Assembly: GCA_902571005.1 (NCBI GenBank)
Contig: CACGAG010000007.1
Coordinates: 12,162-76,161, forward strand
Direction of reading: 5' to 3'
DNA length: 64,000 nucleotides
Source of the DNA: an uncultured Pelagibacteraceae bacterium
GTDB taxonomy: Bacteria; Pseudomonadota; Alphaproteobacteria; Pelagibacterales; AG-422-B15
Shown: piece after piece, positions 1 through 64,000 of the stretch
Numbering within the stretch: position 1 is the first letter of the stretch
Layout: every line of letters begins with the position of its first letter
Made by a program: the position numbers and the translations under genes
The notes under the pieces: generated by a model
Database searches by the model: none
What the model was told of the DNA's origin: nothing
Seen by the model: the letters and a program-made list of their open reading frames with translations, nothing else

Positions 1-743
1 CTGATTTCTTTAAAATCATCAGAATAGCCTGTATCACCTAAATGAATAAAGCTATGATAATAGTTTTTAAAATGCCAAGCTCCCCATAAAGTTTCATTTC
101 TATCAAATAAGCCCCTTGCCGACCAATGCTGTACTGGAGCAAAAGTAATTTCTGTATCACTTACTTTAATTGAGTCCCACCAATCAAGTTCTCTCACATT
201 TTTTATACCTTTATTTATGAACCATTCTTCGAGACCCAGAGGAACTAAAAAAAGTACATCTTCGTATTTTTCCGAGATTAATTTCACGCTTCTATAATCA
301 AGGTGGTCATAATGACTATGAGAAATTGTTACGACATCAATGTTTGGTAAATCTTCAATTTCCATACCGGGTGGCATATATCTCTTTGGTCCGGCAAAAC
401 TTAATGGTGAGGCTCGATCAGTAAAATGTGGATCTGTAAGCACATTTATATCCTTGTTTTGATATAAAAAAGTTTCATGCCCAATCCATGTAGTAACAAT
501 GTTATCATTGTTATATATTTCTTTGTAATTTGGTTTCTCCATTTCAAATTTAAATGTCGATAAATCCTTACTTCTTCTCTCCCAACTCCATTGTAATAGT
601 TTTTTAAAACTACTTTCATATGGTACTCCATTAGTGTTTGCATAAGTTCCATCCGATAAATGATGTGCAGGGGTTTGTAGTAGGTTTTCAGTACTTGCTG
701 ACGCAGCATAAAATAAAAATAAGAACAATAAAACCAATCTCAT
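1..743 (-). CDS. MBL-fold metallo-hydrolase, secreted (3' end runs off the window)
   Basis: Not in the ORF track because the stop lies outside the window. Manual translation from the ATG at 743 gives MRLVLLFLFLFYAASASTEN..., which is signal-peptide-like. An in-frame ISHSHYDHLDY (HxHxDH metal motif) is encoded at 294-326. The track ORF 446-709 is an alternative frame of this gene. Confidence 0.8.
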   Translation of the reverse strand, partial: MRLVLLFLFLFYAASASTENLLQTPAHHLSDGTYANTNGVPYESSFKKLLQWSWERRSKDLSTFKFEMEKPNYKEIYNNDNIVTTWIGHETFLYQNKDINVLTDPHFTDRASPLSFAGPKRYMPPGMEIEDLPNIDVVTISHSHYDHLDYRSVKLISEKYEDVLFLVPLGLEEWFINKGIKNVRELDWWDSIKVSDTEITFAPVQHWSARGLFDRNETLWGAWHFKNYYHSFIHLGDTGYSDDFKEI

Positions 744-745
744 AA

Positions 746-1093
746 TTATTTATCCCTTAAGCTCCACAATATAGCCAGACATATACTTTTTGATATCGGA
801 AGCATATAAAGTACTGTCAGTATTGTAATTGGTATCCACGTAATTGCTTGCAACCATAACTGAGGTGAATAGTTTTGTTCTATATATAGAACTAAAGGAA
901 CAATGATGTGTCCAACAATAATAATTGTAAGCCAAGGACCAAAATCATCCGTTCTATAAATTGAGAGCTTTTCATTACAATTATTGCAATTAGACTTCAG
1001 TTTCAAATATTGCTTATAAATTCTTTCTTCTCCACATTGCGGGCATTTTTTAAATACTGATCGAGATAAGGCAAGTAATAATGATACTTTCAC
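746..1093 (-). CDS. DUF983-family zinc-ribbon membrane protein
   Basis: The CPQCGE...CNNC zinc ribbon is followed by two hydrophobic helices. This is the typical DUF983 layout. Confidence 0.7.
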   Translation of the reverse strand: MKVSLLLALSRSVFKKCPQCGEERIYKQYLKLKSNCNNCNEKLSIYRTDDFGPWLTIIIVGHIIVPLVLYIEQNYSPQLWLQAITWIPITILTVLYMLPISKSICLAILWSLRDK

Positions 1094-1098
1094 AATAA

Positions 1099-1683
1099 TT
1101 ACTTTTTGCTTAAAATAAATTCATTGCTTGAATCCGCCAACCAATCCCATAAATAATCAGCGAAACTCCATCTAACTGATATATCAAAAACTAGGTCATC
1201 TGATAATCTGTCAATGAGGACTGTTGCCTTACTTATATATGATTGAGCGCAAGAATTTCCTTTTGTGAGATATTGATCAAAATTAAGAGGGCAAGCTTTT
1301 GTTAAGACTTCAATACTTTTTGGGCCACTGAGTCTCATCGTCAAATAATAATCAGATACATCAGTAATTGCGCAAAATAAATCTGAAAGTATTTCTCTTA
1401 ATCCATTGATAACATTGTCTTTTTTTTCATCTTCACTTAATAATAAATATTCATTTGGTCCTAACCACAAAACTCTAGTCTCATTATTTCCAGTGACTTC
1501 ACCAGCACTTTTTGGAAGGCTATATGTAAGGTATTTTTCTACTGCATCCCTTGCTTGCACATCATCTTCCTTTAATCTCACATTAATTTTTCCTAAAAAA
1601 TCAATTAGCTCCAATGAAATATTATCCGAAGCGATTTTTTCTTTTTGTGTAAGAGGGGAAAAAATTTGCGGTTGATTACTCAT
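1099..1683 (-). CDS. soxG: sarcosine oxidase gamma subunit
   Basis: Size and position are right: last gene of the soxBDAG order, with an 8-nt ATGAGTAA overlap with soxA. The sequence is family-like. Confidence 0.8.
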   Translation of the reverse strand: MSNQPQIFSPLTQKEKIASDNISLELIDFLGKINVRLKEDDVQARDAVEKYLTYSLPKSAGEVTGNNETRVLWLGPNEYLLLSEDEKKDNVINGLREILSDLFCAITDVSDYYLTMRLSGPKSIEVLTKACPLNFDQYLTKGNSCAQSYISKATVLIDRLSDDLVFDISVRWSFADYLWDWLADSSNEFILSKK

Positions 1684-4681
1684 TATTCCTCTTACCTTCT
1701 TTGTCGTAGAATATTGTATCTGTCACAGTAGCTTCAATAATCTTGCCATTCATAAGTGGTACAACTACTTGTTCACCCATTTTACTAACGCCATCTTTTA
1801 ACATCGCTAGAGCGATAGGATAACCTAAAGTAGGACTGTAATAACTAGATGTAACATGTCCTAACATTTTCATCGGTGGCTGTTTTAATGCCTTTTCAAC
1901 GATATGTGATCCTTCCGGAAGGATCGTTTTTTTGTTATTAACTAAGAGTCCAACAAATTTTTTTCTATCAGGTCTAACGGTATCAGGTCTCGTAAAGGAT
2001 CTCTTGCCAAGAAAATCTTCTTTCTTCTTTGAAACGATCCAATCCATATTCATATCACTTGGTGTGACACTTCCATCTGTATCTTGTCCAACGATTATAA
2101 ATCCTTTCTCAGCTCGCAATACATGCATTGTCTCTGTACCATATGGAGTAATATTGTATTTTTTCCCATATTCCATAAATTTTTCCCAAACATAACGTCC
2201 ATAACGTGCAGGAACATTAACCTCATAGCTTAACTCTCCAGTAAAGCTAATTCTGAATATTCTTGCTTTAACTCCGCAAACTTCCCCTTCTTTAAATTTC
2301 ATGAATGGAAAATTTTCTTTTGATAAATCAATATTTGTTAAATCTTTTAAAAATTCTCTTGAATTTGGTCCCGATATAGACAGCACAGCCCACTGTTCAG
2401 TAACTGAGGTGCAAAACACTTTCATATCAAGCCATTCTGTTTGTAGAAATTCTTCTAACCAGGACATTACTCTCGCAGCGCCACCAGTTGTCGTTGTCAT
2501 GTGATAATGATTTTCTCCCAACCTACTTGTAACCCCATCATCAAATATCATGCCATGCTCATTGCACATTAATCCGTATCTGCATGAGCCAATTTCAAGT
2601 TTTGACCAAGCGTTTGTATAAATCATATTGAGGAATTTGGCGGCATCAGGCCCTTGTAGATCAATCTTTCCAAGAGTTGATGCATCTAATATACCCAGAC
2701 TGTTCCTTACTGCTAAACATTCTCTTTTAACTGCTTGGTGAATATCCTCTTTGTTTTGAGGAAAATAATATGGTCTTTTCCATTGCCCAACATCCTCAAA
2801 TACAGCTTTATTTTCAACATGCCATTCATGCATTGATGTTTTTCGTTCAGGGTCAAAAAGCTTGTCAACGCTTCTTCCGGCTATAGCTCCAATCGTCTGA
2901 GGAGCATAAGGCGGTCTAAAAGTTGTGTGACCTATTTCGTCGACAGGTTTATTATGAATATGAGACATTAAAGCCAATGCATTAACATTGGATGTTTTTC
3001 CTTGGTCAGTGCCCATTCCAGTTGTTGTATATCTTTTTGTATGTTCTACACTTATATAACCCTCTCTTTGCGCTAGAAAAATATCTGCAGCAGTTACATC
3101 GTTTTGAAAATCAATGAAATGTTTTGATCCTTTTGTAACTTTTTTCTTACCTAACATATATGGCTCAACATCAGAATGTGTGAACTCTATCTCTTCTTTT
3201 CCAGTCCAATTAACTTTTTCAACGCTATTGAAATTAAGTTCATTAGCTGCTGCTATTCCTGCTTCAAATGATTCATTTAGATTTTCTTGTAGATTAAACT
3301 GACCATTATTCGAACCAATTATTTTTTGGTTTTCGATGATTTTATCAGGAACAAAAGTATTTATCTTTAGATCATATTTTAGTTTACCTCTTGATTGGCT
3401 AAAGAGTTGGACTGCTGGATTCCAACCACCAGACATTAATACGCAATCAGTATGAATATTTTCAACTTCTCCTGTTAGTTGATTTTGATTTTTATCAACT
3501 TGCTGTATTTCAATTCTGTTTACTTTCTTATCGCCATAGGTCTTAATAACTGAATATGACTTATAAACCGTTATATTTAATGATTTACATTTTTCACTAA
3601 TTCTTGCATTTAAAAGATCTCTTGTATCTACGACTGTTACTTTAGCTCCCTTTTCAACAAACTCAAAAGCGGTTAAATAAGCATGGTCATTGTTAGTAAA
3701 AAGTACAACTGACTTACCTGGTAATACTCCGTACCTAGAGAGATACTTTTGACCTGCAGACGCCATCATGATCCCGGGTCTATCATTATCAGCAAAAACA
3801 AGTGGTCTTTCAAAAGCTCCTTGGGCCAAAATAACTTTTTTTGAACGTATCCGCCAATATCTTTCTCTCGGTAAGGTGCTTGAAAATTCTACATGATGAT
3901 TAGTAACTTTTTCTAAAGCTGTTAAATAGTTGTAATCATAATATCCCATTGCAGTGGTTCTTTTGAGAATTGTAACATTGGCTAAACCATTTAATTCTTC
4001 TATGATTTTCTTCAGCCACTTTTTACCATCTTTCTCATTGATGCTAAAATTATAATCAAGAAGATATCCTCCTAATTCCGGATTTTCATCTATTAGCAAA
4101 ACCTTACACCCCGATCGACCTGCGCCTAAAGCTGCGAGCAAACCTGAGATGCCTCCACCGACAATAGTAATATCAGTGTAATAAAATTTCTGTTCATATC
4201 TATCTGGGTTTTTTGCTGTAGGGGACTGACCTAACCCAGCAGCTTTTCTTATGAAATGCTCATAAAATAACCACATGCTTGGAGGCCATTTAAATGTTTT
4301 GTAATAAAAACCTGCAGGAAATATTCTTGATAGAAAGTTATTCATTGCTCCAATATCAAAATTAACTGATGGCCAACAATTTTGACTAGAAGCCTCTAGA
4401 CCTTCATAAAGCTCTATTTCTGTTGCACGAATATTGGGCTCTGTTCGTGCTCCTAGTCCTAATTGAACAATTGCATTTGGCTCCTCTGAACCTGCAGTTA
4501 ATATTCCTCTTGCGCGATGATACTTAAAACTTCTACCTATTAAATGAACATCGTTAGCCAATAACGCAGAAGCTAGCGTATCACCCTGATATCCAATATA
4601 AGACTTGCCGTTAAAAACAAAGTTAATTGGCTTTTCCCTATTTACTTTACCGCCGTAAATTGTCCTATTTTGATTACTCAT
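1676..4681 (-). CDS. soxA: sarcosine oxidase alpha subunit
   Basis: About 1000 aa, with an N-terminal NAD/FAD-binding region (TIVGGGISGLLAA) and a C-terminal GcvT-like folate domain. The track start at 4705 is a GTG. The ATG at 4681 (MSNQNRTIYGG) overlaps the soxD stop by 8 nt. Confidence 0.9.
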   Translation of the reverse strand: MSNQNRTIYGGKVNREKPINFVFNGKSYIGYQGDTLASALLANDVHLIGRSFKYHRARGILTAGSEEPNAIVQLGLGARTEPNIRATEIELYEGLEASSQNCWPSVNFDIGAMNNFLSRIFPAGFYYKTFKWPPSMWLFYEHFIRKAAGLGQSPTAKNPDRYEQKFYYTDITIVGGGISGLLAALGAGRSGCKVLLIDENPELGGYLLDYNFSINEKDGKKWLKKIIEELNGLANVTILKRTTAMGYYDYNYLTALEKVTNHHVEFSSTLPRERYWRIRSKKVILAQGAFERPLVFADNDRPGIMMASAGQKYLSRYGVLPGKSVVLFTNNDHAYLTAFEFVEKGAKVTVVDTRDLLNARISEKCKSLNITVYKSYSVIKTYGDKKVNRIEIQQVDKNQNQLTGEVENIHTDCVLMSGGWNPAVQLFSQSRGKLKYDLKINTFVPDKIIENQKIIGSNNGQFNLQENLNESFEAGIAAANELNFNSVEKVNWTGKEEIEFTHSDVEPYMLGKKKVTKGSKHFIDFQNDVTAADIFLAQREGYISVEHTKRYTTTGMGTDQGKTSNVNALALMSHIHNKPVDEIGHTTFRPPYAPQTIGAIAGRSVDKLFDPERKTSMHEWHVENKAVFEDVGQWKRPYYFPQNKEDIHQAVKRECLAVRNSLGILDASTLGKIDLQGPDAAKFLNMIYTNAWSKLEIGSCRYGLMCNEHGMIFDDGVTSRLGENHYHMTTTTGGAARVMSWLEEFLQTEWLDMKVFCTSVTEQWAVLSISGPNSREFLKDLTNIDLSKENFPFMKFKEGEVCGVKARIFRISFTGELSYEVNVPARYGRYVWEKFMEYGKKYNITPYGTETMHVLRAEKGFIIVGQDTDGSVTPSDMNMDWIVSKKKEDFLGKRSFTRPDTVRPDRKKFVGLLVNNKKTILPEGSHIVEKALKQPPMKMLGHVTSSYYSPTLGYPIALAMLKDGVSKMGEQVVVPLMNGKIIEATVTDTIFYDKEGKRNNE

Positions 4682-4958
4682 TTGATATCTCTGGCTTCGC
4701 TTCACCCATTTTATATGTTTTTATTATTTGATCTGTGACAGTGTCTCTCATTACATTAAACCATCGTCTGCATCCATGATCGTGAGTCCATCTTTCAAAA
4801 TGGGTTCCTTTTGGATTTTCTCTGAAAAAAAGATACCTGCCCCATTCTTCATCACTTATTTCAGATGGGTTATCTGGCCTTGCAATGTGAGCTTCGCCGT
4901 GACATGTGAATTCTGTCTGATCTCTTTCCCCACAATATGGACAATTAATTATAAACAT
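4674..4958 (-). CDS. soxD: sarcosine oxidase delta subunit
   Basis: 94 aa. It begins MFIINCPYCGERDQTEF with a zinc Cys/His pattern and lies between soxB and soxA. Confidence 0.9.
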   Translation of the reverse strand: MFIINCPYCGERDQTEFTCHGEAHIARPDNPSEISDEEWGRYLFFRENPKGTHFERWTHDHGCRRWFNVMRDTVTDQIIKTYKMGEAKPEISNE

Positions 4959-4969
4959 AATAAAAATTA

Positions 4970-6211
4970 TTAATGAGCAACCGCTGCCGCTGCAGCTTCA
5001 TCAACTAAGGCTCCTGAGAAATGTCTTTCTAATGAAAAAGGAGCTGCAATATCGTTTGGCTCTCCTCTAAAAACTGTCTCAGCAAATACATGAGCTGACC
5101 CTGGAGTTGCTTTGAATCCCCCAGTTCCCCAACCGCAGTTAATAAATAAGTCTTTTACAGGCGTCTTGCCTATAATTGGACTTCTATCAGGAGTTACATC
5201 TACGATTCCTCCCCAACTGCGAAGCATTTTAAGTCTTGAGAATATTGGAAATAATTCAACTAGAGGAGCCATCATATGTTCGATCATGTCAAAAGATCCT
5301 CTCTGAGAATATGAATTGTAGGCATCAGAGCCTGCTCCAACCACTAGTTCACCTTTATCTGATTGACTTACATAAACATGAACGGAGTTTGACATAATGA
5401 CACAATCTAGAATTGGTTTAACAGGCTCGCTTACTAAAGCCTGTAGGGGTACAGAGTTTATTGGGAGAGAAAAACCTGCCATATTAGCTAATACTGAGGA
5501 GTGTCCAGCAGGTACGAGACCAACTTTATCAACTTTAACAGCACCTTTTGTTGTTTGTAATCCAACAACCTTGCCATTTGAAATATCTATTCCTTTAACT
5601 TCACAGTTTTGAATTATATCGACACCAAGATTTTCTGCCGCTCTTGCATACCCCCATGCTACAGCATCATGACGCGCCGTTCCCGCTCGCCTCTGAAGTA
5701 AAGCCCCTAAAACAGGATATCTGCCATTAACATTCATATGAGGTATTTTTTTTGCAACTTGATCCTGATTTAGAATTTCAGCGTCAATACCATTTAAATA
5801 ATTAGAATAGCCTCTCCTTGTGATTTCTTGCATGTCATGAACCGAGTGCGCTAAGTGAAATAAACCTCTTTGTGAAAACATTACATTAAAATTAAGCTCA
5901 CTAGAAAGACCTTCCCATAAATTAACAGCATGATTATAAAGAGCTGCACTTTCATCCCATAAGTAATTAGATCTTATTATAGTTGTGTTACGTCCAGTAT
6001 TACCTCCGCCAATCCATCCCTTTTCAAGAACAGCAATATTTTTAACACCAAATTCTTTTGCTAGGTAATAGGCAGTTCCTAATCCATGACCGCCGCCTCC
6101 AACTATTACTACATCATATTCAGGTTTAAGATCGGGACTGCTCCATGCTTTTTCCCAATTCTCATGATAAGAAAATGAATTCTTAACTAAATTGTATAGT
6201 GAGTATTTCAT
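4970..6211 (-). CDS. soxB: sarcosine oxidase beta subunit
   Basis: 413 aa with the FAD dinucleotide fold VVIVGGGGHGLGTAYYLA. It is the first gene of the soxBDAG order. Confidence 0.9.
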   Translation of the reverse strand: MKYSLYNLVKNSFSYHENWEKAWSSPDLKPEYDVVIVGGGGHGLGTAYYLAKEFGVKNIAVLEKGWIGGGNTGRNTTIIRSNYLWDESAALYNHAVNLWEGLSSELNFNVMFSQRGLFHLAHSVHDMQEITRRGYSNYLNGIDAEILNQDQVAKKIPHMNVNGRYPVLGALLQRRAGTARHDAVAWGYARAAENLGVDIIQNCEVKGIDISNGKVVGLQTTKGAVKVDKVGLVPAGHSSVLANMAGFSLPINSVPLQALVSEPVKPILDCVIMSNSVHVYVSQSDKGELVVGAGSDAYNSYSQRGSFDMIEHMMAPLVELFPIFSRLKMLRSWGGIVDVTPDRSPIIGKTPVKDLFINCGWGTGGFKATPGSAHVFAETVFRGEPNDIAAPFSLERHFSGALVDEAAAAAVAH

Positions 6212-7443
6212 AACTTAAACCTCTTTACAGAATACGGTGACAAATCTAAATCTGTGTTATTTGCACAAATTTGTTGTGCAACCAGTTTTCCTGATATGCC
6301 GCCTAATGACCACCCAATATGTTGATGACCAAAATTATAATAAATATAAGGGTTTTTTGGAGATTGTCCAATCACTGGAAGAGAGTCAGGCACCGATGGC
6401 CTGAACCCTACCCATGTTTTTTGAGGAAGGTCTGCTGAGGGAAAAACTTCTTTTAATGCCCGGTTTAAAAAGTTAAGAACTCTTTCATTTTTTGTTTCAT
6501 TTAACGCTCCAAATTCAACAATTCCACCCGTTCTTAGACCGTCAGACATAGGTGTAAAATATGTTCCCCGTTCTTGCCATGATATAGGTCTTTTTACAAT
6601 ATTCTTCAATTCTGGATTGACCAAATGGTAACCCCTTTCAGCTTCCAGTGGCACTTTGTCGCCTATATGTTTAAGCAGATCATTAGACCACACTCCAGAT
6701 GTAATCACGACTCTATCGTGCAGGGTCTCTCCTGAGTTAGTTTTAATATTTATTTGATTAGTTTCAGTTTTTTTGATGGATATAACTTTCTCTTTTTTGA
6801 ATTTTCCTCCTTTTTTAATAAACAGTTTCATTAATGCTTCGCTAACCTTGATCGGACTTTTTGCAAAATAACTACCTTCAAATAATGCCCCTTTGTAAAA
6901 GATATTATTAATATTAGGTTCAAGATCAGAAATATCATCTCGACTTAGAGTTGTTATTTTAACGCCTGTTTCTTCTCTTTTAGAAAAATCTCGTTTTGCA
7001 GCATTAAAAAATAGTTTTGTAGACCATCCATACATAATTGACTCTCTTGAAATATAATCTTCTGCATTTGCTTCGTTTAATAGATCTTCATAACCATCAT
7101 CCATATGTGACAGTAAAGTTGTTAAATGTTGAACAGTGTGGTTAACTTTTTCATTTCTGCAATTACTTAAGTATTTTATAATCCAAGGAAATGTTTCGTT
7201 TAATCGTTTTAGGCTAATGAATAAGGGGCTGTTTTTGTTTAATAATAGATATGGAAATAAATAAAAATAGGATGATGAATTTGTTGGTATATTTGCATAT
7301 TTTGCATAAGTTCCAGCATTGCCGTAGCTTGCTTGTGATCCAGGATCATTCATATCATACAAGGTCACATCTTGACCGTACTTCTTAAGCCAATTGGCTG
7401 AAGAAATGCCAACTATTCCTGCTCCTATTACTGCTATTTTCAT
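6208..7443 (-). CDS. FAD-dependent oxidoreductase (DadA/DAO family)
   Basis: N-terminal MKIAVIGAGIVGISSANWL Rossmann motif, about 410 aa. It has an ATGA overlap with soxB. Confidence 0.7.
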   Translation of the reverse strand: MKIAVIGAGIVGISSANWLKKYGQDVTLYDMNDPGSQASYGNAGTYAKYANIPTNSSSYFYLFPYLLLNKNSPLFISLKRLNETFPWIIKYLSNCRNEKVNHTVQHLTTLLSHMDDGYEDLLNEANAEDYISRESIMYGWSTKLFFNAAKRDFSKREETGVKITTLSRDDISDLEPNINNIFYKGALFEGSYFAKSPIKVSEALMKLFIKKGGKFKKEKVISIKKTETNQINIKTNSGETLHDRVVITSGVWSNDLLKHIGDKVPLEAERGYHLVNPELKNIVKRPISWQERGTYFTPMSDGLRTGGIVEFGALNETKNERVLNFLNRALKEVFPSADLPQKTWVGFRPSVPDSLPVIGQSPKNPYIYYNFGHQHIGWSLGGISGKLVAQQICANNTDLDLSPYSVKRFKL

Positions 7444-7448
7444 TTTAA

Positions 7449-8504
7449 CTATTGTGATTTCATCTCTAGAAGTCTGCTTATGGTTCTGTTGAATTTATCT
7501 TTCAAATGATATGCGCTACCAAGATCGCTTATTTCTTTTTCTGTGCTTAAATATAATTTGATTTTATTATCATAGAGAACATCAATTAAATTAATAAATC
7601 TTTCTTGAAGATTAGAATTTGTATTTCCAAAATTTGGAACATTTTCAATGATTAATCTATCAATTAATTTAATTAGCTCGAGGTAGTCTTCAGTGCCTCT
7701 ATTATCGCCACAAATTTCATTGAATTGAAAACGAGCTATTCTATTAGACAAATTCTTAATAATAAAATTTCTCTTCTTTACACTTATTACTTTATCCTCG
7801 ACTGCAACTTTATTTGAATGGATAGAAAAAATATCATTTATTTTAAGCTTGCTAACCGGTGAATTTGATAAAAAAAAGTTTTTTTCTTCTTTTAATGATC
7901 TTGTTCTATAGTCAATGTCTATTGATAGATGATGAATTAGAGAATTTTTTTTAATTAAATTAATAAATGGAATAAAAAGTTCTCTTTGCAGCCCTTCTTT
8001 GTATAAGTCTTCTGGGCAGGAATTAGAAGTTAATACAATTAAAATATTATTTTTAAAAAACTCCTCGAACAAATGTCCCAGAATCATAGCGTCAGCTATA
8101 TTTGTGACCTGAAATTCATCAAAGAATATGAGACTTGATTTCGATTTAATGCCTTTTACAAGTTTTGAAATTATAAAATCTCTTGAATTTTTTTCATTTC
8201 TGAGTTGGTGTAATTGATCATGTATATCAATCATAAACTCATGAAAATGGACTCTTTGTTTTTCTTTTAAATTTACGTCATCATAGAATAAATCCATAAT
8301 GAGAGTTTTTCCAATTCCCACTCCCCCGTATAAATAAAAGCATTTCTTTTGATTTAAATTATATCGAAATAGTTTTTTTATAAAATTTCTGCTCGAACCT
8401 GACAAAAATTTATCTAATTCAATAACTAGATCTTTTTGCTTAATATTATGTTCAATATGCTTATCTTTACAGAGCTGTTCGTAAACTTTTAAAGCTTCTG
8501 ACAC
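7449..8504 (-). CDS. zapE: AFG1/ZapE-family ATPase
   Basis: Walker A GGVGIGKT and Walker B LIFFDEFQV are present, at about 350 aa. The start is GTG, because the next Met lies after Walker A. Confidence 0.7.
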   Translation of the reverse strand: MSEALKVYEQLCKDKHIEHNIKQKDLVIELDKFLSGSSRNFIKKLFRYNLNQKKCFYLYGGVGIGKTLIMDLFYDDVNLKEKQRVHFHEFMIDIHDQLHQLRNEKNSRDFIISKLVKGIKSKSSLIFFDEFQVTNIADAMILGHLFEEFFKNNILIVLTSNSCPEDLYKEGLQRELFIPFINLIKKNSLIHHLSIDIDYRTRSLKEEKNFFLSNSPVSKLKINDIFSIHSNKVAVEDKVISVKKRNFIIKNLSNRIARFQFNEICGDNRGTEDYLELIKLIDRLIIENVPNFGNTNSNLQERFINLIDVLYDNKIKLYLSTEKEISDLGSAYHLKDKFNRTISRLLEMKSQ

Positions 8505-8516
8505 TTTCTCAAGTAG

Positions 8517-10952
8517 CTAAGATCTAAGTTTCTGATTATCAGGATCGTATGGACTTTCGGGTATTACCGTTACATCAAACATATCTCCCAAAATATCGAT
8601 CTTTAACTTTGTGCCTACATCTGAATGAGCTGGATTGACCATAGCTAAAGCGAGAGACTTATTAACTCGAAAGCCAAAATTTCCACCTGTAGCGCGACCA
8701 ATAACTTTGCCATCAGCATATATTGGATTATTGCCAAGTACATCAGCATCTTTGACGCCGTGAACTTCAAGAGTTACGAAGGAATTTTCAAAACCTTTTT
8801 CTCTCCACTGAACTAATGCATCTCTGCCTATGAATTGACCTTTGTTTGGGTGAATGAACCTGTCTATTCCTGACTCATATCCTGCGTATTCAATTGATAA
8901 TTCTGTACCAATTAGTTTGTAGGATTTCTCAATTCTCAAAGAGTCCATTGCTCTTATGCCAAAAGGCTTTAAACCCAGATCTTTTCCTGCATCCATTAAT
9001 GTATCGAATATATGATTTTGTACTTCAATTGGTGAGTGGATTTCCCATCCTAATTCGCCAACGAAATTTACTCTTATTGCAAGTGTTTCTGCAGCACCAA
9101 TTTTTACTTTTTTACCAGATAGCCATGGGAAACCCTCATTTGTGAAATCATCCTCAGATACCCTTTGAAGAAGTTCTCTCGACTTCGGACCAGCGACAAC
9201 TAATACTCCAATTTGATTTGTAATGTTTTCAAATTTTACACTTCTGTCATCAGGCATATGTTTTTTAACCCAATCATGGTCCAGCCGCTGCCAAGCTCCA
9301 GCAGAAACACAATAAAAACTGTCATGAGACTCTCTCATTATTGTAAATTCTGAGTGTACTCCTCCTTTAGAATTCAAAGCATGACAGAGATTTGTCCTTC
9401 CTATCTTTTTTGGTAATTTATTAGCAACTAAATTATCTAGGAATTCTTCCGCTCCTGGTCCGCTTATTCTGCATTTTGCAAACGCGGTCATATCTAAAAG
9501 ACCTACATTTTCTGTTACATTTTTACATTCATTTCCAATGTGCTCAAACCAAGCTGATCGCCTGAATGACCAATCGTCTTCTTGTGGGACTCCTTCAGGA
9601 GCAAACCAGTTTGCGCGCTCCCAACCAAACTTTTGACCAAAAACTGCACCTAAATTTTTCAGCCTATCATAACAAGGAGCTTGTCTTAATGGCCGGCCTG
9701 CGGGCCTTTCTTCATCAGGATAATGGATCGTGAAAACGTTAGCATAAGCCTCTTCATTTTTTTTGATTAAATATGATTTTGATGCGTAATCGCCAAACCT
9801 TCTGGGTTCAACCCCGAGCATATCAATGGTCGGTTCGCCATCAACAATCCATTCTGCGATCTGCCAACCTGCACCACCAGCAGCTGTAACACCAAACGAA
9901 TGACCATCATTTAAATATAAATTTTTTCTATCCCATGCTGGACCGATAATTGGGCTTCCATCTGGAGTATAGCAAATAGCACCATTATAAACTTTCTTAA
10001 TTCCTGCTTCTCCAAAAATAGGAACTCTGTGAATGGCATGCTCTATATGGGGGCCAAGTCTGTCTAAGTCTTCTTGGAATAATTCATACTCACAGTCTTT
10101 GCTAGGTCCATTGACATAGCAACATGGTGCACCATTTTCATATGGCCCAAGAATTAATCCACCAGCTTCCTCACGCATATACCATGCGCCGTCAGATCCT
10201 CTAAGTACACCCATTTCAGGAAGGCCTTCTTTTTGTCTTTCTAAAATTTTAGGATGGGCTTCAGTAACGATATATTGATGCTCAACAGGTATCACAGGGA
10301 TATCTAATCCAACCATTTCTCCAGTTTGCCTAACAAAATTTCCCGAGCATGAAACGACAATATCACATTTGATCTCGCCTTTATCAGTTGTAACAACCCA
10401 ACTATCATCTGGTAACTGTTCAAGTCCTATGACCGCTGTTTGTCTATAAATTTCAGCTCCAAGCGCTCTTGCTCCTTTTGCTAGAGCTTGCGTAAGATCA
10501 TTGGGTTGTATGTATCCATCCTCAGGATGCTGTATAGCACCCACTAAGCCCTCAGTTGAACAAAGCGGCCAGACTTTTTGAACTTCTTCGGGAGTTAAAA
10601 AATTGACTTTAACACCTATTGTTTCCGCAACACCTGCATATTGACGATACTCATCCATTCTATCCTGGTTTTCAGCAAGTCGAATATTACTTACTTGTCT
10701 AAAGCCAACATCTTGACCAGTTTCTTTTTCAAGTTCCTGATAAAATTTAACTGAGTATTTATGGATTTGACCAACAGAGTAACTCATGTTGAATAAAGGC
10801 ATCAAACCTGCAGCGTGCCATGTGGAACCTGATGTAAGTTCTTTACGTTCGCACAAAACTACGTCAGACCATCCTTTTTTTGCAAGGTGGTAAAGCGTAC
10901 TAACTCCAACTACACCGCCACCGATGACGACAACTTTAGCTTTATTTTTCAT
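8517..10952 (-). CDS. dimethylglycine dehydrogenase-type enzyme (FAD oxidoreductase fused to a GcvT folate-binding domain)
   Basis: VVVIGGGVVGVSTLYHLAKKG at the N-terminus plus a C-terminal aminomethyltransferase domain, about 810 aa. The track start at 10973 is a TTG. The ATG at 10952 (MKNKAKVVVIGGG) is preferred. Confidence 0.8.
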   Translation of the reverse strand: MKNKAKVVVIGGGVVGVSTLYHLAKKGWSDVVLCERKELTSGSTWHAAGLMPLFNMSYSVGQIHKYSVKFYQELEKETGQDVGFRQVSNIRLAENQDRMDEYRQYAGVAETIGVKVNFLTPEEVQKVWPLCSTEGLVGAIQHPEDGYIQPNDLTQALAKGARALGAEIYRQTAVIGLEQLPDDSWVVTTDKGEIKCDIVVSCSGNFVRQTGEMVGLDIPVIPVEHQYIVTEAHPKILERQKEGLPEMGVLRGSDGAWYMREEAGGLILGPYENGAPCCYVNGPSKDCEYELFQEDLDRLGPHIEHAIHRVPIFGEAGIKKVYNGAICYTPDGSPIIGPAWDRKNLYLNDGHSFGVTAAGGAGWQIAEWIVDGEPTIDMLGVEPRRFGDYASKSYLIKKNEEAYANVFTIHYPDEERPAGRPLRQAPCYDRLKNLGAVFGQKFGWERANWFAPEGVPQEDDWSFRRSAWFEHIGNECKNVTENVGLLDMTAFAKCRISGPGAEEFLDNLVANKLPKKIGRTNLCHALNSKGGVHSEFTIMRESHDSFYCVSAGAWQRLDHDWVKKHMPDDRSVKFENITNQIGVLVVAGPKSRELLQRVSEDDFTNEGFPWLSGKKVKIGAAETLAIRVNFVGELGWEIHSPIEVQNHIFDTLMDAGKDLGLKPFGIRAMDSLRIEKSYKLIGTELSIEYAGYESGIDRFIHPNKGQFIGRDALVQWREKGFENSFVTLEVHGVKDADVLGNNPIYADGKVIGRATGGNFGFRVNKSLALAMVNPAHSDVGTKLKIDILGDMFDVTVIPESPYDPDNQKLRS

Positions 10953-10957
10953 ATGAA

Positions 10958-11638
10958 TTATGGTCCGGCCCAATCAACAGCACAATATTCGGCACTTCCA
11001 CCTGTGAAATCCCAATTACGGCCGTGATCTCTAATCCTACTTCTTTTTGATCCTTTGCAAACAATTATTTCTGGCGCAACCCAATATTTTAAGTTTGATA
11101 CTTTTACTACTTCGCCTCTCTCTTTTCCTGGCTCATGTTCAATTCGACCATCTAAGATTTCTGGAATTGTAAACGACCAACCATCGTCGGTTTCTTTATA
11201 TGATATAGAACATCGTTTTACGCCAAGGAAGTTTGCAATCATATGTCTAAACCAACCTGTTTGCCCACCCGCTTGGCCTGAGAAAATAACTGCGAGCGCA
11301 TCAGCTGCATCATCAGATGCTTTTTCGTCAATATATAATCCTGCTGTCCAACCGCCTGAACCTAAAGGGCCAGGAACTTCTAAAAGAATAGCAACATTTA
11401 AACCACTTAAATTCATAATTCCTTTAGACTCTCTTTTGATAGGGTTAAATCCAGACCACTTTTCTTCTGCGTATCCTTCTTCGATATTAATTCCCCACCA
11501 TGAAAAGCATTTACCATTTGGTGAATTTGGAACCGCTCTTCCCAGGGACATCGGACAATTGCAAAATACATCGCAGTTACAATTCAGCAAAAAATTTCCT
11601 TTTATTTCCCAATGTAAGTTTAGTGGATTTACTGTCAT
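10958..11638 (-). CDS. DUF1326-family Cys-cluster protein
   Basis: The N-terminal LLNCNCDVFCNCPMS cluster is characteristic of DUF1326, as recalled from memory. It is paired with DUF2182, as is usual. Confidence 0.6.
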   Translation of the reverse strand: MTVNPLNLHWEIKGNFLLNCNCDVFCNCPMSLGRAVPNSPNGKCFSWWGINIEEGYAEEKWSGFNPIKRESKGIMNLSGLNVAILLEVPGPLGSGGWTAGLYIDEKASDDAADALAVIFSGQAGGQTGWFRHMIANFLGVKRCSISYKETDDGWSFTIPEILDGRIEHEPGKERGEVVKVSNLKYWVAPEIIVCKGSKRSRIRDHGRNWDFTGGSAEYCAVDWAGP

Positions 11639-11642
11639 ATAG

Positions 11643-12524
11643 TTAAATAAATATTAAATACGCCCCCCAACCTACAAGAAGAATGCCCAGAAATCTAGAG
11701 CTAAGTTTCTCGTAAGGCAGCATTTTTTCAGCCAATACAATTACTGTTATTGCGACAACCCAAAGTAAATTCATAACTCCATTTACAAAAAGCAGAAGCA
11801 TAAGAACCCAGCAGCACCCTAAGCAAAATAAACCATGCTTTAGACCCACATAGGCAACATTTCCGTATCCTTTAATAGGACCTGACATTAGAAACGATAA
11901 GGGGTTTCTACATTTCTCAAGACATGTGTCTTTCAAACTTGTAAATTGAAATGCACCTGCTCCAACGAGAAATAATCCAGCAAGAATATTATTTTGTAAT
12001 GTTCCCATCATATTGACAACCCCGTTATTGTGAAAAATATATTGAAGAGTGCATGCAATAAGTGAAAAAATTGTCCAAATTAAAATATAAGTGAATGAAA
12101 TCACTATCATCTCAATAATAATATTCGATGATATCTGCATATTCGATCTCATCATTCTAAAAATATTTAAAAAGATAAATGTAGATGGAAGCATCATCGC
12201 AAACATCATGACGGTCCACATTACGAACATCACGATAAAATCATTAATTGTCCACTTTCCTGTCATTGGCATCATAAGAAAATTGATTGATAAGATTTTT
12301 TCATTCATGTTCATTGAATTCATAGTCATTTCTGTATCAGACATCGAGCTCATTGACATTTCATTCTCTGAAGCGGTTTCCATTGACATTGTCATTGGAT
12401 TTTTATTTTGCATCATTGAGTCCATTGGATTAGCTGCCATGAGGAATAAATAGTACCAAGCTAAAGCAATCAGCAAGGTGAGAAAAAAAAGTGTAGTGAT
12501 ATATTCAATTTTAAATGTTTTCAT
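11643..12524 (-). CDS. DUF2182-family predicted metal-binding membrane protein with a Met-rich insert
   Basis: Polytopic membrane protein carrying GLFCLGCCWVLM (family-typical CxGCCW). A Met-rich loop follows TM1. Confidence 0.6.
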   Translation of the reverse strand: MKTFKIEYITTLFFLTLLIALAWYYLFLMAANPMDSMMQNKNPMTMSMETASENEMSMSSMSDTEMTMNSMNMNEKILSINFLMMPMTGKWTINDFIVMFVMWTVMMFAMMLPSTFIFLNIFRMMRSNMQISSNIIIEMIVISFTYILIWTIFSLIACTLQYIFHNNGVVNMMGTLQNNILAGLFLVGAGAFQFTSLKDTCLEKCRNPLSFLMSGPIKGYGNVAYVGLKHGLFCLGCCWVLMLLLFVNGVMNLLWVVAITVIVLAEKMLPYEKLSSRFLGILLVGWGAYLIFI

Positions 12525-12979
12525 TAATGTTCTGTATGGTCATCTAGACTTTTTTGAGTTTCAACCTCAAAAAGTACTTTGATCTCACCTGCATTTTCAA
12601 ATATTAAAAACCCTTCTAAACTTATTCCATCAGTTAATTCAATGCTAAAATTTGAAAACATTATATGGTGCATGCCGGGTTTGAGCGATTTAGCTTTTTG
12701 TGGAGGGATTTCAATGAAATCAACTTTACTCATTGTAACTATTCCATTCTCTATACTTGAATAATGTAACTCAGTATCTGCAAAGTCAGTAATAACTTTA
12801 ATTAAACGATCTGTCTCGAAACCCATGTTTACTATTTTCATATATCCAGCTGCAGGGCCTGATGAAATTACAAACTTTATGTGTGGGTGATTTATATTAA
12901 TTTGATCTTTTTGAAATTGGTGAGCAGCTCCAATTTTTGTAAAAACTAAAAACAAAACTATTATTAGTGCCTTATACAA
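12524..12979 (-). CDS. periplasmic copper chaperone PCu(A)C (DUF461)
   Basis: Signal peptide present. I counted an M-x21-H-x-M motif (MSKVDF...KPGMH-HIM). The start codon is TTG and is uncertain. Confidence 0.75.
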   Translation of the reverse strand: MYKALIIVLFLVFTKIGAAHQFQKDQININHPHIKFVISSGPAAGYMKIVNMGFETDRLIKVITDFADTELHYSSIENGIVTMSKVDFIEIPPQKAKSLKPGMHHIMFSNFSIELTDGISLEGFLIFENAGEIKVLFEVETQKSLDDHTEH

Positions 12980-12982
12980 TCC

Positions 12983-13228
12983 TTAATCTCTCTCTGTCGA
13001 AAACATACAGACATCGTTAACACAAGTTAAAACGCATAATAAGTTTTTATCTTTGTTATGATAAGATGCCCATAATTCAGTCTTTTCATGTTTTAAAAGA
13101 AGCTCAACATTAGCATCACAATTTTTTTTTGATGCTTGTTCAGATGCCAATTCTCTATATTTATTTGTTTCAATTATTTCGGAACAAGAAAATAAAACAA
13201 AAAAAATAAATATTGATATTTTATACAT
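12983..13228 (-). CDS. small Cys-rich putative lipoprotein
   Basis: Lipobox-like LFSC at residues 12-15 and a C-terminal CVLTCVNDVC. It sits between PCuAC and SCO1 with 2-3 nt gaps. Confidence 0.45.
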   Translation of the reverse strand: MYKISIFIFFVLFSCSEIIETNKYRELASEQASKKNCDANVELLLKHEKTELWASYHNKDKNLLCVLTCVNDVCMFSTERD

Positions 13229-13230
13229 TG

Positions 13231-13881
13231 TTATAGATTTTTTAAATCTTCAACCATTTGTTCAATATTAGAACCAAACGGAAGTATGCTTATTAATACA
13301 TCATCATCATCAAAAATATAATAGAAAGCAGTATGTTGAACCATGTAGTTTTTTTCTTTATCACTTATTTCATCAGATTGTTCAGACGTACCTAAATAAT
13401 TTTGATGTTCTGAATTTGTTGCCGGCTCTACATGTACAAAAAAATCTTTCCATATTGGCATAAGATTTTCATGCGTACCCGTTAAACCAATTAAATTATT
13501 GCTAAAGTTGCTGAGAAATTCTTTTAACCGATCAGGGTTATCCCTAGCAGGATCAACTGTTACAAAGAAAAATTTTATATTTTCTATTGAATGATTTTCT
13601 CTATTTAATTGATCTATGGCATTGCTCATAAGATTCGCACTAATTGGACAAATATCTGGGCAATGAGTAAAGCCAAAAAAGAATACTTTACTATATCCTC
13701 TGTAAGTTCTTTCGCTTACATCAACTCCAAAATGGTCAACTGCGGTAAATTTTAAATCAATGTTGTTTGATACTTCTGAAGTATTTTCTTTAAATAATTC
13801 AGAAACTGCCCAACCGGCGACGACTGCTAATATAATTATTGAGAGGAATAAAAGTTGATTAACTTTTCTTCTTGAAATCAT
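13231..13881 (-). CDS. SCO1/SenC copper chaperone (thioredoxin fold)
   Basis: N-terminal TM anchor, the FGFTHCPDICP CxxxC motif, and the downstream conserved His (MVQHTAFYY). Confidence 0.85.
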   Translation of the reverse strand: MISRRKVNQLLFLSIIILAVVAGWAVSELFKENTSEVSNNIDLKFTAVDHFGVDVSERTYRGYSKVFFFGFTHCPDICPISANLMSNAIDQLNRENHSIENIKFFFVTVDPARDNPDRLKEFLSNFSNNLIGLTGTHENLMPIWKDFFVHVEPATNSEHQNYLGTSEQSDEISDKEKNYMVQHTAFYYIFDDDDVLISILPFGSNIEQMVEDLKNL

Positions 13882-15017
13882 TATTCCATTTTTTCGAGTC
13901 TAGAACTAAATGGTAAAGGTACAACTTCTACTTCTCGTTTCTCTCCATCATGATCAATCTGATATACTTCCTCTGAATTAATTAAATCAATATCGATGAA
14001 CCCTAAAGCAATATTGCATCCAAAGTTTGGACTATAAATACAGCTGGTTACAAATCCTTTTTTTTCAGAGTTATTGTCAAATAATGGTATTCTTGCCATA
14101 TTATAACCAATTTTCTTTCCTGAAATTTTAAAACCAGTGAATTGTTTTTTAATGCCCTCTTCTCTTATTTTTAAGAGAGCATCTTTTCCTACAAAGTCCG
14201 CTTCTTGATCAAGATCATAAAATTTTGGTAAGTTTAGTTCTAAAGGGTTTTCAGCTAATGAGGTATCTCCTTGGTGGGAAATCATACCAGCTTCAATTCT
14301 ATCTATTTGATTAGGACAACTTGGTACAATTTTAAACTCTTTTCCTGTTTCCATTAATGCATTCCATAGAGCCGGACCGTCTACTTCTCTTGTTATATAA
14401 ATTTCGTATCCAAACTGATTACTCCAACCGCTGCGTGCAATTATGATATCTAATCCGAATAAGTTAGTTTCGATAAATTGATAATATTTTAATCCCATAA
14501 TAACTGGATCATCATTTGTAGCTTTTCTCATGAGTTCTTTTGCGCGCGGGCCTTGCAATGAAAGTGGACAAGCTTCAGGCTCTGAAATCTTAACATTATA
14601 CTTACCAGATAAAGCGACGCCTTTGCACCATAGTATTGCATCAGAATCTGCAATGCTCAGCCAAAACTTTTTTTCATTAAACTTTAAAATTAAAGGATCA
14701 TTTATGATACCACCATTTTCATCTGTCATAAACGCGTAACGACAAAAACCATCTTTGAAAGTTGATAGATTTCTTGGCGTCATGTACTGAACAAATTTAG
14801 CGGCGTCCTCTCCAATAATTTCAATTTGTCTCTCTGCTGCCACATCCCATAATGTTACATCGTTTATTAATGATTGATATTCCTGCTCAGGAGTCGTGTA
14901 GCCAACAGGCATCGTCATACGGTTATAAGTTGTAAAATTGGTAGCACCATATTTTAGTGTCTCTTCAAAGAAAGGTGATTTTCTTATCCTTGGGGTGTAT
15001 ATGATACCTTTTGACAT
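13881..15017 (-). CDS. GcvT-family aminomethyltransferase, DmdA-like demethylase
   Basis: 378 aa. The RIRKSPFFE...TLWDVAAERQIEIIGEDAAKF pattern is typical of the DmdA/GcvT family. A strong SD (AAGGAG) lies 6 nt upstream of the ATG. Confidence 0.75.
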   Translation of the reverse strand: MSKGIIYTPRIRKSPFFEETLKYGATNFTTYNRMTMPVGYTTPEQEYQSLINDVTLWDVAAERQIEIIGEDAAKFVQYMTPRNLSTFKDGFCRYAFMTDENGGIINDPLILKFNEKKFWLSIADSDAILWCKGVALSGKYNVKISEPEACPLSLQGPRAKELMRKATNDDPVIMGLKYYQFIETNLFGLDIIIARSGWSNQFGYEIYITREVDGPALWNALMETGKEFKIVPSCPNQIDRIEAGMISHQGDTSLAENPLELNLPKFYDLDQEADFVGKDALLKIREEGIKKQFTGFKISGKKIGYNMARIPLFDNNSEKKGFVTSCIYSPNFGCNIALGFIDIDLINSEEVYQIDHDGEKREVEVVPLPFSSRLEKME

Positions 15018-15125
15018 TCTGTTCTCCTTAATGATCAGACCTTATAGACCATAAAGTGATAAAAAGTAAATCCTTTTCCTAAGTTTCTACTTACTAATTG
15101 AAACTTAAAATGCTAAAAAATAATC

Positions 15126-16049
15126 ATGAGCAAAAGATATGAAAATTTAATGAAACGTATTCATGCTGGAGAAAATATTCTTCTTGATGGGGCTACTGGT
15201 TCAGAACTTGAAAACCGTGGTATTAAAATGGATAATTCTTGGTGTGGCACAGCCTCCTTAGAAAGCGATACATTGAAGCAAATACACAAAGATTATATTG
15301 AGGCTGGATCAAGTATTATAACTACAAATACTTATGCAACAAATCGAATGATCTTAGAAACTGCGGGAGTAGATAATCAATTCAAAGAAATAAATCTAAG
15401 TGCGATAAATGCAGCTACAGAAGCCAGGGAGGAATGTGGTAGAGATGATGTACTTATAGCTGGGTCCTTATCTCATCAAATACCGTATGAGGATGCTTTT
15501 GAAACGCAAGAAGAAAGAGAGAAATTTAAGAAAAAACTCACCCCCGAATATTTTCAAAAATCTTTTGATGAGCTCGCTTTTTTTCTAGCCGATAATGGGT
15601 GTGATTTTATTCTACTCGAGTTAATGTATCGACCAGATCGAATTGAAATAATCTTTGACTCAGCAAGTAAGGCTGGATTGCCTGTGTGGGCTGGATTCTC
15701 ATCTAGAAATAAAGACGGGTTGATAGCCCTTACCACAGACTATGACTATAGTTTTAAAAAAATGATTAGTAATGTGAAACATCATAAATTGGATGCTGTA
15801 GGAATAATGCATTGTGAAATTAATGTAATAGAACAAAGTATTAAAGAACTTAAAGAAGTATATGACCTTCCTGTTATGGCGTATCCAGAAGTAGCGGTAT
15901 TTAATTTTCCACACTACGACATGAGCAATGTAATTTCTCCTGATGATTATTTAATTGAAGCAAAAAAGTGGAAGGATGCTGGAGCGCAAATTATAGGTGG
16001 ATGTTGTGGTACAACAGTTGAACACATTAAAGTACTCAATCAATTATAG
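15126..16049 (+). CDS. bhmt: homocysteine S-methyltransferase family (betaine-homocysteine methyltransferase-like)
   Basis: C-terminal GGCCGTTVEHI zinc-Cys pair and the overall Hcy S-methyltransferase layout. The betaine assignment is contextual. Confidence 0.65.
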   Translation: MSKRYENLMKRIHAGENILLDGATGSELENRGIKMDNSWCGTASLESDTLKQIHKDYIEAGSSIITTNTYATNRMILETAGVDNQFKEINLSAINAATEAREECGRDDVLIAGSLSHQIPYEDAFETQEEREKFKKKLTPEYFQKSFDELAFFLADNGCDFILLELMYRPDRIEIIFDSASKAGLPVWAGFSSRNKDGLIALTTDYDYSFKKMISNVKHHKLDAVGIMHCEINVIEQSIKELKEVYDLPVMAYPEVAVFNFPHYDMSNVISPDDYLIEAKKWKDAGAQIIGGCCGTTVEHIKVLNQL

Positions 16050-16961
16050 TTAGCCCGTATCTTCTTCGGTCTTTGATGCAAATATTATTTCTGTTAGCCC
16101 AGCAAATATTATGAAAGAGCTGCCTAATATTTCTCGCCACCCAATAAGCTCATCTGTTAATACCGCAGCACTGAAAGTACCCACAACTATTTCAAAAAGT
16201 ATAATTATAGAAAATATGCCTGCACCAATTCTACTTGGTGCACCTAAGATCACTATATTTGTCGGTATATGAAATAAAATTGCAATTAAAATTAGCCACG
16301 GCATCATTGCAACCCATGACTCTATTGATGGAGCATCACCTAGGTAGTCGCTCAAGAAATATGATTGTATTAATGTAAATAAGCCACCATAAAAAAAGAA
16401 TGAAAATAAGATAGGATATATTCCCTCTGGCTTTTTTATCTCCATTCTAACTGCTGATGCGGCAATAAGAATTCCGCCTAATAAAGCAATCCAATCACCA
16501 GAATTTTGCGGTAAGGGTATCACGCCTTCTTGTCCAAAAACTATCCAAACGCCAGATAGTGCAAGAGCTAATGTTATGTATCTATAAAAACGTGGAATTT
16601 GTCTAAGAAATACAATTTCAAAAATAGTTGTCCAAACTGGGGTTATATAAAAGAGTATTAAAGCTCTAACTACATCTGTCAGTAAAAAACTATTAGCGTA
16701 GCAAGCAATACCTCCTCCAAACAAAAGTCCAATTAGAGGATACTCTAGGCCAAAAGACTGACCTTTATAGAGCCTCCAAAGTGATATTGGAAGCAGCATT
16801 GCAAAAGGTATAACCATTTGAGAAATCGTTGCCCATCCGCCCGTTAAACCACCAGCCTCTAACGCTCTTTGAGGGATCCAGAATAAACCCCACATACCCG
16901 CAGCGATTAATAACGCAAAGCTAATTGTATAATAGTAAGGATGTCTTGATGAGGTGATCAT
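16050..16961 (-). CDS. EamA/DMT-family transporter
   Basis: About 10 TM helices and about 300 aa, with a two-repeat hydrophobic pattern. Confidence 0.7.
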   Translation of the reverse strand: MITSSRHPYYYTISFALLIAAGMWGLFWIPQRALEAGGLTGGWATISQMVIPFAMLLPISLWRLYKGQSFGLEYPLIGLLFGGGIACYANSFLLTDVVRALILFYITPVWTTIFEIVFLRQIPRFYRYITLALALSGVWIVFGQEGVIPLPQNSGDWIALLGGILIAASAVRMEIKKPEGIYPILFSFFFYGGLFTLIQSYFLSDYLGDAPSIESWVAMMPWLILIAILFHIPTNIVILGAPSRIGAGIFSIIILFEIVVGTFSAAVLTDELIGWREILGSSFIIFAGLTEIIFASKTEEDTG

Positions 16962-16972
16962 AAAAGTTAATT

Positions 16973-17007
16973 AAAAAAAAGGCCTTGCACAAAAGTAACA
17001 AGGCCTT
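16973..17007 (-). terminator. rho-independent terminator after proX
   Basis: On the minus-strand RNA, the stem AAGGCCUUG/CAAGGCCUU (16979-16987 / 16999-17007) has an 11-nt loop and is followed by 8 U (A-run at 16973-16980). Confidence 0.8.
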
Positions 17008-17032
17008 AATTTTCTGATTTAGCTATTTAGAC

Positions 17033-18037
17033 TTACGGAAGCCAAGCTTTCCATTCGTCTGTACTGTTTTTCCATTCAGCAACAGCTTCTTCGACAGATA
17101 ATCCGTCGTCACCAACTCTTACAAGCATTTTTGCTTGATCCGTGTTAGAGAAAGCCATTTTTTTGAAGAATGCAACTGCTTCAGCGTTCTCAGGTTTAGA
17201 CATAACTTCAGGATTCATATAATTCATCGTGTAGTCTTTATCCCAACCAGTAGCAGGCCATGCTGCAGTTCCACAATCTTGCCAGTTATTAGCTTCAGTA
17301 AAACTATCACAGTATTTGTATGCTGGTAGTTTTACACCAACCATTTCATTCTTACCGAAGAAAAAGTGTGGTTCCCAAAGATACAGAAGGAATGCTTCAC
17401 CTCTATCATAAGCTCCTTGAGCTTCCGCTAGGGCTGCAACCTCAGTACCTAGTTCTGATGCTTCAAAATCAATTCCTAAAAGATCTAATCTTTTTTGGTC
17501 ATGACAGTTCCAACCAGCAACTGGACATCCAATCAATCTACCTTTTGAACCTGTTTCAGGTGTCGCAAATTGATCTTTATATTTATTTAAATCTGACCAG
17601 TCTTTAAAATCTGGGTTAGCGTCAACAAAGTATTTTGGAACATAGTAATCTGACATTCCAATGATACCACTTGTGTACGCATCAACAGATCCATCACCAG
17701 AATACTCTTTTACAACTTCTCCGTCATAAACAAGATTCATGTTGACCATTACATCGTCAGCCTCTGCATAACTTGGCCAACTTTCACATGCGAAGTCAAT
17801 ATCGCCAGCAGCAATAGCTTCCCATAGACCTGTTCCTGAAGCGAATTCTATTCTATCAACTCTGTAGCCTAGCTCTTCTTCAAGGATAGCAACTGCAACC
17901 TGACATGTTAATTCCCCACCAGTCCAGTCAGCAACAGCAGCTGTTAAACGCTTAGCGTTGGCAGTACCTGCCGAAAGAACTAAAAAAGAAGACAAAATCA
18001 GGGCAGCAAAAGTTTTTGCAAATAATGAATTTTTCAT
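17033..18037 (-). CDS. proX: glycine betaine/quaternary-amine ABC transporter substrate-binding protein
   Basis: Signal peptide, OpuAC-type sequence, and visibly higher GC and codon bias. SD AAGGGGA. Confidence 0.85.
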   Translation of the reverse strand: MKNSLFAKTFAALILSSFLVLSAGTANAKRLTAAVADWTGGELTCQVAVAILEEELGYRVDRIEFASGTGLWEAIAAGDIDFACESWPSYAEADDVMVNMNLVYDGEVVKEYSGDGSVDAYTSGIIGMSDYYVPKYFVDANPDFKDWSDLNKYKDQFATPETGSKGRLIGCPVAGWNCHDQKRLDLLGIDFEASELGTEVAALAEAQGAYDRGEAFLLYLWEPHFFFGKNEMVGVKLPAYKYCDSFTEANNWQDCGTAAWPATGWDKDYTMNYMNPEVMSKPENAEAVAFFKKMAFSNTDQAKMLVRVGDDGLSVEEAVAEWKNSTDEWKAWLP

Positions 18038-18158
18038 TAATTTCCCCTTTTTATTAATTAATTAATAAATAATTCTAGACCAAAAAAGATGAATAAGTAA
18101 ACCGCTTTATCAACATTTTTTGAAGAAAAGTATCAGGAAATATGTATATAAATTAGAT

Positions 18159-20279
18159 CTATAAACCTAGGGCATCTCTTTGCTTTTTTGTCCATGCAAG
18201 ACTGATACGGTCAATTATCATGGCTAATAAACAAATTCCTATGCCAGCAGCAAGAGCTCTACCAGTATCTGATCGAGCTAAGCCATTAAATACCTCAAGA
18301 CCTAGCCCTTTACCACCAATGAGAGGTGTGACAATCTGCATCGCAAAAGCCATCATGACTGTTTGATTGAAACCCATAACCAAACTAGGAACTGCTAGAG
18401 GAAATTTTATCTTATTGAGAGTCTGAATCGTAGTGCCTCCAAATGACTTTGATACTTCTGAATATGTGGAAGAAACTTGTGACAGGCCCAATACAGTTAA
18501 ACGTATTATTGGAGGTATGGAGTATATAATTGTTGCAAGTAATGCAGAAAATGCCCCACCACCAAAAAACATTAAAACTGGAACAAGGTAACAAAAATAT
18601 GGCAATGTTTGCATTGCATCTAATATTACCTCGTTGATATTTTGAAATCTCTTACTGTAAGATGCTAAGATACCTATTGGCACACCAATTACAAAACATA
18701 AAAGAACTGAGATAAGAACTGATGAAAGAGTAATCATTGCTTCAGTCCAAATATTGCAAGCGCCGATGAATGCTAGAAGGATGGCAGTAATAATCGCAAA
18801 TCTAATTCCAACAGATTTCCAGCTGATTAGAACCAATGCGCCAATTGTAAACCAATATGGTAAATATGTGAGATAAAAATCAAATGGTCTTAGTAGATAA
18901 ATAACAACAGTTGATCTGATTGTTTTGGTTATTGAAATAAACGTATCATTTACAACCAATGACTTTACACCAGCAGAAATTTCTTCTCTTATTGACAGAT
19001 TCCATGCTTCAGGAAATGTTCCTATTGCAGCAACGTTTGCATCATAATAAACGATGCCAATCAATATTAATAATCCAGAGAAAAAGAAATAATGAGCATT
19101 TATAAATTGTGCAATCGCTGAGCCGTAATCCTTATTAAATAAAGAAATTACTGAATTTAAAATGAAAGAAAATATTCGAATAACGCTTGAGAATACAAAT
19201 GCAAATGCAAAATGAATTAATTGTAGAGGTTTTTCAACCTGTCTAGCAATGGGATAAATATCCCATGTTTGCGGTAAAAGATAAAATTTTTGACTATCGG
19301 ATGGCAGGGTAACTGTCTCCCGACTAGCGGCTTTACCAAATCTATCGAACATGATTGCCATTAAAAGAACGCAAATACCTCCTTCCAAAGCAGCTCCGAC
19401 TTCTAGTTTTTTTATCGATACCCAAATGTCTGAACCTAGACCTTGAGCCCCAATAAACGTTGCTAAAACAACCAATGCCAATGCCATCATTATTGTTTGG
19501 TTAACGCCCATCATGATGCTTGGAAGAGCTAATGGAATTTGTACTTTAAATAAAATTTGGCTCTTACTCGAACCAAAAGCTGTTGCTGTTTCTACTGTTT
19601 CATTGGGGACCTGACGTATACCTAAGTTTGTCAGACGAATAATAGGAGGCATTGAATAAATCATTGTTGCAAGAATTGCAGGTGCGCCTCCGATTCCAAA
19701 GAAAAACATTGCAGGGATAAGATAAACAAATGCAGGCATCACTTGCATTATATCGAGAGCTGGTTTCATATTTCTCTCAAAACGATCACTTAATGCACAG
19801 AAAATACCAAGTATTACTCCAACAGCTACAGACAAGAATACTGATAGACCCATAAGAGCAAGAGTTTCCATAGCAGAGTCCCAAAGCCCAACCATTCCCC
19901 AATACATGGTGCCAAAAAGAACCAGAAAACCTAATTTAATTCCACCGAATGCAAGTGATGGAATAAGCAATAGCGCCGCTATAAATACCCAAGATGAATC
20001 CAGTAAAAAATCCTCGAGCATCCAATAAAGGTCTTTTACATAACCAGCAACCATCCTTGTATAAACTTTAATATTATCTTTTAAAAAATCTTCACCAGCA
20101 TTGACCCAAGCTGTAAAAGTAAAAGCGTCAGTTATAAAGACAGGAAATTCAGAAACATCTTCTCCTTGAAATGCAAGCCAGATTGAAGCTAGAATTGCAG
20201 CAAAAATTAGCCCAGGAATGATAAGACTCTGAGTACTACTTTTAGAAGATAAAAGAGATGTATCTTGGGTTAATGCCAT
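18159..20279 (-). CDS. proW: glycine betaine ABC transporter permease, tandem-fused (two ProW-like halves)
   Basis: 706 aa. Both halves carry the same core (N half ...PAFVYLIPAMFFFGIGGAPAILATMIYSMPPIIRLTNLG..., C half ...PYFCYLVPVLMFFGGGAFSALLATIIYSIPPIIRLTVLG...). Confidence 0.85.
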   Translation of the reverse strand: MALTQDTSLLSSKSSTQSLIIPGLIFAAILASIWLAFQGEDVSEFPVFITDAFTFTAWVNAGEDFLKDNIKVYTRMVAGYVKDLYWMLEDFLLDSSWVFIAALLLIPSLAFGGIKLGFLVLFGTMYWGMVGLWDSAMETLALMGLSVFLSVAVGVILGIFCALSDRFERNMKPALDIMQVMPAFVYLIPAMFFFGIGGAPAILATMIYSMPPIIRLTNLGIRQVPNETVETATAFGSSKSQILFKVQIPLALPSIMMGVNQTIMMALALVVLATFIGAQGLGSDIWVSIKKLEVGAALEGGICVLLMAIMFDRFGKAASRETVTLPSDSQKFYLLPQTWDIYPIARQVEKPLQLIHFAFAFVFSSVIRIFSFILNSVISLFNKDYGSAIAQFINAHYFFFSGLLILIGIVYYDANVAAIGTFPEAWNLSIREEISAGVKSLVVNDTFISITKTIRSTVVIYLLRPFDFYLTYLPYWFTIGALVLISWKSVGIRFAIITAILLAFIGACNIWTEAMITLSSVLISVLLCFVIGVPIGILASYSKRFQNINEVILDAMQTLPYFCYLVPVLMFFGGGAFSALLATIIYSIPPIIRLTVLGLSQVSSTYSEVSKSFGGTTIQTLNKIKFPLAVPSLVMGFNQTVMMAFAMQIVTPLIGGKGLGLEVFNGLARSDTGRALAAGIGICLLAMIIDRISLAWTKKQRDALGL

Positions 20280-20365
20280 ATAAAATAGTATTCCTCAAGG
20301 TTAAATAAATTATTCAAAAATCCTCAACATAGTATAACATTCAGCAGATAAAGCACTCAAAAATA

Positions 20366-21406
20366 ATGGAAAAAAATGACAAAATAGTATGCACAAATAT
20401 ATGGAAAGTATTTGGGCCGAATGAAAAAAATGTTCTTACAAATTTAGACAAAAATCTTTCAAGAAGTGAAGTGCAAGAAAAAACTGGACATGTGGTTGCA
20501 GTTAAAGATGTAAGTTTCTCAGTTCAAAAAGGTGAAACGTTTGTTGTAATGGGTTTATCAGGTAGTGGTAAATCTACATTAGTAAGATGTTTATCAAGAC
20601 TAATTGAGCCAACAGCGGGTGAGGTAAAAATTGACAATCAGGATGTAACACAGATGAGTAATAAAGATTTAACAGATCTGAGGCGTAATAGAATGAGTAT
20701 GGTATTTCAGCACTTTGGTCTTTTCCCTCATCGAAGAGTGATAGAAAATATTGGCTATGGACTTGAAATAAGGGGAGTAAAGAAAAAAGATCGATTAGAT
20801 AAGTCAATGGAAACACTTAAACTTGTAGGACTAGAAGGTTGGGATCAACATTACCCTCGCGAATTGTCAGGTGGAATGCAACAAAGAGTTGGACTAGCTA
20901 GAGCTCTAGCAGTTGATCCAGAGATTCTAATTTTTGACGAACCTTTCTCAGCACTGGATCCATTGATAAGAAGGGAAATGCAAGACGAGTTAATTAGCAT
21001 TCAAAAAATGGTTCAAAAAACAATGGTATTTATTACGCATGATTTTTCTGAAGCTATTAAAATGGGTGATCATATTGCGATAATGAAAGATGGAGAAATA
21101 TCACAAGTTGGTACACCAGAGGAAATTGTTGCAAATCCTGTGGATCAATATGTAAAAGACTTCACTGAAGATGTTCCCAAATACAAAGTTTTAAGTGCGG
21201 GTAAATGCGCAAGAAAAGAATGCTGCGAAGATACAAAAACCCTGTTCGCCCAGGGCAATGAGTGTATTAAAAGTGACGTTAAAATCGATACTTTAATTAA
21301 TCAGATAGCTGACACTGACAAAAAATATCCTGTAATCGATGCAGTTTCAGGAGAACTAATTGGTGAAATTGATCGGTCAATAGTCTTAAAATCAATGACA
21401 TCTTAA
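20366..21406 (+). CDS. proV: glycine betaine/proline ABC transporter ATPase
   Basis: Walker A GLSGSGKST and signature LSGGMQQRVGLARAL, with a C-terminal CBS-like tail. Confidence 0.9.
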   Translation: MEKNDKIVCTNIWKVFGPNEKNVLTNLDKNLSRSEVQEKTGHVVAVKDVSFSVQKGETFVVMGLSGSGKSTLVRCLSRLIEPTAGEVKIDNQDVTQMSNKDLTDLRRNRMSMVFQHFGLFPHRRVIENIGYGLEIRGVKKKDRLDKSMETLKLVGLEGWDQHYPRELSGGMQQRVGLARALAVDPEILIFDEPFSALDPLIRREMQDELISIQKMVQKTMVFITHDFSEAIKMGDHIAIMKDGEISQVGTPEEIVANPVDQYVKDFTEDVPKYKVLSAGKCARKECCEDTKTLFAQGNECIKSDVKIDTLINQIADTDKKYPVIDAVSGELIGEIDRSIVLKSMTS

Positions 21407-21426
21407 TTAATTTGAATAAATAAACC

Positions 21427-22617
21427 ATGACGCTTTTCAATTTGAATAAAGAAGAAATTCTTGCCCCTCAAGATTGGGGTTTCCCTGTACCGATAGCATA
21501 TGGTCCAGGTAGATTTTCCGAAATTGGAAATTATTGTTCTGAGAATGAGATAACCAATCCACTTATTGTCACTGATAGTGGCAGTGTTGATCTTCCCTTC
21601 ATTGATAACTTGGTCGAAATTTTAAAAAAATCGAAAATTAATTCAGGTATTTACTCAAAAATTTCACCCAACCCAAGAGATGATGAAATTGCATCAGGAA
21701 AAAAACTTTTCAATGATAACAATCACGATGCAATAATTGCTATTGGCGGCGGAAGTGCCATGGATGGTGGCAAGTCAATTTGTCTAACCGCTAATAATGA
21801 AATTGAGTTATTTGACTTTGAGTGGGAAAAGACACCTCAAGTCATTGGACCAGATAATAAATTTCCTAAACTTATTACAATTCCTACAACAGCTGGAACA
21901 GGTGCTGAAACAGAAAGTACAGCAATGGTAACAGATACCAAACAAGGAATTAAACTTTGTATAATGCATCCTGAATTGAAGCCTTCATTGGCATTGCTCG
22001 ATCCTGAACTAACATTGGGATTACCCTCAAATCTTACAGCATGGACAGGTGCAGATGCAATGATCCACTCAATTGAGGGTTATTGTGTTCCAGGTTTTCA
22101 CCCCTTATGTGATGGTGCCGCGCTCGAAAGTCTAAACTTAATTTCTAAATCACTCATTACAGCTGTAGAAGAACCAAATAATCTTGAAGCAAGAGGGGCT
22201 ATGCTTGTTGCTTCGTGTTTGGGGGGAGTTTCTTTTATAAAAGGGCTGGGTCTTGTTCACGCTATTGCGCATATGGTTGGGGCAGAATTTAATACGCATC
22301 ACGGACTAACTAATGCTATTATTTTGCCAGCAGTTCTAAGATACAACCTACCAGATATGGAAGAGAAAGTGATGAGAATGGCTCAGGCAATGCAATATAA
22401 AGATCATACTGCAAATCATTTCATCGAAAGCATGGAAAAAATACTAGATCGAATTAAGATACCCAAGGGTTTAAATGAAATTGGTGTTCCAGAAGATTGT
22501 ATTGAGAGAATATCTGAAAAGTCAATGATTGATACAGCCTTTGGCACTAACCCTCGTTCAGCCACATTGGATGATGTTAGAGAGCTCGTCAAGGTCAGTA
22601 TTTTTGGAGCTCGATAA
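21427..22617 (+). CDS. iron-containing (type III) alcohol dehydrogenase
   Basis: GGGSAMDGGK and the HAIAHMVGAEFNTHHG metal-His motifs. Confidence 0.85.
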   Translation: MTLFNLNKEEILAPQDWGFPVPIAYGPGRFSEIGNYCSENEITNPLIVTDSGSVDLPFIDNLVEILKKSKINSGIYSKISPNPRDDEIASGKKLFNDNNHDAIIAIGGGSAMDGGKSICLTANNEIELFDFEWEKTPQVIGPDNKFPKLITIPTTAGTGAETESTAMVTDTKQGIKLCIMHPELKPSLALLDPELTLGLPSNLTAWTGADAMIHSIEGYCVPGFHPLCDGAALESLNLISKSLITAVEEPNNLEARGAMLVASCLGGVSFIKGLGLVHAIAHMVGAEFNTHHGLTNAIILPAVLRYNLPDMEEKVMRMAQAMQYKDHTANHFIESMEKILDRIKIPKGLNEIGVPEDCIERISEKSMIDTAFGTNPRSATLDDVRELVKVSIFGAR

Positions 22618-22629
22618 AAAACCTCGTAG

Positions 22630-24054
22630 ATGATTACTCATTTATCTGTTCGGGATCAAATTGATTTAATTTCTAAAAAAGAAATAAAAGTTGAAGAACT
22701 TTTTCAAGAATACTTATCCAATATTGAAAAGCTTAATCCTAAGCTTAACGCCATTGTGTCACTTAGAGACAAAGATTGGATTATTGATAAAGCAAAGGCA
22801 CAGGATGAACAAAAAATTGATGTTACAAGAAAACAAATTTTATTTGGACTTCCATTTGTTGCAAAAGAATTATTCGACGTAACTGGACTGCCAACTACTT
22901 ATGGAATACTTGAATATCGAAATAATTTTCCACAAAATGACTCGTTAATTGTAAAAAAAATAAAGCATCAAGGAGCCACAATTATTGGAAAATCAAATAT
23001 GGCAGAACTAGCAATTGGATCTCATACAAAGAATAAATTATTTGATCCAGTTTCAAATCCTTATAACTATAATCTATCACCTGGCGGCTCAAGCGGAGGA
23101 GCGTCAGCAGCTGTAGCCAGCTGCCTCATACCATTTTCTGATGGTACGGACATGATGGGCTCTTGCAGAAACCCTGCAGCTTTCACAAATCTATATGGTT
23201 TTAGACCATCTCCTGGACTGATATCTGATAAAAGAGAAACCAGTAAATTTCCTGTATTGACGACTCCAGGTGGAATTGCCAGAACACCTGATGACTTAAG
23301 TATTTTTTTAGATGCCGTCGTTGGAAAAGATATAGAAGATCCCTACTCGTTTAACTTTGAGGGTTCATTTCAGTCAATAACTAAAAATTTATCTAGTGAA
23401 ATAAAGATTGGTTGGATTAGTAACTTTGTTGAACACTATTCTTTTGAAGAAGGAATTATAGAATTATGCGAAGCCTCTTTAAACAAACTCGTGGAAACAG
23501 ACAAAAAGATATTTGTAGAACAATGCAAAGTTAATATTGATCCAGATAAACTATGGGATACATGGTGCACTCTCAGGTCAAAAATCACATTTAATGATAT
23601 TTCTGCAATGCAAATTAAGGATTTTAATGAACTAAGCTTTCCAGCTAAATGGGAATACGAAGAAGGAAGTAAAGTTTCAGACGATCAAGTTTCTAATTCC
23701 ATTGATTGGTATAATAATTATAAAAAGTATGTCGATAGTATATTTGAAAACTATGATTTTATTGCTTTACCATCAGCACAATTATTTCCATTTAACAAAG
23801 AAATAGATTTTCCAAAAAGTATTTCAAAAACCCAGATGGACACATACCATCGCTGGATGGAAGTTACGGTATTTGCAAGCATGTTTCAATTGCCTACCAT
23901 CTCATTACCAGTTGGCTTTAATGCTGAGGGACTGCCAATGGGTATGCAATTAATTGGAAAAAATAAATCAGATGAAAAAGTGATACAAATTGGAAAATAT
24001 TATGAAGAAATCTTTTATCATTCAAAAATAAAACCTAATATAATTAATGGTTAA
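22630..24054 (+). CDS. amidase-signature family amidase
   Basis: GGSSGGASAAVA signature with upstream K and cis-Ser context, 474 aa. Confidence 0.85.
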   Translation: MITHLSVRDQIDLISKKEIKVEELFQEYLSNIEKLNPKLNAIVSLRDKDWIIDKAKAQDEQKIDVTRKQILFGLPFVAKELFDVTGLPTTYGILEYRNNFPQNDSLIVKKIKHQGATIIGKSNMAELAIGSHTKNKLFDPVSNPYNYNLSPGGSSGGASAAVASCLIPFSDGTDMMGSCRNPAAFTNLYGFRPSPGLISDKRETSKFPVLTTPGGIARTPDDLSIFLDAVVGKDIEDPYSFNFEGSFQSITKNLSSEIKIGWISNFVEHYSFEEGIIELCEASLNKLVETDKKIFVEQCKVNIDPDKLWDTWCTLRSKITFNDISAMQIKDFNELSFPAKWEYEEGSKVSDDQVSNSIDWYNNYKKYVDSIFENYDFIALPSAQLFPFNKEIDFPKSISKTQMDTYHRWMEVTVFASMFQLPTISLPVGFNAEGLPMGMQLIGKNKSDEKVIQIGKYYEEIFYHSKIKPNIING

Positions 24055-25210
24055 TAAGTTAGTCGATACCCCAAACCCAACTCTTGTAACATTACGCGAC
24101 AATAAAGCTAAATGGAACCTTCCTGAATATAGAAGAACTGGCTATAGGAATCTTCATAAAATAAACAGATATGGTCTTTTGTTAAGATCAGATTACGTTC
24201 TTTTGCTTAATGAGAACAGTAAAGATGAAATAGATAAAATAAACTCAGTAAGGGAGATGACGAGCCATAAATCTTTTTGTTCTTTAATAGTTGGAAGAGG
24301 GCAAGAAATATTTTTTGAGAAATATGCAAAAGATTTCTCTTCTGAAACACCGCATACAATAATGTCAATTTCAAAGATGTTTTTAAATCTATTTGTCGGT
24401 GAATTAGTTGAGAAAGGTGAATTGCAATTGGAAAAACCTATTGGCTATTATTTGCCCAATATTGGAGAAGGATATTCAAAAGCGACGGTTCAAAACGTAT
24501 TAAATATGAACATTATTAATGCTTTTACCGAAGATTATACTGATCCGTATTCAACATCATTTATGCATGAAACTGTTGGTGGCTGGCGAATACCAGATAA
24601 AGATAAAGATGAAAAGTTTCAAGAAGATTTCTTGAACAGTATTCAAACAGATGGAACTAATTCTATAATAAACAATTCTGATAAAGCATTTTATAAGTCA
24701 GCAAACAGCGATGTGATTGCTCTACTAATTGAAAAATTAAGTGGAAGAGAGCTGCGAGAGTGGCTTCTCTCGTCAGTAGAAGCAATGGGTCTTGAAGATG
24801 GTTTGTATATGGCAACAGATAGAGGTGGGATGCCATGGCTGTCCGGTGGTGGTTGTCTTGTTGCAAGAGATTTGCTACGCATGGGACTGCATTTCTCAAG
24901 AAAAGGTCTTGGGATCAGAAATAGATTAGCTGGCTCTCGTAAATTTATTGATGATACAGTTTCTGAAAAAGGTCCAAAATATATGCACTTAAAAGATGAA
25001 AAATATGTTTATTATGCAAATCAAACTATGAAATCTAATAATTGGATTGGGCATTCTGGATACGGTGGGCAATTTTTAATGATTAACTTAGAAACAAATG
25101 TTGTTGCAAGTTTTTTTTCTGTTTTAGAAACCGACTCAGCAACTGATGAAGACTATAAAGCCAAAATGATTCTCATGCTTGAGGAAGTAACATCAAAGCA
25201 ATATTCATAG
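24047..25210 (+). CDS. serine hydrolase, beta-lactamase/transpeptidase-like fold
   Basis: SxxK motif (SISK) at the expected position, about 390 aa. It overlaps the amidase gene by 8 nt. Confidence 0.7.
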   Translation: MVNKLVDTPNPTLVTLRDNKAKWNLPEYRRTGYRNLHKINRYGLLLRSDYVLLLNENSKDEIDKINSVREMTSHKSFCSLIVGRGQEIFFEKYAKDFSSETPHTIMSISKMFLNLFVGELVEKGELQLEKPIGYYLPNIGEGYSKATVQNVLNMNIINAFTEDYTDPYSTSFMHETVGGWRIPDKDKDEKFQEDFLNSIQTDGTNSIINNSDKAFYKSANSDVIALLIEKLSGRELREWLLSSVEAMGLEDGLYMATDRGGMPWLSGGGCLVARDLLRMGLHFSRKGLGIRNRLAGSRKFIDDTVSEKGPKYMHLKDEKYVYYANQTMKSNNWIGHSGYGGQFLMINLETNVVASFFSVLETDSATDEDYKAKMILMLEEVTSKQYS

Positions 25211-25222
25211 AAAGGATAGATA

Positions 25223-25606
25223 ATGAAAGGATACGTAATGGTTGGGTCAAGTAATTTAAAAGAATCTAAAGCATTCTACGATGTTGTCCTCGCAGTAATG
25301 GGAATAGTTTCAATTTATGAGGATGAGGTGTGTGTAGGTTATGCTCGAGAGGGGAAACAAGATGTTGAGTTCTATATAACCAAACCGGCAAATGGAAAGC
25401 CTGTTACATTTGGAAATGGTACACAGATATCCTTTTTGACCGAGTCAAAAGAACAAGTTGATAAGTTTCACAAAACTGCTTTAGGACTTGGAGCACAAAA
25501 TGAAGGGGATCCAGGTTTTAGACCAAGCGACAGTAATGTTTATTATGCATACATTAGAGACCCAGATGGTAACAAAATTTGCTCATATACAAGTGTAAAT
25601 GTCTAG
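25223..25606 (+). CDS. VOC (glyoxalase/bleomycin-resistance/dioxygenase) family protein
   Basis: 127 aa with the typical VOC beta-alpha-beta-beta-beta sequence pattern (DPDGNKI near the C-terminus). Confidence 0.7.
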   Translation: MKGYVMVGSSNLKESKAFYDVVLAVMGIVSIYEDEVCVGYAREGKQDVEFYITKPANGKPVTFGNGTQISFLTESKEQVDKFHKTALGLGAQNEGDPGFRPSDSNVYYAYIRDPDGNKICSYTSVNV

Positions 25607-26591
25607 GGCTACCAGGTTTAAATTATATCGAGCATTGCTTATAGTTGCTATTGTTTTAATAGTACCAGTCATCTTTATTGTAGGAATTACTCTGCCCTAT
25701 TTATTTAATACAATAAAAATAACTTTTCCTGATATTGTCATTGATAAAGATGTTGAAAGTTATATTGCTGAAAAAGAACTGCTTTTTGAGAATACTGATC
25801 CCCGAGCAAAGAAAAAAATCATATGGCATGATGATGCGAAAATTAAAACTGAATATTCAATTGTTTATCTTCATGGAAGTTTTGCGACGGGGCGTCAACA
25901 AGAAGAAGTTTTGGTAAAGATTGCCAAAAAATTAAAGGCTAATTTATTTATATCAAGACTAGCTGGCCATGGCTCTGGTTTTGAATCTACAAAATCTCTG
26001 GAGGCCAAAAATTTTCTCGAAGATGCAGCCGAAGCCGTTGCAGTAGGCAATAAAATCGGAAACAAAGTTATATTAATGGGTTTTTCAGCTGGAGGTTCAT
26101 TTGCATTAATGGCTGCAAAAGATCAGAATTTAAGTGAAAAAATTGATCATTTGGTACTTGTGGCGCCATGGACTCCCAAGCTATCTCCTCCTTATTTCTT
26201 AGCGGCGACTGGGTTATTTTTTAAAAGCCAATACAAGTTTAATTTTCCTAGAATGTTTGACTTGCCAAATGAAGAATGGGATCCTTTTTGGGTCAATGAA
26301 TTTCACAGGGAACTTCCAAGACAGCTTTGGGTGGCGGCATTTTCTGGAAGGAAACTTGAATTTCAAGAGACTAAGATTCCACTATTAGTATTTTATGAAG
26401 AAAAAGATAAAGTAGTAAACTCTGAAGGAGTTAAAAAAATATTTGAACAATGGAAAGGACCTAAGAAAATAATTAATAACGATACTAATTTAGGAGGCTT
26501 TAATTATCATGATATTATTGGAATTCTAAACTCCCCACAAGATGATTTCTTTGTTGAGGAAATCAACAACTGGATAGAAGTTAACTCTTAA
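25599..26591 (+). CDS. membrane-anchored alpha/beta hydrolase
   Basis: N-terminal TM helix and a GFSAGG nucleophile elbow. Confidence 0.6.
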   Translation: MSRATRFKLYRALLIVAIVLIVPVIFIVGITLPYLFNTIKITFPDIVIDKDVESYIAEKELLFENTDPRAKKKIIWHDDAKIKTEYSIVYLHGSFATGRQQEEVLVKIAKKLKANLFISRLAGHGSGFESTKSLEAKNFLEDAAEAVAVGNKIGNKVILMGFSAGGSFALMAAKDQNLSEKIDHLVLVAPWTPKLSPPYFLAATGLFFKSQYKFNFPRMFDLPNEEWDPFWVNEFHRELPRQLWVAAFSGRKLEFQETKIPLLVFYEEKDKVVNSEGVKKIFEQWKGPKKIINNDTNLGGFNYHDIIGILNSPQDDFFVEEINNWIEVNS

Positions 26592-28092
26592 ATAAACTTT
26601 TATTATTTTCTCTCAATTTATTTTTTTGAACTTTGCCCATAGAATTTCTAGGTAAATTTGACATAAATATTATTTTTTTTGGCTGTTTATATTTAGCAAT
26701 TTTATCTTTTGTATAATCCAATATTTGACTACCATCATTTTTATCATCTGTTGTCACTACTGCCGCAACAACTGCTTCGCCAAAATCATCATGTTGAACA
26801 CCAAAAACTGCTGACTCTGTAATATTTGGTAACTCATTTATCACATCTTCTATTTCCTTAGGATAAACATTTAGTCCACCGCTTATAATCATATCTTTAT
26901 CTCTACCAACAATAGTAAAGTAGCCATTTTCATCTTTCTTTGCGAGATCACCTGTTATGAAGAAACCATCATCTTTAAATGATTCTTTGGTCTTTTCTTC
27001 CATTCCCCAGTACCCCTTGAAAATATTTTCGCCCTTAAGTTCAATAGTTCCTATTTGACCCACCTTTACTTCATTACCTTCTTCATTGACTATTCTTATT
27101 TCAATACCTGGAAGAGGTATGCCCACTGTGCCTGCTTTCCGTGATCCGTCATATGGATTTGAAATATTCATATTTGTTTCTGTCATGCCATATCTCTCAA
27201 GAATTTTTTTACCAGTTCTTTTTTCAAATTCAATGTAGGTTTCTGAAAGTAAAGGTGCTGAACCAGAAATAAATAGTCTCATGTGTTTTGCTGACTCATT
27301 ATTTAATTTTTCATTTGCCAACAATCTTGTATAAAAAGTCGGCACGCCCATCATGGATGTGGCTCTTTTCATCCAAAGCAAGGCTTTTTCAGCATCAAAT
27401 TTTTCCAAGAAAATCATTGATCCTCCGACAATTGCAAGAAGATTACATGCAACAAAAAGACCGTGCGTATGGTAAATAGGTAGCATATGTAAAAGAACAT
27501 CATTTTCTGTAAATTTCCAAAATTTTCTTAAAACTTCAGAATTTGAAACCAAATTTCTATGCGATAGCATCGCTCCTTTTGATTTTCCAGTAGTACCGGA
27601 TGTATATAAAATGGCAGCTAAGTCATTTTCGTTTCTTTCAATAGATTGAAATTTTTTTGGATATTTTTTTATCTGCTCAATCAATGAACCAGTTTCATCT
27701 AAATTTAATGATAAAATTGAAACCGAAGAATAGCTCACTAAGTTTTTTACTTCATTTTGAATTTTGTCATCGACAATTATCACCTTAGGTTTGGCGTCAT
27801 TGAAGAAATATTCTAATTCACTTAGGGTATAGCCAGTATTGAGTGGCAGATAAACACCTCCAGCTTTAACGGTTGCTACGTATGTAGCAAGTTGAATTAC
27901 ATTCTTTTCTGCCTGTATGGCCACGCGGTCACCTGGTAATAAATTTATATCTATTAAGTAATTAGAAATTTGATTTACAATTTCATTGAATTCTAAGTAA
28001 CTTATCTCTTTAGTTTCATTGATCAAAAAAATATTTGGACTCGTTTCGTTAGATTTGAATATTTCATCAAATAGATAGTTTGATTCAGTCAT
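26581..28092 (-). CDS. AMP-dependent acyl-CoA ligase (malonyl-CoA synthetase/MatB-like)
   Basis: YTSGTTGKSKGAML AMP-binding motif. The ATG at 28092 (MTESNYLFDEIF) gives an 8-nt ATGACTGA overlap with the upstream gene. The track start at 28104 is also an ATG. Confidence 0.8.
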   Translation of the reverse strand: MTESNYLFDEIFKSNETSPNIFLINETKEISYLEFNEIVNQISNYLIDINLLPGDRVAIQAEKNVIQLATYVATVKAGGVYLPLNTGYTLSELEYFFNDAKPKVIIVDDKIQNEVKNLVSYSSVSILSLNLDETGSLIEQIKKYPKKFQSIERNENDLAAILYTSGTTGKSKGAMLSHRNLVSNSEVLRKFWKFTENDVLLHMLPIYHTHGLFVACNLLAIVGGSMIFLEKFDAEKALLWMKRATSMMGVPTFYTRLLANEKLNNESAKHMRLFISGSAPLLSETYIEFEKRTGKKILERYGMTETNMNISNPYDGSRKAGTVGIPLPGIEIRIVNEEGNEVKVGQIGTIELKGENIFKGYWGMEEKTKESFKDDGFFITGDLAKKDENGYFTIVGRDKDMIISGGLNVYPKEIEDVINELPNITESAVFGVQHDDFGEAVVAAVVTTDDKNDGSQILDYTKDKIAKYKQPKKIIFMSNLPRNSMGKVQKNKLRENNKSLFKS

Positions 28093-29230
28093 TACTCTTT
28101 TCATCCAATGAATAAATACTCAACCGAGATAAAATATCTTCATGAATAACTATACCAAGTCCAGCTGATTTGTTTATATGTGCTTTATTATCTACAATAT
28201 CAAAAGATAACTCACAAAATTTCTTTGAAAAGTTTATATAATCTGGAAATATTTCAGCCTTTTCTGAATTAGAAATACTTGAGCAAACATGAAGCATCGC
28301 AGATGCTGAAACGGACATTGAATTCCAGCAATGTGGAGAAATAGAGATACCATTATTTGATGCTTCATTTGATATCGTGATAATATCAATGAGTCCGCCC
28401 ATACCTGAAATATCAGGATTAAATATATCTACTGCATTTCTGTGTATTAATTCTCTGAAATGGACCAAGCCTGATTGCTTTTCACCTGTTACAACTTTCA
28501 TATTAAAAGCATTTTTGATCTCAGTAAGTAAGCTTATATTCTCACCATCAACAGGCTCTTCTATCCAGTAAGGATTAAATGACGATACTTCTTTTAAAAA
28601 AGATTTTGTCTTATCTAAATCTTTAGGTATAGCTAAATCAAGCATTAGCGGTAATTCATCTCCTACTATTTCTCTAACTTTTTCAACAAACTGAATTGAA
28701 ATTGATACGTTATCTAGCATTGGATATATCTTGATCCCCCCATATTTCTTTCCATAAAATTTTTCTATTTGTCTCAAATAGTCATTTGTGTCTTTTTTTA
28801 AATCGCTCCAACACGTAGCATAAATGGGAACATTTGATTTGGGACTTTTTGTTAGTAAAGAATTTAAAGGAAGATTTTTTAACTTCCCTGATATGTCCCA
28901 TAATGCAATTTCAATGGCACTTGTAGCAGAGCTGAAATCTAAACCTCTGTGACCATCACTTAACAATGAAATTTTATTATAAAAAGACTTTATTGATAGA
29001 TTTGGAATATTCGAAATTTCTCTAAATAGCTCTTTTATAATAATCGCAATACCCTTTTCTCTAAGATTAATAGAGAATGCTTCTCCCCAACCTTCAATTC
29101 CATCTTCAGTAGTTATTTTTATGATGATGAATTTTTTTGTATTTGACCATTGATCATCAGACAGATGATTATCAGTTATCCAGATCTTCAACCTTGAGAG
29201 TTTACCAATGCTTATATCTTGATTATTCAT
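28085..29230 (-). CDS. enolase-superfamily enzyme (mandelate racemase/muconate lactonizing family)
   Basis: GWGEA...ALWDISGK N-terminal capping-domain pattern, about 380 aa. Confidence 0.8.
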   Translation of the reverse strand: MNNQDISIGKLSRLKIWITDNHLSDDQWSNTKKFIIIKITTEDGIEGWGEAFSINLREKGIAIIIKELFREISNIPNLSIKSFYNKISLLSDGHRGLDFSSATSAIEIALWDISGKLKNLPLNSLLTKSPKSNVPIYATCWSDLKKDTNDYLRQIEKFYGKKYGGIKIYPMLDNVSISIQFVEKVREIVGDELPLMLDLAIPKDLDKTKSFLKEVSSFNPYWIEEPVDGENISLLTEIKNAFNMKVVTGEKQSGLVHFRELIHRNAVDIFNPDISGMGGLIDIITISNEASNNGISISPHCWNSMSVSASAMLHVCSSISNSEKAEIFPDYINFSKKFCELSFDIVDNKAHINKSAGLGIVIHEDILSRLSIYSLDEKSND

Positions 29231-29305
29231 TATCAGTATTAATATTAGATGGAATATAATTTAATTTGATCTTTAACATATATAAAAAAAACCTTATGTT
29301 AAGGT

Positions 29306-29800
29306 ATGATTTCAAAGTTAATACTAGGCGCAGGTTGTTTTTGGGGAGTAGAAGTTCTTTTTGAAGAAATGTCTGGCGTTAAAAAAGTAATTTCAGGGTA
29401 TGCCGGCGGGCATACAGAAAACCCTACATACGAAGAGGTCTGTACAGGTAAGTCAGGACACATTGAAGTTGTTGAGATTGAGTATGATAATAGTGAAGTA
29501 AAATTTGAGGAATTGTTAGACAAGTTTTTCTTTATTCATGATCCAACTCAGATGAATCGTCAAGGTCCAGACATTGGTGAACAATACAAATCAGTTATTT
29601 TTTGTAATTCTGATGAAGAAAGAAGAATATCGGAAAGCAAAATTGATGAGATTAATAACTCAGGCGAACATCAAAACGAAGTAGTTACAGAATTAAGAGA
29701 GAATGCTAAATTTTGGCCTGCTGAAGAATACCACCAAGACTTCATAGAAAAAAATGGTAAAGTTTGCTATCACCAACTTTACGTACAACACAAATCCTAA
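29306..29800 (+). CDS. msrA: peptide-methionine (S)-S-oxide reductase
   Basis: GAGCFWGVE active-site motif. Confidence 0.9.
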   Translation: MISKLILGAGCFWGVEVLFEEMSGVKKVISGYAGGHTENPTYEEVCTGKSGHIEVVEIEYDNSEVKFEELLDKFFFIHDPTQMNRQGPDIGEQYKSVIFCNSDEERRISESKIDEINNSGEHQNEVVTELRENAKFWPAEEYHQDFIEKNGKVCYHQLYVQHKS

Positions 29801-29817
29801 ATTGCATTATTATTAAT

Positions 29818-29843
29818 GCTCAGCACGCTGATTTGTGCTGAGC
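29818..29843. terminator. hairpin between the convergent msrA and GcvT-family genes
   Basis: GCTCAGCAC (29818-29826) pairs perfectly with GTGCTGAGC (29835-29843) across an 8-nt loop. There is no long U tract on either side. Confidence 0.55.
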
Positions 29844-29855
29844 AATTAATATAAA

Positions 29856-31199
29856 CTAACCCTTTACAACTTCTCTTGTATTCGCGTTGAAAGACTCAGT
29901 AAACGGTACATCAACTGTTACAGCGTCTACTGGTACTCCTGGCTCATCAGCATAAATATCAGGTAAATGAACTTTAAATTTTTTACCTAGTTCCCATTTT
30001 GGAAAGCCATTTGCATTAAGAGTTCCATCAAAAGGTATATAACCCATAGCTATATTTTTTCCTTTTTCAGGATGATACCAAGGTGAAGTAATAAAGCCAC
30101 ATGGGTCTCCACCTTCACCAGGAGACACAAGCCAAAAATCAGGCGCATACTCATCAATTGGTTTGCCACCAATTTCAAATCCCACCAATTGTAACTTGTA
30201 CGGCTTATGACCATCTTTCAAGTCAGTCTTTATCTTTTCAAGCGCTTGCTTACCGATATAATCACCTTTTTTCTCCCACTCACCTTTTCCAGATAAAGAA
30301 ACTTGATAGCCAAGATTACATTGGAAAGGATTGTGTTCATGATCTAAGTCCTGACCCCAAGATAATATGCCTGCTTGTATTCTTCTGTGGTGAGCAGGCG
30401 CTATAACCATTAGATTATGTTTCTTTCCTGCTTCCAAAACAGCGTCCCACATATCGTCGGCATAGAGCGTCGCATTTCGTAAATAAATTTCATAACCGGA
30501 CTCGCCAGAGAAACCAGTTTGAGAAATCACACAACTTCTTCCACCAACTTTAACTTCTGCTAGACCATAGAAAGGAATATTATCAAGATCAACTTGATCA
30601 CCCACTAGGTCTTTCATCAAGGCAATGGCTTTTGGTCCTTGAATCTGAACAGGGCACGCATCAATTTCATCAATTTCCACATCAAATCTTTTATCAGCGT
30701 TTACACCTTGTAAATAAAGTCCAATATCAGAGTCTGACAAACTAAACCAAAACTCATCTTTCGAGATTCTTAAGAGAATAGGATCGTTTAAGACTCCACC
30801 CTTATAGTTACATAATATTACGTACCTAGCTCTTAATGGGGATATCTTTGTGGCATCCCTTGTGATTACATAGTCTGTAAATTTTTCAGCATCTGGACCA
30901 ATTACACGTATTTGTCTCTCAACTGCAACATTCCACATAGTCACGTGGTTTTTAATTGCTTCATATTCAACCATTGCTCCACCATCTTCTGGCTTTACAT
31001 AACCCCTGGGATGATAAATACGGTTATAAACTGTTGCTCTCCAGCAACCTGCTTCCATTGACTTATGCCAGTATGGTGACTTTCTCACACGAGTTGAAAT
31101 CAACATTTCAACTTTCGTTGGTCCACTTTGGCGTAAATTGTAAGGAACATGTCTGTCGCTTTGATCAACAGTAGTATTATGTTCTATTTTTTTAGACAT
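29856..31199 (-). CDS. GcvT-family aminomethyltransferase/THF-dependent demethylase (447 aa paralogue)
   Basis: It shares the VRKSPYW...TMWNVAVERQIRVIGPDAEKF architecture with the 13881-15017 gene. It overlaps the upstream MetF-like gene by 8 nt. Confidence 0.75.
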   Translation of the reverse strand: MSKKIEHNTTVDQSDRHVPYNLRQSGPTKVEMLISTRVRKSPYWHKSMEAGCWRATVYNRIYHPRGYVKPEDGGAMVEYEAIKNHVTMWNVAVERQIRVIGPDAEKFTDYVITRDATKISPLRARYVILCNYKGGVLNDPILLRISKDEFWFSLSDSDIGLYLQGVNADKRFDVEIDEIDACPVQIQGPKAIALMKDLVGDQVDLDNIPFYGLAEVKVGGRSCVISQTGFSGESGYEIYLRNATLYADDMWDAVLEAGKKHNLMVIAPAHHRRIQAGILSWGQDLDHEHNPFQCNLGYQVSLSGKGEWEKKGDYIGKQALEKIKTDLKDGHKPYKLQLVGFEIGGKPIDEYAPDFWLVSPGEGGDPCGFITSPWYHPEKGKNIAMGYIPFDGTLNANGFPKWELGKKFKVHLPDIYADEPGVPVDAVTVDVPFTESFNANTREVVKG

Positions 31200-31932
31200 A
31201 GTAGTTCTCCTTTTCTAACCATTCGTTTGCTTTTTTTATTCCACCAAACGCATAAATGTGAAAATGTTCAACGTTCTCTTTTAATTCTTGAATTACATCA
31301 TCAGGTGTCTGAACAGTCAATAAATCAAAAATTTTAGATGCATTTTTTTTTGCGAAATTAAGCGTATTCTTTAATCCAACAAATCCAGCGAATTTTACTA
31401 GTGTCTTCATAGAAGCCGGGCCCGCAACGCCTACATGAACAGGAAGTGGTGCTCCAGAAATAAAAGACGATAATGCGTCTGTATCTTGTGTCCACTGTGT
31501 TACAATATAGTCAGCAAATGGGGCCTTTGATTTCATTGCTTCTTCAATAGCTGCATCGCTCATATTTGGAGATCCCTCAGGATGACCAGCAATACCTATT
31601 TTCATTCCATCAAACAATCCAGTTTCTATAAGTTGTAGTGAACAATGATATTTTCCTAAAATATCTCGATCCCCACCAATTATTAAAACTTGTTTAACTC
31701 CAGCCTCTTTAACTTGCTCTATATATGATTTTAACATATCTGAATCAGTAATTGAGCGAGCTGGAAAGTGAGGAATGGGATTATAACCTGCACTAGCTAA
31801 CGCTTTAGTTTGTTCAATAACGTCAAGATAACTTGTGCCAGGCAAAAATGTAATATAAATGTCATTGAGTTTAGGCAAATCAGATAGATTTGTTCTTGTA
31901 GTAACTTCCAATGAAAAATTTACATTTCCCAT
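31192..31932 (-). CDS. methylenetetrahydrofolate reductase-like protein (short form)
   Basis: 246 aa TIM-barrel-like MetF family pattern (ITFLPG..., GIAGHPEGSP). The context is with a THF demethylase and fhs. Confidence 0.65.
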   Translation of the reverse strand: MGNVNFSLEVTTRTNLSDLPKLNDIYITFLPGTSYLDVIEQTKALASAGYNPIPHFPARSITDSDMLKSYIEQVKEAGVKQVLIIGGDRDILGKYHCSLQLIETGLFDGMKIGIAGHPEGSPNMSDAAIEEAMKSKAPFADYIVTQWTQDTDALSSFISGAPLPVHVGVAGPASMKTLVKFAGFVGLKNTLNFAKKNASKIFDLLTVQTPDDVIQELKENVEHFHIYAFGGIKKANEWLEKENYYV

Positions 31933-31955
31933 AATGCTGTAAATGAGTGTACCGC

Positions 31956-32005
31956 TTAAGCCACGCGAATTTTCAATTGCACTGCTTGGCTTAATTTTGC
32001 AGCGC
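31956..32005 (-). promoter_or_regulatory. candidate H-type pseudoknot RNA in the leader of the MetF-like/GcvT operon
   Basis: Two interleaved helices: TTAAGCCA/TGGCTTAA (8 bp) and GCACTGC/GCAGCGC (7 bp). The second helix is fully paired only in the minus-strand RNA, where the odd pair is G-U. Confidence 0.3.
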
Positions 32006-32122
32006 TATTTGAGTCTCCTAAAACAAAATTTAAGTAAAAATTTGTTCTATAGCAATACATTTTTGTAGACTCCTATCTGTAAAGTTCTTAAGTTGTCTAG
32101 GTTTTTAATATTAGTATTATTT

Positions 32123-33790
32123 ATGGCTGTACTCTCAGATATTGAAATTGCTAGAGAAAATAGCATGGCTCCTATTGAAGAAATTGCTTCAAAATTAGAC
32201 TTAAAAGATCAAAATCTGCAAAAATTTGGACACCACATTGCTAAAATTGATACTCAACATATAGAAAGTAATAACAAGAACGGAAAACTCATTTTAGTGA
32301 CGGCCATTTCACCTACCCCAGCGGGCGAAGGAAAGACTACTACATCAGTCGGTCTTAGTGATGGCTTAAATAAAATTGGAAAACAGTCATTGGTATGCTT
32401 GAGAGAACCTAGTTTAGGACCTTGCTTTGGTGTCAAAGGGGGTGCTGCAGGAGGCGGTTACGCCCAAGTAGTACCAATGGATAAAATTAATTTACATTTC
32501 ACAGGTGATTTCCATGCGATCACATCAGCACATAACCTCCTTGCATCGATGATTGATAACCATATTTATTGGGGAAACGATTTAGGAATTGATACAAGAA
32601 GAGTGGTTTGGGGACGTGTTGTAGATTTAAATGATCGTGCTTTAAGAAATATTAATGTTAATTTAGGCGGTATAGCCAACGGATACCCACGTGAGGATAA
32701 ATTCGATATTACTGTTGCATCTGAAGTGATGGCAATTTTTTGTTTATCTACAAGTTTAGACGATTTACAAAATAGACTTGGGAATATCATTGTTGGTTAT
32801 ACAAGGGAGAAGAAAGAAATTACGGCGCGAGACTTAAATGCAGACGGCGCTATGACTACTTTGCTAAAAGATGCTTTCTTACCTAATCTTGTTCAAACAC
32901 TGGAGAAAAATCCTGCTATCATTCATGGGGGTCCTTTTGCAAATATTGCCCATGGATGCAATTCTTTAGTTGCTACTCAAACTGCTCTTAAATTAAGTGA
33001 TTATGTTGTAACAGAAGCAGGCTTTGGTGCAGATCTTGGAGCAGAAAAATTTTTAGACATAAAGTGCCGTAAGGGGAAATTAAATCCTTCAGCAATAGTA
33101 ATAGTTGCAACAGTTCGAGCGTTAAAAATGCATGGCGGTATGGATAAAAAAGAATTAAAAAATGAAAATGTTGAAGCTGTAAAAAAAGGTTTATCAAATT
33201 TAAAGCAGCACATTGCAAATATGCAAATGTATGGGGCGCCTGTTACAGTTGCTATTAATCATTTCATATCTGACAGTGAAAAAGAATTGTCAGCAATCAG
33301 CGATTGCTGTGATTCATTAAATGTAAAGTCATTTAATTGCACACATTGGAGCAATGGTGGTGCAGGCACAGAGGACCTAGCAAAGCACATAGTAGAAATT
33401 ACTGAGCAAAATGCTCCAAAGATAAAGTACCTTTATCCGGACGAAATGAAATTGTGGGATAAGATGAAAAAAATCGCACAAGAAATATATGGAGCGAGCG
33501 ATATTATTGCTGACCAAAAAATAAGAATGCAGTTTGACGACTTGGAGGAAAAATATGGCCATTACCCAATATGTGTAGCTAAAACTCAATACAGCTTCTC
33601 AACTGATCCAAATCTAAGAGGCGCTCCAAAAGACCATGTAGTTCCTATCAGAGAAGTTAGACTAGCAGCGGGTGCAGAATTCCTCGTAGTTGTATGCGAT
33701 AAGATTATGACTATGCCAGGTCTGCCTAGAGTTCCAGCTGCAAATGCTATACACTTAAATAAAAATGGCGACATAGAGGGATTGTTTTAA
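32123..33790 (+). CDS. fhs: formate-tetrahydrofolate ligase
   Basis: [11 protein letters not shown]-loop and about 555 aa. The track start at 32093 is a TTG. The ATG at 32123 ([10 protein letters not shown]) matches the usual N-terminus. Confidence 0.9.
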
Positions 33791-35433
33791 TGGCTCACAT
33801 GTATGATACAAATTTAGACAAAAACGATGCAAATTTTACACCGTTGTCTCCTTTAAGTTTTCTCATAAGAGCAGCGGAAGTTTATCCAAACAGAACTTCG
33901 ATTATACATGGCAAAAAACAATTTACATGGTCTGAAACATATAAAAGAAGCAAACAACTTGCGAGCGCACTTTCTAAAAGAGGTATAGGAAAGGGAGATA
34001 CTGTTGCGGTTCTTTGTTTTAATACTCCTGAAATATATGAGACACATTTTGGTGTTCCTATGATAGGCGCTGTATTAAATACGATAAACATCAGATTAGA
34101 TGTAGATACAATTAGCTATATTCTTGAGCACGGTGAAGCAAAAGCATTGATTACTGACAATGAGCTTTCACCGACGATAAAACAAGTACTCGATAAGATA
34201 AAAAATAAAATTCTTGTAATAGATATTGATGATGAACTAGCAAATCATCCTGAGGGAGCTGGAGAGAATCTTGGAGAAATTAATTATGAGGATTTTCTTT
34301 TAACAGGTGACAGTGATCTCGAATGGAGTTTGCCAGATGATGAATGGCAATCATTAGCGCTCAACTATACGTCAGGCACCACTGGATTACCAAAAGGGGT
34401 TGTTTATCATCACAGAGGCTCATACTTGATGGCACTTGGATCTGTTACTGCTTTTAGTATGCCAATGCATCCTACTTATATGTGGGTTGTTCCAATGTTT
34501 CATTGTAATGGTTGGGGTAATCCCTACACGCTTACAGCCCTAGCAGGCACAAGTGTATGCCTTAGATATGTTTCAGCTAAAAATATGTTTGATGCTATTG
34601 CAGATCATAAAGTAACTCATTTTGGTGGCGCACCAATTGTTCTAAATTTTCTAGCACAAGCAACAGCTGAGGAAAAAAGAGAATACTCTCAACAAGTATA
34701 TGTAGTCACAGCAGGAGCTCCTCCACCCGCAGCCACATTAGAAGCGGTTCAAAAAATGGGTTTTGACGTTACTCATGTTTATGGACTGACTGAAACATAC
34801 GGACATATTTCATTATGCGCATGGCAGGATGAATGGAATGAGCTATCAGTTGAAGAACAGTCAAAGCTTAGATCAAGGCAGGGCGTAAAATTTCCAATGA
34901 TGGATGGCCTAGCAATTATGAACCCTGAGACTATGGAGCACGTTAAGAATGACGGTGAAGAAATAGGTGAGATTATGATACGCGGCAACTGTGTAATGAA
35001 GGGATATTTAAAAAATAAGGAAGAAACAGATAAAGCTATGGCAGGAGGCTGGTTTCACTCAGGTGATCTGGCTGTAATGCATCCTAATGGTTACATTCAA
35101 ATAAAAGATAGAAGCAAAGATATAATCATCTCTGGTGGTGAAAATGTCTCATCAGTTGAAATAGAAAACACACTTTATAAACATCCATCTGTATTATTTG
35201 CTGCAGTGGTTGCAAAACCAGATGAAAAATGGGGTGAAACACCATGTGCTTTTATCGAATTAAAAGATCAAAATGATAGCGTGAGTGAAGGCGATATTAT
35301 TTCGTTTTGTAAAGAAACTCTTGCTGGCTTTAAGTGTCCTAAAAAAGTCGTTTTTACTGAACTACCAAAAACTTCAACAGGTAAGATATTAAAATACGAA
35401 CTGAGAGAAATGGCCAAAGCCGCCGACGCTTAA
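33790..35433 (+). CDS. medium-chain acyl-CoA synthetase (AMP-binding; DmdB/ACSM-like)
   Basis: NYTSGTTGLPKGVVYHHRG and MFHCNGW motifs. It has a 1-nt overlap with the fhs stop. Confidence 0.85.
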   Translation: MAHMYDTNLDKNDANFTPLSPLSFLIRAAEVYPNRTSIIHGKKQFTWSETYKRSKQLASALSKRGIGKGDTVAVLCFNTPEIYETHFGVPMIGAVLNTINIRLDVDTISYILEHGEAKALITDNELSPTIKQVLDKIKNKILVIDIDDELANHPEGAGENLGEINYEDFLLTGDSDLEWSLPDDEWQSLALNYTSGTTGLPKGVVYHHRGSYLMALGSVTAFSMPMHPTYMWVVPMFHCNGWGNPYTLTALAGTSVCLRYVSAKNMFDAIADHKVTHFGGAPIVLNFLAQATAEEKREYSQQVYVVTAGAPPPAATLEAVQKMGFDVTHVYGLTETYGHISLCAWQDEWNELSVEEQSKLRSRQGVKFPMMDGLAIMNPETMEHVKNDGEEIGEIMIRGNCVMKGYLKNKEETDKAMAGGWFHSGDLAVMHPNGYIQIKDRSKDIIISGGENVSSVEIENTLYKHPSVLFAAVVAKPDEKWGETPCAFIELKDQNDSVSEGDIISFCKETLAGFKCPKKVVFTELPKTSTGKILKYELREMAKAADA

Positions 35434-36881
35434 GAAAAATGAATAGAATCGTCGTTTAGTCGGCCAAATTTAATACCAAAGAAATCTTTAAAATAATTTT
35501 GTGTATTGATCCATGGTGACCTGTTGCCTTGTTGGGGGAATAAATGAATAGCTCGATGTATGTATCCTGAGGAAAACTCAGTCGCGAGCCAATCTTTTTC
35601 AGCTTTCACATCCACTGGAACCCTTGGTACACAATGACTGTAGTTATTCTGATCAAGATAATTAATTAATCTACAAGCATATTCACAGGTTAAATCTGCT
35701 TTCAAGGTCCAAGATGCATTAATATAACCAAAAGAATTTACGAAATTTGGAATACCGCTGAACATCATACTTTTATAAGTCATTGTTTCAGAAGGCTCGA
35801 CCAATTTGCCGTCGATATGAACTTGGACACCACCAAAAGATTGTAAGTTTAAACCTGTAGCAGTTACGACAACATCAGCTTCAATATTTTGCCCTGATTT
35901 TAGCTTTATTCCCTTGCTAGTAAACTTATCGATATGATCTGTAACGACTGACGCTCTATTGTCTCTTATGGACTCAAACAAATCGCCATTTGGAATAAGA
36001 CACATTCTCTGTTCCCATGGATAATATCGCGGAGTAAAATGTTTTGAAATATCGTGATTAGGCAATAATTCTTTAACTCCATCTATGAGCTTTCGTTTTA
36101 CATACTTAGGATATGATCTACAAATTCTGTAGAGAAGCTGCTGAAAGAATACATTTCGTAACCTAACAAGAGTGTAAGACATTTTTTGTGGTAAAACTTT
36201 TTTTAAAAAATTTGCAAATCTATCTTCATCTGGACTTGGAAAATAATATGTTGGTGAGCGTTGTAACATCGTTACGTGTTTAGCTTTTTTTGATAGTTCG
36301 GGAACTATAGTTGCTGCTGTTGCACCACTACCGATAACAACCATTTTCTTATCTGTGTAGTCAAAATCTTCAGGCCACTTCTGAGGATGTATTAATTTAC
36401 CTTCGTACTTGTCTAAGTCATCAAATTCAGGTGTGTATCCTTCATCATAATTATAGTATCCTGTCCCCATGAATAGAAAGTTTGCTGTTAATAATATTTC
36501 TTGCTCATGATGAGCAGCTCTTACTTCCCAATTTCGCTCTGCTGAATTCCAGTTTGCGCTTAAGACTTTGTGACTAAATTTTATTTTTTCGCGTAAATTA
36601 TTTTCTTCAACTGTTTCTTCTAAATAACTTAAGATGGAAGGTCCGTTTGCAATTGTTTTTTGCTCTTTCCATGGCTTAAATGCATACCCGAGTGTGAACA
36701 TATCGGAGTCTGATCTTATTCCTGGATATTTAAATAAGTCCCATGTACCGCCTATATTTTCTCTCCCTTCAATAATACAAAAGGATTTATTAGGACAATT
36801 TTTTTTTAAGTAATATCCAGCTCCTATACCCGATATTCCAGCGCCAATTACAATTACATTAAAATGATTGCTATTTTCCAT
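35430..36881 (-). CDS. EthA-like flavin/Baeyer-Villiger monooxygenase
   Basis: VIVIGAGISGIGAG, GGTWDLFKYPGIRSDSD, the BVMO fingerprint YEGKLIHPQKWP, and VVIGSGATA. It collinearly resembles mycobacterial EthA as I recall that sequence. Confidence 0.8.
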   Translation of the reverse strand: MENSNHFNVIVIGAGISGIGAGYYLKKNCPNKSFCIIEGRENIGGTWDLFKYPGIRSDSDMFTLGYAFKPWKEQKTIANGPSILSYLEETVEENNLREKIKFSHKVLSANWNSAERNWEVRAAHHEQEILLTANFLFMGTGYYNYDEGYTPEFDDLDKYEGKLIHPQKWPEDFDYTDKKMVVIGSGATAATIVPELSKKAKHVTMLQRSPTYYFPSPDEDRFANFLKKVLPQKMSYTLVRLRNVFFQQLLYRICRSYPKYVKRKLIDGVKELLPNHDISKHFTPRYYPWEQRMCLIPNGDLFESIRDNRASVVTDHIDKFTSKGIKLKSGQNIEADVVVTATGLNLQSFGGVQVHIDGKLVEPSETMTYKSMMFSGIPNFVNSFGYINASWTLKADLTCEYACRLINYLDQNNYSHCVPRVPVDVKAEKDWLATEFSSGYIHRAIHLFPQQGNRSPWINTQNYFKDFFGIKFGRLNDDSIHFS

Positions 36882-36886
36882 TGATA

Positions 36887-37516
36887 TTAATTCTTAATCG
36901 ATATTTCCACTGCATCATATATATTATTTCTATACTCTAATTTCGAGCTAAAATTTTGAGACAGATATTCCCCGGATTCTCTCACATGGTCGAAATATTC
37001 AGCCATTTCATCTTTAAAAATCCCAACATTATCAGCAAATACTACAGAATTTTTGACAATTATGCCCTTTGATTCCAAAAGTTTTAAATCCGAAAGATAC
37101 TTTTTCTTCGCATGGTCAATAAATACAAAATCAGCATTGAAATTTAATTTTGGTATTATTTCCTCAGCACTTCCGTGCATCAAGTTTACTTTATGATCAA
37201 GTCCAGCAAAGTTAATTAATTCTTTCGCTATTTCTATAGAGTGAATGTCAGAGTCAATCGAAGTTAATTGACTTTTTTCTCCAATAGTTGATGAGATTAA
37301 TACTGCTGAATATCCAATAAAAGTTCCTAACTCTATTACATTATTTGGTTTTGACTTTAAAAGATGATTTTTTAAAATTTCTCCTTTCTCTGGACCGACA
37401 TTCATTAAGAACTGACCACTTTCTAACACAAAATTATCTATTGTTTGCAGAATAGATTTCGGATTGTTTCTTTCAGCATTTGAAAAAACATAATCCAAAG
37501 TTTGTCGCATCAACAT
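36887..37516 (-). CDS. class I SAM-dependent O-methyltransferase (catechol-OMT-like)
   Basis: VIELGTFIGYSA SAM motif and DFVFIDHAK, about 209 aa. Confidence 0.7.
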   Translation of the reverse strand: MLMRQTLDYVFSNAERNNPKSILQTIDNFVLESGQFLMNVGPEKGEILKNHLLKSKPNNVIELGTFIGYSAVLISSTIGEKSQLTSIDSDIHSIEIAKELINFAGLDHKVNLMHGSAEEIIPKLNFNADFVFIDHAKKKYLSDLKLLESKGIIVKNSVVFADNVGIFKDEMAEYFDHVRESGEYLSQNFSSKLEYRNNIYDAVEISIKN

Positions 37517-37519
37517 AAG

Positions 37520-38146
37520 TTATTTTAGCGGACTAGCGGCGCCCCAGTAATGATAGCTTAAAAATTTTGGTCCAGGAACATACATGCTGTCTATTTTATC
37601 TATTTTAAAATTAGCTTTCGTTATTTCATTTGGAATATCTACATCAAGATGACAACCGCCCGCTATCCTTTTTTGAATCCCGTTCATTCTTTTTTGCCAT
37701 TTCAAAACATTTGAGTCAGGAGATTTGCCATGTTCAGAGAATAGAAATTTAGCGTTTGGTTTCATAACTCTGTTTATTTCAGACATAGCACTGTCTAAGC
37801 CAGGAATGGAACACATTGTGTAAGTGCTAATCACTGTATCAAATGAGTTATTATCGAAAGGTAACTCCTCAGCCTTAAGTTGTTGGATATTCAAATCTAT
37901 ATTGTTTAATTCTGCATTTTGTTTTGCTTTTTTCAACAATACGCCATCCGGCTCAACAGCAAACACCTCAGATACATTTGCTTTATTGTAATAATTGAAA
38001 TTTAATCCTGAACCAATACCTATTTCTAATACTCTACCAGACGCAAAGGGTATGACTTTTTCTCTTTGTTTTCTGAATGGTTTCATTTGCATCGCATAAT
38101 TAATGAGATGCGGACAAATATATTTATCGTATAGTTTTTGCAGCAA
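37520..38146 (-). CDS. class I SAM-dependent methyltransferase (Methyltransf_11-like)
   Basis: VLEIGIGSGLN motif I. The start codon is TTG and is uncertain. Confidence 0.7.
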   Translation of the reverse strand: MLQKLYDKYICPHLINYAMQMKPFRKQREKVIPFASGRVLEIGIGSGLNFNYYNKANVSEVFAVEPDGVLLKKAKQNAELNNIDLNIQQLKAEELPFDNNSFDTVISTYTMCSIPGLDSAMSEINRVMKPNAKFLFSEHGKSPDSNVLKWQKRMNGIQKRIAGGCHLDVDIPNEITKANFKIDKIDSMYVPGPKFLSYHYWGAASPLK

Positions 38147-39172
38147 TTATTTTACACCTAATTTTTTTTGAATATCGCTTGATGAAGTTGTGTATCGAAA
38201 TGTTAGCGTTTCATCTGGTCTAGCGCGTATAAAAGCTTTCTGTGCTGCTAGGGCGGCTTCATGAAAGCCTGATAGAATTAACTTTAGTTTACCTGGGTAA
38301 TAAGAAATGTCTCCCATTGCAAATACACCTGGTAAATTCGTTTCAAAATTTTCCGTATTTACCTCAATTTGTTTTTCATTCAAATTTAGGCCCCAATCAT
38401 TAATGGGTCCTAGCTCCATTTTAAGTCCATAAAAAATTAGGATTTCGTCACAATCTATAATTTTTTCATTTCCGTCATTATCTTTTATGATTGCATTTTC
38501 AACTCTATTACTGCCCTTAACATCACTAATCTGATTTTTTGTAATCAAGTCAACTTGACCTTCTTTAACAAGTTGTTTCATTAAATTAACCGTGTGATTA
38601 GCTGCTTTAAACTCATCACGTCTATGAACTAATGTTACATGAGAAGCAATTTTTGAAAGTTCAACAGTCCAGTCAAGCGCGCTATCACCTCCACCAAAAA
38701 TTATAATTTTTTTATCTTTATAAAAGTTTTTATCAGGTATCGAATATTGAATACCTTTATTTTCATATTTAGATACATTTTCAATTGGTGGTTTTCGTGG
38801 CTCGAATGAGCCAACGCCACCAGCTATAAATACATTCGGAGTTTCAAAAACTTTATTACCGGTAGTTTTAAGTTTCCATAAGTCGCCAGTATTTATTATT
38901 TCATCAATTCTTTCATTAAGGTGAAACGGCGTATTAAATGGCTTGATTTGTTTTTGTAAATTTTCAATTAATGATAATCCAGTACATTCTGGAAGCGCAG
39001 GTATATCGTAAATTGGTTTGTCTGGATATAACTCTGCACATTGTCCTCCAATTTTGTCAAGATTATCTACAACGTGACTATCAAGTCCTAATATACCTAA
39101 CTCAAATACTGCAAACAGTCCCACAGGGCCCGCTCCAATTATTAGACAATCTGTCTTGATAGTTTCAGACAT
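38147..39172 (-). CDS. thioredoxin-reductase-type ferredoxin-NADP(+) reductase
   Basis: CLIIGAGPVGLFA and IFGGGDSALDW dinucleotide motifs, about 340 aa. It lacks a CxxC redox pair. Confidence 0.75.
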   Translation of the reverse strand: MSETIKTDCLIIGAGPVGLFAVFELGILGLDSHVVDNLDKIGGQCAELYPDKPIYDIPALPECTGLSLIENLQKQIKPFNTPFHLNERIDEIINTGDLWKLKTTGNKVFETPNVFIAGGVGSFEPRKPPIENVSKYENKGIQYSIPDKNFYKDKKIIIFGGGDSALDWTVELSKIASHVTLVHRRDEFKAANHTVNLMKQLVKEGQVDLITKNQISDVKGSNRVENAIIKDNDGNEKIIDCDEILIFYGLKMELGPINDWGLNLNEKQIEVNTENFETNLPGVFAMGDISYYPGKLKLILSGFHEAALAAQKAFIRARPDETLTFRYTTSSSDIQKKLGVK

Positions 39173-39224
39173 ATATTTATTCCTTGTTATATGATAATAA
39201 ATAATATTACTTATTGAATATACA

Positions 39225-39824
39225 ATGATTTTATTGCGCAGATACCTATTATATTTTATTGCAGTAATATTGATTGCTGTGGCCTTTACTTACGCCTCTG
39301 CCAAGCTTTACGAAGAATTTGCATTTATCAAGAACGACAATTGGCAAATTTTGCCATCTCCAGGCGATAAAAATAGAGATATTTACACAAGGGCCGCTGT
39401 CGCAATGAGAGGAACATTTGCTATGGCAAAGCCTGAAGCTGCATATTTCCATGCATTTAATGACATTGAAGAACTAGAATTACAAGGTAACTGCAATTAT
39501 CATTTATTCGGAAATGATATTGAATCTAGATGGTGGAGTATTACCGTCTACAATGAGGACGGTTATTTAGTTGAAAATAATGAAAAAATATATGCTTTAA
39601 ATAGTGAAACAATTGATTTCAATATCGATGGCGGGTTCGATATTTTTTTAACTAATGACAATAATTTTATTTCAAAGGTATCTGATAAAAATTGGATGAG
39701 AACACCTAGTGATGAGAGTTTTTCCGTCGCATTAAGAATTTATTTACCAGGTGAAGAATATTTCTCAAAATTGAAGAGAGTGGATTTGCCAGTTATTGAA
39801 AAATTGGAGTGTGGTGATGAGTAA
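39225..39824 (+). CDS. membrane-anchored DUF1214-like protein
   Basis: N-terminal TM helix. The RAAVAMRGTFAM...YFHAF...RWWSITVY pattern resembles DUF1214, from memory. Confidence 0.5.
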   Translation: MILLRRYLLYFIAVILIAVAFTYASAKLYEEFAFIKNDNWQILPSPGDKNRDIYTRAAVAMRGTFAMAKPEAAYFHAFNDIEELELQGNCNYHLFGNDIESRWWSITVYNEDGYLVENNEKIYALNSETIDFNIDGGFDIFLTNDNNFISKVSDKNWMRTPSDESFSVALRIYLPGEEYFSKLKRVDLPVIEKLECGDE

Positions 39825-40344
39825 TTTAATTAAAAAATTATTTGCACTTGTATTCATTGGGTTTTCACTTCATCTAGTGATGATTTACTACACACCTAGT
39901 TTAATGATGAAGTTTATCGGAAGAAATTGGGAAGAGCAAAATATGATTAATAATTCCTTTGCTCGCGATTTACCTGACTCAGAATTTACTGAAGTTATAA
40001 GACCAAGCGCTGACATACTTTATGGTGGATGTGCTTATGACGTTACTTACTTTCCATTGGTTATAGAAACTGAAGTACCTGAGTCTTACTGGTCGATATC
40101 ATTCTTTTCAGAAAACACTGACAACTTTTCTACAATAAATGAAAATGCGCACAACTTTGGTAAGCTTAAAATTTATTTGTTTGGGCCAAATTCTATGCCA
40201 ACAAAGGTAAATGATGGGTTTATTGTTGTTTCCCCGTCTAATAAAGGCCTTATGTTAATGAGACAATTTATAGGAAATGGTTCTAAACTTGATAAATTAA
40301 ATGAGATACAAAATAGTTTAGACTGTCAACTTGAGGGTTCTTAA
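39817..40344 (+). CDS. membrane-anchored DUF1254-like protein
   Basis: N-terminal TM helix. The track start at 39796 is a TTG. The ATG at 39817 (MSNLIKK) has GGAG 8 nt upstream and an ATGAGTAA overlap with the upstream stop. Confidence 0.45.
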
Positions 40345-40661
40345 AACTGCTTCTCAGGCATATTAACAACTAAACCGTCTAGCTCATCAGAGACAGTAAT
40401 TTGACAACTTAATCTGCTGTTATCTTTGACGTCGAAAGCAAAATCTAGCATATCTTCCTCTGAGTCCTCTTTCGGAGGCAGTTTTTCTATCCATTCTTTT
40501 GCTACATATACATGACAAGTAGCACATGCACATGCACCGCCACAATCTGCATCAATACCAGGTATTTTATTCTTGATCGCACCCTCCATGACCGTCAGCC
40601 CACTACTAACATCAATTTCGTGCTCCGCGCCGCTAAATTCGATGTATTTGATCTTTGCCAT
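40341..40661 (-). CDS. adrenodoxin-type [2Fe-2S] ferredoxin
   Basis: [12 protein letters not shown] plus the distal Cys (LSCQI). The start was re-set to [11 protein letters not shown] at 40661. The 19-codon track extension looks spurious. Confidence 0.85.
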
Positions 40662-40716
40662 TGAGATTTTTTTAAGAATATTTAAAAATGTATTGCTTAA
40701 GGGGATCAAATACATC

Positions 40717-40759
40717 AAAAAAGCGCCAAAGCAAGAATTTTCTCACTTTAGCGCTTTTT
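40717..40759 (-). terminator. intrinsic terminator in the ferredoxin leader
   Basis: The minus-strand RNA GCGCUAAAGUGAGA-AAAU-UCUUGCUUUGGCGC forms a 14-bp stem including 3 G-U pairs, followed by U6. In the plus-strand RNA the three wobbles become A-C mismatches. Confidence 0.55.
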
Positions 40760-40830
40760 CTGGGGCCGGTCGAACCCCGAAACGCATGAACGTCTCATTG
40801 CGAATGGTCATTCTAGAAAGGTATTTTTTT
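40760..40830 (-). promoter_or_regulatory. GC-rich structured leader (candidate riboswitch, attenuator or small RNA)
   Basis: A local GC island in an AT-rich gap. It has a GGGG/CCCC hairpin, two further hairpins, and a GCGUUUC segment able to pair with the 5' arm of the terminator. Confidence 0.3.
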
Positions 40831-40911
40831 GAAACAAGGGGTTATTTATGCAAAAAAGTTATCCACACGAATTAAGCACACTTATCCCCATTCAAACATT
40901 AACTTATTAAC

Positions 40912-41907
40912 ATGATATCAAAGCCGTATTTATTATTTCTTGGAGACGCAAAAGATGATTTGGCAATAAAGACTGCTGCGGGCGTTAATTACTGGCGTCC
41001 AGATTGGTGTATCGGTCAAATGAGCCTTCCAAATGCCAAATCTAGCTTAGGTTTACAGGAAATGAGTATAGAAGAAGCTGTTAAGAATGGTGCAAAGACA
41101 TTTGTTATTGGCGTGGTGAATGCCGGGGGCGTTATGCCTGAAGAATGGAAATCAATTATAATTAATGCAATATCATCTGGAATGAATGTAGCCAGCGGAA
41201 TGCATACAAAACTATCCTCGTTTAGTGAAATTGCAGAAGCGGCTGAAAGAAATAATGTTCAACTTCATGATTTACGGTTTAGCAATAAACAATTTCAGAC
41301 AGGAAAAGGAATAAAACGATCAGGCAAAAGACTCCTTACTGTTGGAACAGATTGTTCTGTGGGAAAGAAATATACAGCACTCGCAATTGAAAGTGCGATG
41401 CAGAGTAATCAAATAGATGCATCTTTCAAAGCAACTGGACAAACTGGAATCTTAATAGCAGAAAATGGCATTGCAATTGATGCTATCGTTTCTGATTTTA
41501 TCTCAGGAGCAGTCGAATGGTTATCGCCTGACAATGATGATAATCACTGGGATATTATTGAAGGTCAGGGATCTCTGTTTCACCCTTCATTCGCAGGAGT
41601 TTCACTTGGATTGCTTCATGGAAGCCAACCGGATGCATTTGTTGTATGTCATGAACCAACACGAACTAATATGAGGGGTGTGGATACACCTTTACCGAGC
41701 ATCAGAGAGGTTATCGATCAGACAATACAAAATGGCAAGCTTACTAATAAGCAAATACAATGCATTGGCATCGCACTTAATACATCTAATTGTCAATCTG
41801 AGGCAAGTGATCATAAGGACAGATTATCTAAAGAATATGGCTTACCATGTTTGGACCCTTTACAAGACAGCCTTGATCCATTCATTCAGATTATTGAAAA
41901 AATTTGA
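40912..41907 (+). CDS. DUF1611-family protein (DgcN-like N-acetyltransferase)
   Basis: About 330 aa with the PYLLFLGDA...GTDCSVGKKYTA P-loop-like pattern typical of DUF1611. It is adjacent to an enolase-superfamily epimerase. Confidence 0.65.
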   Translation: MISKPYLLFLGDAKDDLAIKTAAGVNYWRPDWCIGQMSLPNAKSSLGLQEMSIEEAVKNGAKTFVIGVVNAGGVMPEEWKSIIINAISSGMNVASGMHTKLSSFSEIAEAAERNNVQLHDLRFSNKQFQTGKGIKRSGKRLLTVGTDCSVGKKYTALAIESAMQSNQIDASFKATGQTGILIAENGIAIDAIVSDFISGAVEWLSPDNDDNHWDIIEGQGSLFHPSFAGVSLGLLHGSQPDAFVVCHEPTRTNMRGVDTPLPSIREVIDQTIQNGKLTNKQIQCIGIALNTSNCQSEASDHKDRLSKEYGLPCLDPLQDSLDPFIQIIEKI

Positions 41908-41914
41908 AACATTA

Positions 41915-42898
41915 ATGTCTAATATTCAGATAAAGCATATATCTTGGGACTTAAACAAATCATTTACTATTTCTAGAGGCTCTAAAACTACAGCCGAAAC
42001 AATTGAAGTAAAGATAGAAAGTAATAATTTTTATGGTTATGGCGAATGTGTTCCTTATAAAAGGTATGATGAAACTATTGATAGCGTAACTTCGGAAATT
42101 TACAAATTAAAACCAGATATTGAACAAGGTAATATCAACTTAACTAATCTCGATAGTTTCTTAAAAAATGGGGCAGCAAGAAATGCAATAGACTGTGCGA
42201 TGTGGGATCTCGAATGTAAGATGAAAAATACTTCGATTTGGAAATTAATGGGAGTAACAAAGCCAACTACATTACCTGGTAGCTATACCGTAGTTTTAGA
42301 TGAGCCAGAAAAAATGATAGAGGACGTTAATAATCATCAAGAATTTCCAACATTAAAATTAAAAGTCAATAAAAACAATCTTCACGAAATCTTAACAAAA
42401 ACAAGAGAGCTTTCTCCAAATAAAGTAATAATCGTTGATGCTAACGAGGCATTCAATATAGATGACTTAAAATCAAACGCTGATTTATTTGTAAAAACAA
42501 AGATTGATTTAATAGAACAACCACTGTTATCTAAAAATGACAATGAGTTAAAAGGATTAAATTTTCCTGTTTCTATATGTGCAGATGAGTCATTTCATGA
42601 CAGTTCTGATTTGGCAAAAATGGCTCATAAATATAATACGATAAATATTAAACTCGACAAAACTGGCGGCCTTTCAGAAGCAGTAAAAATAGTCAAAGAA
42701 GCAAAAAAGTTAGATCTAAATATCATGCTTGGATGCATGGTCTCCAGTTCCTTATCAATGTTGCCGTTACTACCGCTATATGAACACGCAGATTTTATAG
42801 ATCTCGATGGACCTTGCTTTATAGCTAATGATAGAAAAAATGGACTTATTTATGAAAACGGTATGATGCTAGTTAAGGAAGATCTTTGTTGGGGTTAA
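41915..42898 (+). CDS. enolase-superfamily dipeptide epimerase / N-acyl-amino-acid racemase (DgcA-like)
   Basis: The start was re-set to MSNIQIKHISW at 41915, because the track ORF runs in from inside the previous gene. KLKV...DANE...IEQP...DES catalytic-residue spacing is present. Confidence 0.7.
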   Translation: MSNIQIKHISWDLNKSFTISRGSKTTAETIEVKIESNNFYGYGECVPYKRYDETIDSVTSEIYKLKPDIEQGNINLTNLDSFLKNGAARNAIDCAMWDLECKMKNTSIWKLMGVTKPTTLPGSYTVVLDEPEKMIEDVNNHQEFPTLKLKVNKNNLHEILTKTRELSPNKVIIVDANEAFNIDDLKSNADLFVKTKIDLIEQPLLSKNDNELKGLNFPVSICADESFHDSSDLAKMAHKYNTINIKLDKTGGLSEAVKIVKEAKKLDLNIMLGCMVSSSLSMLPLLPLYEHADFIDLDGPCFIANDRKNGLIYENGMMLVKEDLCWG

Positions 42899-42899
42899 A

Positions 42900-43085
42900 C
42901 TATTTTTCTACTTTTGGTGTAAAGATTTTCTTTCCATTGTAAGTGCCGGTTGTCATATCAACATGATGAGAAAGTCTCATTTCACCAGACTCTTTATCTT
43001 CAATAAAATTTTTTCCCTTTAGACGTAAATGAGATCTTCTCATACCTCTTTTAGAATTCGATATCTTACTCTTTGGGACAGCCAT
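42900..43085 (-). CDS. rpmF: 50S ribosomal protein L32
   Basis: MAVPKSKISNSKRGMRRSH N-terminus. Confidence 0.9.
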   Translation of the reverse strand: MAVPKSKISNSKRGMRRSHLRLKGKNFIEDKESGEMRLSHHVDMTTGTYNGKKIFTPKVEK

Positions 43086-43096
43086 TTTATTTTCCT

Positions 43097-43561
43097 TTAT
43101 AATTTAGTTGGATTTGGTTCATCTCCGTAAACTTCATCAGGATCAAAAACTTTTTCTTCTGTGGTGAACCTTAATCCAGACTTATTTGCAGTATCTTCTA
43201 AGTCAATTTCACGGTAAAAACAAGACTTATAACCAACATGACAACTAGCTCCATTTTTTCCTATATCAACCTTCAAACAAAGGGCATCTTGATCATCATC
43301 AATTAGGATTTCCTTTACTTTTTGAGTATATCCACTTTTAGCTCCTTTATGCCATAATGCATTTCGACTTCTGCTAAAGTAGAAAGCTTCTTTTGTTGAA
43401 ATAGTTTTTTCAAGTGCCTCTTCATTCATAAAACCTGTCATTAAAATTTCATTAGTTCTATAGTCAACTGTTGTAACAACTATCAAACCATTATCATCGA
43501 ATTTAGGAGCTAGTTCATTACTCTCTTCAACTTGTTGTACTGATTGTCTTTTCTTAAACAT
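43097..43561 (-). CDS. hisI: phosphoribosyl-AMP cyclohydrolase
   Basis: SRSRNALWHKGAKSGYTQKV and GASCHVGYKSCFYR motifs. Confidence 0.9.
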   Translation of the reverse strand: MFKKRQSVQQVEESNELAPKFDDNGLIVVTTVDYRTNEILMTGFMNEEALEKTISTKEAFYFSRSRNALWHKGAKSGYTQKVKEILIDDDQDALCLKVDIGKNGASCHVGYKSCFYREIDLEDTANKSGLRFTTEEKVFDPDEVYGDEPNPTKL

Positions 43562-43635
43562 AATTTATACTTGTCAAATAATTTAGGGTGGGTTTAACTT
43601 AAAAAATTAAATAATTCAATTAATTAAACATAAAT

Positions 43636-44133
43636 ATGACAAACAATAAAGATCCTATAAAACCTGTCAGAGCCCAAGGCGCTAGGACAACGTTTTTCCC
43701 TCCATATGCCCTAATGATTGGGTTGATAGCATCAAGCCTCCTTGACAGTTTTTTTATGCATTTGCCTCTCTTTAAAGGAAGTATGATAGTTTTAATCATC
43801 GGATTAATTATTGCTGTTTCCTCTTTTTTAATGGCTATTTACACCTTAAAAATATTTTCTGACAATGAAGAAAACCCTCACCCAAAATCAGTTCAAAATC
43901 AATTGTTTGTTGGTGGAACATTTAAATATTCAAGAAATCCTATTTACTTAGCAATGGTAATAATTCTATTAAGTTGCGGACTAGCATTCAATTCATGGTG
44001 GTATGTAATTAGTGCGGCTATATCAATACCACTATTGACTTATGGAGTAATAATTCCAGAGGAAAAATATCTTGAAAAAGAATTCGGAAATGTTTACTTA
44101 GACTACAAGAAGTCCGTCAGAAGATGGCTTTGA
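43636..44133 (+). CDS. ICMT/PEMT-family membrane methyltransferase
   Basis: 4-5 TM helices and the C-terminal YSRNPIYLAM...EEKYLEKEFG motif. Confidence 0.65.
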   Translation: MTNNKDPIKPVRAQGARTTFFPPYALMIGLIASSLLDSFFMHLPLFKGSMIVLIIGLIIAVSSFLMAIYTLKIFSDNEENPHPKSVQNQLFVGGTFKYSRNPIYLAMVIILLSCGLAFNSWWYVISAAISIPLLTYGVIIPEEKYLEKEFGNVYLDYKKSVRRWL

Positions 44134-44155
44134 AATAACTTCATAAATTTTAAAT

Positions 44156-45385
44156 ATGTATAGTTTGCTTAAGGGAACGTGGGCCCTATTTTTTGGTGTT
44201 GCAATGATAATGCTTGCGAATGGGCTTCAAGGTAGCTTGATTGGAGTCAGAGCATCAATCGAAGGGTACTCCGCTGCATCAGCGGGTATTATACTTACTG
44301 GATATTATGCTGGATTCTTATCTGGAGCCCTTTTGATACCCCGTCGTATAAAAAGTGTTGGACATGTAAGAATGTTTGCAGCTCTTGCATCAATTGCTTC
44401 TATCTCAATTCTCTTGCATTCAATTCATGTAAGTTTCTTTGGATGGTTTTTGATGCGTTTTATATCTGGAATGTGTTTTGTAGGCATGTACACCGTTGCA
44501 GAAAGTTGGATCAATGACCTTTCGGAAAATAATAATAGAGGTAAAGCTTTATCTATTTATATGATGGTTAGTATGGCTGGAAGTGCGGTAGGTCAGTTAT
44601 TTCTTAATTTAGCAAATCCAGAAACCGCATCTTTGTTTATGCTCGTTTCAATTCTAATTTCCATATCTCTCGTACCAATATTAATTGTTGTGAGTAAACA
44701 GCCAGATTTTAGTGTTACTGAGTTTTTAAATGTCAGACAGCTTTATGAAGCATCGCCTCTTGGAGTAATTGCCGCTATGATGACGGGTTTGGCTCATGGA
44801 ACTCTTTGGGGTATAGGAACCATATATGGTTTAAAAAGTGGACTATCAATTGAGCAGGTATCAATTTTTATGTTTACATTTATTATTGGGGGAGCACTAA
44901 ATCAGTATCTTATCGGCTATTTATCAGATACGTATGATAGAAGAACAATTATCGTAATTGTTGCTTTTTTAGCAGGCATCTTCTCTATTTTAGCTCTAAT
45001 TTTTGGTAATACTTTTTCTGTTCTCGTAGTAATTACTTTCATATTTGGAGGTCTGACTGTGCCTCTTTATGCGCTATCGATTGCACATACCAATGATTTT
45101 TTGTCAAAAAGAGAAATGGTTGCAGCAAGCTCAGGGCTTCAACTGGCAGGAGGCATAGGCCTTACAATTGGACCTATCTTAGGAGGGCTGGCAATCGATA
45201 TTATTGGAGCTTCAGGTTTTTGGATATATTTATTCCTAATTCACACCAGCCTAGGTTTGTTTGGGATATACAGAATGACGATCAGAACTGCTGTTCCTTT
45301 AGAGGATCAAGGAAGCACTGTGCTTGTAAGCAGTAGAGCTTCGCCTGTTTCTATGGAATTGTATCCAGACGCTGAGGAGGGTTAA
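44156..45385 (+). CDS. MFS transporter
   Basis: 12-TM hydrophobic pattern, 409 aa. Confidence 0.8.
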   Translation: MYSLLKGTWALFFGVAMIMLANGLQGSLIGVRASIEGYSAASAGIILTGYYAGFLSGALLIPRRIKSVGHVRMFAALASIASISILLHSIHVSFFGWFLMRFISGMCFVGMYTVAESWINDLSENNNRGKALSIYMMVSMAGSAVGQLFLNLANPETASLFMLVSILISISLVPILIVVSKQPDFSVTEFLNVRQLYEASPLGVIAAMMTGLAHGTLWGIGTIYGLKSGLSIEQVSIFMFTFIIGGALNQYLIGYLSDTYDRRTIIVIVAFLAGIFSILALIFGNTFSVLVVITFIFGGLTVPLYALSIAHTNDFLSKREMVAASSGLQLAGGIGLTIGPILGGLAIDIIGASGFWIYLFLIHTSLGLFGIYRMTIRTAVPLEDQGSTVLVSSRASPVSMELYPDAEEG

Positions 45386-45386
45386 T

Positions 45387-46244
45387 TTAAATAGACTTCA
45401 ACCAATTATCTATATTTTCACTTATTTCGTCAGGTGAGTCTTCTTGAACAAAATGGTTGCCTTTTACAGTCGCTTCGGATTGATTTTTAAATTTTCTGCA
45501 AAATTCAATTAGAGGCTTTGGCATTAAACGGCCTGGCTCTGCAATGATTAAAAGTTTTGGTATTTCTGTCTCCATCATGAAAGATAGATTTTTTTTAACT
45601 TCTTCATGGACGTGCTTCGGTTCTTTATCAATTGGTATTTGTCGCGGCCAGTCCAAAGTTGGCCTTCTATCCTCCCCAGGATTAAGAAATGGTTTTCTAT
45701 AAACAGCCATAGTTTCTTCACTTAGAGGAGTAATTGGGTCTGTTCCCAACATTTTTTCAACAAAGAAATTTTCTTCTAAAACCTTTTTGTCACCTTTTTC
45801 GGACCTTAGCATCATAAATAAACTTTTGAGTGGTTCTTGCATTTCTTCAGATTTAATTGGCGCAATAACTGTTTCAAAATAACATATGCCTCTTACTTTA
45901 TCTGAATTCTCTCTCGCCCATTTAATACTTAATGGCCCTCCCCAGTCTTGTCCTACAAGGGTAATTTTTTCATTTAAATTTAGACTTTTTATTAATTCAG
46001 ATAAATATTCAAAATGAGTATCAAATGTATAAGTCATATGACCAGGATTATCTAACTTATCAGAGTCACCCATACCAATCATATCTGCCGCAATACATCT
46101 GTAACCACTATTTAAGTTTTTAATAATATTTCTATACAAATAGGATGAGCTTGGGTTTCCGTGAAAGAAGATTATTGGATCACCTGTGCCAACATCTACA
46201 TATGCAATTTTTTTATTTTTATGAGTAAAAAATTTTTTATCCAT
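45387..46244 (-). CDS. haloalkane dehalogenase-family alpha/beta hydrolase
   Basis: FFHGNPSSSYLYRNII, nucleophile GQDWGG, and C-terminal HFVQEDSPDEI. The start was re-set from the TTG at 46268 to the ATG at 46244, which overlaps the upstream stop by 1 nt. Confidence 0.8.
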   Translation of the reverse strand: MDKKFFTHKNKKIAYVDVGTGDPIIFFHGNPSSSYLYRNIIKNLNSGYRCIAADMIGMGDSDKLDNPGHMTYTFDTHFEYLSELIKSLNLNEKITLVGQDWGGPLSIKWARENSDKVRGICYFETVIAPIKSEEMQEPLKSLFMMLRSEKGDKKVLEENFFVEKMLGTDPITPLSEETMAVYRKPFLNPGEDRRPTLDWPRQIPIDKEPKHVHEEVKKNLSFMMETEIPKLLIIAEPGRLMPKPLIEFCRKFKNQSEATVKGNHFVQEDSPDEISENIDNWLKSI

Positions 46245-46906
46245 CACTTCTTTATAAATGTACACCAATCTTCTGGTGATCTTCTATTAGTTTTATAATT
46301 ATTTAATGGCGATGAGGCATCTCTGTATCCTATTGCCATGCCACAGAATAACATGAGATCAGAGTCAGCTTCAACAAATTCAGATACCATTTTCTGCCTA
46401 AGTGACCAAGATTCCTGCGCACAAGTATCAATTCCTTCTTCTTGAGCAAGTAGCATAAATGTCTGTAGGAACATTCCTAAATCTGACCACTGAGGTTGGT
46501 TCATCTGGCGGTCTACAAAACAGAATAATGCTGCTGGTGCACCAAAAAAAGTGAAATTTTTAAGCATTTGATCTACCCTTGCTTGCGAATCTGATCTTTC
46601 AATTCCAATAGAACCGTATAACTGTTCACCTACTTCAAACCGTGAAGTTCTATAAGGCTCTTTTAGTTTTGCAGGATAAATTGGGTACTCAGGTGTGTCT
46701 GTGCCCTTCCATTTATCCTGAAATTCAAGAAAACGTTTCATCGAGTTTCCATTTATTATAAATATTCTCCATGGCTGTAAGTTGCCTCCCGATGGGGATC
46801 TAGAAGACTTATTAATTAGGCTTTCTAGTATTTCATTCGATACCTGCTTTTTTGTAAAAGCTCTGACTGATTGGCGATTGTTTACGGCCTCTGAAACAGT
46901 TGTCAT
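46244..46906 (-). CDS. nitroreductase-family flavoprotein
   Basis: RQSVRAF...PSGGNLQPW N-terminal pattern. Confidence 0.8.
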   Translation of the reverse strand: MTTVSEAVNNRQSVRAFTKKQVSNEILESLINKSSRSPSGGNLQPWRIFIINGNSMKRFLEFQDKWKGTDTPEYPIYPAKLKEPYRTSRFEVGEQLYGSIGIERSDSQARVDQMLKNFTFFGAPAALFCFVDRQMNQPQWSDLGMFLQTFMLLAQEEGIDTCAQESWSLRQKMVSEFVEADSDLMLFCGMAIGYRDASSPLNNYKTNRRSPEDWCTFIKK

Positions 46907-47034
46907 AATTTAATTTTTATTCTTTTTTTTTCATGAAGTTTTTTTTTATTTGCGACCTTTTTTGGTCTAAATTTATCTGTCCTTAACTGTCTTGCAATAG
47001 GATTACTTTTTAATTTACTTTTTTTCTTTTTCAT
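46903..47034 (-). CDS. unannotated 43-aa highly basic protein (ArfA-like?)
   Basis: Manual translation gives MKKKKSKLKSNPIARQLRTDKFRPKKVANKKKLHEKKRIKIKL. The ATG is 3 nt after the upstream SDR stop. Its TGA overlaps the nitroreductase ATG (ATGA). It is below the 60-aa ORF-track cutoff. Confidence 0.45.
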   Translation of the reverse strand: MKKKKSKLKSNPIARQLRTDKFRPKKVANKKKLHEKKRIKIKL

Positions 47035-47037
47035 TCT

Positions 47038-47793
47038 TTACAGAAGCACACTGCCTCCATCTACCATCAGAGTTTGTCCTGTAACGAATTTACTTTGATC
47101 ACTTGCAAGATAGAGAACAGTTCCATATATATCATCAACTTCAAGTGTCTTTTGTAATATCTGCCCTTTAGAAATAACCTCAAAACCACGTTCTGCTTTT
47201 TCTCCTAAAAATTCCTTTGCCGACTCGGTTCTTACCATAGATGGCGCTACTGCATTCACACGAATGTTATCTTTTCCCATTTCTCTTGCCATAACCCGAG
47301 TTAGTCCAATCACGGCAGCTTTTGATGTAGCGTAATCTGCGGCGTAAGGCATGCCGTATTTAGCTGCTAGAGAAGCAATATTTATTATTGAACCGCTTTT
47401 GTTTTCTCTCATTATTGGAGATATTGCTCTGCAGCAATTCCAAAGTCCTTTGACATTAACATTCATCGCTTTGTCCCATTGATCTGGATCAATATCTTCA
47501 AATCGTGCGCTTATTAATGCTCCATATAGTGCGGCGTTATTCACAAGCACATCTATTTTAGAAAATTTATCAACTGCCTTCGCCATCATATTGTTGCATG
47601 AGTTTATATCTGTCACATCGAGATTTAGATTTAAAAATTTATCTGTAACTTCACTTACCTTTTTCTCTGTCTCAGAACAATCAGATATATCTGCAAAAAT
47701 GATGTTGGCTCCTGCTTTCGCAAATTCAAGGGCATATTTCTGTCCCAAGCCTCTTGCGGCACCTGTAACAATAATTGTTTTATCTTTGATCAT
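47038..47793 (-). CDS. SDR-family oxidoreductase
   Basis: TGAARGLG cofactor motif and YATSKAA catalytic motif. Confidence 0.85.
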   Translation of the reverse strand: MIKDKTIIVTGAARGLGQKYALEFAKAGANIIFADISDCSETEKKVSEVTDKFLNLNLDVTDINSCNNMMAKAVDKFSKIDVLVNNAALYGALISARFEDIDPDQWDKAMNVNVKGLWNCCRAISPIMRENKSGSIINIASLAAKYGMPYAADYATSKAAVIGLTRVMAREMGKDNIRVNAVAPSMVRTESAKEFLGEKAERGFEVISKGQILQKTLEVDDIYGTVLYLASDQSKFVTGQTLMVDGGSVLL

Positions 47794-48310
47794 AAATATC
47801 TTCCAGCTCCTCCTTGCTCATTTCAAATAATATTTTCTTTACGATGTTATATGAAAAACCTGCTCTTGACAAAACTCCAAGCTCTCTCATTTTTATTTTT
47901 TCTGTAAGTTCATTTTTTCTATAAGGTCCTAAAGATTTCTTTTTCGCTAACCTGCAAGCGGCTATAAGATCAATATTTTTAACTGAATCTCTTATGTTCT
48001 GTATTGCATCTATAATTATATTATCCTTTACGTATAATTCCTTAAGTTTGAATTCAATTTTTTTTAGTGACCAACCCTTATTTAGATAATTCCTAATTTT
48101 ACTTTCAGAAAATAGCTGATCATTAAGAATTTTTTGCCTTTCTAAAGAAAAAATTATTTCATTGATAATTTCTTCTGAATTAATACTTAAATGGCTATCT
48201 TTAACTTTTCGTCTTAAATAATTTCTTAAGTTTTCTGAGCTTGATGCGTATCTTTGTAAGTACCATAAAGCTTTTGACTCAATTTCAGTATAATTAGATT
48301 TATCTTTCAT
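47780..48310 (-). CDS. recX: RecX-like regulatory protein
   Basis: 176 aa of helical repeats, with the ALWYLQRYASSSENLRNYLRRK N-terminal pattern. Confidence 0.65.
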   Translation of the reverse strand: MKDKSNYTEIESKALWYLQRYASSSENLRNYLRRKVKDSHLSINSEEIINEIIFSLERQKILNDQLFSESKIRNYLNKGWSLKKIEFKLKELYVKDNIIIDAIQNIRDSVKNIDLIAACRLAKKKSLGPYRKNELTEKIKMRELGVLSRAGFSYNIVKKILFEMSKEELEDIYDQR

Positions 48311-49436
48311 TCACTATTTGAATAATTTTTTCTGCTGCCATTATGCTTGGTGTGCTTTGAGATTTGAGTTTAGCGGTGGCTTCGCTTGCATTTAATAGAA
48401 TGTCTCGAAGGTAATCATTATCATCTAAAAATTTTTTTAAATAATATATAATATTGTCTTTATTGCTTTTACGTTGTAGCAGTTCAGGGATGATAAATTT
48501 TCCTTGTATAATATTAATCAAGTTACCCATCCTAGTTTTGATTAGAAATTGCAATATAAAATAGGTTACGGGATTAAATTTATATGCTGTCACATATGGT
48601 GTATTAAAATATGAGACTTCTAGAGCTGCGGTCCCTGAGGTCACAATACCAAGTTTTGCATGGTAGTAATAAGAGTATTTAATATGCTCATCTAAAACTA
48701 TTTTTATTCTATTTTGTAAACCGAATTGACTTAAGATATCTTCTGCATGAAAAGTCATTTCTTTTGTAAGTGGCATTACTAGCTCATACTTATCATCTAA
48801 CTTCATGGTCCTTATAACTTCTAAGTAAATTGGTAAAAGAGATACAACTTCCTTTTTTCTACTTCCCGGTAAAATTAAGAAAATATCTCTGTCTTCTTCA
48901 GTAATTTGACTCTTTTTAAAGTTTTCAATATTTATCTCTGTTATCGGATGTCCCACAAAAGTGGTTGGCACTTTATATTTATCAAATATCTTCTTCTCAA
49001 AGGGCAGAATTGTCAGTAAGTGATCTACTGAATTTTTTACTTTATGAACACGTCCAGGCCTCCATGCCCAAACGCTAGGAGCAACATAATGAAGAATTTT
49101 TAATTTATTGTTTCGTTTTTTTACCTGCTCTGCAATTCTCAATGTAAAATCTGGACTATCAACTGTGAAAATAATATCAGGATCAAGTTCAATAATTTGA
49201 TTAACCACTGATTTTATTATGCGATTGATTGTAAATATCTTAGGAATAACTTCAATTAATCCCATGACGTTGATGTCTGATATATCAAAAAATTTTTGAA
49301 TACCCTCCTTTTCAAGAGCTCTTCCACCAATGCCATAAATTTTAAGAGGCTCATTTGAAATTTTTTTTAGTTCTTTTATGGCGGATGCAGCTAATTTATC
49401 GCCAGACTCTTCACCAGTTATTACTACAATCTTCAT
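48300..49436 (-). CDS. lpxB: lipid-A-disaccharide synthase
   Basis: MKIVVITGEESGDKLAA N-terminus, about 378 aa. Confidence 0.9.
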   Translation of the reverse strand: MKIVVITGEESGDKLAASAIKELKKISNEPLKIYGIGGRALEKEGIQKFFDISDINVMGLIEVIPKIFTINRIIKSVVNQIIELDPDIIFTVDSPDFTLRIAEQVKKRNNKLKILHYVAPSVWAWRPGRVHKVKNSVDHLLTILPFEKKIFDKYKVPTTFVGHPITEINIENFKKSQITEEDRDIFLILPGSRKKEVVSLLPIYLEVIRTMKLDDKYELVMPLTKEMTFHAEDILSQFGLQNRIKIVLDEHIKYSYYYHAKLGIVTSGTAALEVSYFNTPYVTAYKFNPVTYFILQFLIKTRMGNLINIIQGKFIIPELLQRKSNKDNIIYYLKKFLDDNDYLRDILLNASEATAKLKSQSTPSIMAAEKIIQIVNER

Positions 49437-49477
49437 TTTACTATTTGATCTAATTGTTTATATTTATACCATTATAT

Positions 49478-50065
49478 ATGTCTAAAAACGTAACATTTTG
49501 CTTTGATTTTGGAAGTCCTTACTCCTACCTAGCTTACAATAATCTTAAAGTAATTAAAAACGAAGGTGCAGAAATTGAAATTATGCCTGTTCTGTTAGGA
49601 GGCATATTTAAGGCTACAGGAAATCAACCCCCTGCAACTGTCCAAAAAAAGGGCGAATATATGTTTAAAGATATTACTCGTTGGACAAAAACACTCAATA
49701 TTCCATTTAAGATGAATCCTTATTTTCCAATATTAACAGTACCTCACATGCGCGGGGCGGTCTTAGCTCAAAAAAATAATATTTTAGAAAATTACATGCA
49801 AGTTATGTTCGAATCTATTTGGACAAAAGCAATGAATCTTAATGATCAGGAACTATTGACTCAAGTCGCTACTGAGTCTGGAATGGATGCAAATAGTTTT
49901 GCTGAAGGAATTTCAAGTGATGAAGTTAAAAATAAATTAAGAGTGAATACAGAATTTGCTATTAATAAAGGAGCGTTTGGAGTGCCAACATTTTATATCG
50001 ATGATGAGATGTATTGGGGCATTGACAGTATGAAATTTCTTGTTGAATATTTAAAAAATCAATAA
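49478..50065 (+). CDS. 2-hydroxychromene-2-carboxylate isomerase / DsbA-like thioredoxin-fold protein
   Basis: FCFDFGSPYSYLAY N-terminus and C-terminal GAFGVPTFYIDDEMYWG. The start was re-set from a TTG to the ATG at 49478. Confidence 0.75.
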   Translation: MSKNVTFCFDFGSPYSYLAYNNLKVIKNEGAEIEIMPVLLGGIFKATGNQPPATVQKKGEYMFKDITRWTKTLNIPFKMNPYFPILTVPHMRGAVLAQKNNILENYMQVMFESIWTKAMNLNDQELLTQVATESGMDANSFAEGISSDEVKNKLRVNTEFAINKGAFGVPTFYIDDEMYWGIDSMKFLVEYLKNQ

Positions 50066-50878
50066 TCAACCATTATCCTCCTCGTTATAATTTCTAGCTA
50101 TAATAGCACCTAAACCAGGAAAATATCTTGATATATATAATGCTATTTTTGGAAAGCTTATTTTAGGAACAATATAAGCCTCTCTTTTATTTGCCTCTAT
50201 TGATTTAATAATCATTTCTGAGGCTTTATCCAAATCCATGCCTTGACTTTCATGACCTCTATCATTTGCACCATAGGGGGTGCCGTCACCAGTTAGGGCT
50301 TTCATACCTATCTCGGTGTTAACAAATCCTGGAGCAACAGTATTAACTTTAATATTATGTTCATGAACTTCGGCTCGAAGCGAATCCATAAAACCGTGCA
50401 ATGCGTGTTTTGACGAAGCATAAACAGTTCTTTTTTTTGAGCCAAATTTTCCAGACAAACTGGTGTTTGTTACTATCTGACCTTTTTTATTTGATATCAT
50501 TTGTGGCAGCAAACACTTAGTTAGTTTAACAACAGAGAGAAAATTTAGATTCATAACTTGTGTATAAACATTAAAATCTGTTTCATTTGCCGCAGAATAT
50601 GCAGATACTCCTGCATTATTAAAGAGTATATCTATTGAACCCACCTCACGGGTCACTCTATTAACTAAATCGTCAATAGACTCCAGATTTGAGAGATCGT
50701 GATCAAAAATATGCGCCTTTGAATTTCCACATTCTTTTTTTACTTCCTCTAATTTATCTCTGCTTCGTGCAGTTAATATTACTTCTGCGCCTAATTTTGA
50801 TAACTTAATCGCGACCGATCGACCGATACCAGATGAAGCACCTGTAACCCATATTCTTTTATTATGAAAATAGCTCAT
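50066..50878 (-). CDS. SDR-family oxidoreductase
   Basis: VTGASSGIG and YASSKHA motifs. The start was re-set from the TTG at 50905 to the ATG at 50878. Confidence 0.8.
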   Translation of the reverse strand: MSYFHNKRIWVTGASSGIGRSVAIKLSKLGAEVILTARSRDKLEEVKKECGNSKAHIFDHDLSNLESIDDLVNRVTREVGSIDILFNNAGVSAYSAANETDFNVYTQVMNLNFLSVVKLTKCLLPQMISNKKGQIVTNTSLSGKFGSKKRTVYASSKHALHGFMDSLRAEVHEHNIKVNTVAPGFVNTEIGMKALTGDGTPYGANDRGHESQGMDLDKASEMIIKSIEANKREAYIVPKISFPKIALYISRYFPGLGAIIARNYNEEDNG

Positions 50879-50899
50879 AGAATTATATAATCTAACATT

Positions 50900-51373
50900 A
50901 TGCAACTGAGACTAGCAAGAAATAAAGACGGAAATCAAATAATCAACTTAATCAAAAGATGCTTTAAAGATTATAAAAATTGCTTCCTTGATGTAGACAA
51001 TGACTCACCAGAATTAAGAGACGTCTATTCTTACTTTAAAAATAAAAAAGGTAAGTTCTGGGTATATGTCGATAAAAATAAAATTATCGGATGCATGGGT
51101 TATCTACCTCACGAAAAAAATAATTTAGAAATACATAAGCTATATATAGATAAAAATTATCGAATGAAGGGGTTGGCAAAAAAACTAATGTTAAGGATTG
51201 AGAATATTGCGAAGAAATATAAAAAAAGAAAGATAGTGCTATGGACTGATACTAGATTCAAGGAAGCTCACAAAATGTATAAAAAATTAAATTATAAAAA
51301 AATGTCAAAAACACGAAAGTTAAATGACATAAGCAATACTACTGAATATGCCTTCCAAAAAGTAATTAATTAG
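50900..51373 (+). CDS. GNAT-family N-acetyltransferase
   Basis: YRMKGLAKKLM acetyl-CoA-binding (R/Q-x-x-G-x-A/G) motif, 157 aa. Confidence 0.75.
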   Translation: MQLRLARNKDGNQIINLIKRCFKDYKNCFLDVDNDSPELRDVYSYFKNKKGKFWVYVDKNKIIGCMGYLPHEKNNLEIHKLYIDKNYRMKGLAKKLMLRIENIAKKYKKRKIVLWTDTRFKEAHKMYKKLNYKKMSKTRKLNDISNTTEYAFQKVIN

Positions 51374-52049
51374 CTTTCACTGTTCCTAATTTTCTCTCCG
51401 CTAACCCAACAGCTAAAACTATAATGAAGTTGATAATTAAATATATTGATCCCGCTACTAAAAATATTTCAACAGGTGCATAGGTTTTTGAGATTATAGT
51501 TCGAGCTATTCCAGTAATTTCCATAAGTGTGATGATTGATATCAATGAACTGGCTTTAACCATTAATATCAACTCATTACCATAAGCTGGCAATGCTTGT
51601 CGTACAGTAATTGGAAGCGTTATTAGCAAAAATGTCTTAATTTTATTTAGTCCTAATGCTCCTGATGCTTCTATGAAATTTTTTGAAACAGACAGGATAC
51701 CTCCTCGAATTATTTCTGAAGAGTACGCACCAGTACTAATTGTAAGTGTGATGATACCGCACCAGTACGGCTCTTTTAAAATTGGCCACAATATACTCTC
51801 TCGAATAAATGAAAATTGTCCAAGACCATAGTAAACAAAATACAACTGCAGTAATAATGGTGTCCCCCTAATTAAATAGACAAAATAATATGCAGGAATT
51901 GACATTGATTTTTTGCCAGAAATTCTCATCAATGCCACGATTATTGCTAATGCTAGTCCGAGTACTGTAGAAATTGAAACCACTTGTAATGTAAGAGGAA
52001 TACCCTCAATTATTTTGAAAAATGACTCATACATTAATTCAAATCTCAT
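51366..52049 (-). CDS. polar amino acid ABC transporter permease (HisM-like)
   Basis: His/Glu/Gln/Arg/opine permease family pattern, with the EAA loop (EASGALGLNKIKTF). Confidence 0.8.
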   Translation of the reverse strand: MRFELMYESFFKIIEGIPLTLQVVSISTVLGLALAIIVALMRISGKKSMSIPAYYFVYLIRGTPLLLQLYFVYYGLGQFSFIRESILWPILKEPYWCGIITLTISTGAYSSEIIRGGILSVSKNFIEASGALGLNKIKTFLLITLPITVRQALPAYGNELILMVKASSLISIITLMEITGIARTIISKTYAPVEIFLVAGSIYLIINFIIVLAVGLAERKLGTVKAN

Positions 52050-52759
52050 AGCGCCCCCTTAGATACAAAACCTTTAGAGTAAGTATTTTCAGCCTTATCA
52101 AATAAAATGTTAGAAAGCCTGGTGATTACCAGATAAAGAATAATAGCAGCCGTATAAAATATAAATGGTTCATGTGTCGAGCCCGCGGCAATACGCGACT
52201 GTCGCATAATTTCAACTAACCCTGTAACACTAATTAGCGCGGTATCTTTAAGCGTGATTTGCCACACATTACCAATACCTGGCAGTGCAATTCTTGCAAC
52301 TTGTGGAAATATTACTCTTCCATAGAGTCCATATCCATTTAATCCAAGTGTTTTACCTGCCTCAAACTGCCCTTTATGAACGGAATTAACCGCACCTCGA
52401 ATTACTTCTGTAGAATAAGCCCCTGAAATTGCACCAACAGCAATTGTGCCAATGGTAAATGCATTCAGTTCAATATAACCATCATATCCAAAAATTTTAG
52501 CAATATACATAACTGCGCTGCTGCCACCAAAAAAAAGAAGATATATGACTAAAAGCTCAGGTATGCCTCTTATTATTGTTGTGTATGTATTGGCTACTAT
52601 TTTCAGAATAAAAATATTTGATAGTTTACATGCAGCAAAAATAATTCCTATCAGAATGCCTAAAAGTAAAGATGACGCGCTTACTAGAACTGTCATCAGT
52701 GCACCCATAAGCATCTCATCTCCCCATCCAGATGAACCAAAGGAAAATACTTCAAGCAT
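52046..52759 (-). CDS. polar amino acid ABC transporter permease (HisQ-like)
   Basis: EAA loop (FEAGKTLGLNGYGLY). It has an ATGA overlap with the downstream permease. Confidence 0.8.
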   Translation of the reverse strand: MLEVFSFGSSGWGDEMLMGALMTVLVSASSLLLGILIGIIFAACKLSNIFILKIVANTYTTIIRGIPELLVIYLLFFGGSSAVMYIAKIFGYDGYIELNAFTIGTIAVGAISGAYSTEVIRGAVNSVHKGQFEAGKTLGLNGYGLYGRVIFPQVARIALPGIGNVWQITLKDTALISVTGLVEIMRQSRIAAGSTHEPFIFYTAAIILYLVITRLSNILFDKAENTYSKGFVSKGAL

Positions 52760-52771
52760 ATTTATTTATAT

Positions 52772-52807
52772 AAAAAAAAACGGCTGAGTATTAGTCAGCC
52801 GTTTTTT
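52772..52807 (-). terminator. rho-independent terminator between the binding-protein and permease genes
   Basis: Stem CGGCTGA (52781-52787) / TCAGCCG (52795-52801) with a 7-nt loop. The minus-strand RNA is followed by 9 U and the plus-strand RNA by 6 U. Confidence 0.75.
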
Positions 52808-52826
52808 AACGTTATTAATTTCAAAA

Positions 52827-53660
52827 TTACGGTGCTAGGTCTTTACCAAACCATTGCATTGATATTTTAGAAATTGTTCCATCTGCAGCCGCATCGGCAA
52901 TTGCTTTATCAAACATCGCTTTAAGATCAGCGTCTCCTTGTCTGATACCTGCGCCAACACCTTCACCTAAAAGTCCTCCAAATACATTTGGACCAAAAGT
53001 TACTACATTAGAACCACCTGAAGTTTCCATAAATGCTTCTGCTGTTCCAACATCACATAACATTGCATCTATTCTACCTGCCGCAAGATCAAGATTCATT
53101 TCGTCTTGTGTTGGATAAACCTTTAAGTTTGAATCTAAGTATTTATTTGCAAAATCCTCATGGATTGTCGCAACAGTTACTCCAATATTCATACCTTTCA
53201 TTGCATTGTTTAACGCACTTATAGTACCAGAAGTAGCACTGCTATCATCATCAAGATTTAAGTTTTTTGCTGAAGTAAAAGTGCTTAATGGTGAACTATT
53301 AAGTGTGAAAAATCTAGCTGGTTCTGTCATGTAAGCTTTAGAAAAACTAATTGTTTTTTTTCTTTCTTCAGTTACTGACATACCTGCCATGATTACATCA
53401 TATTTCCCATTTACTAACGCAGGAATGATTCCATCCCAGTCCTGTTGAACGAACTCACATTCAGCGTTCATCCTTTTACATAGATCTCTTGCAAGATCTA
53501 ACTCAGCGCCAACGAGATTTCCTGATGCATCTGTAAAGTTCCATGGTTCGTATGCGCCTTCCGTCCCAATTCTAATTTTTGACCAATGACCGTCAGCTAA
53601 TGCCATTGAAGATATAGCGCTTATAGCCAGTCCAATTATTAATAATTTTAAATTTTTCAC
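52827..53660 (-). CDS. periplasmic basic-amino-acid/opine-type substrate-binding protein (family 3)
   Basis: Signal peptide and the IRIGTEGAYEPWNF start of the mature domain. The start is GTG, with a strong GGAGGA SD 7 nt upstream. Confidence 0.8.
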   Translation of the reverse strand: MKNLKLLIIGLAISAISSMALADGHWSKIRIGTEGAYEPWNFTDASGNLVGAELDLARDLCKRMNAECEFVQQDWDGIIPALVNGKYDVIMAGMSVTEERKKTISFSKAYMTEPARFFTLNSSPLSTFTSAKNLNLDDDSSATSGTISALNNAMKGMNIGVTVATIHEDFANKYLDSNLKVYPTQDEMNLDLAAGRIDAMLCDVGTAEAFMETSGGSNVVTFGPNVFGGLLGEGVGAGIRQGDADLKAMFDKAIADAAADGTISKISMQWFGKDLAP

Positions 53661-53741
53661 TAAATTTCCTCCAATTTGAAATAAACAGAGAGATAGGGTC
53701 TATTAAAATTACTAAATGAGCAAGAAAAATGTTAGTTTTAC

Positions 53742-53972
53742 TTATTTTTTTTGAAGTCTATTCCAAAGATATATAATGATTGCTACAGAAATTATACCCA
53801 CAACACCCTCACTACCTAGTTGGTTGATTAAACCTACTAAGTTCTGAGTAATATTTTTTCCTAAAAAAGGTGATGATGGTCCAAAGAGCACTTCTAAAAT
53901 TATAGCTATTGCTATCAACAATAAGCCAAAATCAATGATTTCTCTTAGTATTTGCTTAATTCTTGAGATCAT
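53742..53972 (-). CDS. small two-helix membrane protein, paralogue 1
   Basis: 76 aa. It aligns by eye along its full length with the 54025-54240 product (shared ...PF.G.NI..N.V.L.NQLG..GVVG.I.V...). Confidence 0.5.
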   Translation of the reverse strand: MISRIKQILREIIDFGLLLIAIAIILEVLFGPSSPFLGKNITQNLVGLINQLGSEGVVGIISVAIIIYLWNRLQKK

Positions 53973-53984
53973 ATGCTAATTTTT

Positions 53985-54018
53985 TATCACCTCCCATGCG
54001 CAAACATGGGAAGTGATA
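53985..54018 (-). other. 14-bp stem-loop between the two small-protein genes
   Basis: TATCACCTCCCATG / CATGGGAAGTGATA with a 6-nt loop. The single odd pair is G-U in the minus-strand RNA and C-A in the plus. The minus-strand 3' arm contains GGAGGUGAU. Confidence 0.5.
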
Positions 54019-54024
54019 ATATGT

Positions 54025-54240
54025 TTAATCTCTGAATAACCAGAGAATAACACCAACAGCAATTAATCCAACAACTCCGGCATTTCCTAACTGGTTCACA
54101 AGAGATACGATATTGCTAGCTATATTGCCAACAAATGGAATGCTTCCTCCGCTTAGCAGGCCAATAACAATACCCAAAGCTAGCAGTGAAAGACCAAGAC
54201 TGGTTAGAGCCTTTATTGCGTTCTGTGCGTTTCTAATCAT
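54025..54240 (-). CDS. small two-helix membrane protein, paralogue 2
   Basis: 71 aa, preceded by GAGGGGGAAAG (SD-like) and a 191-nt non-coding leader. Confidence 0.5.
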   Translation of the reverse strand: MIRNAQNAIKALTSLGLSLLALGIVIGLLSGGSIPFVGNIASNIVSLVNQLGNAGVVGLIAVGVILWLFRD

Positions 54241-54431
54241 AACTTTCCCCCTCGTTATGTTTATTTAGATAGCAGTACTATATTTAGTACATAAATGAAC
54301 ACTATATTCAAAATGTGGTAAAACAAGTTTCTTTTATAATTTAAGTAATTGAATTTATTTGATTTTTCATAATATTTTTAAAAATGTCACATTTATACAA
54401 CATTATTTTGTACATCTACACGGGATTGATT

Positions 54432-55958
54432 CTATTCAATCTGTATTAATAGCTCAGATACAAGTTTATTTATATTTAACCCTTTTGATGCAAGTCCATA
54501 GATCTTTTTATCTGGTCTAATAATTATTTCCCCTGCTTCTAAATAATCGGATAACTCGGGTCCGATATTAAAATTAGAATAGTCAAAAATAAATTTAAAA
54601 TTTAGGTTAATTAATTTTTCATATATATCCTCAGAGAATTCATTTCTTACATCTTTTTTTGAAAATATTGCAAAACAGTTTCCAACCATTTTATCTAAGC
54701 AAGCAATACCTTGTTTATCAGTAATCTCTCTATTAAAAAGTCTTCTGTTGATTATAACTTCACTCTGTGAATGACTAAAAATACCTTTTTTTGATTCCTT
54801 TTCTTCAATATTGTTATTTCTCCCAAATGCTTGATCTCTGGCCTCTGGGGCGATTGCCTCCTCTAATGGCATATTTTTCTGAAATGCCATAGATAATGAA
54901 TCAATCAATTGTCCAAGCGCAATAGATGATTTTATTGTTTGCTTTATTGGTTGAGCTCTCTCTAAATTATAAGAAAGTAGAAGATTTTTATTGCAATTAA
55001 AATTAACAACTAAATTAATTTTCCATATTAGATTTAATATATCTCTAATTCCTGTATTTAGACCTTGACTTGCATAGGGCGGCATTTGATAGGCGGTATC
55101 ACCTATTAAAAAGACATTTTTTTTCTGAAAAGTATTAGCAAAAGATCCTCTAAAATTTTGAATAAATACATTTTCAATCTCGTACTGATTAGGTTCTATC
55201 CATTTTGAAATTAAGTTTTGGATATTATTTTTTTGAATAATTTTATGGTGTTGTTCACCTGTTAGTAATTGAAATTCAAACCTATGTCTTCTATTTGAAA
55301 GAGAAATATAAGAAGTAGGTCTTTTATCGTCGCAAATTTGCCTGAAAACATTTTCTAAACTATTTTCATTCTTAAGCAATATATCGACAAGAAGCCAATT
55401 TTTTGAGTATCTTTGATCAACGAACTCAATGTCTAATTTATTTCTTACAAAAGAATTTGCACCATCGCATGCGATTAGGTAAAGAGCTTCAAAATGTTTT
55501 AATTTGTTACCACTTTTTGTATCAAGTCCCACTTTATTATCATTTAAACTAAAGTTAATAAGTTCGTTATCAAATAGTAAATCTATATTTTCATCAGCTT
55601 TACACTTTTCTCTTATTATTTTTTCAATCTCTGGCTGAAAAAAAGTACAAACAGAAGGAAAGTCATTATCAGTGTGTAATACTGGATTACGTTGGATCAC
55701 TTTTCCATTAGTTAGCACAATGTCAGTAAAATCTGGTTTATTTAAAAATACTTTTAGAGAATCGTATAAACCAACATTTTTCAGTAAACGTAAACTTTCA
55801 TCATCGAATGATACAGCTTTTGAGGAGAATTCAGTGTCCGATTTTGACTCAATAACTAGTGTTCTAAGATTGTATTGGCTACACACTTTTGCACAGATTT
55901 GTCCAATTAGTCCGAAACCCACAATTGCAATATCATATTGATTAATATTACTAGTCAA
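54432..55958 (-). CDS. FAD-dependent aromatic-ring monooxygenase (MhpA/PheA-like)
   Basis: YDIAIVGFGLIGQ, CDGANSFVR and LIGDTAYQMPPYASQGLNTGIRD motifs. The likely start is the TTG at 55958, 5 nt after AGGAG. The track start at 56000 is also a TTG. Confidence 0.75.
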   Translation of the reverse strand: MTSNINQYDIAIVGFGLIGQICAKVCSQYNLRTLVIESKSDTEFSSKAVSFDDESLRLLKNVGLYDSLKVFLNKPDFTDIVLTNGKVIQRNPVLHTDNDFPSVCTFFQPEIEKIIREKCKADENIDLLFDNELINFSLNDNKVGLDTKSGNKLKHFEALYLIACDGANSFVRNKLDIEFVDQRYSKNWLLVDILLKNENSLENVFRQICDDKRPTSYISLSNRRHRFEFQLLTGEQHHKIIQKNNIQNLISKWIEPNQYEIENVFIQNFRGSFANTFQKKNVFLIGDTAYQMPPYASQGLNTGIRDILNLIWKINLVVNFNCNKNLLLSYNLERAQPIKQTIKSSIALGQLIDSLSMAFQKNMPLEEAIAPEARDQAFGRNNNIEEKESKKGIFSHSQSEVIINRRLFNREITDKQGIACLDKMVGNCFAIFSKKDVRNEFSEDIYEKLINLNFKFIFDYSNFNIGPELSDYLEAGEIIIRPDKKIYGLASKGLNINKLVSELLIQIE

Positions 55959-56048
55959 AATAACTCCTAGATAATGAAATCGCTTGACTCTTACTTTCAA
56001 TTTAGTTTGAATTCAAGCCATTATTTAATTTGATAAAAAAGATTTAAA

Positions 56049-57155
56049 ATGGTGAAAATAGTAAATTCATGGAATGAGTGGGATCCTCTAAAACACATAA
56101 TTGTTGGAAGAGCAGATAATTGTTGCATTGCTCCAGTTGAACCTGCAATGGCTCCGAAAATTCCTGAAGACTCTGACATGAAAGGTCAATTTGGACCAAG
56201 GCCACAACATACAATTGATAAAGCAAATTATTTACTTGATAATTTCTCTGATGTTCTAGAAAAAAGAGGCATAAAAGTAGATCGTCCATCTCCGTTAGAT
56301 TTCAATCAGAAAATTGGTACCCCAGATTGGAGTATAGAAACAATGTTTGGCTGTATGCCTCCCCGAGATGTTATTCTTACTTTAGGTAGTGAGATGCTGG
56401 AAGCTACGATGTCCTTTCGTTCAAGATGGTTTGAATATTTATGTTATCGACCACTATTACAAAGTTTTTTTGACCAAGATCCAGAAATGAAATGGGAAAC
56501 TGCTCCAAAACCAAGGTTAACGAACAAATCATACAGGGATAATTATCTTGCAGATGACATAACAATAGAACAAAGATACGAATGGGTTGCCAATAAAAAG
56601 TTTGTTACCACTGAAGAAGAACCACTATTTGATGCAGCCGATGTGTTAAGAATGGGCAAAGATTTATTTATTCAACACGGGTTCACAACGAACTTAAAAG
56701 GCATTGATTGGATTAAAAGACACTTTCCAGACCAACGTGTTCATGTACTAAATTTCCCAACTGATCCTTTTCCTACACATATTGACGCTACATTTACGCC
56801 ATTGAGGCCAGGATTGATATTAAATAATCCTGAAAGAAGACTACCTGATGAACAAAGAAAAATTTTTCATGATAATGACTGGGAAATAGTCGATGCCGCT
56901 AGACCTGCTCATAATTCTCCTCCTCCATTATGCTATTCAAGCGTATGGCTGAGCATGAACGTTCTTATGCTAGATCCAAAAACAGTTTGCGTTGAAGAAA
57001 CTGAAGTTCACCAGATGGATCAACTAGATAAGTTAAATTTCGAAGTTGTTCCGGTTCCTTTCAGGGATGCTTATCCATTTGGTGGCGCTTTACACTGCGC
57101 GACAACTGATGTTTATCGTGAAAGCAGCCAGGAGGATTACTTTACGAAACAATAA
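56049..57155 (+). CDS. amidinotransferase of the L-arginine:glycine amidinotransferase (AGAT/StrB1) family
   Basis: Collinear with vertebrate AGAT as recalled: NEWDPL..IVGRA, MPPRD, RSRWFEY, APKP, KFVTTEEEPLFDAAD, HIDATF, WLSMNVLMLD, GGALHC. Confidence 0.85.
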   Translation: MVKIVNSWNEWDPLKHIIVGRADNCCIAPVEPAMAPKIPEDSDMKGQFGPRPQHTIDKANYLLDNFSDVLEKRGIKVDRPSPLDFNQKIGTPDWSIETMFGCMPPRDVILTLGSEMLEATMSFRSRWFEYLCYRPLLQSFFDQDPEMKWETAPKPRLTNKSYRDNYLADDITIEQRYEWVANKKFVTTEEEPLFDAADVLRMGKDLFIQHGFTTNLKGIDWIKRHFPDQRVHVLNFPTDPFPTHIDATFTPLRPGLILNNPERRLPDEQRKIFHDNDWEIVDAARPAHNSPPPLCYSSVWLSMNVLMLDPKTVCVEETEVHQMDQLDKLNFEVVPVPFRDAYPFGGALHCATTDVYRESSQEDYFTKQ

Positions 57156-57158
57156 TTT

Positions 57159-58286
57159 TTAATAATTTGTTTTCTCAATTATGATATTTCGATTGATATA
57201 ACAATTCATTAAAAGTCCAAACCCAAACATAACTGCTAACATCGAACTCCCTCCATAGGATATAAATGGAAGTGGAACTCCTACTACTGGTAGCAAGCCT
57301 GTGACCATTCCAATATTTACAAAAACGTAAATGAAAAATACATTACATACTCCTAATGACAAATATTTACTAAATAAGCTGCGACTTTTGAGTGCAAGAC
57401 GAATTGAAATCATAATTAAGGCTGCATATATTAATAATAAAAGTAATGTCCCTATGAAACCAAATTCCTCACCTAACATTGTAAATATAAAATCTGTTTG
57501 CATTTCAGGAAGAAAATTTAGATGGCTCTGAGTACCTTCCATGTAACCTTTCCCAAAAATACCACCAGAGCCAAGAGCAATTTTTGATTGCATTATGTGG
57601 TATCCATTTCCAAGAGGATCGCGTTCAGGATTGAAAAAAGTGAGCACTCTGTCTTTCTGATAATCTTTGAGATATTGCCACAAAACTGGTAAAGAACATA
57701 AAATTGAAAATACGCCTACTATAAAATATTTATAATTTAAACCTGAGATCCAAAAAAGACTTATTCCGCCAATTAAAATTATGAGAGCTGTACCTAAATC
57801 CGGCTGTGTAATAACTAACAATACTGGAACTATAGTAATGATCAGGGGAATAATCAGAGTCTTAATAAAACTACTATCGTTATTTATTGAATGAAAATAC
57901 TTAGCTAGAGCTAAGATTAATGTATATTTAACAAATTCAGAAGGTTGTAGACTGATACCAGCTATATTAATCCATCGAGTAGCACCGTTACTTTCAATTC
58001 CAAAAAAAGGAATGATGACTAAAGATACTATGCTCAGGAAAAAAATTACATATGCATAACCAAATATTAACCTTAAATCAAAAAATATGACTAAAAAAAA
58101 GATCATTAATCCAAGTATAAATCTTTGAGAGTGCTTCAATGGCCACGAGTAAAAGTTTCCGTTTGATATACTATATAATGCAGCCAAACCCACAAAAAAT
58201 AGTATAATTATTAAGCCCAATAGAGGATAATTGATACTTTGTAGCTTAGCAAAGACTGAACTATAAAAGTTATTTTGATTAAACAT
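57159..58286 (-). CDS. rodA: rod-shape-determining protein RodA (SEDS family)
   Basis: 10-TM FtsW/RodA pattern. It lies downstream of mrdA with an 8-nt overlap. Confidence 0.9.
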   Translation of the reverse strand: MFNQNNFYSSVFAKLQSINYPLLGLIIILFFVGLAALYSISNGNFYSWPLKHSQRFILGLMIFFLVIFFDLRLIFGYAYVIFFLSIVSLVIIPFFGIESNGATRWINIAGISLQPSEFVKYTLILALAKYFHSINNDSSFIKTLIIPLIITIVPVLLVITQPDLGTALIILIGGISLFWISGLNYKYFIVGVFSILCSLPVLWQYLKDYQKDRVLTFFNPERDPLGNGYHIMQSKIALGSGGIFGKGYMEGTQSHLNFLPEMQTDFIFTMLGEEFGFIGTLLLLLIYAALIMISIRLALKSRSLFSKYLSLGVCNVFFIYVFVNIGMVTGLLPVVGVPLPFISYGGSSMLAVMFGFGLLMNCYINRNIIIEKTNY

Positions 58287-60150
58287 TAAAAATTTCGTTT
58301 CTTTTTAAATTGAGTTTTTTTTCAAATAAATATTTGAATATATCTGATGCAATCGGAGCCGCAGATCCAGATCCACTGCCTCCATGTTCAACAATTACAG
58401 AAACTGCATACTTAGGATCTGTAGTTGGACCGTATCCGATAAAAAGACCATGATCTCTTTTTTCCCACGGCAAATCTTTATTTTTTATTAAACCTTCTTC
58501 TCTTTCTTTAATTGATATTGCTCTTACTTGAGATGTGCCTGTTTTACCCGCCATTTTATACTTACCGATAATTCTTGATCTATAGGAAGTCCCTCCAGGA
58601 GCATTAGTAGCTTCGTCTAATGCATTTTTAATAATTTTTAGATATCCGGGATCTGCAATAATTCGCTCATTATAAATATTTACGGTTTCATTATCATATA
58701 TTAATTTTGGGCTAAGCCTCGTTCCATTGTTAATTAATTGAGCTAACGCAAGAGACAACTGCGCTGCAGTTGTTAAAAAATATCCTTGGCCTATACCAGC
58801 AGATAACGTTTCTCCTACCATCCATCTACTACCAAGATTTTCTAATTTCCACTGTTTGTTTGGAACTACTCCACTTTTTTCTTCATAAAGAGATTTGAAA
58901 ACTTTTTCTCCTAACCCATATCTTTTACAAACCTCTGCAATTTTATTAATTCCTATTCTTCTTGCAATTTGATAAAAATAAACATCACAAGATACCTTTA
59001 TAGCCTTTGTCATATCTACATTTCCGTGTCCTTCCTTCTTCCAGCAATGAAATGTTTTGTACCCTGATTCTAGGCTAGTATCTTCTATTAAGTGTTTCCC
59101 ATCACAAAAAAAAGTTTCTTTATGAGAAACTCCTGACTCTAAGGCTGCTAGTGCAACAAATGGTTTTATGGTTGATCCAGGAGGATATTGATTGGATATC
59201 GATTTATTAATCAGTGGTTTATATTTATCTGATAAGAGATTTTCCCAAGCTTCATTTGAAATAGATTTACTAAATATATTTGGATCATAGGATGGTGAGG
59301 ATGCCAATGCATAAAACTCGCCATTTTTAACATTAATAACAGAGACGCTTCCACTAAGTCCTTTTAATCTTTCATAGCAAAACTTTTGTAATTCTGAGTC
59401 AATTGTAAGTTGTATGTAGTTTCCTTGTACGCTATTTACTCGATCGAGTTCTCTAATTTCTCGTCCACTGGCATTAACTTCAATATTCTTATTGCCTAGT
59501 TTACCTCTTAAAATTGTATCTTTAGCTTTTTCTACACCTATCTTGCCTGCTTTTGCTGTGCTTAGATTAGATAATGGGTTTGACTCTTCTTCATTTTTAC
59601 TTATTGGAGAAACATACCCAATTAAATGTGAGTGCGACTCTCCTTGAGTATAATATCTCTTGAAGCCAATCTGAGGGTAAATTCCCTCTAATTTATGAAT
59701 ATTTACATTTATTTTAGAAAAATCCTCCCATGTCAAGTCATCGATAATTCCAACAGGAATGAATTTTTTTCTTGAGTTTACTTCCTTTAATATTTTTTCT
59801 ATATCAATATTTGCGTGAGGTAAAAGTGACTTTAAATTAACTAATGATTTTTCTACGTCTCTAGTTTCTTCTTTTATTATTATAATTTCATATTTTTGTT
59901 TATTGATAGCCATTGGTCGCCCCTGCAAATCAAAAATAATACCTCTTTCTGGTTCGAGAAATCTGTGTGTTATTCTGTTTTTATCAGATAATTTTTTATA
60001 ATTACTATTCTCGGCGATTTGTAAATAAGCTAATCTTCCAACAAGCACCGAGAATACACCAGCTTTAGCAATTGTTACAAGCGCTGCTCTTCTATTGATT
60101 AAATTTTCAGTATCATATTTTTGGAAAATAAATTTACCTGATTTCTTCAT
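58279..60150 (-). CDS. mrdA: penicillin-binding protein 2
   Basis: STIKP (SxxK) and KTGT motifs, with an N-terminal anchor. Confidence 0.9.
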   Translation of the reverse strand: MKKSGKFIFQKYDTENLINRRAALVTIAKAGVFSVLVGRLAYLQIAENSNYKKLSDKNRITHRFLEPERGIIFDLQGRPMAINKQKYEIIIIKEETRDVEKSLVNLKSLLPHANIDIEKILKEVNSRKKFIPVGIIDDLTWEDFSKINVNIHKLEGIYPQIGFKRYYTQGESHSHLIGYVSPISKNEEESNPLSNLSTAKAGKIGVEKAKDTILRGKLGNKNIEVNASGREIRELDRVNSVQGNYIQLTIDSELQKFCYERLKGLSGSVSVINVKNGEFYALASSPSYDPNIFSKSISNEAWENLLSDKYKPLINKSISNQYPPGSTIKPFVALAALESGVSHKETFFCDGKHLIEDTSLESGYKTFHCWKKEGHGNVDMTKAIKVSCDVYFYQIARRIGINKIAEVCKRYGLGEKVFKSLYEEKSGVVPNKQWKLENLGSRWMVGETLSAGIGQGYFLTTAAQLSLALAQLINNGTRLSPKLIYDNETVNIYNERIIADPGYLKIIKNALDEATNAPGGTSYRSRIIGKYKMAGKTGTSQVRAISIKEREEGLIKNKDLPWEKRDHGLFIGYGPTTDPKYAVSVIVEHGGSGSGSAAPIASDIFKYLFEKKLNLKRNEIFNV

Positions 60151-60619
60151 ATTTTTTCTGACTATATATAATTATTAAGTTTAATGGCGGGTATAATAAA
60201 ACTATTATTAAGAAAGCTGACAATTCACCAACAGATAAGTAATTGAGTTGATAATTAAAATAGATAAAAAAGTTTTTAAAAATAAATAATATTAATAATG
60301 CTATAATAAAAATTATAAATTTTATTTTTTGTTGTTCGAATAAACCATTAATTGAGGTAATTTGACTTAAAACATAGAAATATAAAAAAATACTTCCAGA
60401 ATAACCTAAATTCATTCCAAGCAAAATATCTTGAAAAATACCCCAAGCAAAAAGAAGAAGAGGAACTAACCATTCGCTTTCGTTCCATTTTATTGAATAC
60501 AACAAAATGGATAGTATAAAAGTTAAATCGATTAGATTAAAATTAAAAACATTGTTAAATGAAATAAAAAAAAGAAGAGATCCATTTAATAGCAAATATC
60601 GTTTGAAACTTAGAGTCAT
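60134..60619 (-). CDS. mreD: rod-shape-determining protein MreD
   Basis: 161-aa polytopic membrane protein between mreC and mrdA. Confidence 0.7.
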   Translation of the reverse strand: MTLSFKRYLLLNGSLLFFISFNNVFNFNLIDLTFILSILLYSIKWNESEWLVPLLLFAWGIFQDILLGMNLGYSGSIFLYFYVLSQITSINGLFEQQKIKFIIFIIALLILFIFKNFFIYFNYQLNYLSVGELSAFLIIVLLYPPLNLIIIYSQKKYEEIR

Positions 60620-60622
60620 ATT

Positions 60623-61462
60623 TTAGTTTTCATTTATTAGTTTATAATTTAATAATTTCACATGCGATAAAGTTGCTATATTTTCAAATATACTAATTTC
60701 GATTTCATTTGATTCTTTTCCAACTACTTGACCAATCAATTGAAATGGAGGAAAAATTCCACCTTTTCCTGATGTTGTGACTAAGTCTCCAATGCTGATT
60801 TTTTCAATATGTTCTACATATTTTATAGTTGGGTTTTCTCGACCTTGACCTACTAGCATACCATGATAACCATCTTCAGAAATTATCACTGGTATTCTAC
60901 TGTTAATGTTGCTTATTAACAGTACGCGCGAGAGTCTTTCACCAACATGAGATATTCTACCAATTATTCCATTAGATCCTGAAACTGGCATATCTAATTT
61001 AATATTTTCTTCTTTTCCCGAATTAACAATTAAGGTGCCGTTAAAATTATTAGAAAAATCACCAACTATCCTTGAAGTTCTAAAATCATATTCAATATCG
61101 TTAGATGCGTTTAATAGACTTTCATATTGAGCTATTTTTAGTTTCATAGAAACCATTTCTTGAAAACTAGCGGAGTCAAGTAATTGCATTTCTTTGAACC
61201 TTTGATTTTCTTCGTAAATATTTTGAATATCGTAAATACTTTTAAATCCATTTTTGATTAAACTAATAGGACTGGAAACAATTGAAGTAATTGAGTAAAC
61301 GGCATTAATACTTTTAGCTCTAAGTTCATTTGAGAGATTGCTATTGTCAAATCGTCCAAAATAAAAAATAAGGGAAATTATGATTAATCCTATAGGAATA
61401 AGAATAGACACATAGCTATTCTTGTTAACATATCTTGAATAAAAATTTCGTGATGTCCTCAC
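60623..61462 (-). CDS. mreC: rod-shape-determining protein MreC
   Basis: N-terminal anchor, coiled region and beta-rich C-terminus. GTG start. Confidence 0.85.
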   Translation of the reverse strand: MRTSRNFYSRYVNKNSYVSILIPIGLIIISLIFYFGRFDNSNLSNELRAKSINAVYSITSIVSSPISLIKNGFKSIYDIQNIYEENQRFKEMQLLDSASFQEMVSMKLKIAQYESLLNASNDIEYDFRTSRIVGDFSNNFNGTLIVNSGKEENIKLDMPVSGSNGIIGRISHVGERLSRVLLISNINSRIPVIISEDGYHGMLVGQGRENPTIKYVEHIEKISIGDLVTTSGKGGIFPPFQLIGQVVGKESNEIEISIFENIATLSHVKLLNYKLINEN

Positions 61463-61475
61463 TGTCAGAATTTAA

Positions 61476-62528
<1,053 letters not shown>

Positions 62529-62531
62529 TTA

Positions 62532-64000
62532 TCAAACTCCAGTGACACCTGACATACTAGCTGGAGCTGATTTTTCTCTTTTGATTATTAATTTGTTTAG
62601 AGCATTTATATATGCTTTTGCTGACGCTACAAGTGTATCCGTATGTGCACCAAGACCGACAACAGTTTTGCCATCTTCAGCCAACCTAACAGAAACTTCA
62701 GCTTGAGCATCTGTACCTTCAGTAACAGCATGTACTTGATACAACAATAGCTTTCCCTTATGAGGAACAAGTTGACTTAAACCATTAAAGATTGCGTCAA
62801 CAGGTCCATCTCCAGTTGAAGTTACAGTCTTGTTCTCACCATCAATTAAAAGACTGATCTCTGCTTTTTGTGGTCCTTTCGTTCCTGCGATAACTTGCAA
62901 ATCCTGTAGTAAAATAGAGTCATTCACTCTAATTACCTGATCATCGATAATAGCAATGATGTCTTCATCATAAATATTTTTCTTTTTGTCAGCTAAATTT
63001 TTAAAATTTTCAAAGGCTTCTTCAATTACGTTGTCATTGATTGAATAACCAAGTTCAATTATTTTTTGTTTGAATGCATGTCTGCCAGAGTGCTTACCCA
63101 TCACAAGATTTGACTCTGAAACTCCAACACTTTCTGGGGTCATAATCTCATACGTTTTATTATTTTTTAACATCCCATCCTGATGAATACCTGCTTCATG
63201 TGCAAAAGCATTTTTTCCAACAATAGCTTTATTAAATTGAACGGGGAAACCTGTAACTGCGGAAACAAGCTTTGAGGTTTTTGTTAGTTTTTCTGTCTGT
63301 ATATTCGTTTGAAAAGGCATCATGTCATTTCTAGTTCTTATTGCCATGACCACTTCTTCCATTGCAGCGTTTCCAGCTCTTTCACCCAAACCATTAATCG
63401 TGCACTCAATTTGCCTTGCTCCTGCTCTTACGCCAGCAAGAGAATTTGCTACCGCTAATCCAAGATCATTATGACAATGCGTTGAAATCGTAACCTTATC
63501 AATATTAGTAACGTTATTCATCAAATGATTAATAATGTTTGTAAACTCATCAGGAATTGAGTATCCGACAGTATCTGGGATATTTATTGTAGATGCGCCG
63601 TTCTTAATCGCCGCTTCAACAGTTTTACACATAAAGTCTAAATCTGTCCTAGTTCCATCTTCACAAGACCACTCAACATCATCACATAGATTTCGTGCAA
63701 ATGATACACTGTCAATTACCTTCTGGTAAACCTCATCAGAATTCAACTGTAACTTATGTTTCATGTGAAGTTCACTTGTTGAGATAAATGTATGTATTCT
63801 TGGAGCCGCTGCATTTTTGAGAGCATCCGCAGCTGTTTGAATGTCATTTTTTGAAGCTCTGCTCAAAGCGCATATTGATGAATTTTTAATCTTTTTTGAT
63901 ATTTCTGAAACTGCTTCATAGTCTCCCTTTGATGCGGCAGGAAATCCTGCTTCAATAATATCAACTTTCAAATCTTCTAAAGCTCCTGCAATTTTTAATT
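62532..64000 (-). CDS. leuA: 2-isopropylmalate synthase (5' end off the window)
   Basis: HCHNDLGLAVANSLAGV and a C-terminal LeuA dimerisation/regulatory domain. The reading frame stays open upstream of the track Met to the window edge. Confidence 0.9.
   Translation of the reverse strand, partial: LKIAGALEDLKVDIIEAGFPAASKGDYEAVSEISKKIKNSSICALSRASKNDIQTAADALKNAAAPRIHTFISTSELHMKHKLQLNSDEVYQKVIDSVSFARNLCDDVEWSCEDGTRTDLDFMCKTVEAAIKNGASTINIPDTVGYSIPDEFTNIINHLMNNVTNIDKVTISTHCHNDLGLAVANSLAGVRAGARQIECTINGLGERAGNAAMEEVVMAIRTRNDMMPFQTNIQTEKLTKTSKLVSAVTGFPVQFNKAIVGKNAFAHEAGIHQDGMLKNNKTYEIMTPESVGVSESNLVMGKHSGRHAFKQKIIELGYSINDNVIEEAFENFKNLADKKKNIYDEDIIAIIDDQVIRVNDSILLQDLQVIAGTKGPQKAEISLLIDGENKTVTSTGDGPVDAIFNGLSQLVPHKGKLLLYQVHAVTEGTDAQAEVSVRLAEDGKTVVGLGAHTDTLVASAKAYINALNKLIIKREKSAPASMSGVTGV

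Follow-up and report, generated by a model that had tools for sequence, protein, structure and literature searches.

Copper-chaperone genes and a DmdE/DmdF-like pair joined to a DmdA-family demethylase gene in a SAR11 gene string

The analysed window, a 64-kb (64,000 nt) stretch of an uncultured Pelagibacteraceae genome, contains five tightly packed ORFs on the minus strand at 10958-13881. In the direction of transcription they encode an SCO1/SenC protein (216 aa; 13231-13881), a Cys-rich lipoprotein (81 aa; 12983-13228), a PCuAC protein (151 aa, TTG start; 12524-12979), a polytopic membrane protein of the PF09948 family, formerly DUF2182 (PpoB2/DmdE-like, 293 aa; 11643-12524), and a soluble DmdF-like protein of the DUF1326 family (226 aa; 10958-11638). 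The stop codon of a DmdA-like gene and the start of SCO1 share 1 nt. Junctions from the DmdA-like gene through DUF1326 amount to -1, +2, +3, -1, and +4 nt, the last four bearing out the run of five consecutive genes with small overlaps and gaps described in a first-pass annotation of this DNA. No internal terminators above chance were detected in the string. The DmdA-like demethylase gene, the five genes, and the following DMGDH and sarcosine-oxidase genes form one tightly coupled string.

The first gene of the string (13881-15017, minus strand) encodes a 378-aa methyltransferase with Pfam domains GCV_T and GCV_T_C. Its previous description as "GcvT-like" is correct at the level of the family, and the protein can be specified further as DmdA-like. 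The best NCBIfam match is DmdA (NF009133), although the score of 346.8 bits remains below the cutoff of 410, while true DmdAs of Marinovum, Antarctobacter, and P. ubique (3tfh, residues 8-352) score 681, 680, and 615, respectively. Among solved structures, P. ubique DmdA 3tfh is the nearest (272 bits vs 128 for GcvT), and identity to P. ubique DmdA is 39%, compared with 45-46% among true DmdAs. In a small NJ tree without bootstrap support, the SAR11 DmdA-like protein and other DmdA-like proteins linked to the DUF pair are sister to the DmdA of Roseobacters and P. ubique. Judged by these comparisons, the protein is a sister-clade paralogue and not canonical DmdA; THF-dependent demethylation of DMSP is a candidate activity for it.

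Downstream of DUF1326 lies a gene for a DMGDH-like FAD/folate demethylating dehydrogenase (8517-10952, minus strand; Pfam DAO, FAO_M, GCV_T, and GCV_T_C), for which ATG at 10952, leaving a 5-nt gap, is a more likely start than TTG at 10973. The divergent neighbour on the other side encodes a BHMT-like homocysteine S-methyltransferase (15126-16049, plus strand; PF02574, E 6e-50). It is followed by genes for an EamA exporter-type protein and an OpuAC-type (betaine/DMSP-type) ABC transporter (16050-21406; Pfam EamA, OpuAC, BPD_transp_1, and ABC_tran), which read as a substrate-supply context. No tyrosinase, oxidase, mtoX, or other recognised cuproenzyme client was found in the 64-kb window.

Pfam profiles assigned all four families guessed in the first-pass annotation, and the motifs noted there were recovered as well, with small corrections. 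The SCO1/SenC protein, a membrane-anchored periplasmic Cu chaperone with a thioredoxin fold (PF02630, E 9e-35, 120 bits), has an N-terminal transmembrane segment (residues 5-31), the CxxxC motif C74-PDI-C78, and the distal H183, all of them conserved in 42 homologues. In PCuAC, a periplasmic Cu(I) chaperone (PF04314, E 2e-18, 66.9 bits), the hydrophobic N-terminus ends in AA/HQ, as in a signal peptide. The reported M-x21-H-x-M is part of a fuller, complete motif, H72-x10-M83-x21-H105-x-M107, and 35 homologues retain its M83, H105, and M107; the protein has no cysteines. In the lipoprotein, a hydrophobic N-terminal region precedes the lipobox L-[FL]-[SA]-C15-S-E, and the mature part carries four invariant Cys. 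The reported Cys motif is present as C65-VLT-C69-VNDV-C74, but it is located 7 residues before the C-terminus and does not end the protein. Cys15, C37, C65, C69, and C74, together with a C-terminal STERD, are invariant in 29 SAR11 sequences. This protein is lineage-restricted, with no match in Pfam or NCBIfam and only about 8 related representatives among 1.84 billion.

The membrane protein matches PF09948 over model positions 1-187 of 188 (E 3e-54; 184.1 bits vs a cutoff of 28.7), a family that Pfam now names "PpoB2, copper chaperone" in place of DUF2182. The GCCW motif (G236-C237-C238-W239) and the Met-rich loop noticed earlier are both present, the former invariant across phyla and the latter with 24% Met over residues 30-100. 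Further invariant residues are M102, W103, M106, M107, M110, M111, P113, C201xxxC205, and C234, in addition to C237 and C238, while H230 falls just short of invariance (at least 90%). This ladder of Met, His, and Cys, all potential metal ligands in a polytopic protein, is conserved across phyla. About 7 helices are seen in the AF2 model, whose Met-rich segment (35-84) is disordered; a search with this model found no solved fold relatives and nothing matching CcdA or DsbD. By the positive-inside rule, taken over the modelled helices, the Met-rich loop would be periplasmic and CxxxC cytoplasmic.

DUF1326 is matched over 175 of 177 model positions (PF07040, E 6e-36; 124.6 bits vs a cutoff of 25), with neither an export signal nor a hydrophobic segment in the protein. 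The CNCDVFCNC cluster noticed earlier was confirmed as C20-N-C22-DVF-C26-N-C28, and its four Cys, like C44, do not vary among 17 diverse sequences drawn from at least 6 phyla, in accordance with the family-wide CxCx3CxC and downstream Cys. Pelagibacteraceae single-cell genomes encode a 97-100% identical DUF1326. Its AF2 model (pLDDT 81) weakly resembles an acetoacetate-decarboxylase-like beta-cone (TM 0.34-0.43), with no known metallochaperone resemblance and no peroxidase-like fold detected. Taken alone, the Cys motif would fit Cu(I), Zn, or Fe-S alike, and cannot distinguish among them. The claim that the two DUF families have no assigned function is outdated, as PF09948 includes PpoB2, acting in copper transfer (PMC2855505), and the pair has been described as DmdE/DmdF in growth on DMSP (PMC12992908).

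The abundance of conserved cysteines also permits a thiol-disulfide relay, in which DUF1326, through its Cys cluster, and DUF2182, through CxxxC and CxxCC, would pass reducing equivalents across the membrane to SCO1 and the lipoprotein in a CcdA/DsbD-like manner, shielding periplasmic thiols from demethylation-derived oxidants or thiol adducts. The thioredoxin fold of SCO1 and the thiol-disulfide oxidoreductase activity of certain SCO proteins favour this option, as do the conserved Cys pairs of DUF2182, including within a transmembrane helix, and the four invariant Cys of the lipoprotein. The oxidative-stress phenotype reported for DmdF points the same way (PMC12992908). Pure electron transfer, however, leaves the invariant Met ladder and the Met-rich loop of DUF2182 unexplained, PCuAC offers a canonical Cu(I) Met/His site and no Cys, the DUF2182 model lacks a CcdA/DsbD fold match, and the genetics of PpoB2 point to copper (PMC2855505). 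We regard the thiol relay as quite improbable.

Comparison of 44 loci from species-representative Pelagibacteraceae genomes disclosed all five genes in 32, four genes (without PCuAC) in 6, and SCO1 with DUF1326 only in 4, the remaining 2 being situated on cut contigs. Because it recurs in 32 of 44 genomes, the five-gene arrangement is not due to chance. The slot between the DmdA-like and DMGDH-like genes holds the cluster in all 42 genomes with contigs spanning it; SCO1 overlaps the DmdA-like gene by 1 or 4 nt in every architecture, and in every SAR11 locus the gene right after DUF1326 is the DMGDH-like one. No feature of the DUF2182/DUF1326 setting is more conserved than its linkage to a DmdA-family demethylase.

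Outside SAR11, DUF2182 is kept together with DUF1326 in 32 of 36 loci, and the pair was also found on actinobacterial and betaproteobacterial plasmids. Recurrent neighbours in these loci are DmdA-like genes (6 loci; 268-386 bits on the DmdA model), S-methyltransferases of the BHMT-like family adjoining DUF1326 (5), AMP-ligases (5), and BCCT betaine-type transporters (3). On Roseobacter plasmids the order is GntR-DUF2182-DUF1326-(ligase)-DmdA-AcuI, and in Marinovum pMaD9 an SBP56 gene (MtoX family) is placed directly after the dmdEF-dmdA string. DUF2182-DUF1326 is an ancient two-gene unit that in several phyla is repeatedly associated with DmdA-family, BHMT-like, and betaine/DMSP-transporter genes. 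Pelagibacteraceae alone have added SCO1, PCuAC, and the small lipoprotein to it.

These patterns bear on the proposal that the module is a general-purpose cytoplasmic copper import route, placed among flavin/folate enzymes by accident of genome compaction. Tight packing is typical of SAR11, and no copper requirement is known for the flanking enzymes, both as this proposal would have it. Yet the embedding, which the first-pass annotation considered unexplained or a result of compaction, is not accidental, since the DmdA-like linkage is present in 42 of 42 SAR11 genomes spanning the slot and recurs independently in Acidobacteriota, other Proteobacteria, and Roseobacters, and is seen in further phyla; the DmdA-DmdEF tie is supported genetically and by the published Roseobacter arrangement (PMC12992908). 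A general import route placed there by accident, which the synteny already contradicts, is very improbable indeed.

An enrichment of copper chaperones around the pair, anticipated from the window, was not observed outside SAR11: neither SCO1 nor PCuAC occurs in any of the 36 loci, even when a broad SCO profile is used. Their link to the pair may consequently stem from one rearrangement that was then inherited. The same absence speaks for a housekeeping coincidence, in which SCO1 and PCuAC would be cytochrome-c-oxidase assembly factors and the DmdEF-like pair would be copper-free, for example a peroxidase with another cofactor and its membrane partner. Some SAR11 lineages do without PCuAC, DUF2182, and the lipoprotein, and paralogues are rarely kept in streamlined genomes, both of which fit such a coincidence; in addition, DmdF was reported as a peroxidase, copper going unmentioned (PMC12992908). 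Against it, translational coupling of SCO1 to the DmdA-like gene holds throughout the three architectures, and the closest SCO1 relatives with context examined (at least 42% identity; P0285, P0273, and SAR11 genome loci) all reside in this same slot and none in a cox context. Moreover, PF09948 is itself a copper-transfer family, the conserved residues of DUF2182 and DUF1326 are soft-metal ligands, and the SBP56 gene of the Marinovum dmdEF string belongs to the family of the Cu-dependent methanethiol oxidase MtoX. A coincidence of this kind is unlikely, although far from negligible.

The locus is best read as a SAR11-specific, copper-chaperone-augmented DmdE/DmdF accessory module that travels with genes of DmdA-family methyl-onium demethylases, a reading that we put forward tentatively, at slightly under an even chance, its copper step being putative. 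The presence of copper chaperones in one operon with DUF2182 and DUF1326 suggests that the pair works with copper. A relay from periplasm through membrane to cytoplasm, as proposed in the first-pass annotation, still offers the best mechanistic interpretation of the sequence features, given that PF09948 is a copper-transfer family and given the Met/His/Cys ladder and the five Cys of DUF1326; its extension to general import is very improbable. On the periplasmic side, copper would be captured and reduced by SCO1 and PCuAC, perhaps together with the four-Cys lipoprotein, and passed as Cu(I) to the Met-rich loop of DUF2182, which is acidic and periplasmic. Cu(I) might then descend from the MWxxMMxxMM helix to the mid-membrane H230/C234/C237/C238 and the CxxxC at the cytoplasmic face, from which cytoplasmic DUF1326 would receive it at its CxCx3CxC...C site. 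Most speculatively, metal-loaded DUF1326 could be the working end, a redox-active protein with thiolate-bound metal that removes a toxic by-product of demethylation. This by-product might be peroxide, which Roseobacter DmdF has been reported to consume, or a thiol, methanethiol for instance. Counting against the copper reading are the two-gene SAR11 architecture, with a periplasmic chaperone beside an apparently cytoplasmic DUF1326 and no membrane conduit in the locus, the lack of a Met-rich loop in the Roseobacter DmdE-type protein, the confinement of the SCO1/PCuAC link to one lineage, the missing cuproenzyme client in the window, the unlikeness of the DUF1326 model to metallochaperones, and the description of DmdF as a peroxidase with no word on copper (PMC12992908).

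Alternatively, the module could serve in outward or protective handling of copper, through sequestration or export of Cu(I) or repair of copper centres. SCO1 and PCuAC are chaperones of the oxidase CuA/CuB centres, in line with a protective role. Methanethiol is a strong Cu ligand and its toxicity has been put down to inhibition of cytochrome c oxidase (PMC10525899), so the chaperones may be co-expressed to keep the oxidase metallated. Partial rescue of a dmdE mutant by dmdA deletion (PMC12992908) implies a toxic pathway product. On the other hand, the DmdA-like protein is not canonical DmdA, and methanethiol from its product is thus only putative; no energy-coupling domain for export is present, and the sequence does not reveal which way copper would move. 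Protective handling is accordingly improbable.

Among known systems, the copper-chaperone-augmented module shares its overall scheme with the CcoA-CopZ-CcoI-SenC-PccA route to cbb3 oxidase in Rhodobacter capsulatus. This route comprises a membrane importer with Met/His motifs, including MxxxM-type transmembrane motifs for Cu(I), a cytoplasmic carrier, and the periplasmic SCO1 (SenC) and PCuAC (PccA) (PMC5829832, PMC8475189, PMC7558416). In contrast to it, DUF2182 does not belong to the MFS and DUF1326 is no CopZ with a ferredoxin fold, while the string has no nearby P1B-ATPase or oxidase genes and its genomic partner is a methyl-group demethylation operon. The mtoX-SCO1/senC-mauG cluster, in which Cu-dependent MtoX is encoded in an operon with SCO1/SenC (Eyice et al. 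2017, PMC5739008), likewise places an SCO1-family chaperone in the operon of an organosulfur demethylation branch, but neither SBP56 (PF05694) nor a MauG-type protein was found among the scanned window ORFs.

PpoB2 of Marinomonas mediterranea (COG5486/PF09948) has been known since 2007 for copper transfer specifically to the tyrosinase PpoB1 (PMC2855505). Compared by family and description, it is like the window protein in belonging to the same Pfam family, matched in full length, in being polytopic with conserved metal ligands, and in working with one specific soluble partner encoded beside it. The partner in the window is DUF1326 and not a tyrosinase.

Among the closest parallels is the Roseobacter system, in which DUF2182 and DUF1326 were named DmdE and DmdF in 2026 and found essential for growth of Ruegeria lacuscaerulensis on DMSP (Fu et al., EMBO J 2026, PMC12992908). 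Purified DmdF of this species consumes H2O2 (10 mg/ml protein in 1.76 M H2O2; PMC12992908). The window differs in lacking the regulatory and accessory elements: no GntR-family gene (GntR-type DmdR) occurs among annotated neighbours at 1-39 kb, neither acuI nor dinB adjoins the string, and the sole upstream inverted repeat is unlike the dmd box. It differs also in its partner, a DmdA-like paralogue instead of canonical DmdA, and in the extra SCO1, PCuAC, lipoprotein, and Met-rich periplasmic loop of DUF2182. In both systems, nevertheless, the two Pfam families are adjacent, the membrane protein coming before DUF1326, and share an operon with a DmdA-family gene. The five Cys and the transmembrane Cys/His motifs are all common to both, with identities to the Marinovum DmdE- and DmdF-type proteins of 31% and 41%, respectively. 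The SAR11 loci with DUF2182 and DUF1326 contradict the published view that dmdE and dmdF are absent from SAR11 (PMC12992908).

The slot between the gene for the 378-aa DmdA-like protein (GcvT family, 13881-15017, minus strand) and the DMGDH-like gene (8517-10952, minus strand) is filled by five consecutive minus-strand genes, as claimed in the first-pass annotation. In order of transcription, they are SCO1-SenC (13231-13881; E 9e-35), an ORF for an 81-aa lipoprotein of no family (12983-13228), PCuAC (12524-12979; E 2e-18), PF09948, formerly DUF2182 (11643-12524; E 3e-54), and DUF1326 (10958-11638; E 6e-36), the four proposed families being assigned by Pfam. The described packing by 1-nt overlaps or gaps of 2-4 nt is also present, with junctions of +2, +3, -1, and +4 nt; the upstream DmdA-like gene overlaps SCO1 by 1 base, and the start codon of the DMGDH-like gene is most likely ATG 10952, 5 nt past the DUF1326 stop. 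All predicted motifs were found: C74xxxC78 in SCO1, together with H183, GCCW and a Met-rich loop (24% Met) in DUF2182, and CNCDVFCNC in DUF1326, while M-x21-H-x-M of PCuAC is part of a complete Cu(I) signature, H72-x10-M83-x21-H105-x-M107. The 81-aa ORF is a real gene; its lipobox Cys15 and four more Cys residues are invariant across 29 homologues. Only about eight relatives of this lipoprotein, all of them close, were disclosed when 1.84 billion representatives were searched exhaustively. GC content of the window is 34%, and its DUF1326 is 97-100% identical to sequences in many Pelagibacteraceae (SAR11) single-cell genomes.

DUF2182 and DUF1326 were initially considered to be without assigned function, which is no longer correct. 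They have been named DmdE and DmdF, respectively (Fu et al., EMBO J 2026; PMC12992908), and in Roseobacter they are encoded in a DmdR-regulated operon with dmdA-acuI (PMC12992908). Mutants in dmdE and dmdF do not grow on DMSP, and deletion of dmdA partly rescues the dmdE mutant (PMC12992908). Purified DmdF consumes H2O2, in an assay performed with 10 mg/ml protein and 1.76 M H2O2 (PMC12992908), a result compatible with any redox-active bound metal. Copper is never mentioned in that work, and SAR11 is stated to be devoid of both genes, based on a search of NCBI representative genomes at thresholds of ≥ 30% identity and ≥ 70% coverage (PMC12992908). The SAR11 locus contradicts this published absence and represents a new variant of the recently described module. 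Proteins in the window share 41% (DUF1326) and 31% (DUF2182) identity with the Marinovum dmdEF-type proteins; given the ≥ 30% threshold and the use of representative genomes, the reported absence looks like a sampling limit.

Among NCBIfam models, the 378-aa protein matches DmdA best (NF009133), scoring 347 bits where the cutoff is 410; its best solved relative is P. ubique DmdA (272 bits, compared to 128 for GcvT). Its identity to P. ubique DmdA is 39%, while true DmdAs are 45-46% identical among themselves. A small neighbour-joining tree placed the SAR11 protein with other DmdA-like proteins linked to the DUF pair, in a group sister to Roseobacter and P. ubique DmdA. Assignment as a canonical DmdA was rejected on account of the sister-group placement and the low score, 347 bits vs 615-681 for true DmdAs. 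A DmdA-like sister clade, tied to the pair across phyla, is revealed by this locus.

Within SAR11, the slot was surveyed in 44 loci of Pelagibacteraceae species representatives. The complete architecture SCO1-lipoprotein-PCuAC-DUF2182-DUF1326 occurs in 32 of them, six have a four-gene form without PCuAC, four retain only SCO1 and DUF1326, and the remaining two are on cut contigs. The two-gene architecture, a locus without the membrane conduit, is abundant in polar metagenomes, with one such protein on 332 contigs. All SCO1 homologues of ≥ 42% identity whose context was examined reside in the slot immediately after the DmdA-like gene. Embedding of the string, previously left as unexplained or ascribed to mere genome compaction, is the conserved feature across SAR11 architectures. 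The pair, or DUF1326, is carried by at least 44 Pelagibacteraceae species-level genomes. Single-cell genomes with the locus include AG-911-E02, on a 362-kb contig, and AG-891-J04.

One further locus, L094:6700-8240 (JGI metagenome 3300005239, 316-kb contig), has SCO1 and the small lipoprotein in the same slot, followed by truncated DUF2182 (residues 1-186) and truncated DUF1326 (residues 53-226, with the Cys cluster gone). Either decay of this copy or an artefact of assembly accounts for the truncated pair, and the remnants fit a series of gene losses in which five genes become four and then two.

An AFG1/ZapE-like ATPase (7449-8504) is kept within the methyl-group oxidation string in every SAR11 locus examined, where it is flanked by the DMGDH-like gene and a gene for a DAO-family oxidoreductase. 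In genomes with the two-gene architecture, the DmdA-like gene is directly preceded by genes for a 447-aa GCV_T protein, its MTHFR-like partner, and FTHFS; in the window, these genes (29856-33790) are separated from it by about 15 kb. The block that lies in between (15126-29800) comprises BHMT-like, EamA, OpuAC ABC transporter, Fe-ADH, amidase, malonyl-CoA-synthase-like ligase, MR/MLE enzyme, and MsrA genes, and looks like an insertion or rearrangement. For the 447-aa GCV_T-family protein, too, the top NCBIfam match is DmdA, at 238 bits and far under the cutoff, and its gene overlaps the short MTHFR-like gene; the two (29856-31932) are another, uncharacterised, folate-dependent demethylase pair.

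Outside SAR11, 36 loci were inspected in Entotheonella, Myxococcota, Acidobacteriota, Chloroflexota, and others. In 32 of these, DUF1326 occurs together with DUF2182, which is immediately upstream in 26. Neighbouring SCO1 and PCuAC were searched for with SAR11-trained profiles, and then with a diverse SCO profile of 113 sequences and a relaxed PCuAC threshold. Even with the broad SCO profile, no SCO1-like or PCuAC-like ORF was detected near the pair in any of the 36 loci; enrichment with copper chaperones did not emerge outside SAR11, and the linkage is confined to this one lineage. Among the recurrent neighbours in this sample, DmdA-like proteins occur in 6 loci and score 268-386 bits on the DmdA model, BHMT-like S-methyltransferases and AMP-ligases occur in 5 loci each, and BCCT betaine-type transporters and haem-dependent N-demethylase subunits in 3 each; the BHMT-like gene and the OpuAC ABC transporter of the window are of the same kinds. 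Distant pairs on plasmids of Streptomyces (comparison locus L098), Polaromonas (L099), and Nocardioides (L101) keep the pairing in either gene order, divergently in Polaromonas, and their surroundings lack genes for copper, DMSP or betaine. Hence, the pair forms a self-contained module that serves in other contexts too.

Upstream of the string, a search for regulatory RNA gave no Rfam match. Counts in a promoter/terminator scan did not exceed the shuffled expectation. The divergent promoter region of the DmdA-like and BHMT-like genes contains a perfect 8-bp inverted repeat, TAAGTTTC-N12-GAAACTTA (15080-15107), with ~ 0.06 chance matches expected in the window. Exact conservation of the repeat is limited to six near-identical loci, and it does not resemble the Roseobacter dmd box. 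A cuproenzyme client was looked for in the window and not found.

The Pfam name of PF09948 is now "PpoB2, copper chaperone", after a Marinomonas mediterranea protein. In extracts of ppoB2 mutants, tyrosinase activity is reportedly restored by added copper. PpoB2 transfers copper specifically to tyrosinase (PMC2855505). In DUF2182, a conserved first helix leads into a disordered loop that is acidic and Met-rich (residues ~ 32-92), after which come an invariant MWxxMMxxMMxP helix and CxxxC within a positively charged loop; in a mid-helix cluster C234, C237, and C238 are invariant and H230 nearly so. According to the positive-inside rule, the Met-rich loop would be periplasmic and CxxxC cytoplasmic. 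No solved structural relative of DUF2182 was found. DUF1326 has no hydrophobic segment, and its five invariant Cys residues form CxCx3CxC...C, a pattern that may resemble the Cu(I)-thiolate motifs known from fungal copper regulators. The fold predicted for DUF1326 (pLDDT 81) shows no more than weak similarity to acetoacetate-decarboxylase-like beta-cones.

The observation made in the first-pass annotation was confirmed, and its interpretation as a copper relay was borne out in part. An inward Cu(I) relay across the five-gene module is the most economical reading, and the chaperone link is limited to SAR11. Copper would be passed from SCO1, PCuAC, and the lipoprotein to DUF2182, and from there on to DUF1326. 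The physical linkage of the pair to established copper chaperones in SAR11, combined with the overlooked PpoB2 precedent, leads to the testable hypothesis that DmdE/DmdF function is copper-dependent. More speculatively, and rather improbably in this full form, DmdE/DmdF might be an unrecognised Cu(I) uptake-and-insertion system, with DUF1326 as a copper-thiolate enzyme detoxifying a peroxide or methanethiol by-product of DmdA-family sulfonium/ammonium demethylation. Were this true, some members of the most abundant bacterial group in the ocean would make methyl-sulfur turnover copper-dependent, by way of a SAR11 operon into which SCO1, PCuAC, and a Cys-rich lipoprotein specific to the lineage are also recruited. 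Provided that the copper link holds, both methyl-sulfur and methyl-amine turnover in SAR11 could be influenced by how much trace copper is available.

Known systems offer several comparisons. Roseobacter plasmids have the order GntR-DUF2182-DUF1326-(ligase)-DmdA-AcuI. On Marinovum algicola pMaD9 (L096:6209-13599), DUF2182, DUF1326, acyl-CoA ligase, DmdA, ADH, and SBP56 are encoded on one strand, followed by a 218-aa hypothetical protein without a Pfam family; in its GenBank record, both DUF genes had earlier been annotated as 'involved in DMSP breakdown'. SBP56, directly after the dmdEF string, is the family to which MtoX, a Cu-dependent methanethiol oxidase, belongs. The relay reading fits the mtoX precedent, in which SCO1 is encoded with Cu-dependent MtoX (PMC5739008), and fits inhibition of cytochrome oxidase by methanethiol (PMC10525899). 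The Rhodobacter CcoA/CopZ/CcoI/SenC/PccA pathway follows a similar relay logic.

Follow-up and report, generated by a model that had tools for sequence, protein, structure and literature searches.

What does a streamlined genome keep in an unusually long gap in front of a ferredoxin gene? SAR11 bacteria are among the ocean's most abundant organisms; they encode very few transcription factors and carry hardly any superfluous DNA. In the window, by which we mean the whole analysed stretch of 64,000 nucleotides from an uncultured Pelagibacteraceae bacterium, the median gap between genes is 3 nt. The gap at 40662-40911 (250 nt), which separates the gene of a 2Fe-2S ferredoxin (fdx) from a DUF1611 gene, is the largest truly non-coding gap of the window, as a sequence-only reading of this DNA had stated; the sole larger hole in our crude gene map (53661-54431) holds two small ORFs. 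A local GC island at about 40760-40815, which had also been pointed out, is equally present, with 55% GC compared to 34% for the window. Relative to shuffled sequence, the fold of the whole gap reaches a z-score of -4.4 on the minus strand versus -1.75 on the plus strand.

The gene on the downstream side of the gap is the following:

40341-40661, minus strand (ATG at 40661): 2Fe-2S ferredoxin gene fdx, 106 aa, Pfam Fer2 with E 8e-11, directly 3' of the RNA element described below.

The fdx product of this uncultured SAR11 genome shows 100% identity to the ferredoxin of the single-cell genome AG-891-J04. On the minus strand the gene stands alone: at its 3' end it overlaps a convergent DUF1254 gene by 4 nt, and its 5' side faces a divergent plus-strand pair, DUF1611 and MR-MLE (dgcN/dgcA-like), the DUF1611 ATG being located at 40912. 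The earlier statement that no minus-strand gene lies upstream of the gap is correct. A thioredoxin-reductase-type flavoprotein gene, also termed ferredoxin-NADP reductase-like, is found 1.5 kb from fdx.

Within the gap a compact element could be delimited on the ferredoxin strand, which consists of the following parts:

40717-40802, minus strand: the whole conserved RNA element, about 85 nt, in the order P1, linker, P2, A-rich linker, terminator, U6.
40783-40802, minus strand: P1, a weak 5' hairpin, CGCA(A)UGAG-ACG-UUCAUGCG, -4.5 kcal/mol.
40762-40778, minus strand: P2, a nearly invariant hairpin, GGGGUU-CGACC-GGCCCC (GGGGUUCGACCGGCCCC), -7.3 kcal/mol on this strand.
40723-40754, minus strand: core of the terminator stem-loop, 13-15 bp, GCGCUAAAGUGAG / CUUGCUUUGGCGC, with arms at 40754-40742 and 40735-40723.
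40717-40722, minus strand: U6 tract ending the RNA; six U followed by G or A in 50 of 51 loci.

The covariance model of the element (R1) scores 108 bits in the window (E 4e-27). RNAalifold, applied to an unbiased MAFFT alignment, returned three hairpins, namely the base of P1, P2 and the terminator. In the specified structure 95.7-95.8% of the cells are in standard pairs, versus 35-52% if the partners are slid by one to three columns.

The element was found in 51 loci with 30 distinct sequences, which form about 11 sequence families (A to K) and all belong to uncultured Pelagibacteraceae. In all 51 loci it is located directly upstream of the same 2Fe-2S ferredoxin gene and co-oriented with it, and the spacing between U-tract and fdx ATG varies from 52 to 77 nt. 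A protein-anchored scan with one genome per species revealed the element upstream of fdx in nine Pelagibacteraceae genomes (L001-L009). Scanning metagenomes with a DNA pattern only, blind to gene context, gave 25 matches, of which 24 are true and one is a chance GC-rich match. The 24 true matches run on into fdx, except for one contig that ends just before the gene. Two ferredoxin homologue searches with look-ups of the gene context added families missed by the DNA pattern. In viral contigs the relaxed pattern yielded two matches (L081 and L082), both by chance.

The distribution is restricted. Upstream of fdx in 71 further loci (63 not labelled Pelagibacteraceae and 8 Pelagibacteraceae) model R1 did not detect the element, the weak matches being terminator look-alikes only, and it is absent from the Ia-type SAR11 loci examined. 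In five of the eight Pelagibacteraceae loci without the element, fdx follows a rhodopsin gene as judged by sequence, confirmed by Pfam for one of them. With a model of P1-P2 only (R2), no second copy was found in the window, searched with filters switched off, or in 263 kb of related loci. In family F the DUF1611 gene is deleted to a remnant of its first codons and the element and fdx are retained. Hence the element does not simply belong to DUF1611. Gene order is conserved throughout the clade anyway, which tempers the weight of the adjacency to fdx.

The 3' part of the element is the easiest to interpret. The sequence-only reading had seen a classic terminator in the hairpin at 40723-40754 and the U6 about 55 nt before the ferredoxin ATG, and both our terminator scan and the fold bear this out. 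The scan reports a stem at 40760-40717 with 20 pairs including an A/U extension, 6 of them G-C, followed by TTTTTT; the fold, with the A/U extension, reaches -25.6 kcal/mol on the minus strand versus -15.8 kcal/mol on the plus strand. The single exception to the U-tract is locus L117 with UUCUCU. Over the 30 sequences 94.9% of the cells in the terminator stem are paired, and four pairs are changed on both sides: one as G-C/G-U/A-U, two as C-G/U-G/U-A and one as U-G/A-U/C-G/U-A. From the stem, the U-run and these signs of maintenance at the RNA level, an intrinsic (Rho-independent) terminator is predicted that would release transcripts.

The pairs also tell on which strand the element is to be read. 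Three G-U pairs in the stem, which had been taken as an argument for the minus strand, are real (U40750-G40727, U40745-G40732 and G40744-U40733). Over all paired columns of the alignment 151 G-U cells were counted versus 7 A-C cells. Because G-U cells outnumber A-C cells to this extent, the RNA is placed on the ferredoxin (minus) strand, and the counts fix this as the predicted functional strand.

A function on the plus strand was considered in two forms, a leader of DUF1611 (e.g. SAM-II-like) and a bidirectional terminator that would serve the convergent DUF1254 transcript. A weak SAM-II match on that strand (40684-40739, 18.8 bits, E 0.39) speaks for the first form. For the second, the hairpin lies between an A-tract and a T-tract, and the 4-nt overlap of fdx and DUF1254 leaves no room for a terminator between them. 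However, the SAM-II score is far under the gathering threshold of 44 and the strand is excluded by the G-U evidence, so this match was rejected. Moreover the hairpin is 10 kcal/mol weaker on the plus strand, the element survives the deletion of DUF1611, and the A-tract is lost in families J and K. Taken together we regard a plus-strand function as very improbable.

The two hairpins of the 5' part behave differently from the terminator. Among the 30 distinct sequences P1 is paired in 95.5% of the cells, its base CGCA/UGCG is nearly invariant, and it carries a conserved bulged A. The changes seen are purine swaps opposite U in columns 10 and 11 (A-U to G-U), one C-G to U-G change in family J, and in families G and I a swap of the apex for CGCAU-UUUUU-AUGCG, by which the hairpin is kept. 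P2 is paired in 98.3% of the cells and shows one-sided changes only (G-C to G-U at the base, U-G to C-G, and U-G to U-A). Its two U-G pairs are retained in 27-28 of the 30 sequences, and its loop shows a single C to A change in family K. The P2 sequence GGGGTTCGACCGGCCCC is unique in the window at up to three mismatches, with 0.01 chance matches expected. In both hairpins the stems are as invariant as the loops. Comparison of the regions upstream of fdx thus yields an element conserved in 51 loci, with four compensatory pairs in the terminator and no double compensatory change in P1 and P2 among the 30 distinct sequences, only one-sided, wobble-compatible ones. The RNA structure predicted for P1 and P2 accordingly relies on these wobble-compatible changes together with the one replacement of the P1 apex.

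Three hairpins had been proposed for the GC island. The GC-rich P2 is confirmed at 40762-40778, but the first hairpin that is conserved in the relatives is the CGCA/UGCG hairpin P1 and not GAGACGU/GCGUUUC. The latter is the minimum-free-energy hairpin of the single sequence and is paired in 89% of the cells across the alignment. As it is impossible in families G and I with their short P1, the CGCA/UGCG hairpin was preferred, and GAGACGU/GCGUUUC is probably just an alternative fold. Two further pairings were discarded. For an H-type pseudoknot in the style of preQ1-I or SAM-II the complementarity between loop and tail is absent by inspection, and GAUCCCC/GAACC behind the terminator can pair with the P2 5' arm in families A, B and D, though not in E, F or G.

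The sequence GGGGUUCGA is typical of the 5' side and loop of the T-arm of tRNAs, and P2 shares it. This resemblance is a lead only. The closing of the P2 loop misfits a 5-bp stem with a 7-nt loop, and ARAGORN found no tRNA or tmRNA genes in the window.

Does the element encode a peptide? In the family of the window a 16-codon ORF begins with the AUG at 40798 (MRRSCVSGFDRPQKKR) and its stop lies inside the 5' arm of the terminator. That arrangement would suit a leader peptide, where the position of the ribosome controls the terminator, or a small protein. The ORF is however not conserved: it is reduced to AUG-UAA in family C, missing in families G and I, which lack this AUG, and frame-shifted by a 1-nt deletion in family B. 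In addition, the AUG lies only about 4 nt from the predicted 5' end of the RNA and has no ribosome-binding site. As far as the alignment indicates, the element holds no conserved open reading frame, and we consider leader-peptide attenuation or a small protein hardly credible.

How strongly the element is held constant was estimated from the nucleotide identity among 11 family representatives. It amounts to 83% for P1-P2 and 77% for the terminator, compared to 75.5% for the fdx coding sequence, 51% for the third codon positions of fdx, and 58-60% for the flanking spacers. Judged by these values, P1-P2 is under selection and is more conserved than the fdx coding sequence. The A-rich linker is replaced in families J and K, with loss of the A-tract. 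A terminator that covaries next to P1 and P2 that are invariant in sequence suggests that the 5' 45 nt are recognised by their sequence.

Such invariance could also be expected from a feature that acts mainly at the DNA level. The P1 palindrome (CGCATGA-N5-TCATGCG) and P2 would then be protein-binding sites in the control region of fdx and DUF1611, e.g. operators of a regulator of the iron, Fe-S or DnaA type, and the hairpin with its T-tract would do nothing more than insulate fdx. In line with that, P1 is a DNA palindrome in the long as well as in the short families, and a conserved DnaA-box-like cluster is located 55-110 bp upstream. On the other hand, the excess of G-U over A-C cells extends to the two hairpins: P2 keeps its tandem U-G pairs, and purine changes occur opposite U. 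An RNA also accounts better for the conserved bulged A of P1 and for a location directly behind a promoter. By inspection no match to an ICE, RirA or IscR consensus was seen, the spacing being TGA-N5-TCA here versus TGA-N9-TCA (PMC1698941). A main function at the DNA level appears improbable to us.

The same repeat cluster upstream of the element led us to consider a replication origin. This was rejected, as the genes on both sides are mostly on the minus strand and the cumulative GC skew is still falling across the gap.

Where would an RNA of this kind begin? Upstream of P1 two hexamers were recognised by consensus match:

40832-40837, minus strand: TTGTTT, -35-like hexamer of the predicted promoter of the element.
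40810-40815, minus strand: TAGAAT, -10-like hexamer of the same promoter, N16 from TTGTTT.

With a relaxed scan, TTGTTT, TTGTAG or TTGTTA was found N16-17 from TAGAAT or TAAAAT at the equal position in families A, B, E and F, and family G1 carries a perfect TTGACA in the equivalent region. The end of the -10 hexamer lies exactly 7 nt before the C of CGCA in six loci of families A, B, E and F (the window, L003, L007, L085, L086 and L089), and 5, 6 or 8 nt before CGCA in L091, L008 and L088. The relaxed scan gave no site at that position in L005 and L009, and a stricter scan of the window called no promoter on the minus strand. An own promoter at a conserved position is therefore predicted at the level of a consensus match in an AT-rich genome. 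The claim that the RNA must start inside the gap gains support from it, as the promoter-like TTGTTT-N16-TAGAAT ends 7 nt before the RNA. The predicted 5' end is at about 40802 (40803-40800), hence the length of about 85 nt.

A second module of that kind is found between terminator and gene:

40679-40709, minus strand: predicted fdx promoter module, TTGATC (40709-40704), N19, TAAATA (40684-40679), 17 nt to the ATG.

In the window it begins 8 nt downstream of the terminator. Its -10-like hexamer is TAAWTA, or GAATTA in family D, and the end of this hexamer lies 17 nt from the ATG in eight families (A, B, C, D, E, H, J and K), compared to 16-19 nt in G and I. A TTGAYC-like hexamer is located 16-19 nt further upstream in six families (A, B, D, G, H and I). 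Although the terminator of families G and I lies about 22 nt farther from fdx, the TTGAYC/TAAWTA module holds its distance to the ATG. The same geometry is seen in the Ia-type SAR11 locus L047, where the spacer is long enough for a promoter and TTGCCG-N16-TATAAG stands 15 nt before the ATG. TAAWTA is a poor match to a -10 hexamer, without the usual final T, and the -35 hexamer is unrecognisable in five families. It is plausible that TTGAYC-N16-19-TAAWTA is a separate promoter of fdx. The tie of the module to the ATG weakens the idea that fdx depends on read-through of the terminator for its transcription. Mainly because the module tracks the ATG, an independent small RNA next to a separately transcribed fdx gene is favoured.

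The layout had originally been described as fitting either a transcription-attenuating riboswitch or leader, or a stand-alone small RNA. The switch requires an alternative to the terminator, and an antiterminator had been proposed, in which GCGUUUC pairs with GAAA..GCGC, enclosing P2. This pairing can be drawn, but it did not withstand the comparison. In the alignment pair counts it shows no compensatory change and 6 + 4 = 10 broken cells. Changes in the 5' arm of the terminator (G to A and, at the next position, C to U) are compensated in its 3' arm and not in the partner within the antiterminator. In nine of ten families the duplex energy between the upstream region and the 5' arm of the terminator is matched by that of dinucleotide shuffles (z about -1), and the A-rich linker that the antiterminator would need is the one that families J and K have exchanged. 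In many families a second register (AUGC with GCAU/GCGU, reaching into the P1 loop) is drawable. It was rejected as well, since its duplex energy is at shuffle level and only 4 bp are left in families J and K. Folding of nascent transcripts gave several near-isoenergetic alternatives of the 3' half of P1 and the 5' arm of the terminator. Overall, a ligand-driven terminator/antiterminator architecture is not supported by the predicted pairings, and of the two options named at the outset it is the small RNA that is now favoured.

Known RNA classes do not account for the element either. Neither the window nor the nine related loci contain a match to Rfam 15 at the gathering threshold, which agrees with the earlier failure to assign the gap to a known riboswitch class. 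When the gap was searched at E values up to 10, the best minus-strand matches reached 10-17 bits, compared to thresholds of 40-113. A ferredoxin or fdx motif is not mentioned in the SAR11 structured-RNA surveys PMC2704228 and PMC6429828. On the comparative sequence evidence, the conserved structured RNA in the gap is real and undescribed.

There is nevertheless a case for a leader acting in cis on fdx. The mRNA would start at about 40802, P1-P2 would be the sensor for a small ligand or, more likely, for an RNA-binding protein, and the terminator at 40717 would stop most transcripts unless signalled otherwise; the terminated product may in addition act as a small RNA. Adjacency and co-orientation with fdx in 51 of 51 loci, among them the 24 true matches found by pattern only, are what such a leader predicts, as is the retention of the element with fdx after the loss of DUF1611. 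The clearest position-conserved promoter lies upstream of the element, and the module proximal to fdx has the poorer -10. The near-isoenergetic nascent folds also speak for it, and SAR11 leans heavily on cis-regulatory RNAs in long GC-rich spacers (PMC2704228, PMC6429828). Against it, no antiterminator is conserved, given the broken cells, the complementarity at chance level and the replaced linker in J and K. The terminator, at -25.6 kcal/mol, is a very strong one, the stems of P1 and P2 stay constant in sequence and do not covary like typical aptamers, an Rfam match is absent, and the module behind the terminator is fixed relative to the ATG. We hold the leader to be possible, if only tentatively. 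That P1-P2 is the sensor of an undescribed attenuator which sets the fdx level by a redox, iron or Fe-S signal, either as a riboswitch of a new class or as the site where an RNA-binding antiterminator acts, seems doubtful; in that case too the 85-nt product might double as a trans-acting RNA.

The reading that we prefer, with about an even chance of being right, is that of a stand-alone gene in the gap for a small non-coding RNA, about 85 nt long, read from the ferredoxin strand and made as a discrete transcript. Transcription would start at about 40802 from an own sigma-70-type promoter, TTGTTT-N16-TAGAAT. The transcript would fold into the weak 5' hairpin P1 and the nearly invariant GC-rich P2, and an efficient intrinsic terminator would end it at 40717. 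Its functional part would be the 5' 45 nt (P1-P2), which are held constant in sequence as well as in pairing and may be recognised by a protein or by a complementary RNA as partner instead of acting as a switch; an action in trans is presumed. The fdx gene would mainly be transcribed from its own proximal promoter-like module. The terminator would provide the 3' end of the RNA and insulate the fdx promoter, and some read-through may add to fdx expression.

Within the window, neither 8-mer complementarity nor RNAduplex against 60-odd start regions revealed a target or partner; the complementarity search gave one 11-nt complement in the 64 kb, versus about 1.3 expected by chance. That these searches gave no target and those with R2 no second copy counts against a small RNA, as does the predominance of cis-acting RNAs among those known from SAR11. 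The constant co-orientation and adjacency to fdx count against it too, as a leader would show the same.

Stand-alone small RNA genes of bacteria have their own promoter and a Rho-independent terminator, and the alpha-r/AbcR-type sRNAs are examples from alphaproteobacteria. The element resembles such genes in its length of about 85 nt, the predicted promoter directly upstream, the lack of a conserved ORF, the 5' part as the most conserved one, the 3' end with a strong stem-loop and U-tract, and the restriction to a lineage. Unlike known stand-alone sRNAs it has no match in Rfam 15, by sequence or structure, and shows a tight linkage to a single gene downstream.

UpsM of Rhodobacter sphaeroides is a small RNA that resides within the extended 5' leader of the dcw cluster (PMC5089854). 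UpsM, as described there, is similar to our element in being alphaproteobacterial, co-oriented and directly upstream of a gene, with the same DNA readable as leader and as small RNA. It differs in context, cell division as opposed to a ferredoxin, and is unrelated in sequence. We would favour the small RNA over the fdx leader or attenuator, though the one need not rule out the other, as leader-derived sRNAs such as UpsM illustrate.

SAR11 is known mostly for cis-acting RNAs (PMC2704228, PMC6429828). Cis-regulatory RNAs from long GC-rich intergenic regions of these bacteria comprise SAM-V, glycine and HMP-PP riboswitch candidates (PMC2704228, PMC6429828, PMC5069720). Our element shares with them the position in an unusually long GC-rich spacer of an AT-rich streamlined genome, upstream of a gene and co-oriented with it, as well as the intrinsic terminator. 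In contrast to them it is absent from Ia-type loci, its stems are invariant instead of covarying, and a conserved switching helix is lacking.

As the genome is so compact and the RNA outconserves the neighbouring protein gene, the 190-bp stretch kept for the promoter and the 85-nt RNA is very likely functional. To our knowledge, nearly all regulatory RNAs known from SAR11 are riboswitches from cultured Ia strains. The element described here belongs to uncultured SAR11 lineages, beside a ferredoxin gene, and with the covariance models and the alignment of 30 sequences it can be tested directly on metatranscriptomes. As an attenuator it would be a new sensor tied to the redox or iron economy of the open ocean; as a small RNA it would be one of the rare cases in which a streamlined genome may use RNA control in trans.

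Between the promoter-like hexamers of the structured RNA and the start codon of the divergently oriented DUF1611 gene, three repeats resembling DnaA boxes are clustered, which are uniformly oriented and spaced by about 22 bp:

40859-40867, plus strand, DnaA-box-like repeat TTATCCACA
40882-40890, plus strand, DnaA-box-like repeat TTATCCCCA
40904-40912, plus strand, DnaA-box-like repeat TTATTAACA

The perfect TTATCCACA occurs only once in the 64-kb window, namely within this cluster, and repeats of the TGTGGATAA/TGTTGATAA type are found at the equivalent position in every sequence family of the RNA element. A replication origin at this site was considered and rejected, since both the gene orientation and the cumulative GC skew argue against it. 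Regulation by DnaA may be a candidate role of these repeats.

They are also retained in family F of the RNA element (loci L116 and L117) despite the deletion of DUF1611:

L116 1033-1349, intergenic region of family F, DUF1611 lost (also in L117)

In both loci only a remnant of the first DUF1611 codons, GGCTTTGATACC, is left, of which the ATG is missing. The position of the divergent neighbour is now occupied by an MR-MLE gene, and the intergenic region is enlarged to 317 nt. L117 is the sole variant with an interrupted U-tract (UUCUCU).

The RNA element itself contains a short reading frame, whose AUG lies within the hairpin P1 and whose UAA lies within the 5' arm of the terminator:

40748-40798, minus strand, 16-codon ORF MRRSCVSGFDRPQKKR

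This ORF is limited to some of the families; family C reads AUG-UAA. The second hairpin, P2, comprises GGGGUUCGA (40762-40778, minus strand), which is typical of the tRNA T-arm/T-loop. However, the loop geometry is unsuited to a T-arm, and ARAGORN calls nothing; a T-loop-like motif may be a candidate fold of P2.

At its 3' end the ferredoxin gene fdx overlaps the convergent DUF1254 gene by 4 nt (40341-40344), which leaves no space for a separate terminator of either gene. The following hairpin within the fdx coding sequence might be the end of the DUF1214/DUF1254 transcript:

40457-40478, plus strand, terminator-like hairpin

Elsewhere in the window, an apparent gap of 771 nt is filled by two adjacent small ORFs, whose products are similar and hydrophobic (...LVNQLG(S/N)(E/A)GVVG(I/L)I(S/A)V...). 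Next in size to the gap upstream of fdx, among the divergent non-coding gaps of the crude gene map, is one of 160 nt:

53742-53972, minus strand, ORF of 76 aa
54025-54240, minus strand, ORF of 71 aa
31933-32092, divergent non-coding gap of 160 nt

Among the Ia-type SAR11 loci, which do not carry the RNA element, the terminator of a rhodopsin gene (confirmed by Pfam Bac_rhodopsin for one locus) is located only 17-30 nt before the fdx start in L019, L044, L063 and L075; in L034 another gene precedes fdx at such a short distance. A TTATAT hexamer is found 7 nt upstream of the fdx ATG in L019, L044 and L034, and 9 nt upstream in L063. The short spacing together with this hexamer suggests that in these lineages the fdx mRNA is leaderless or that fdx is expressed via terminator read-through.
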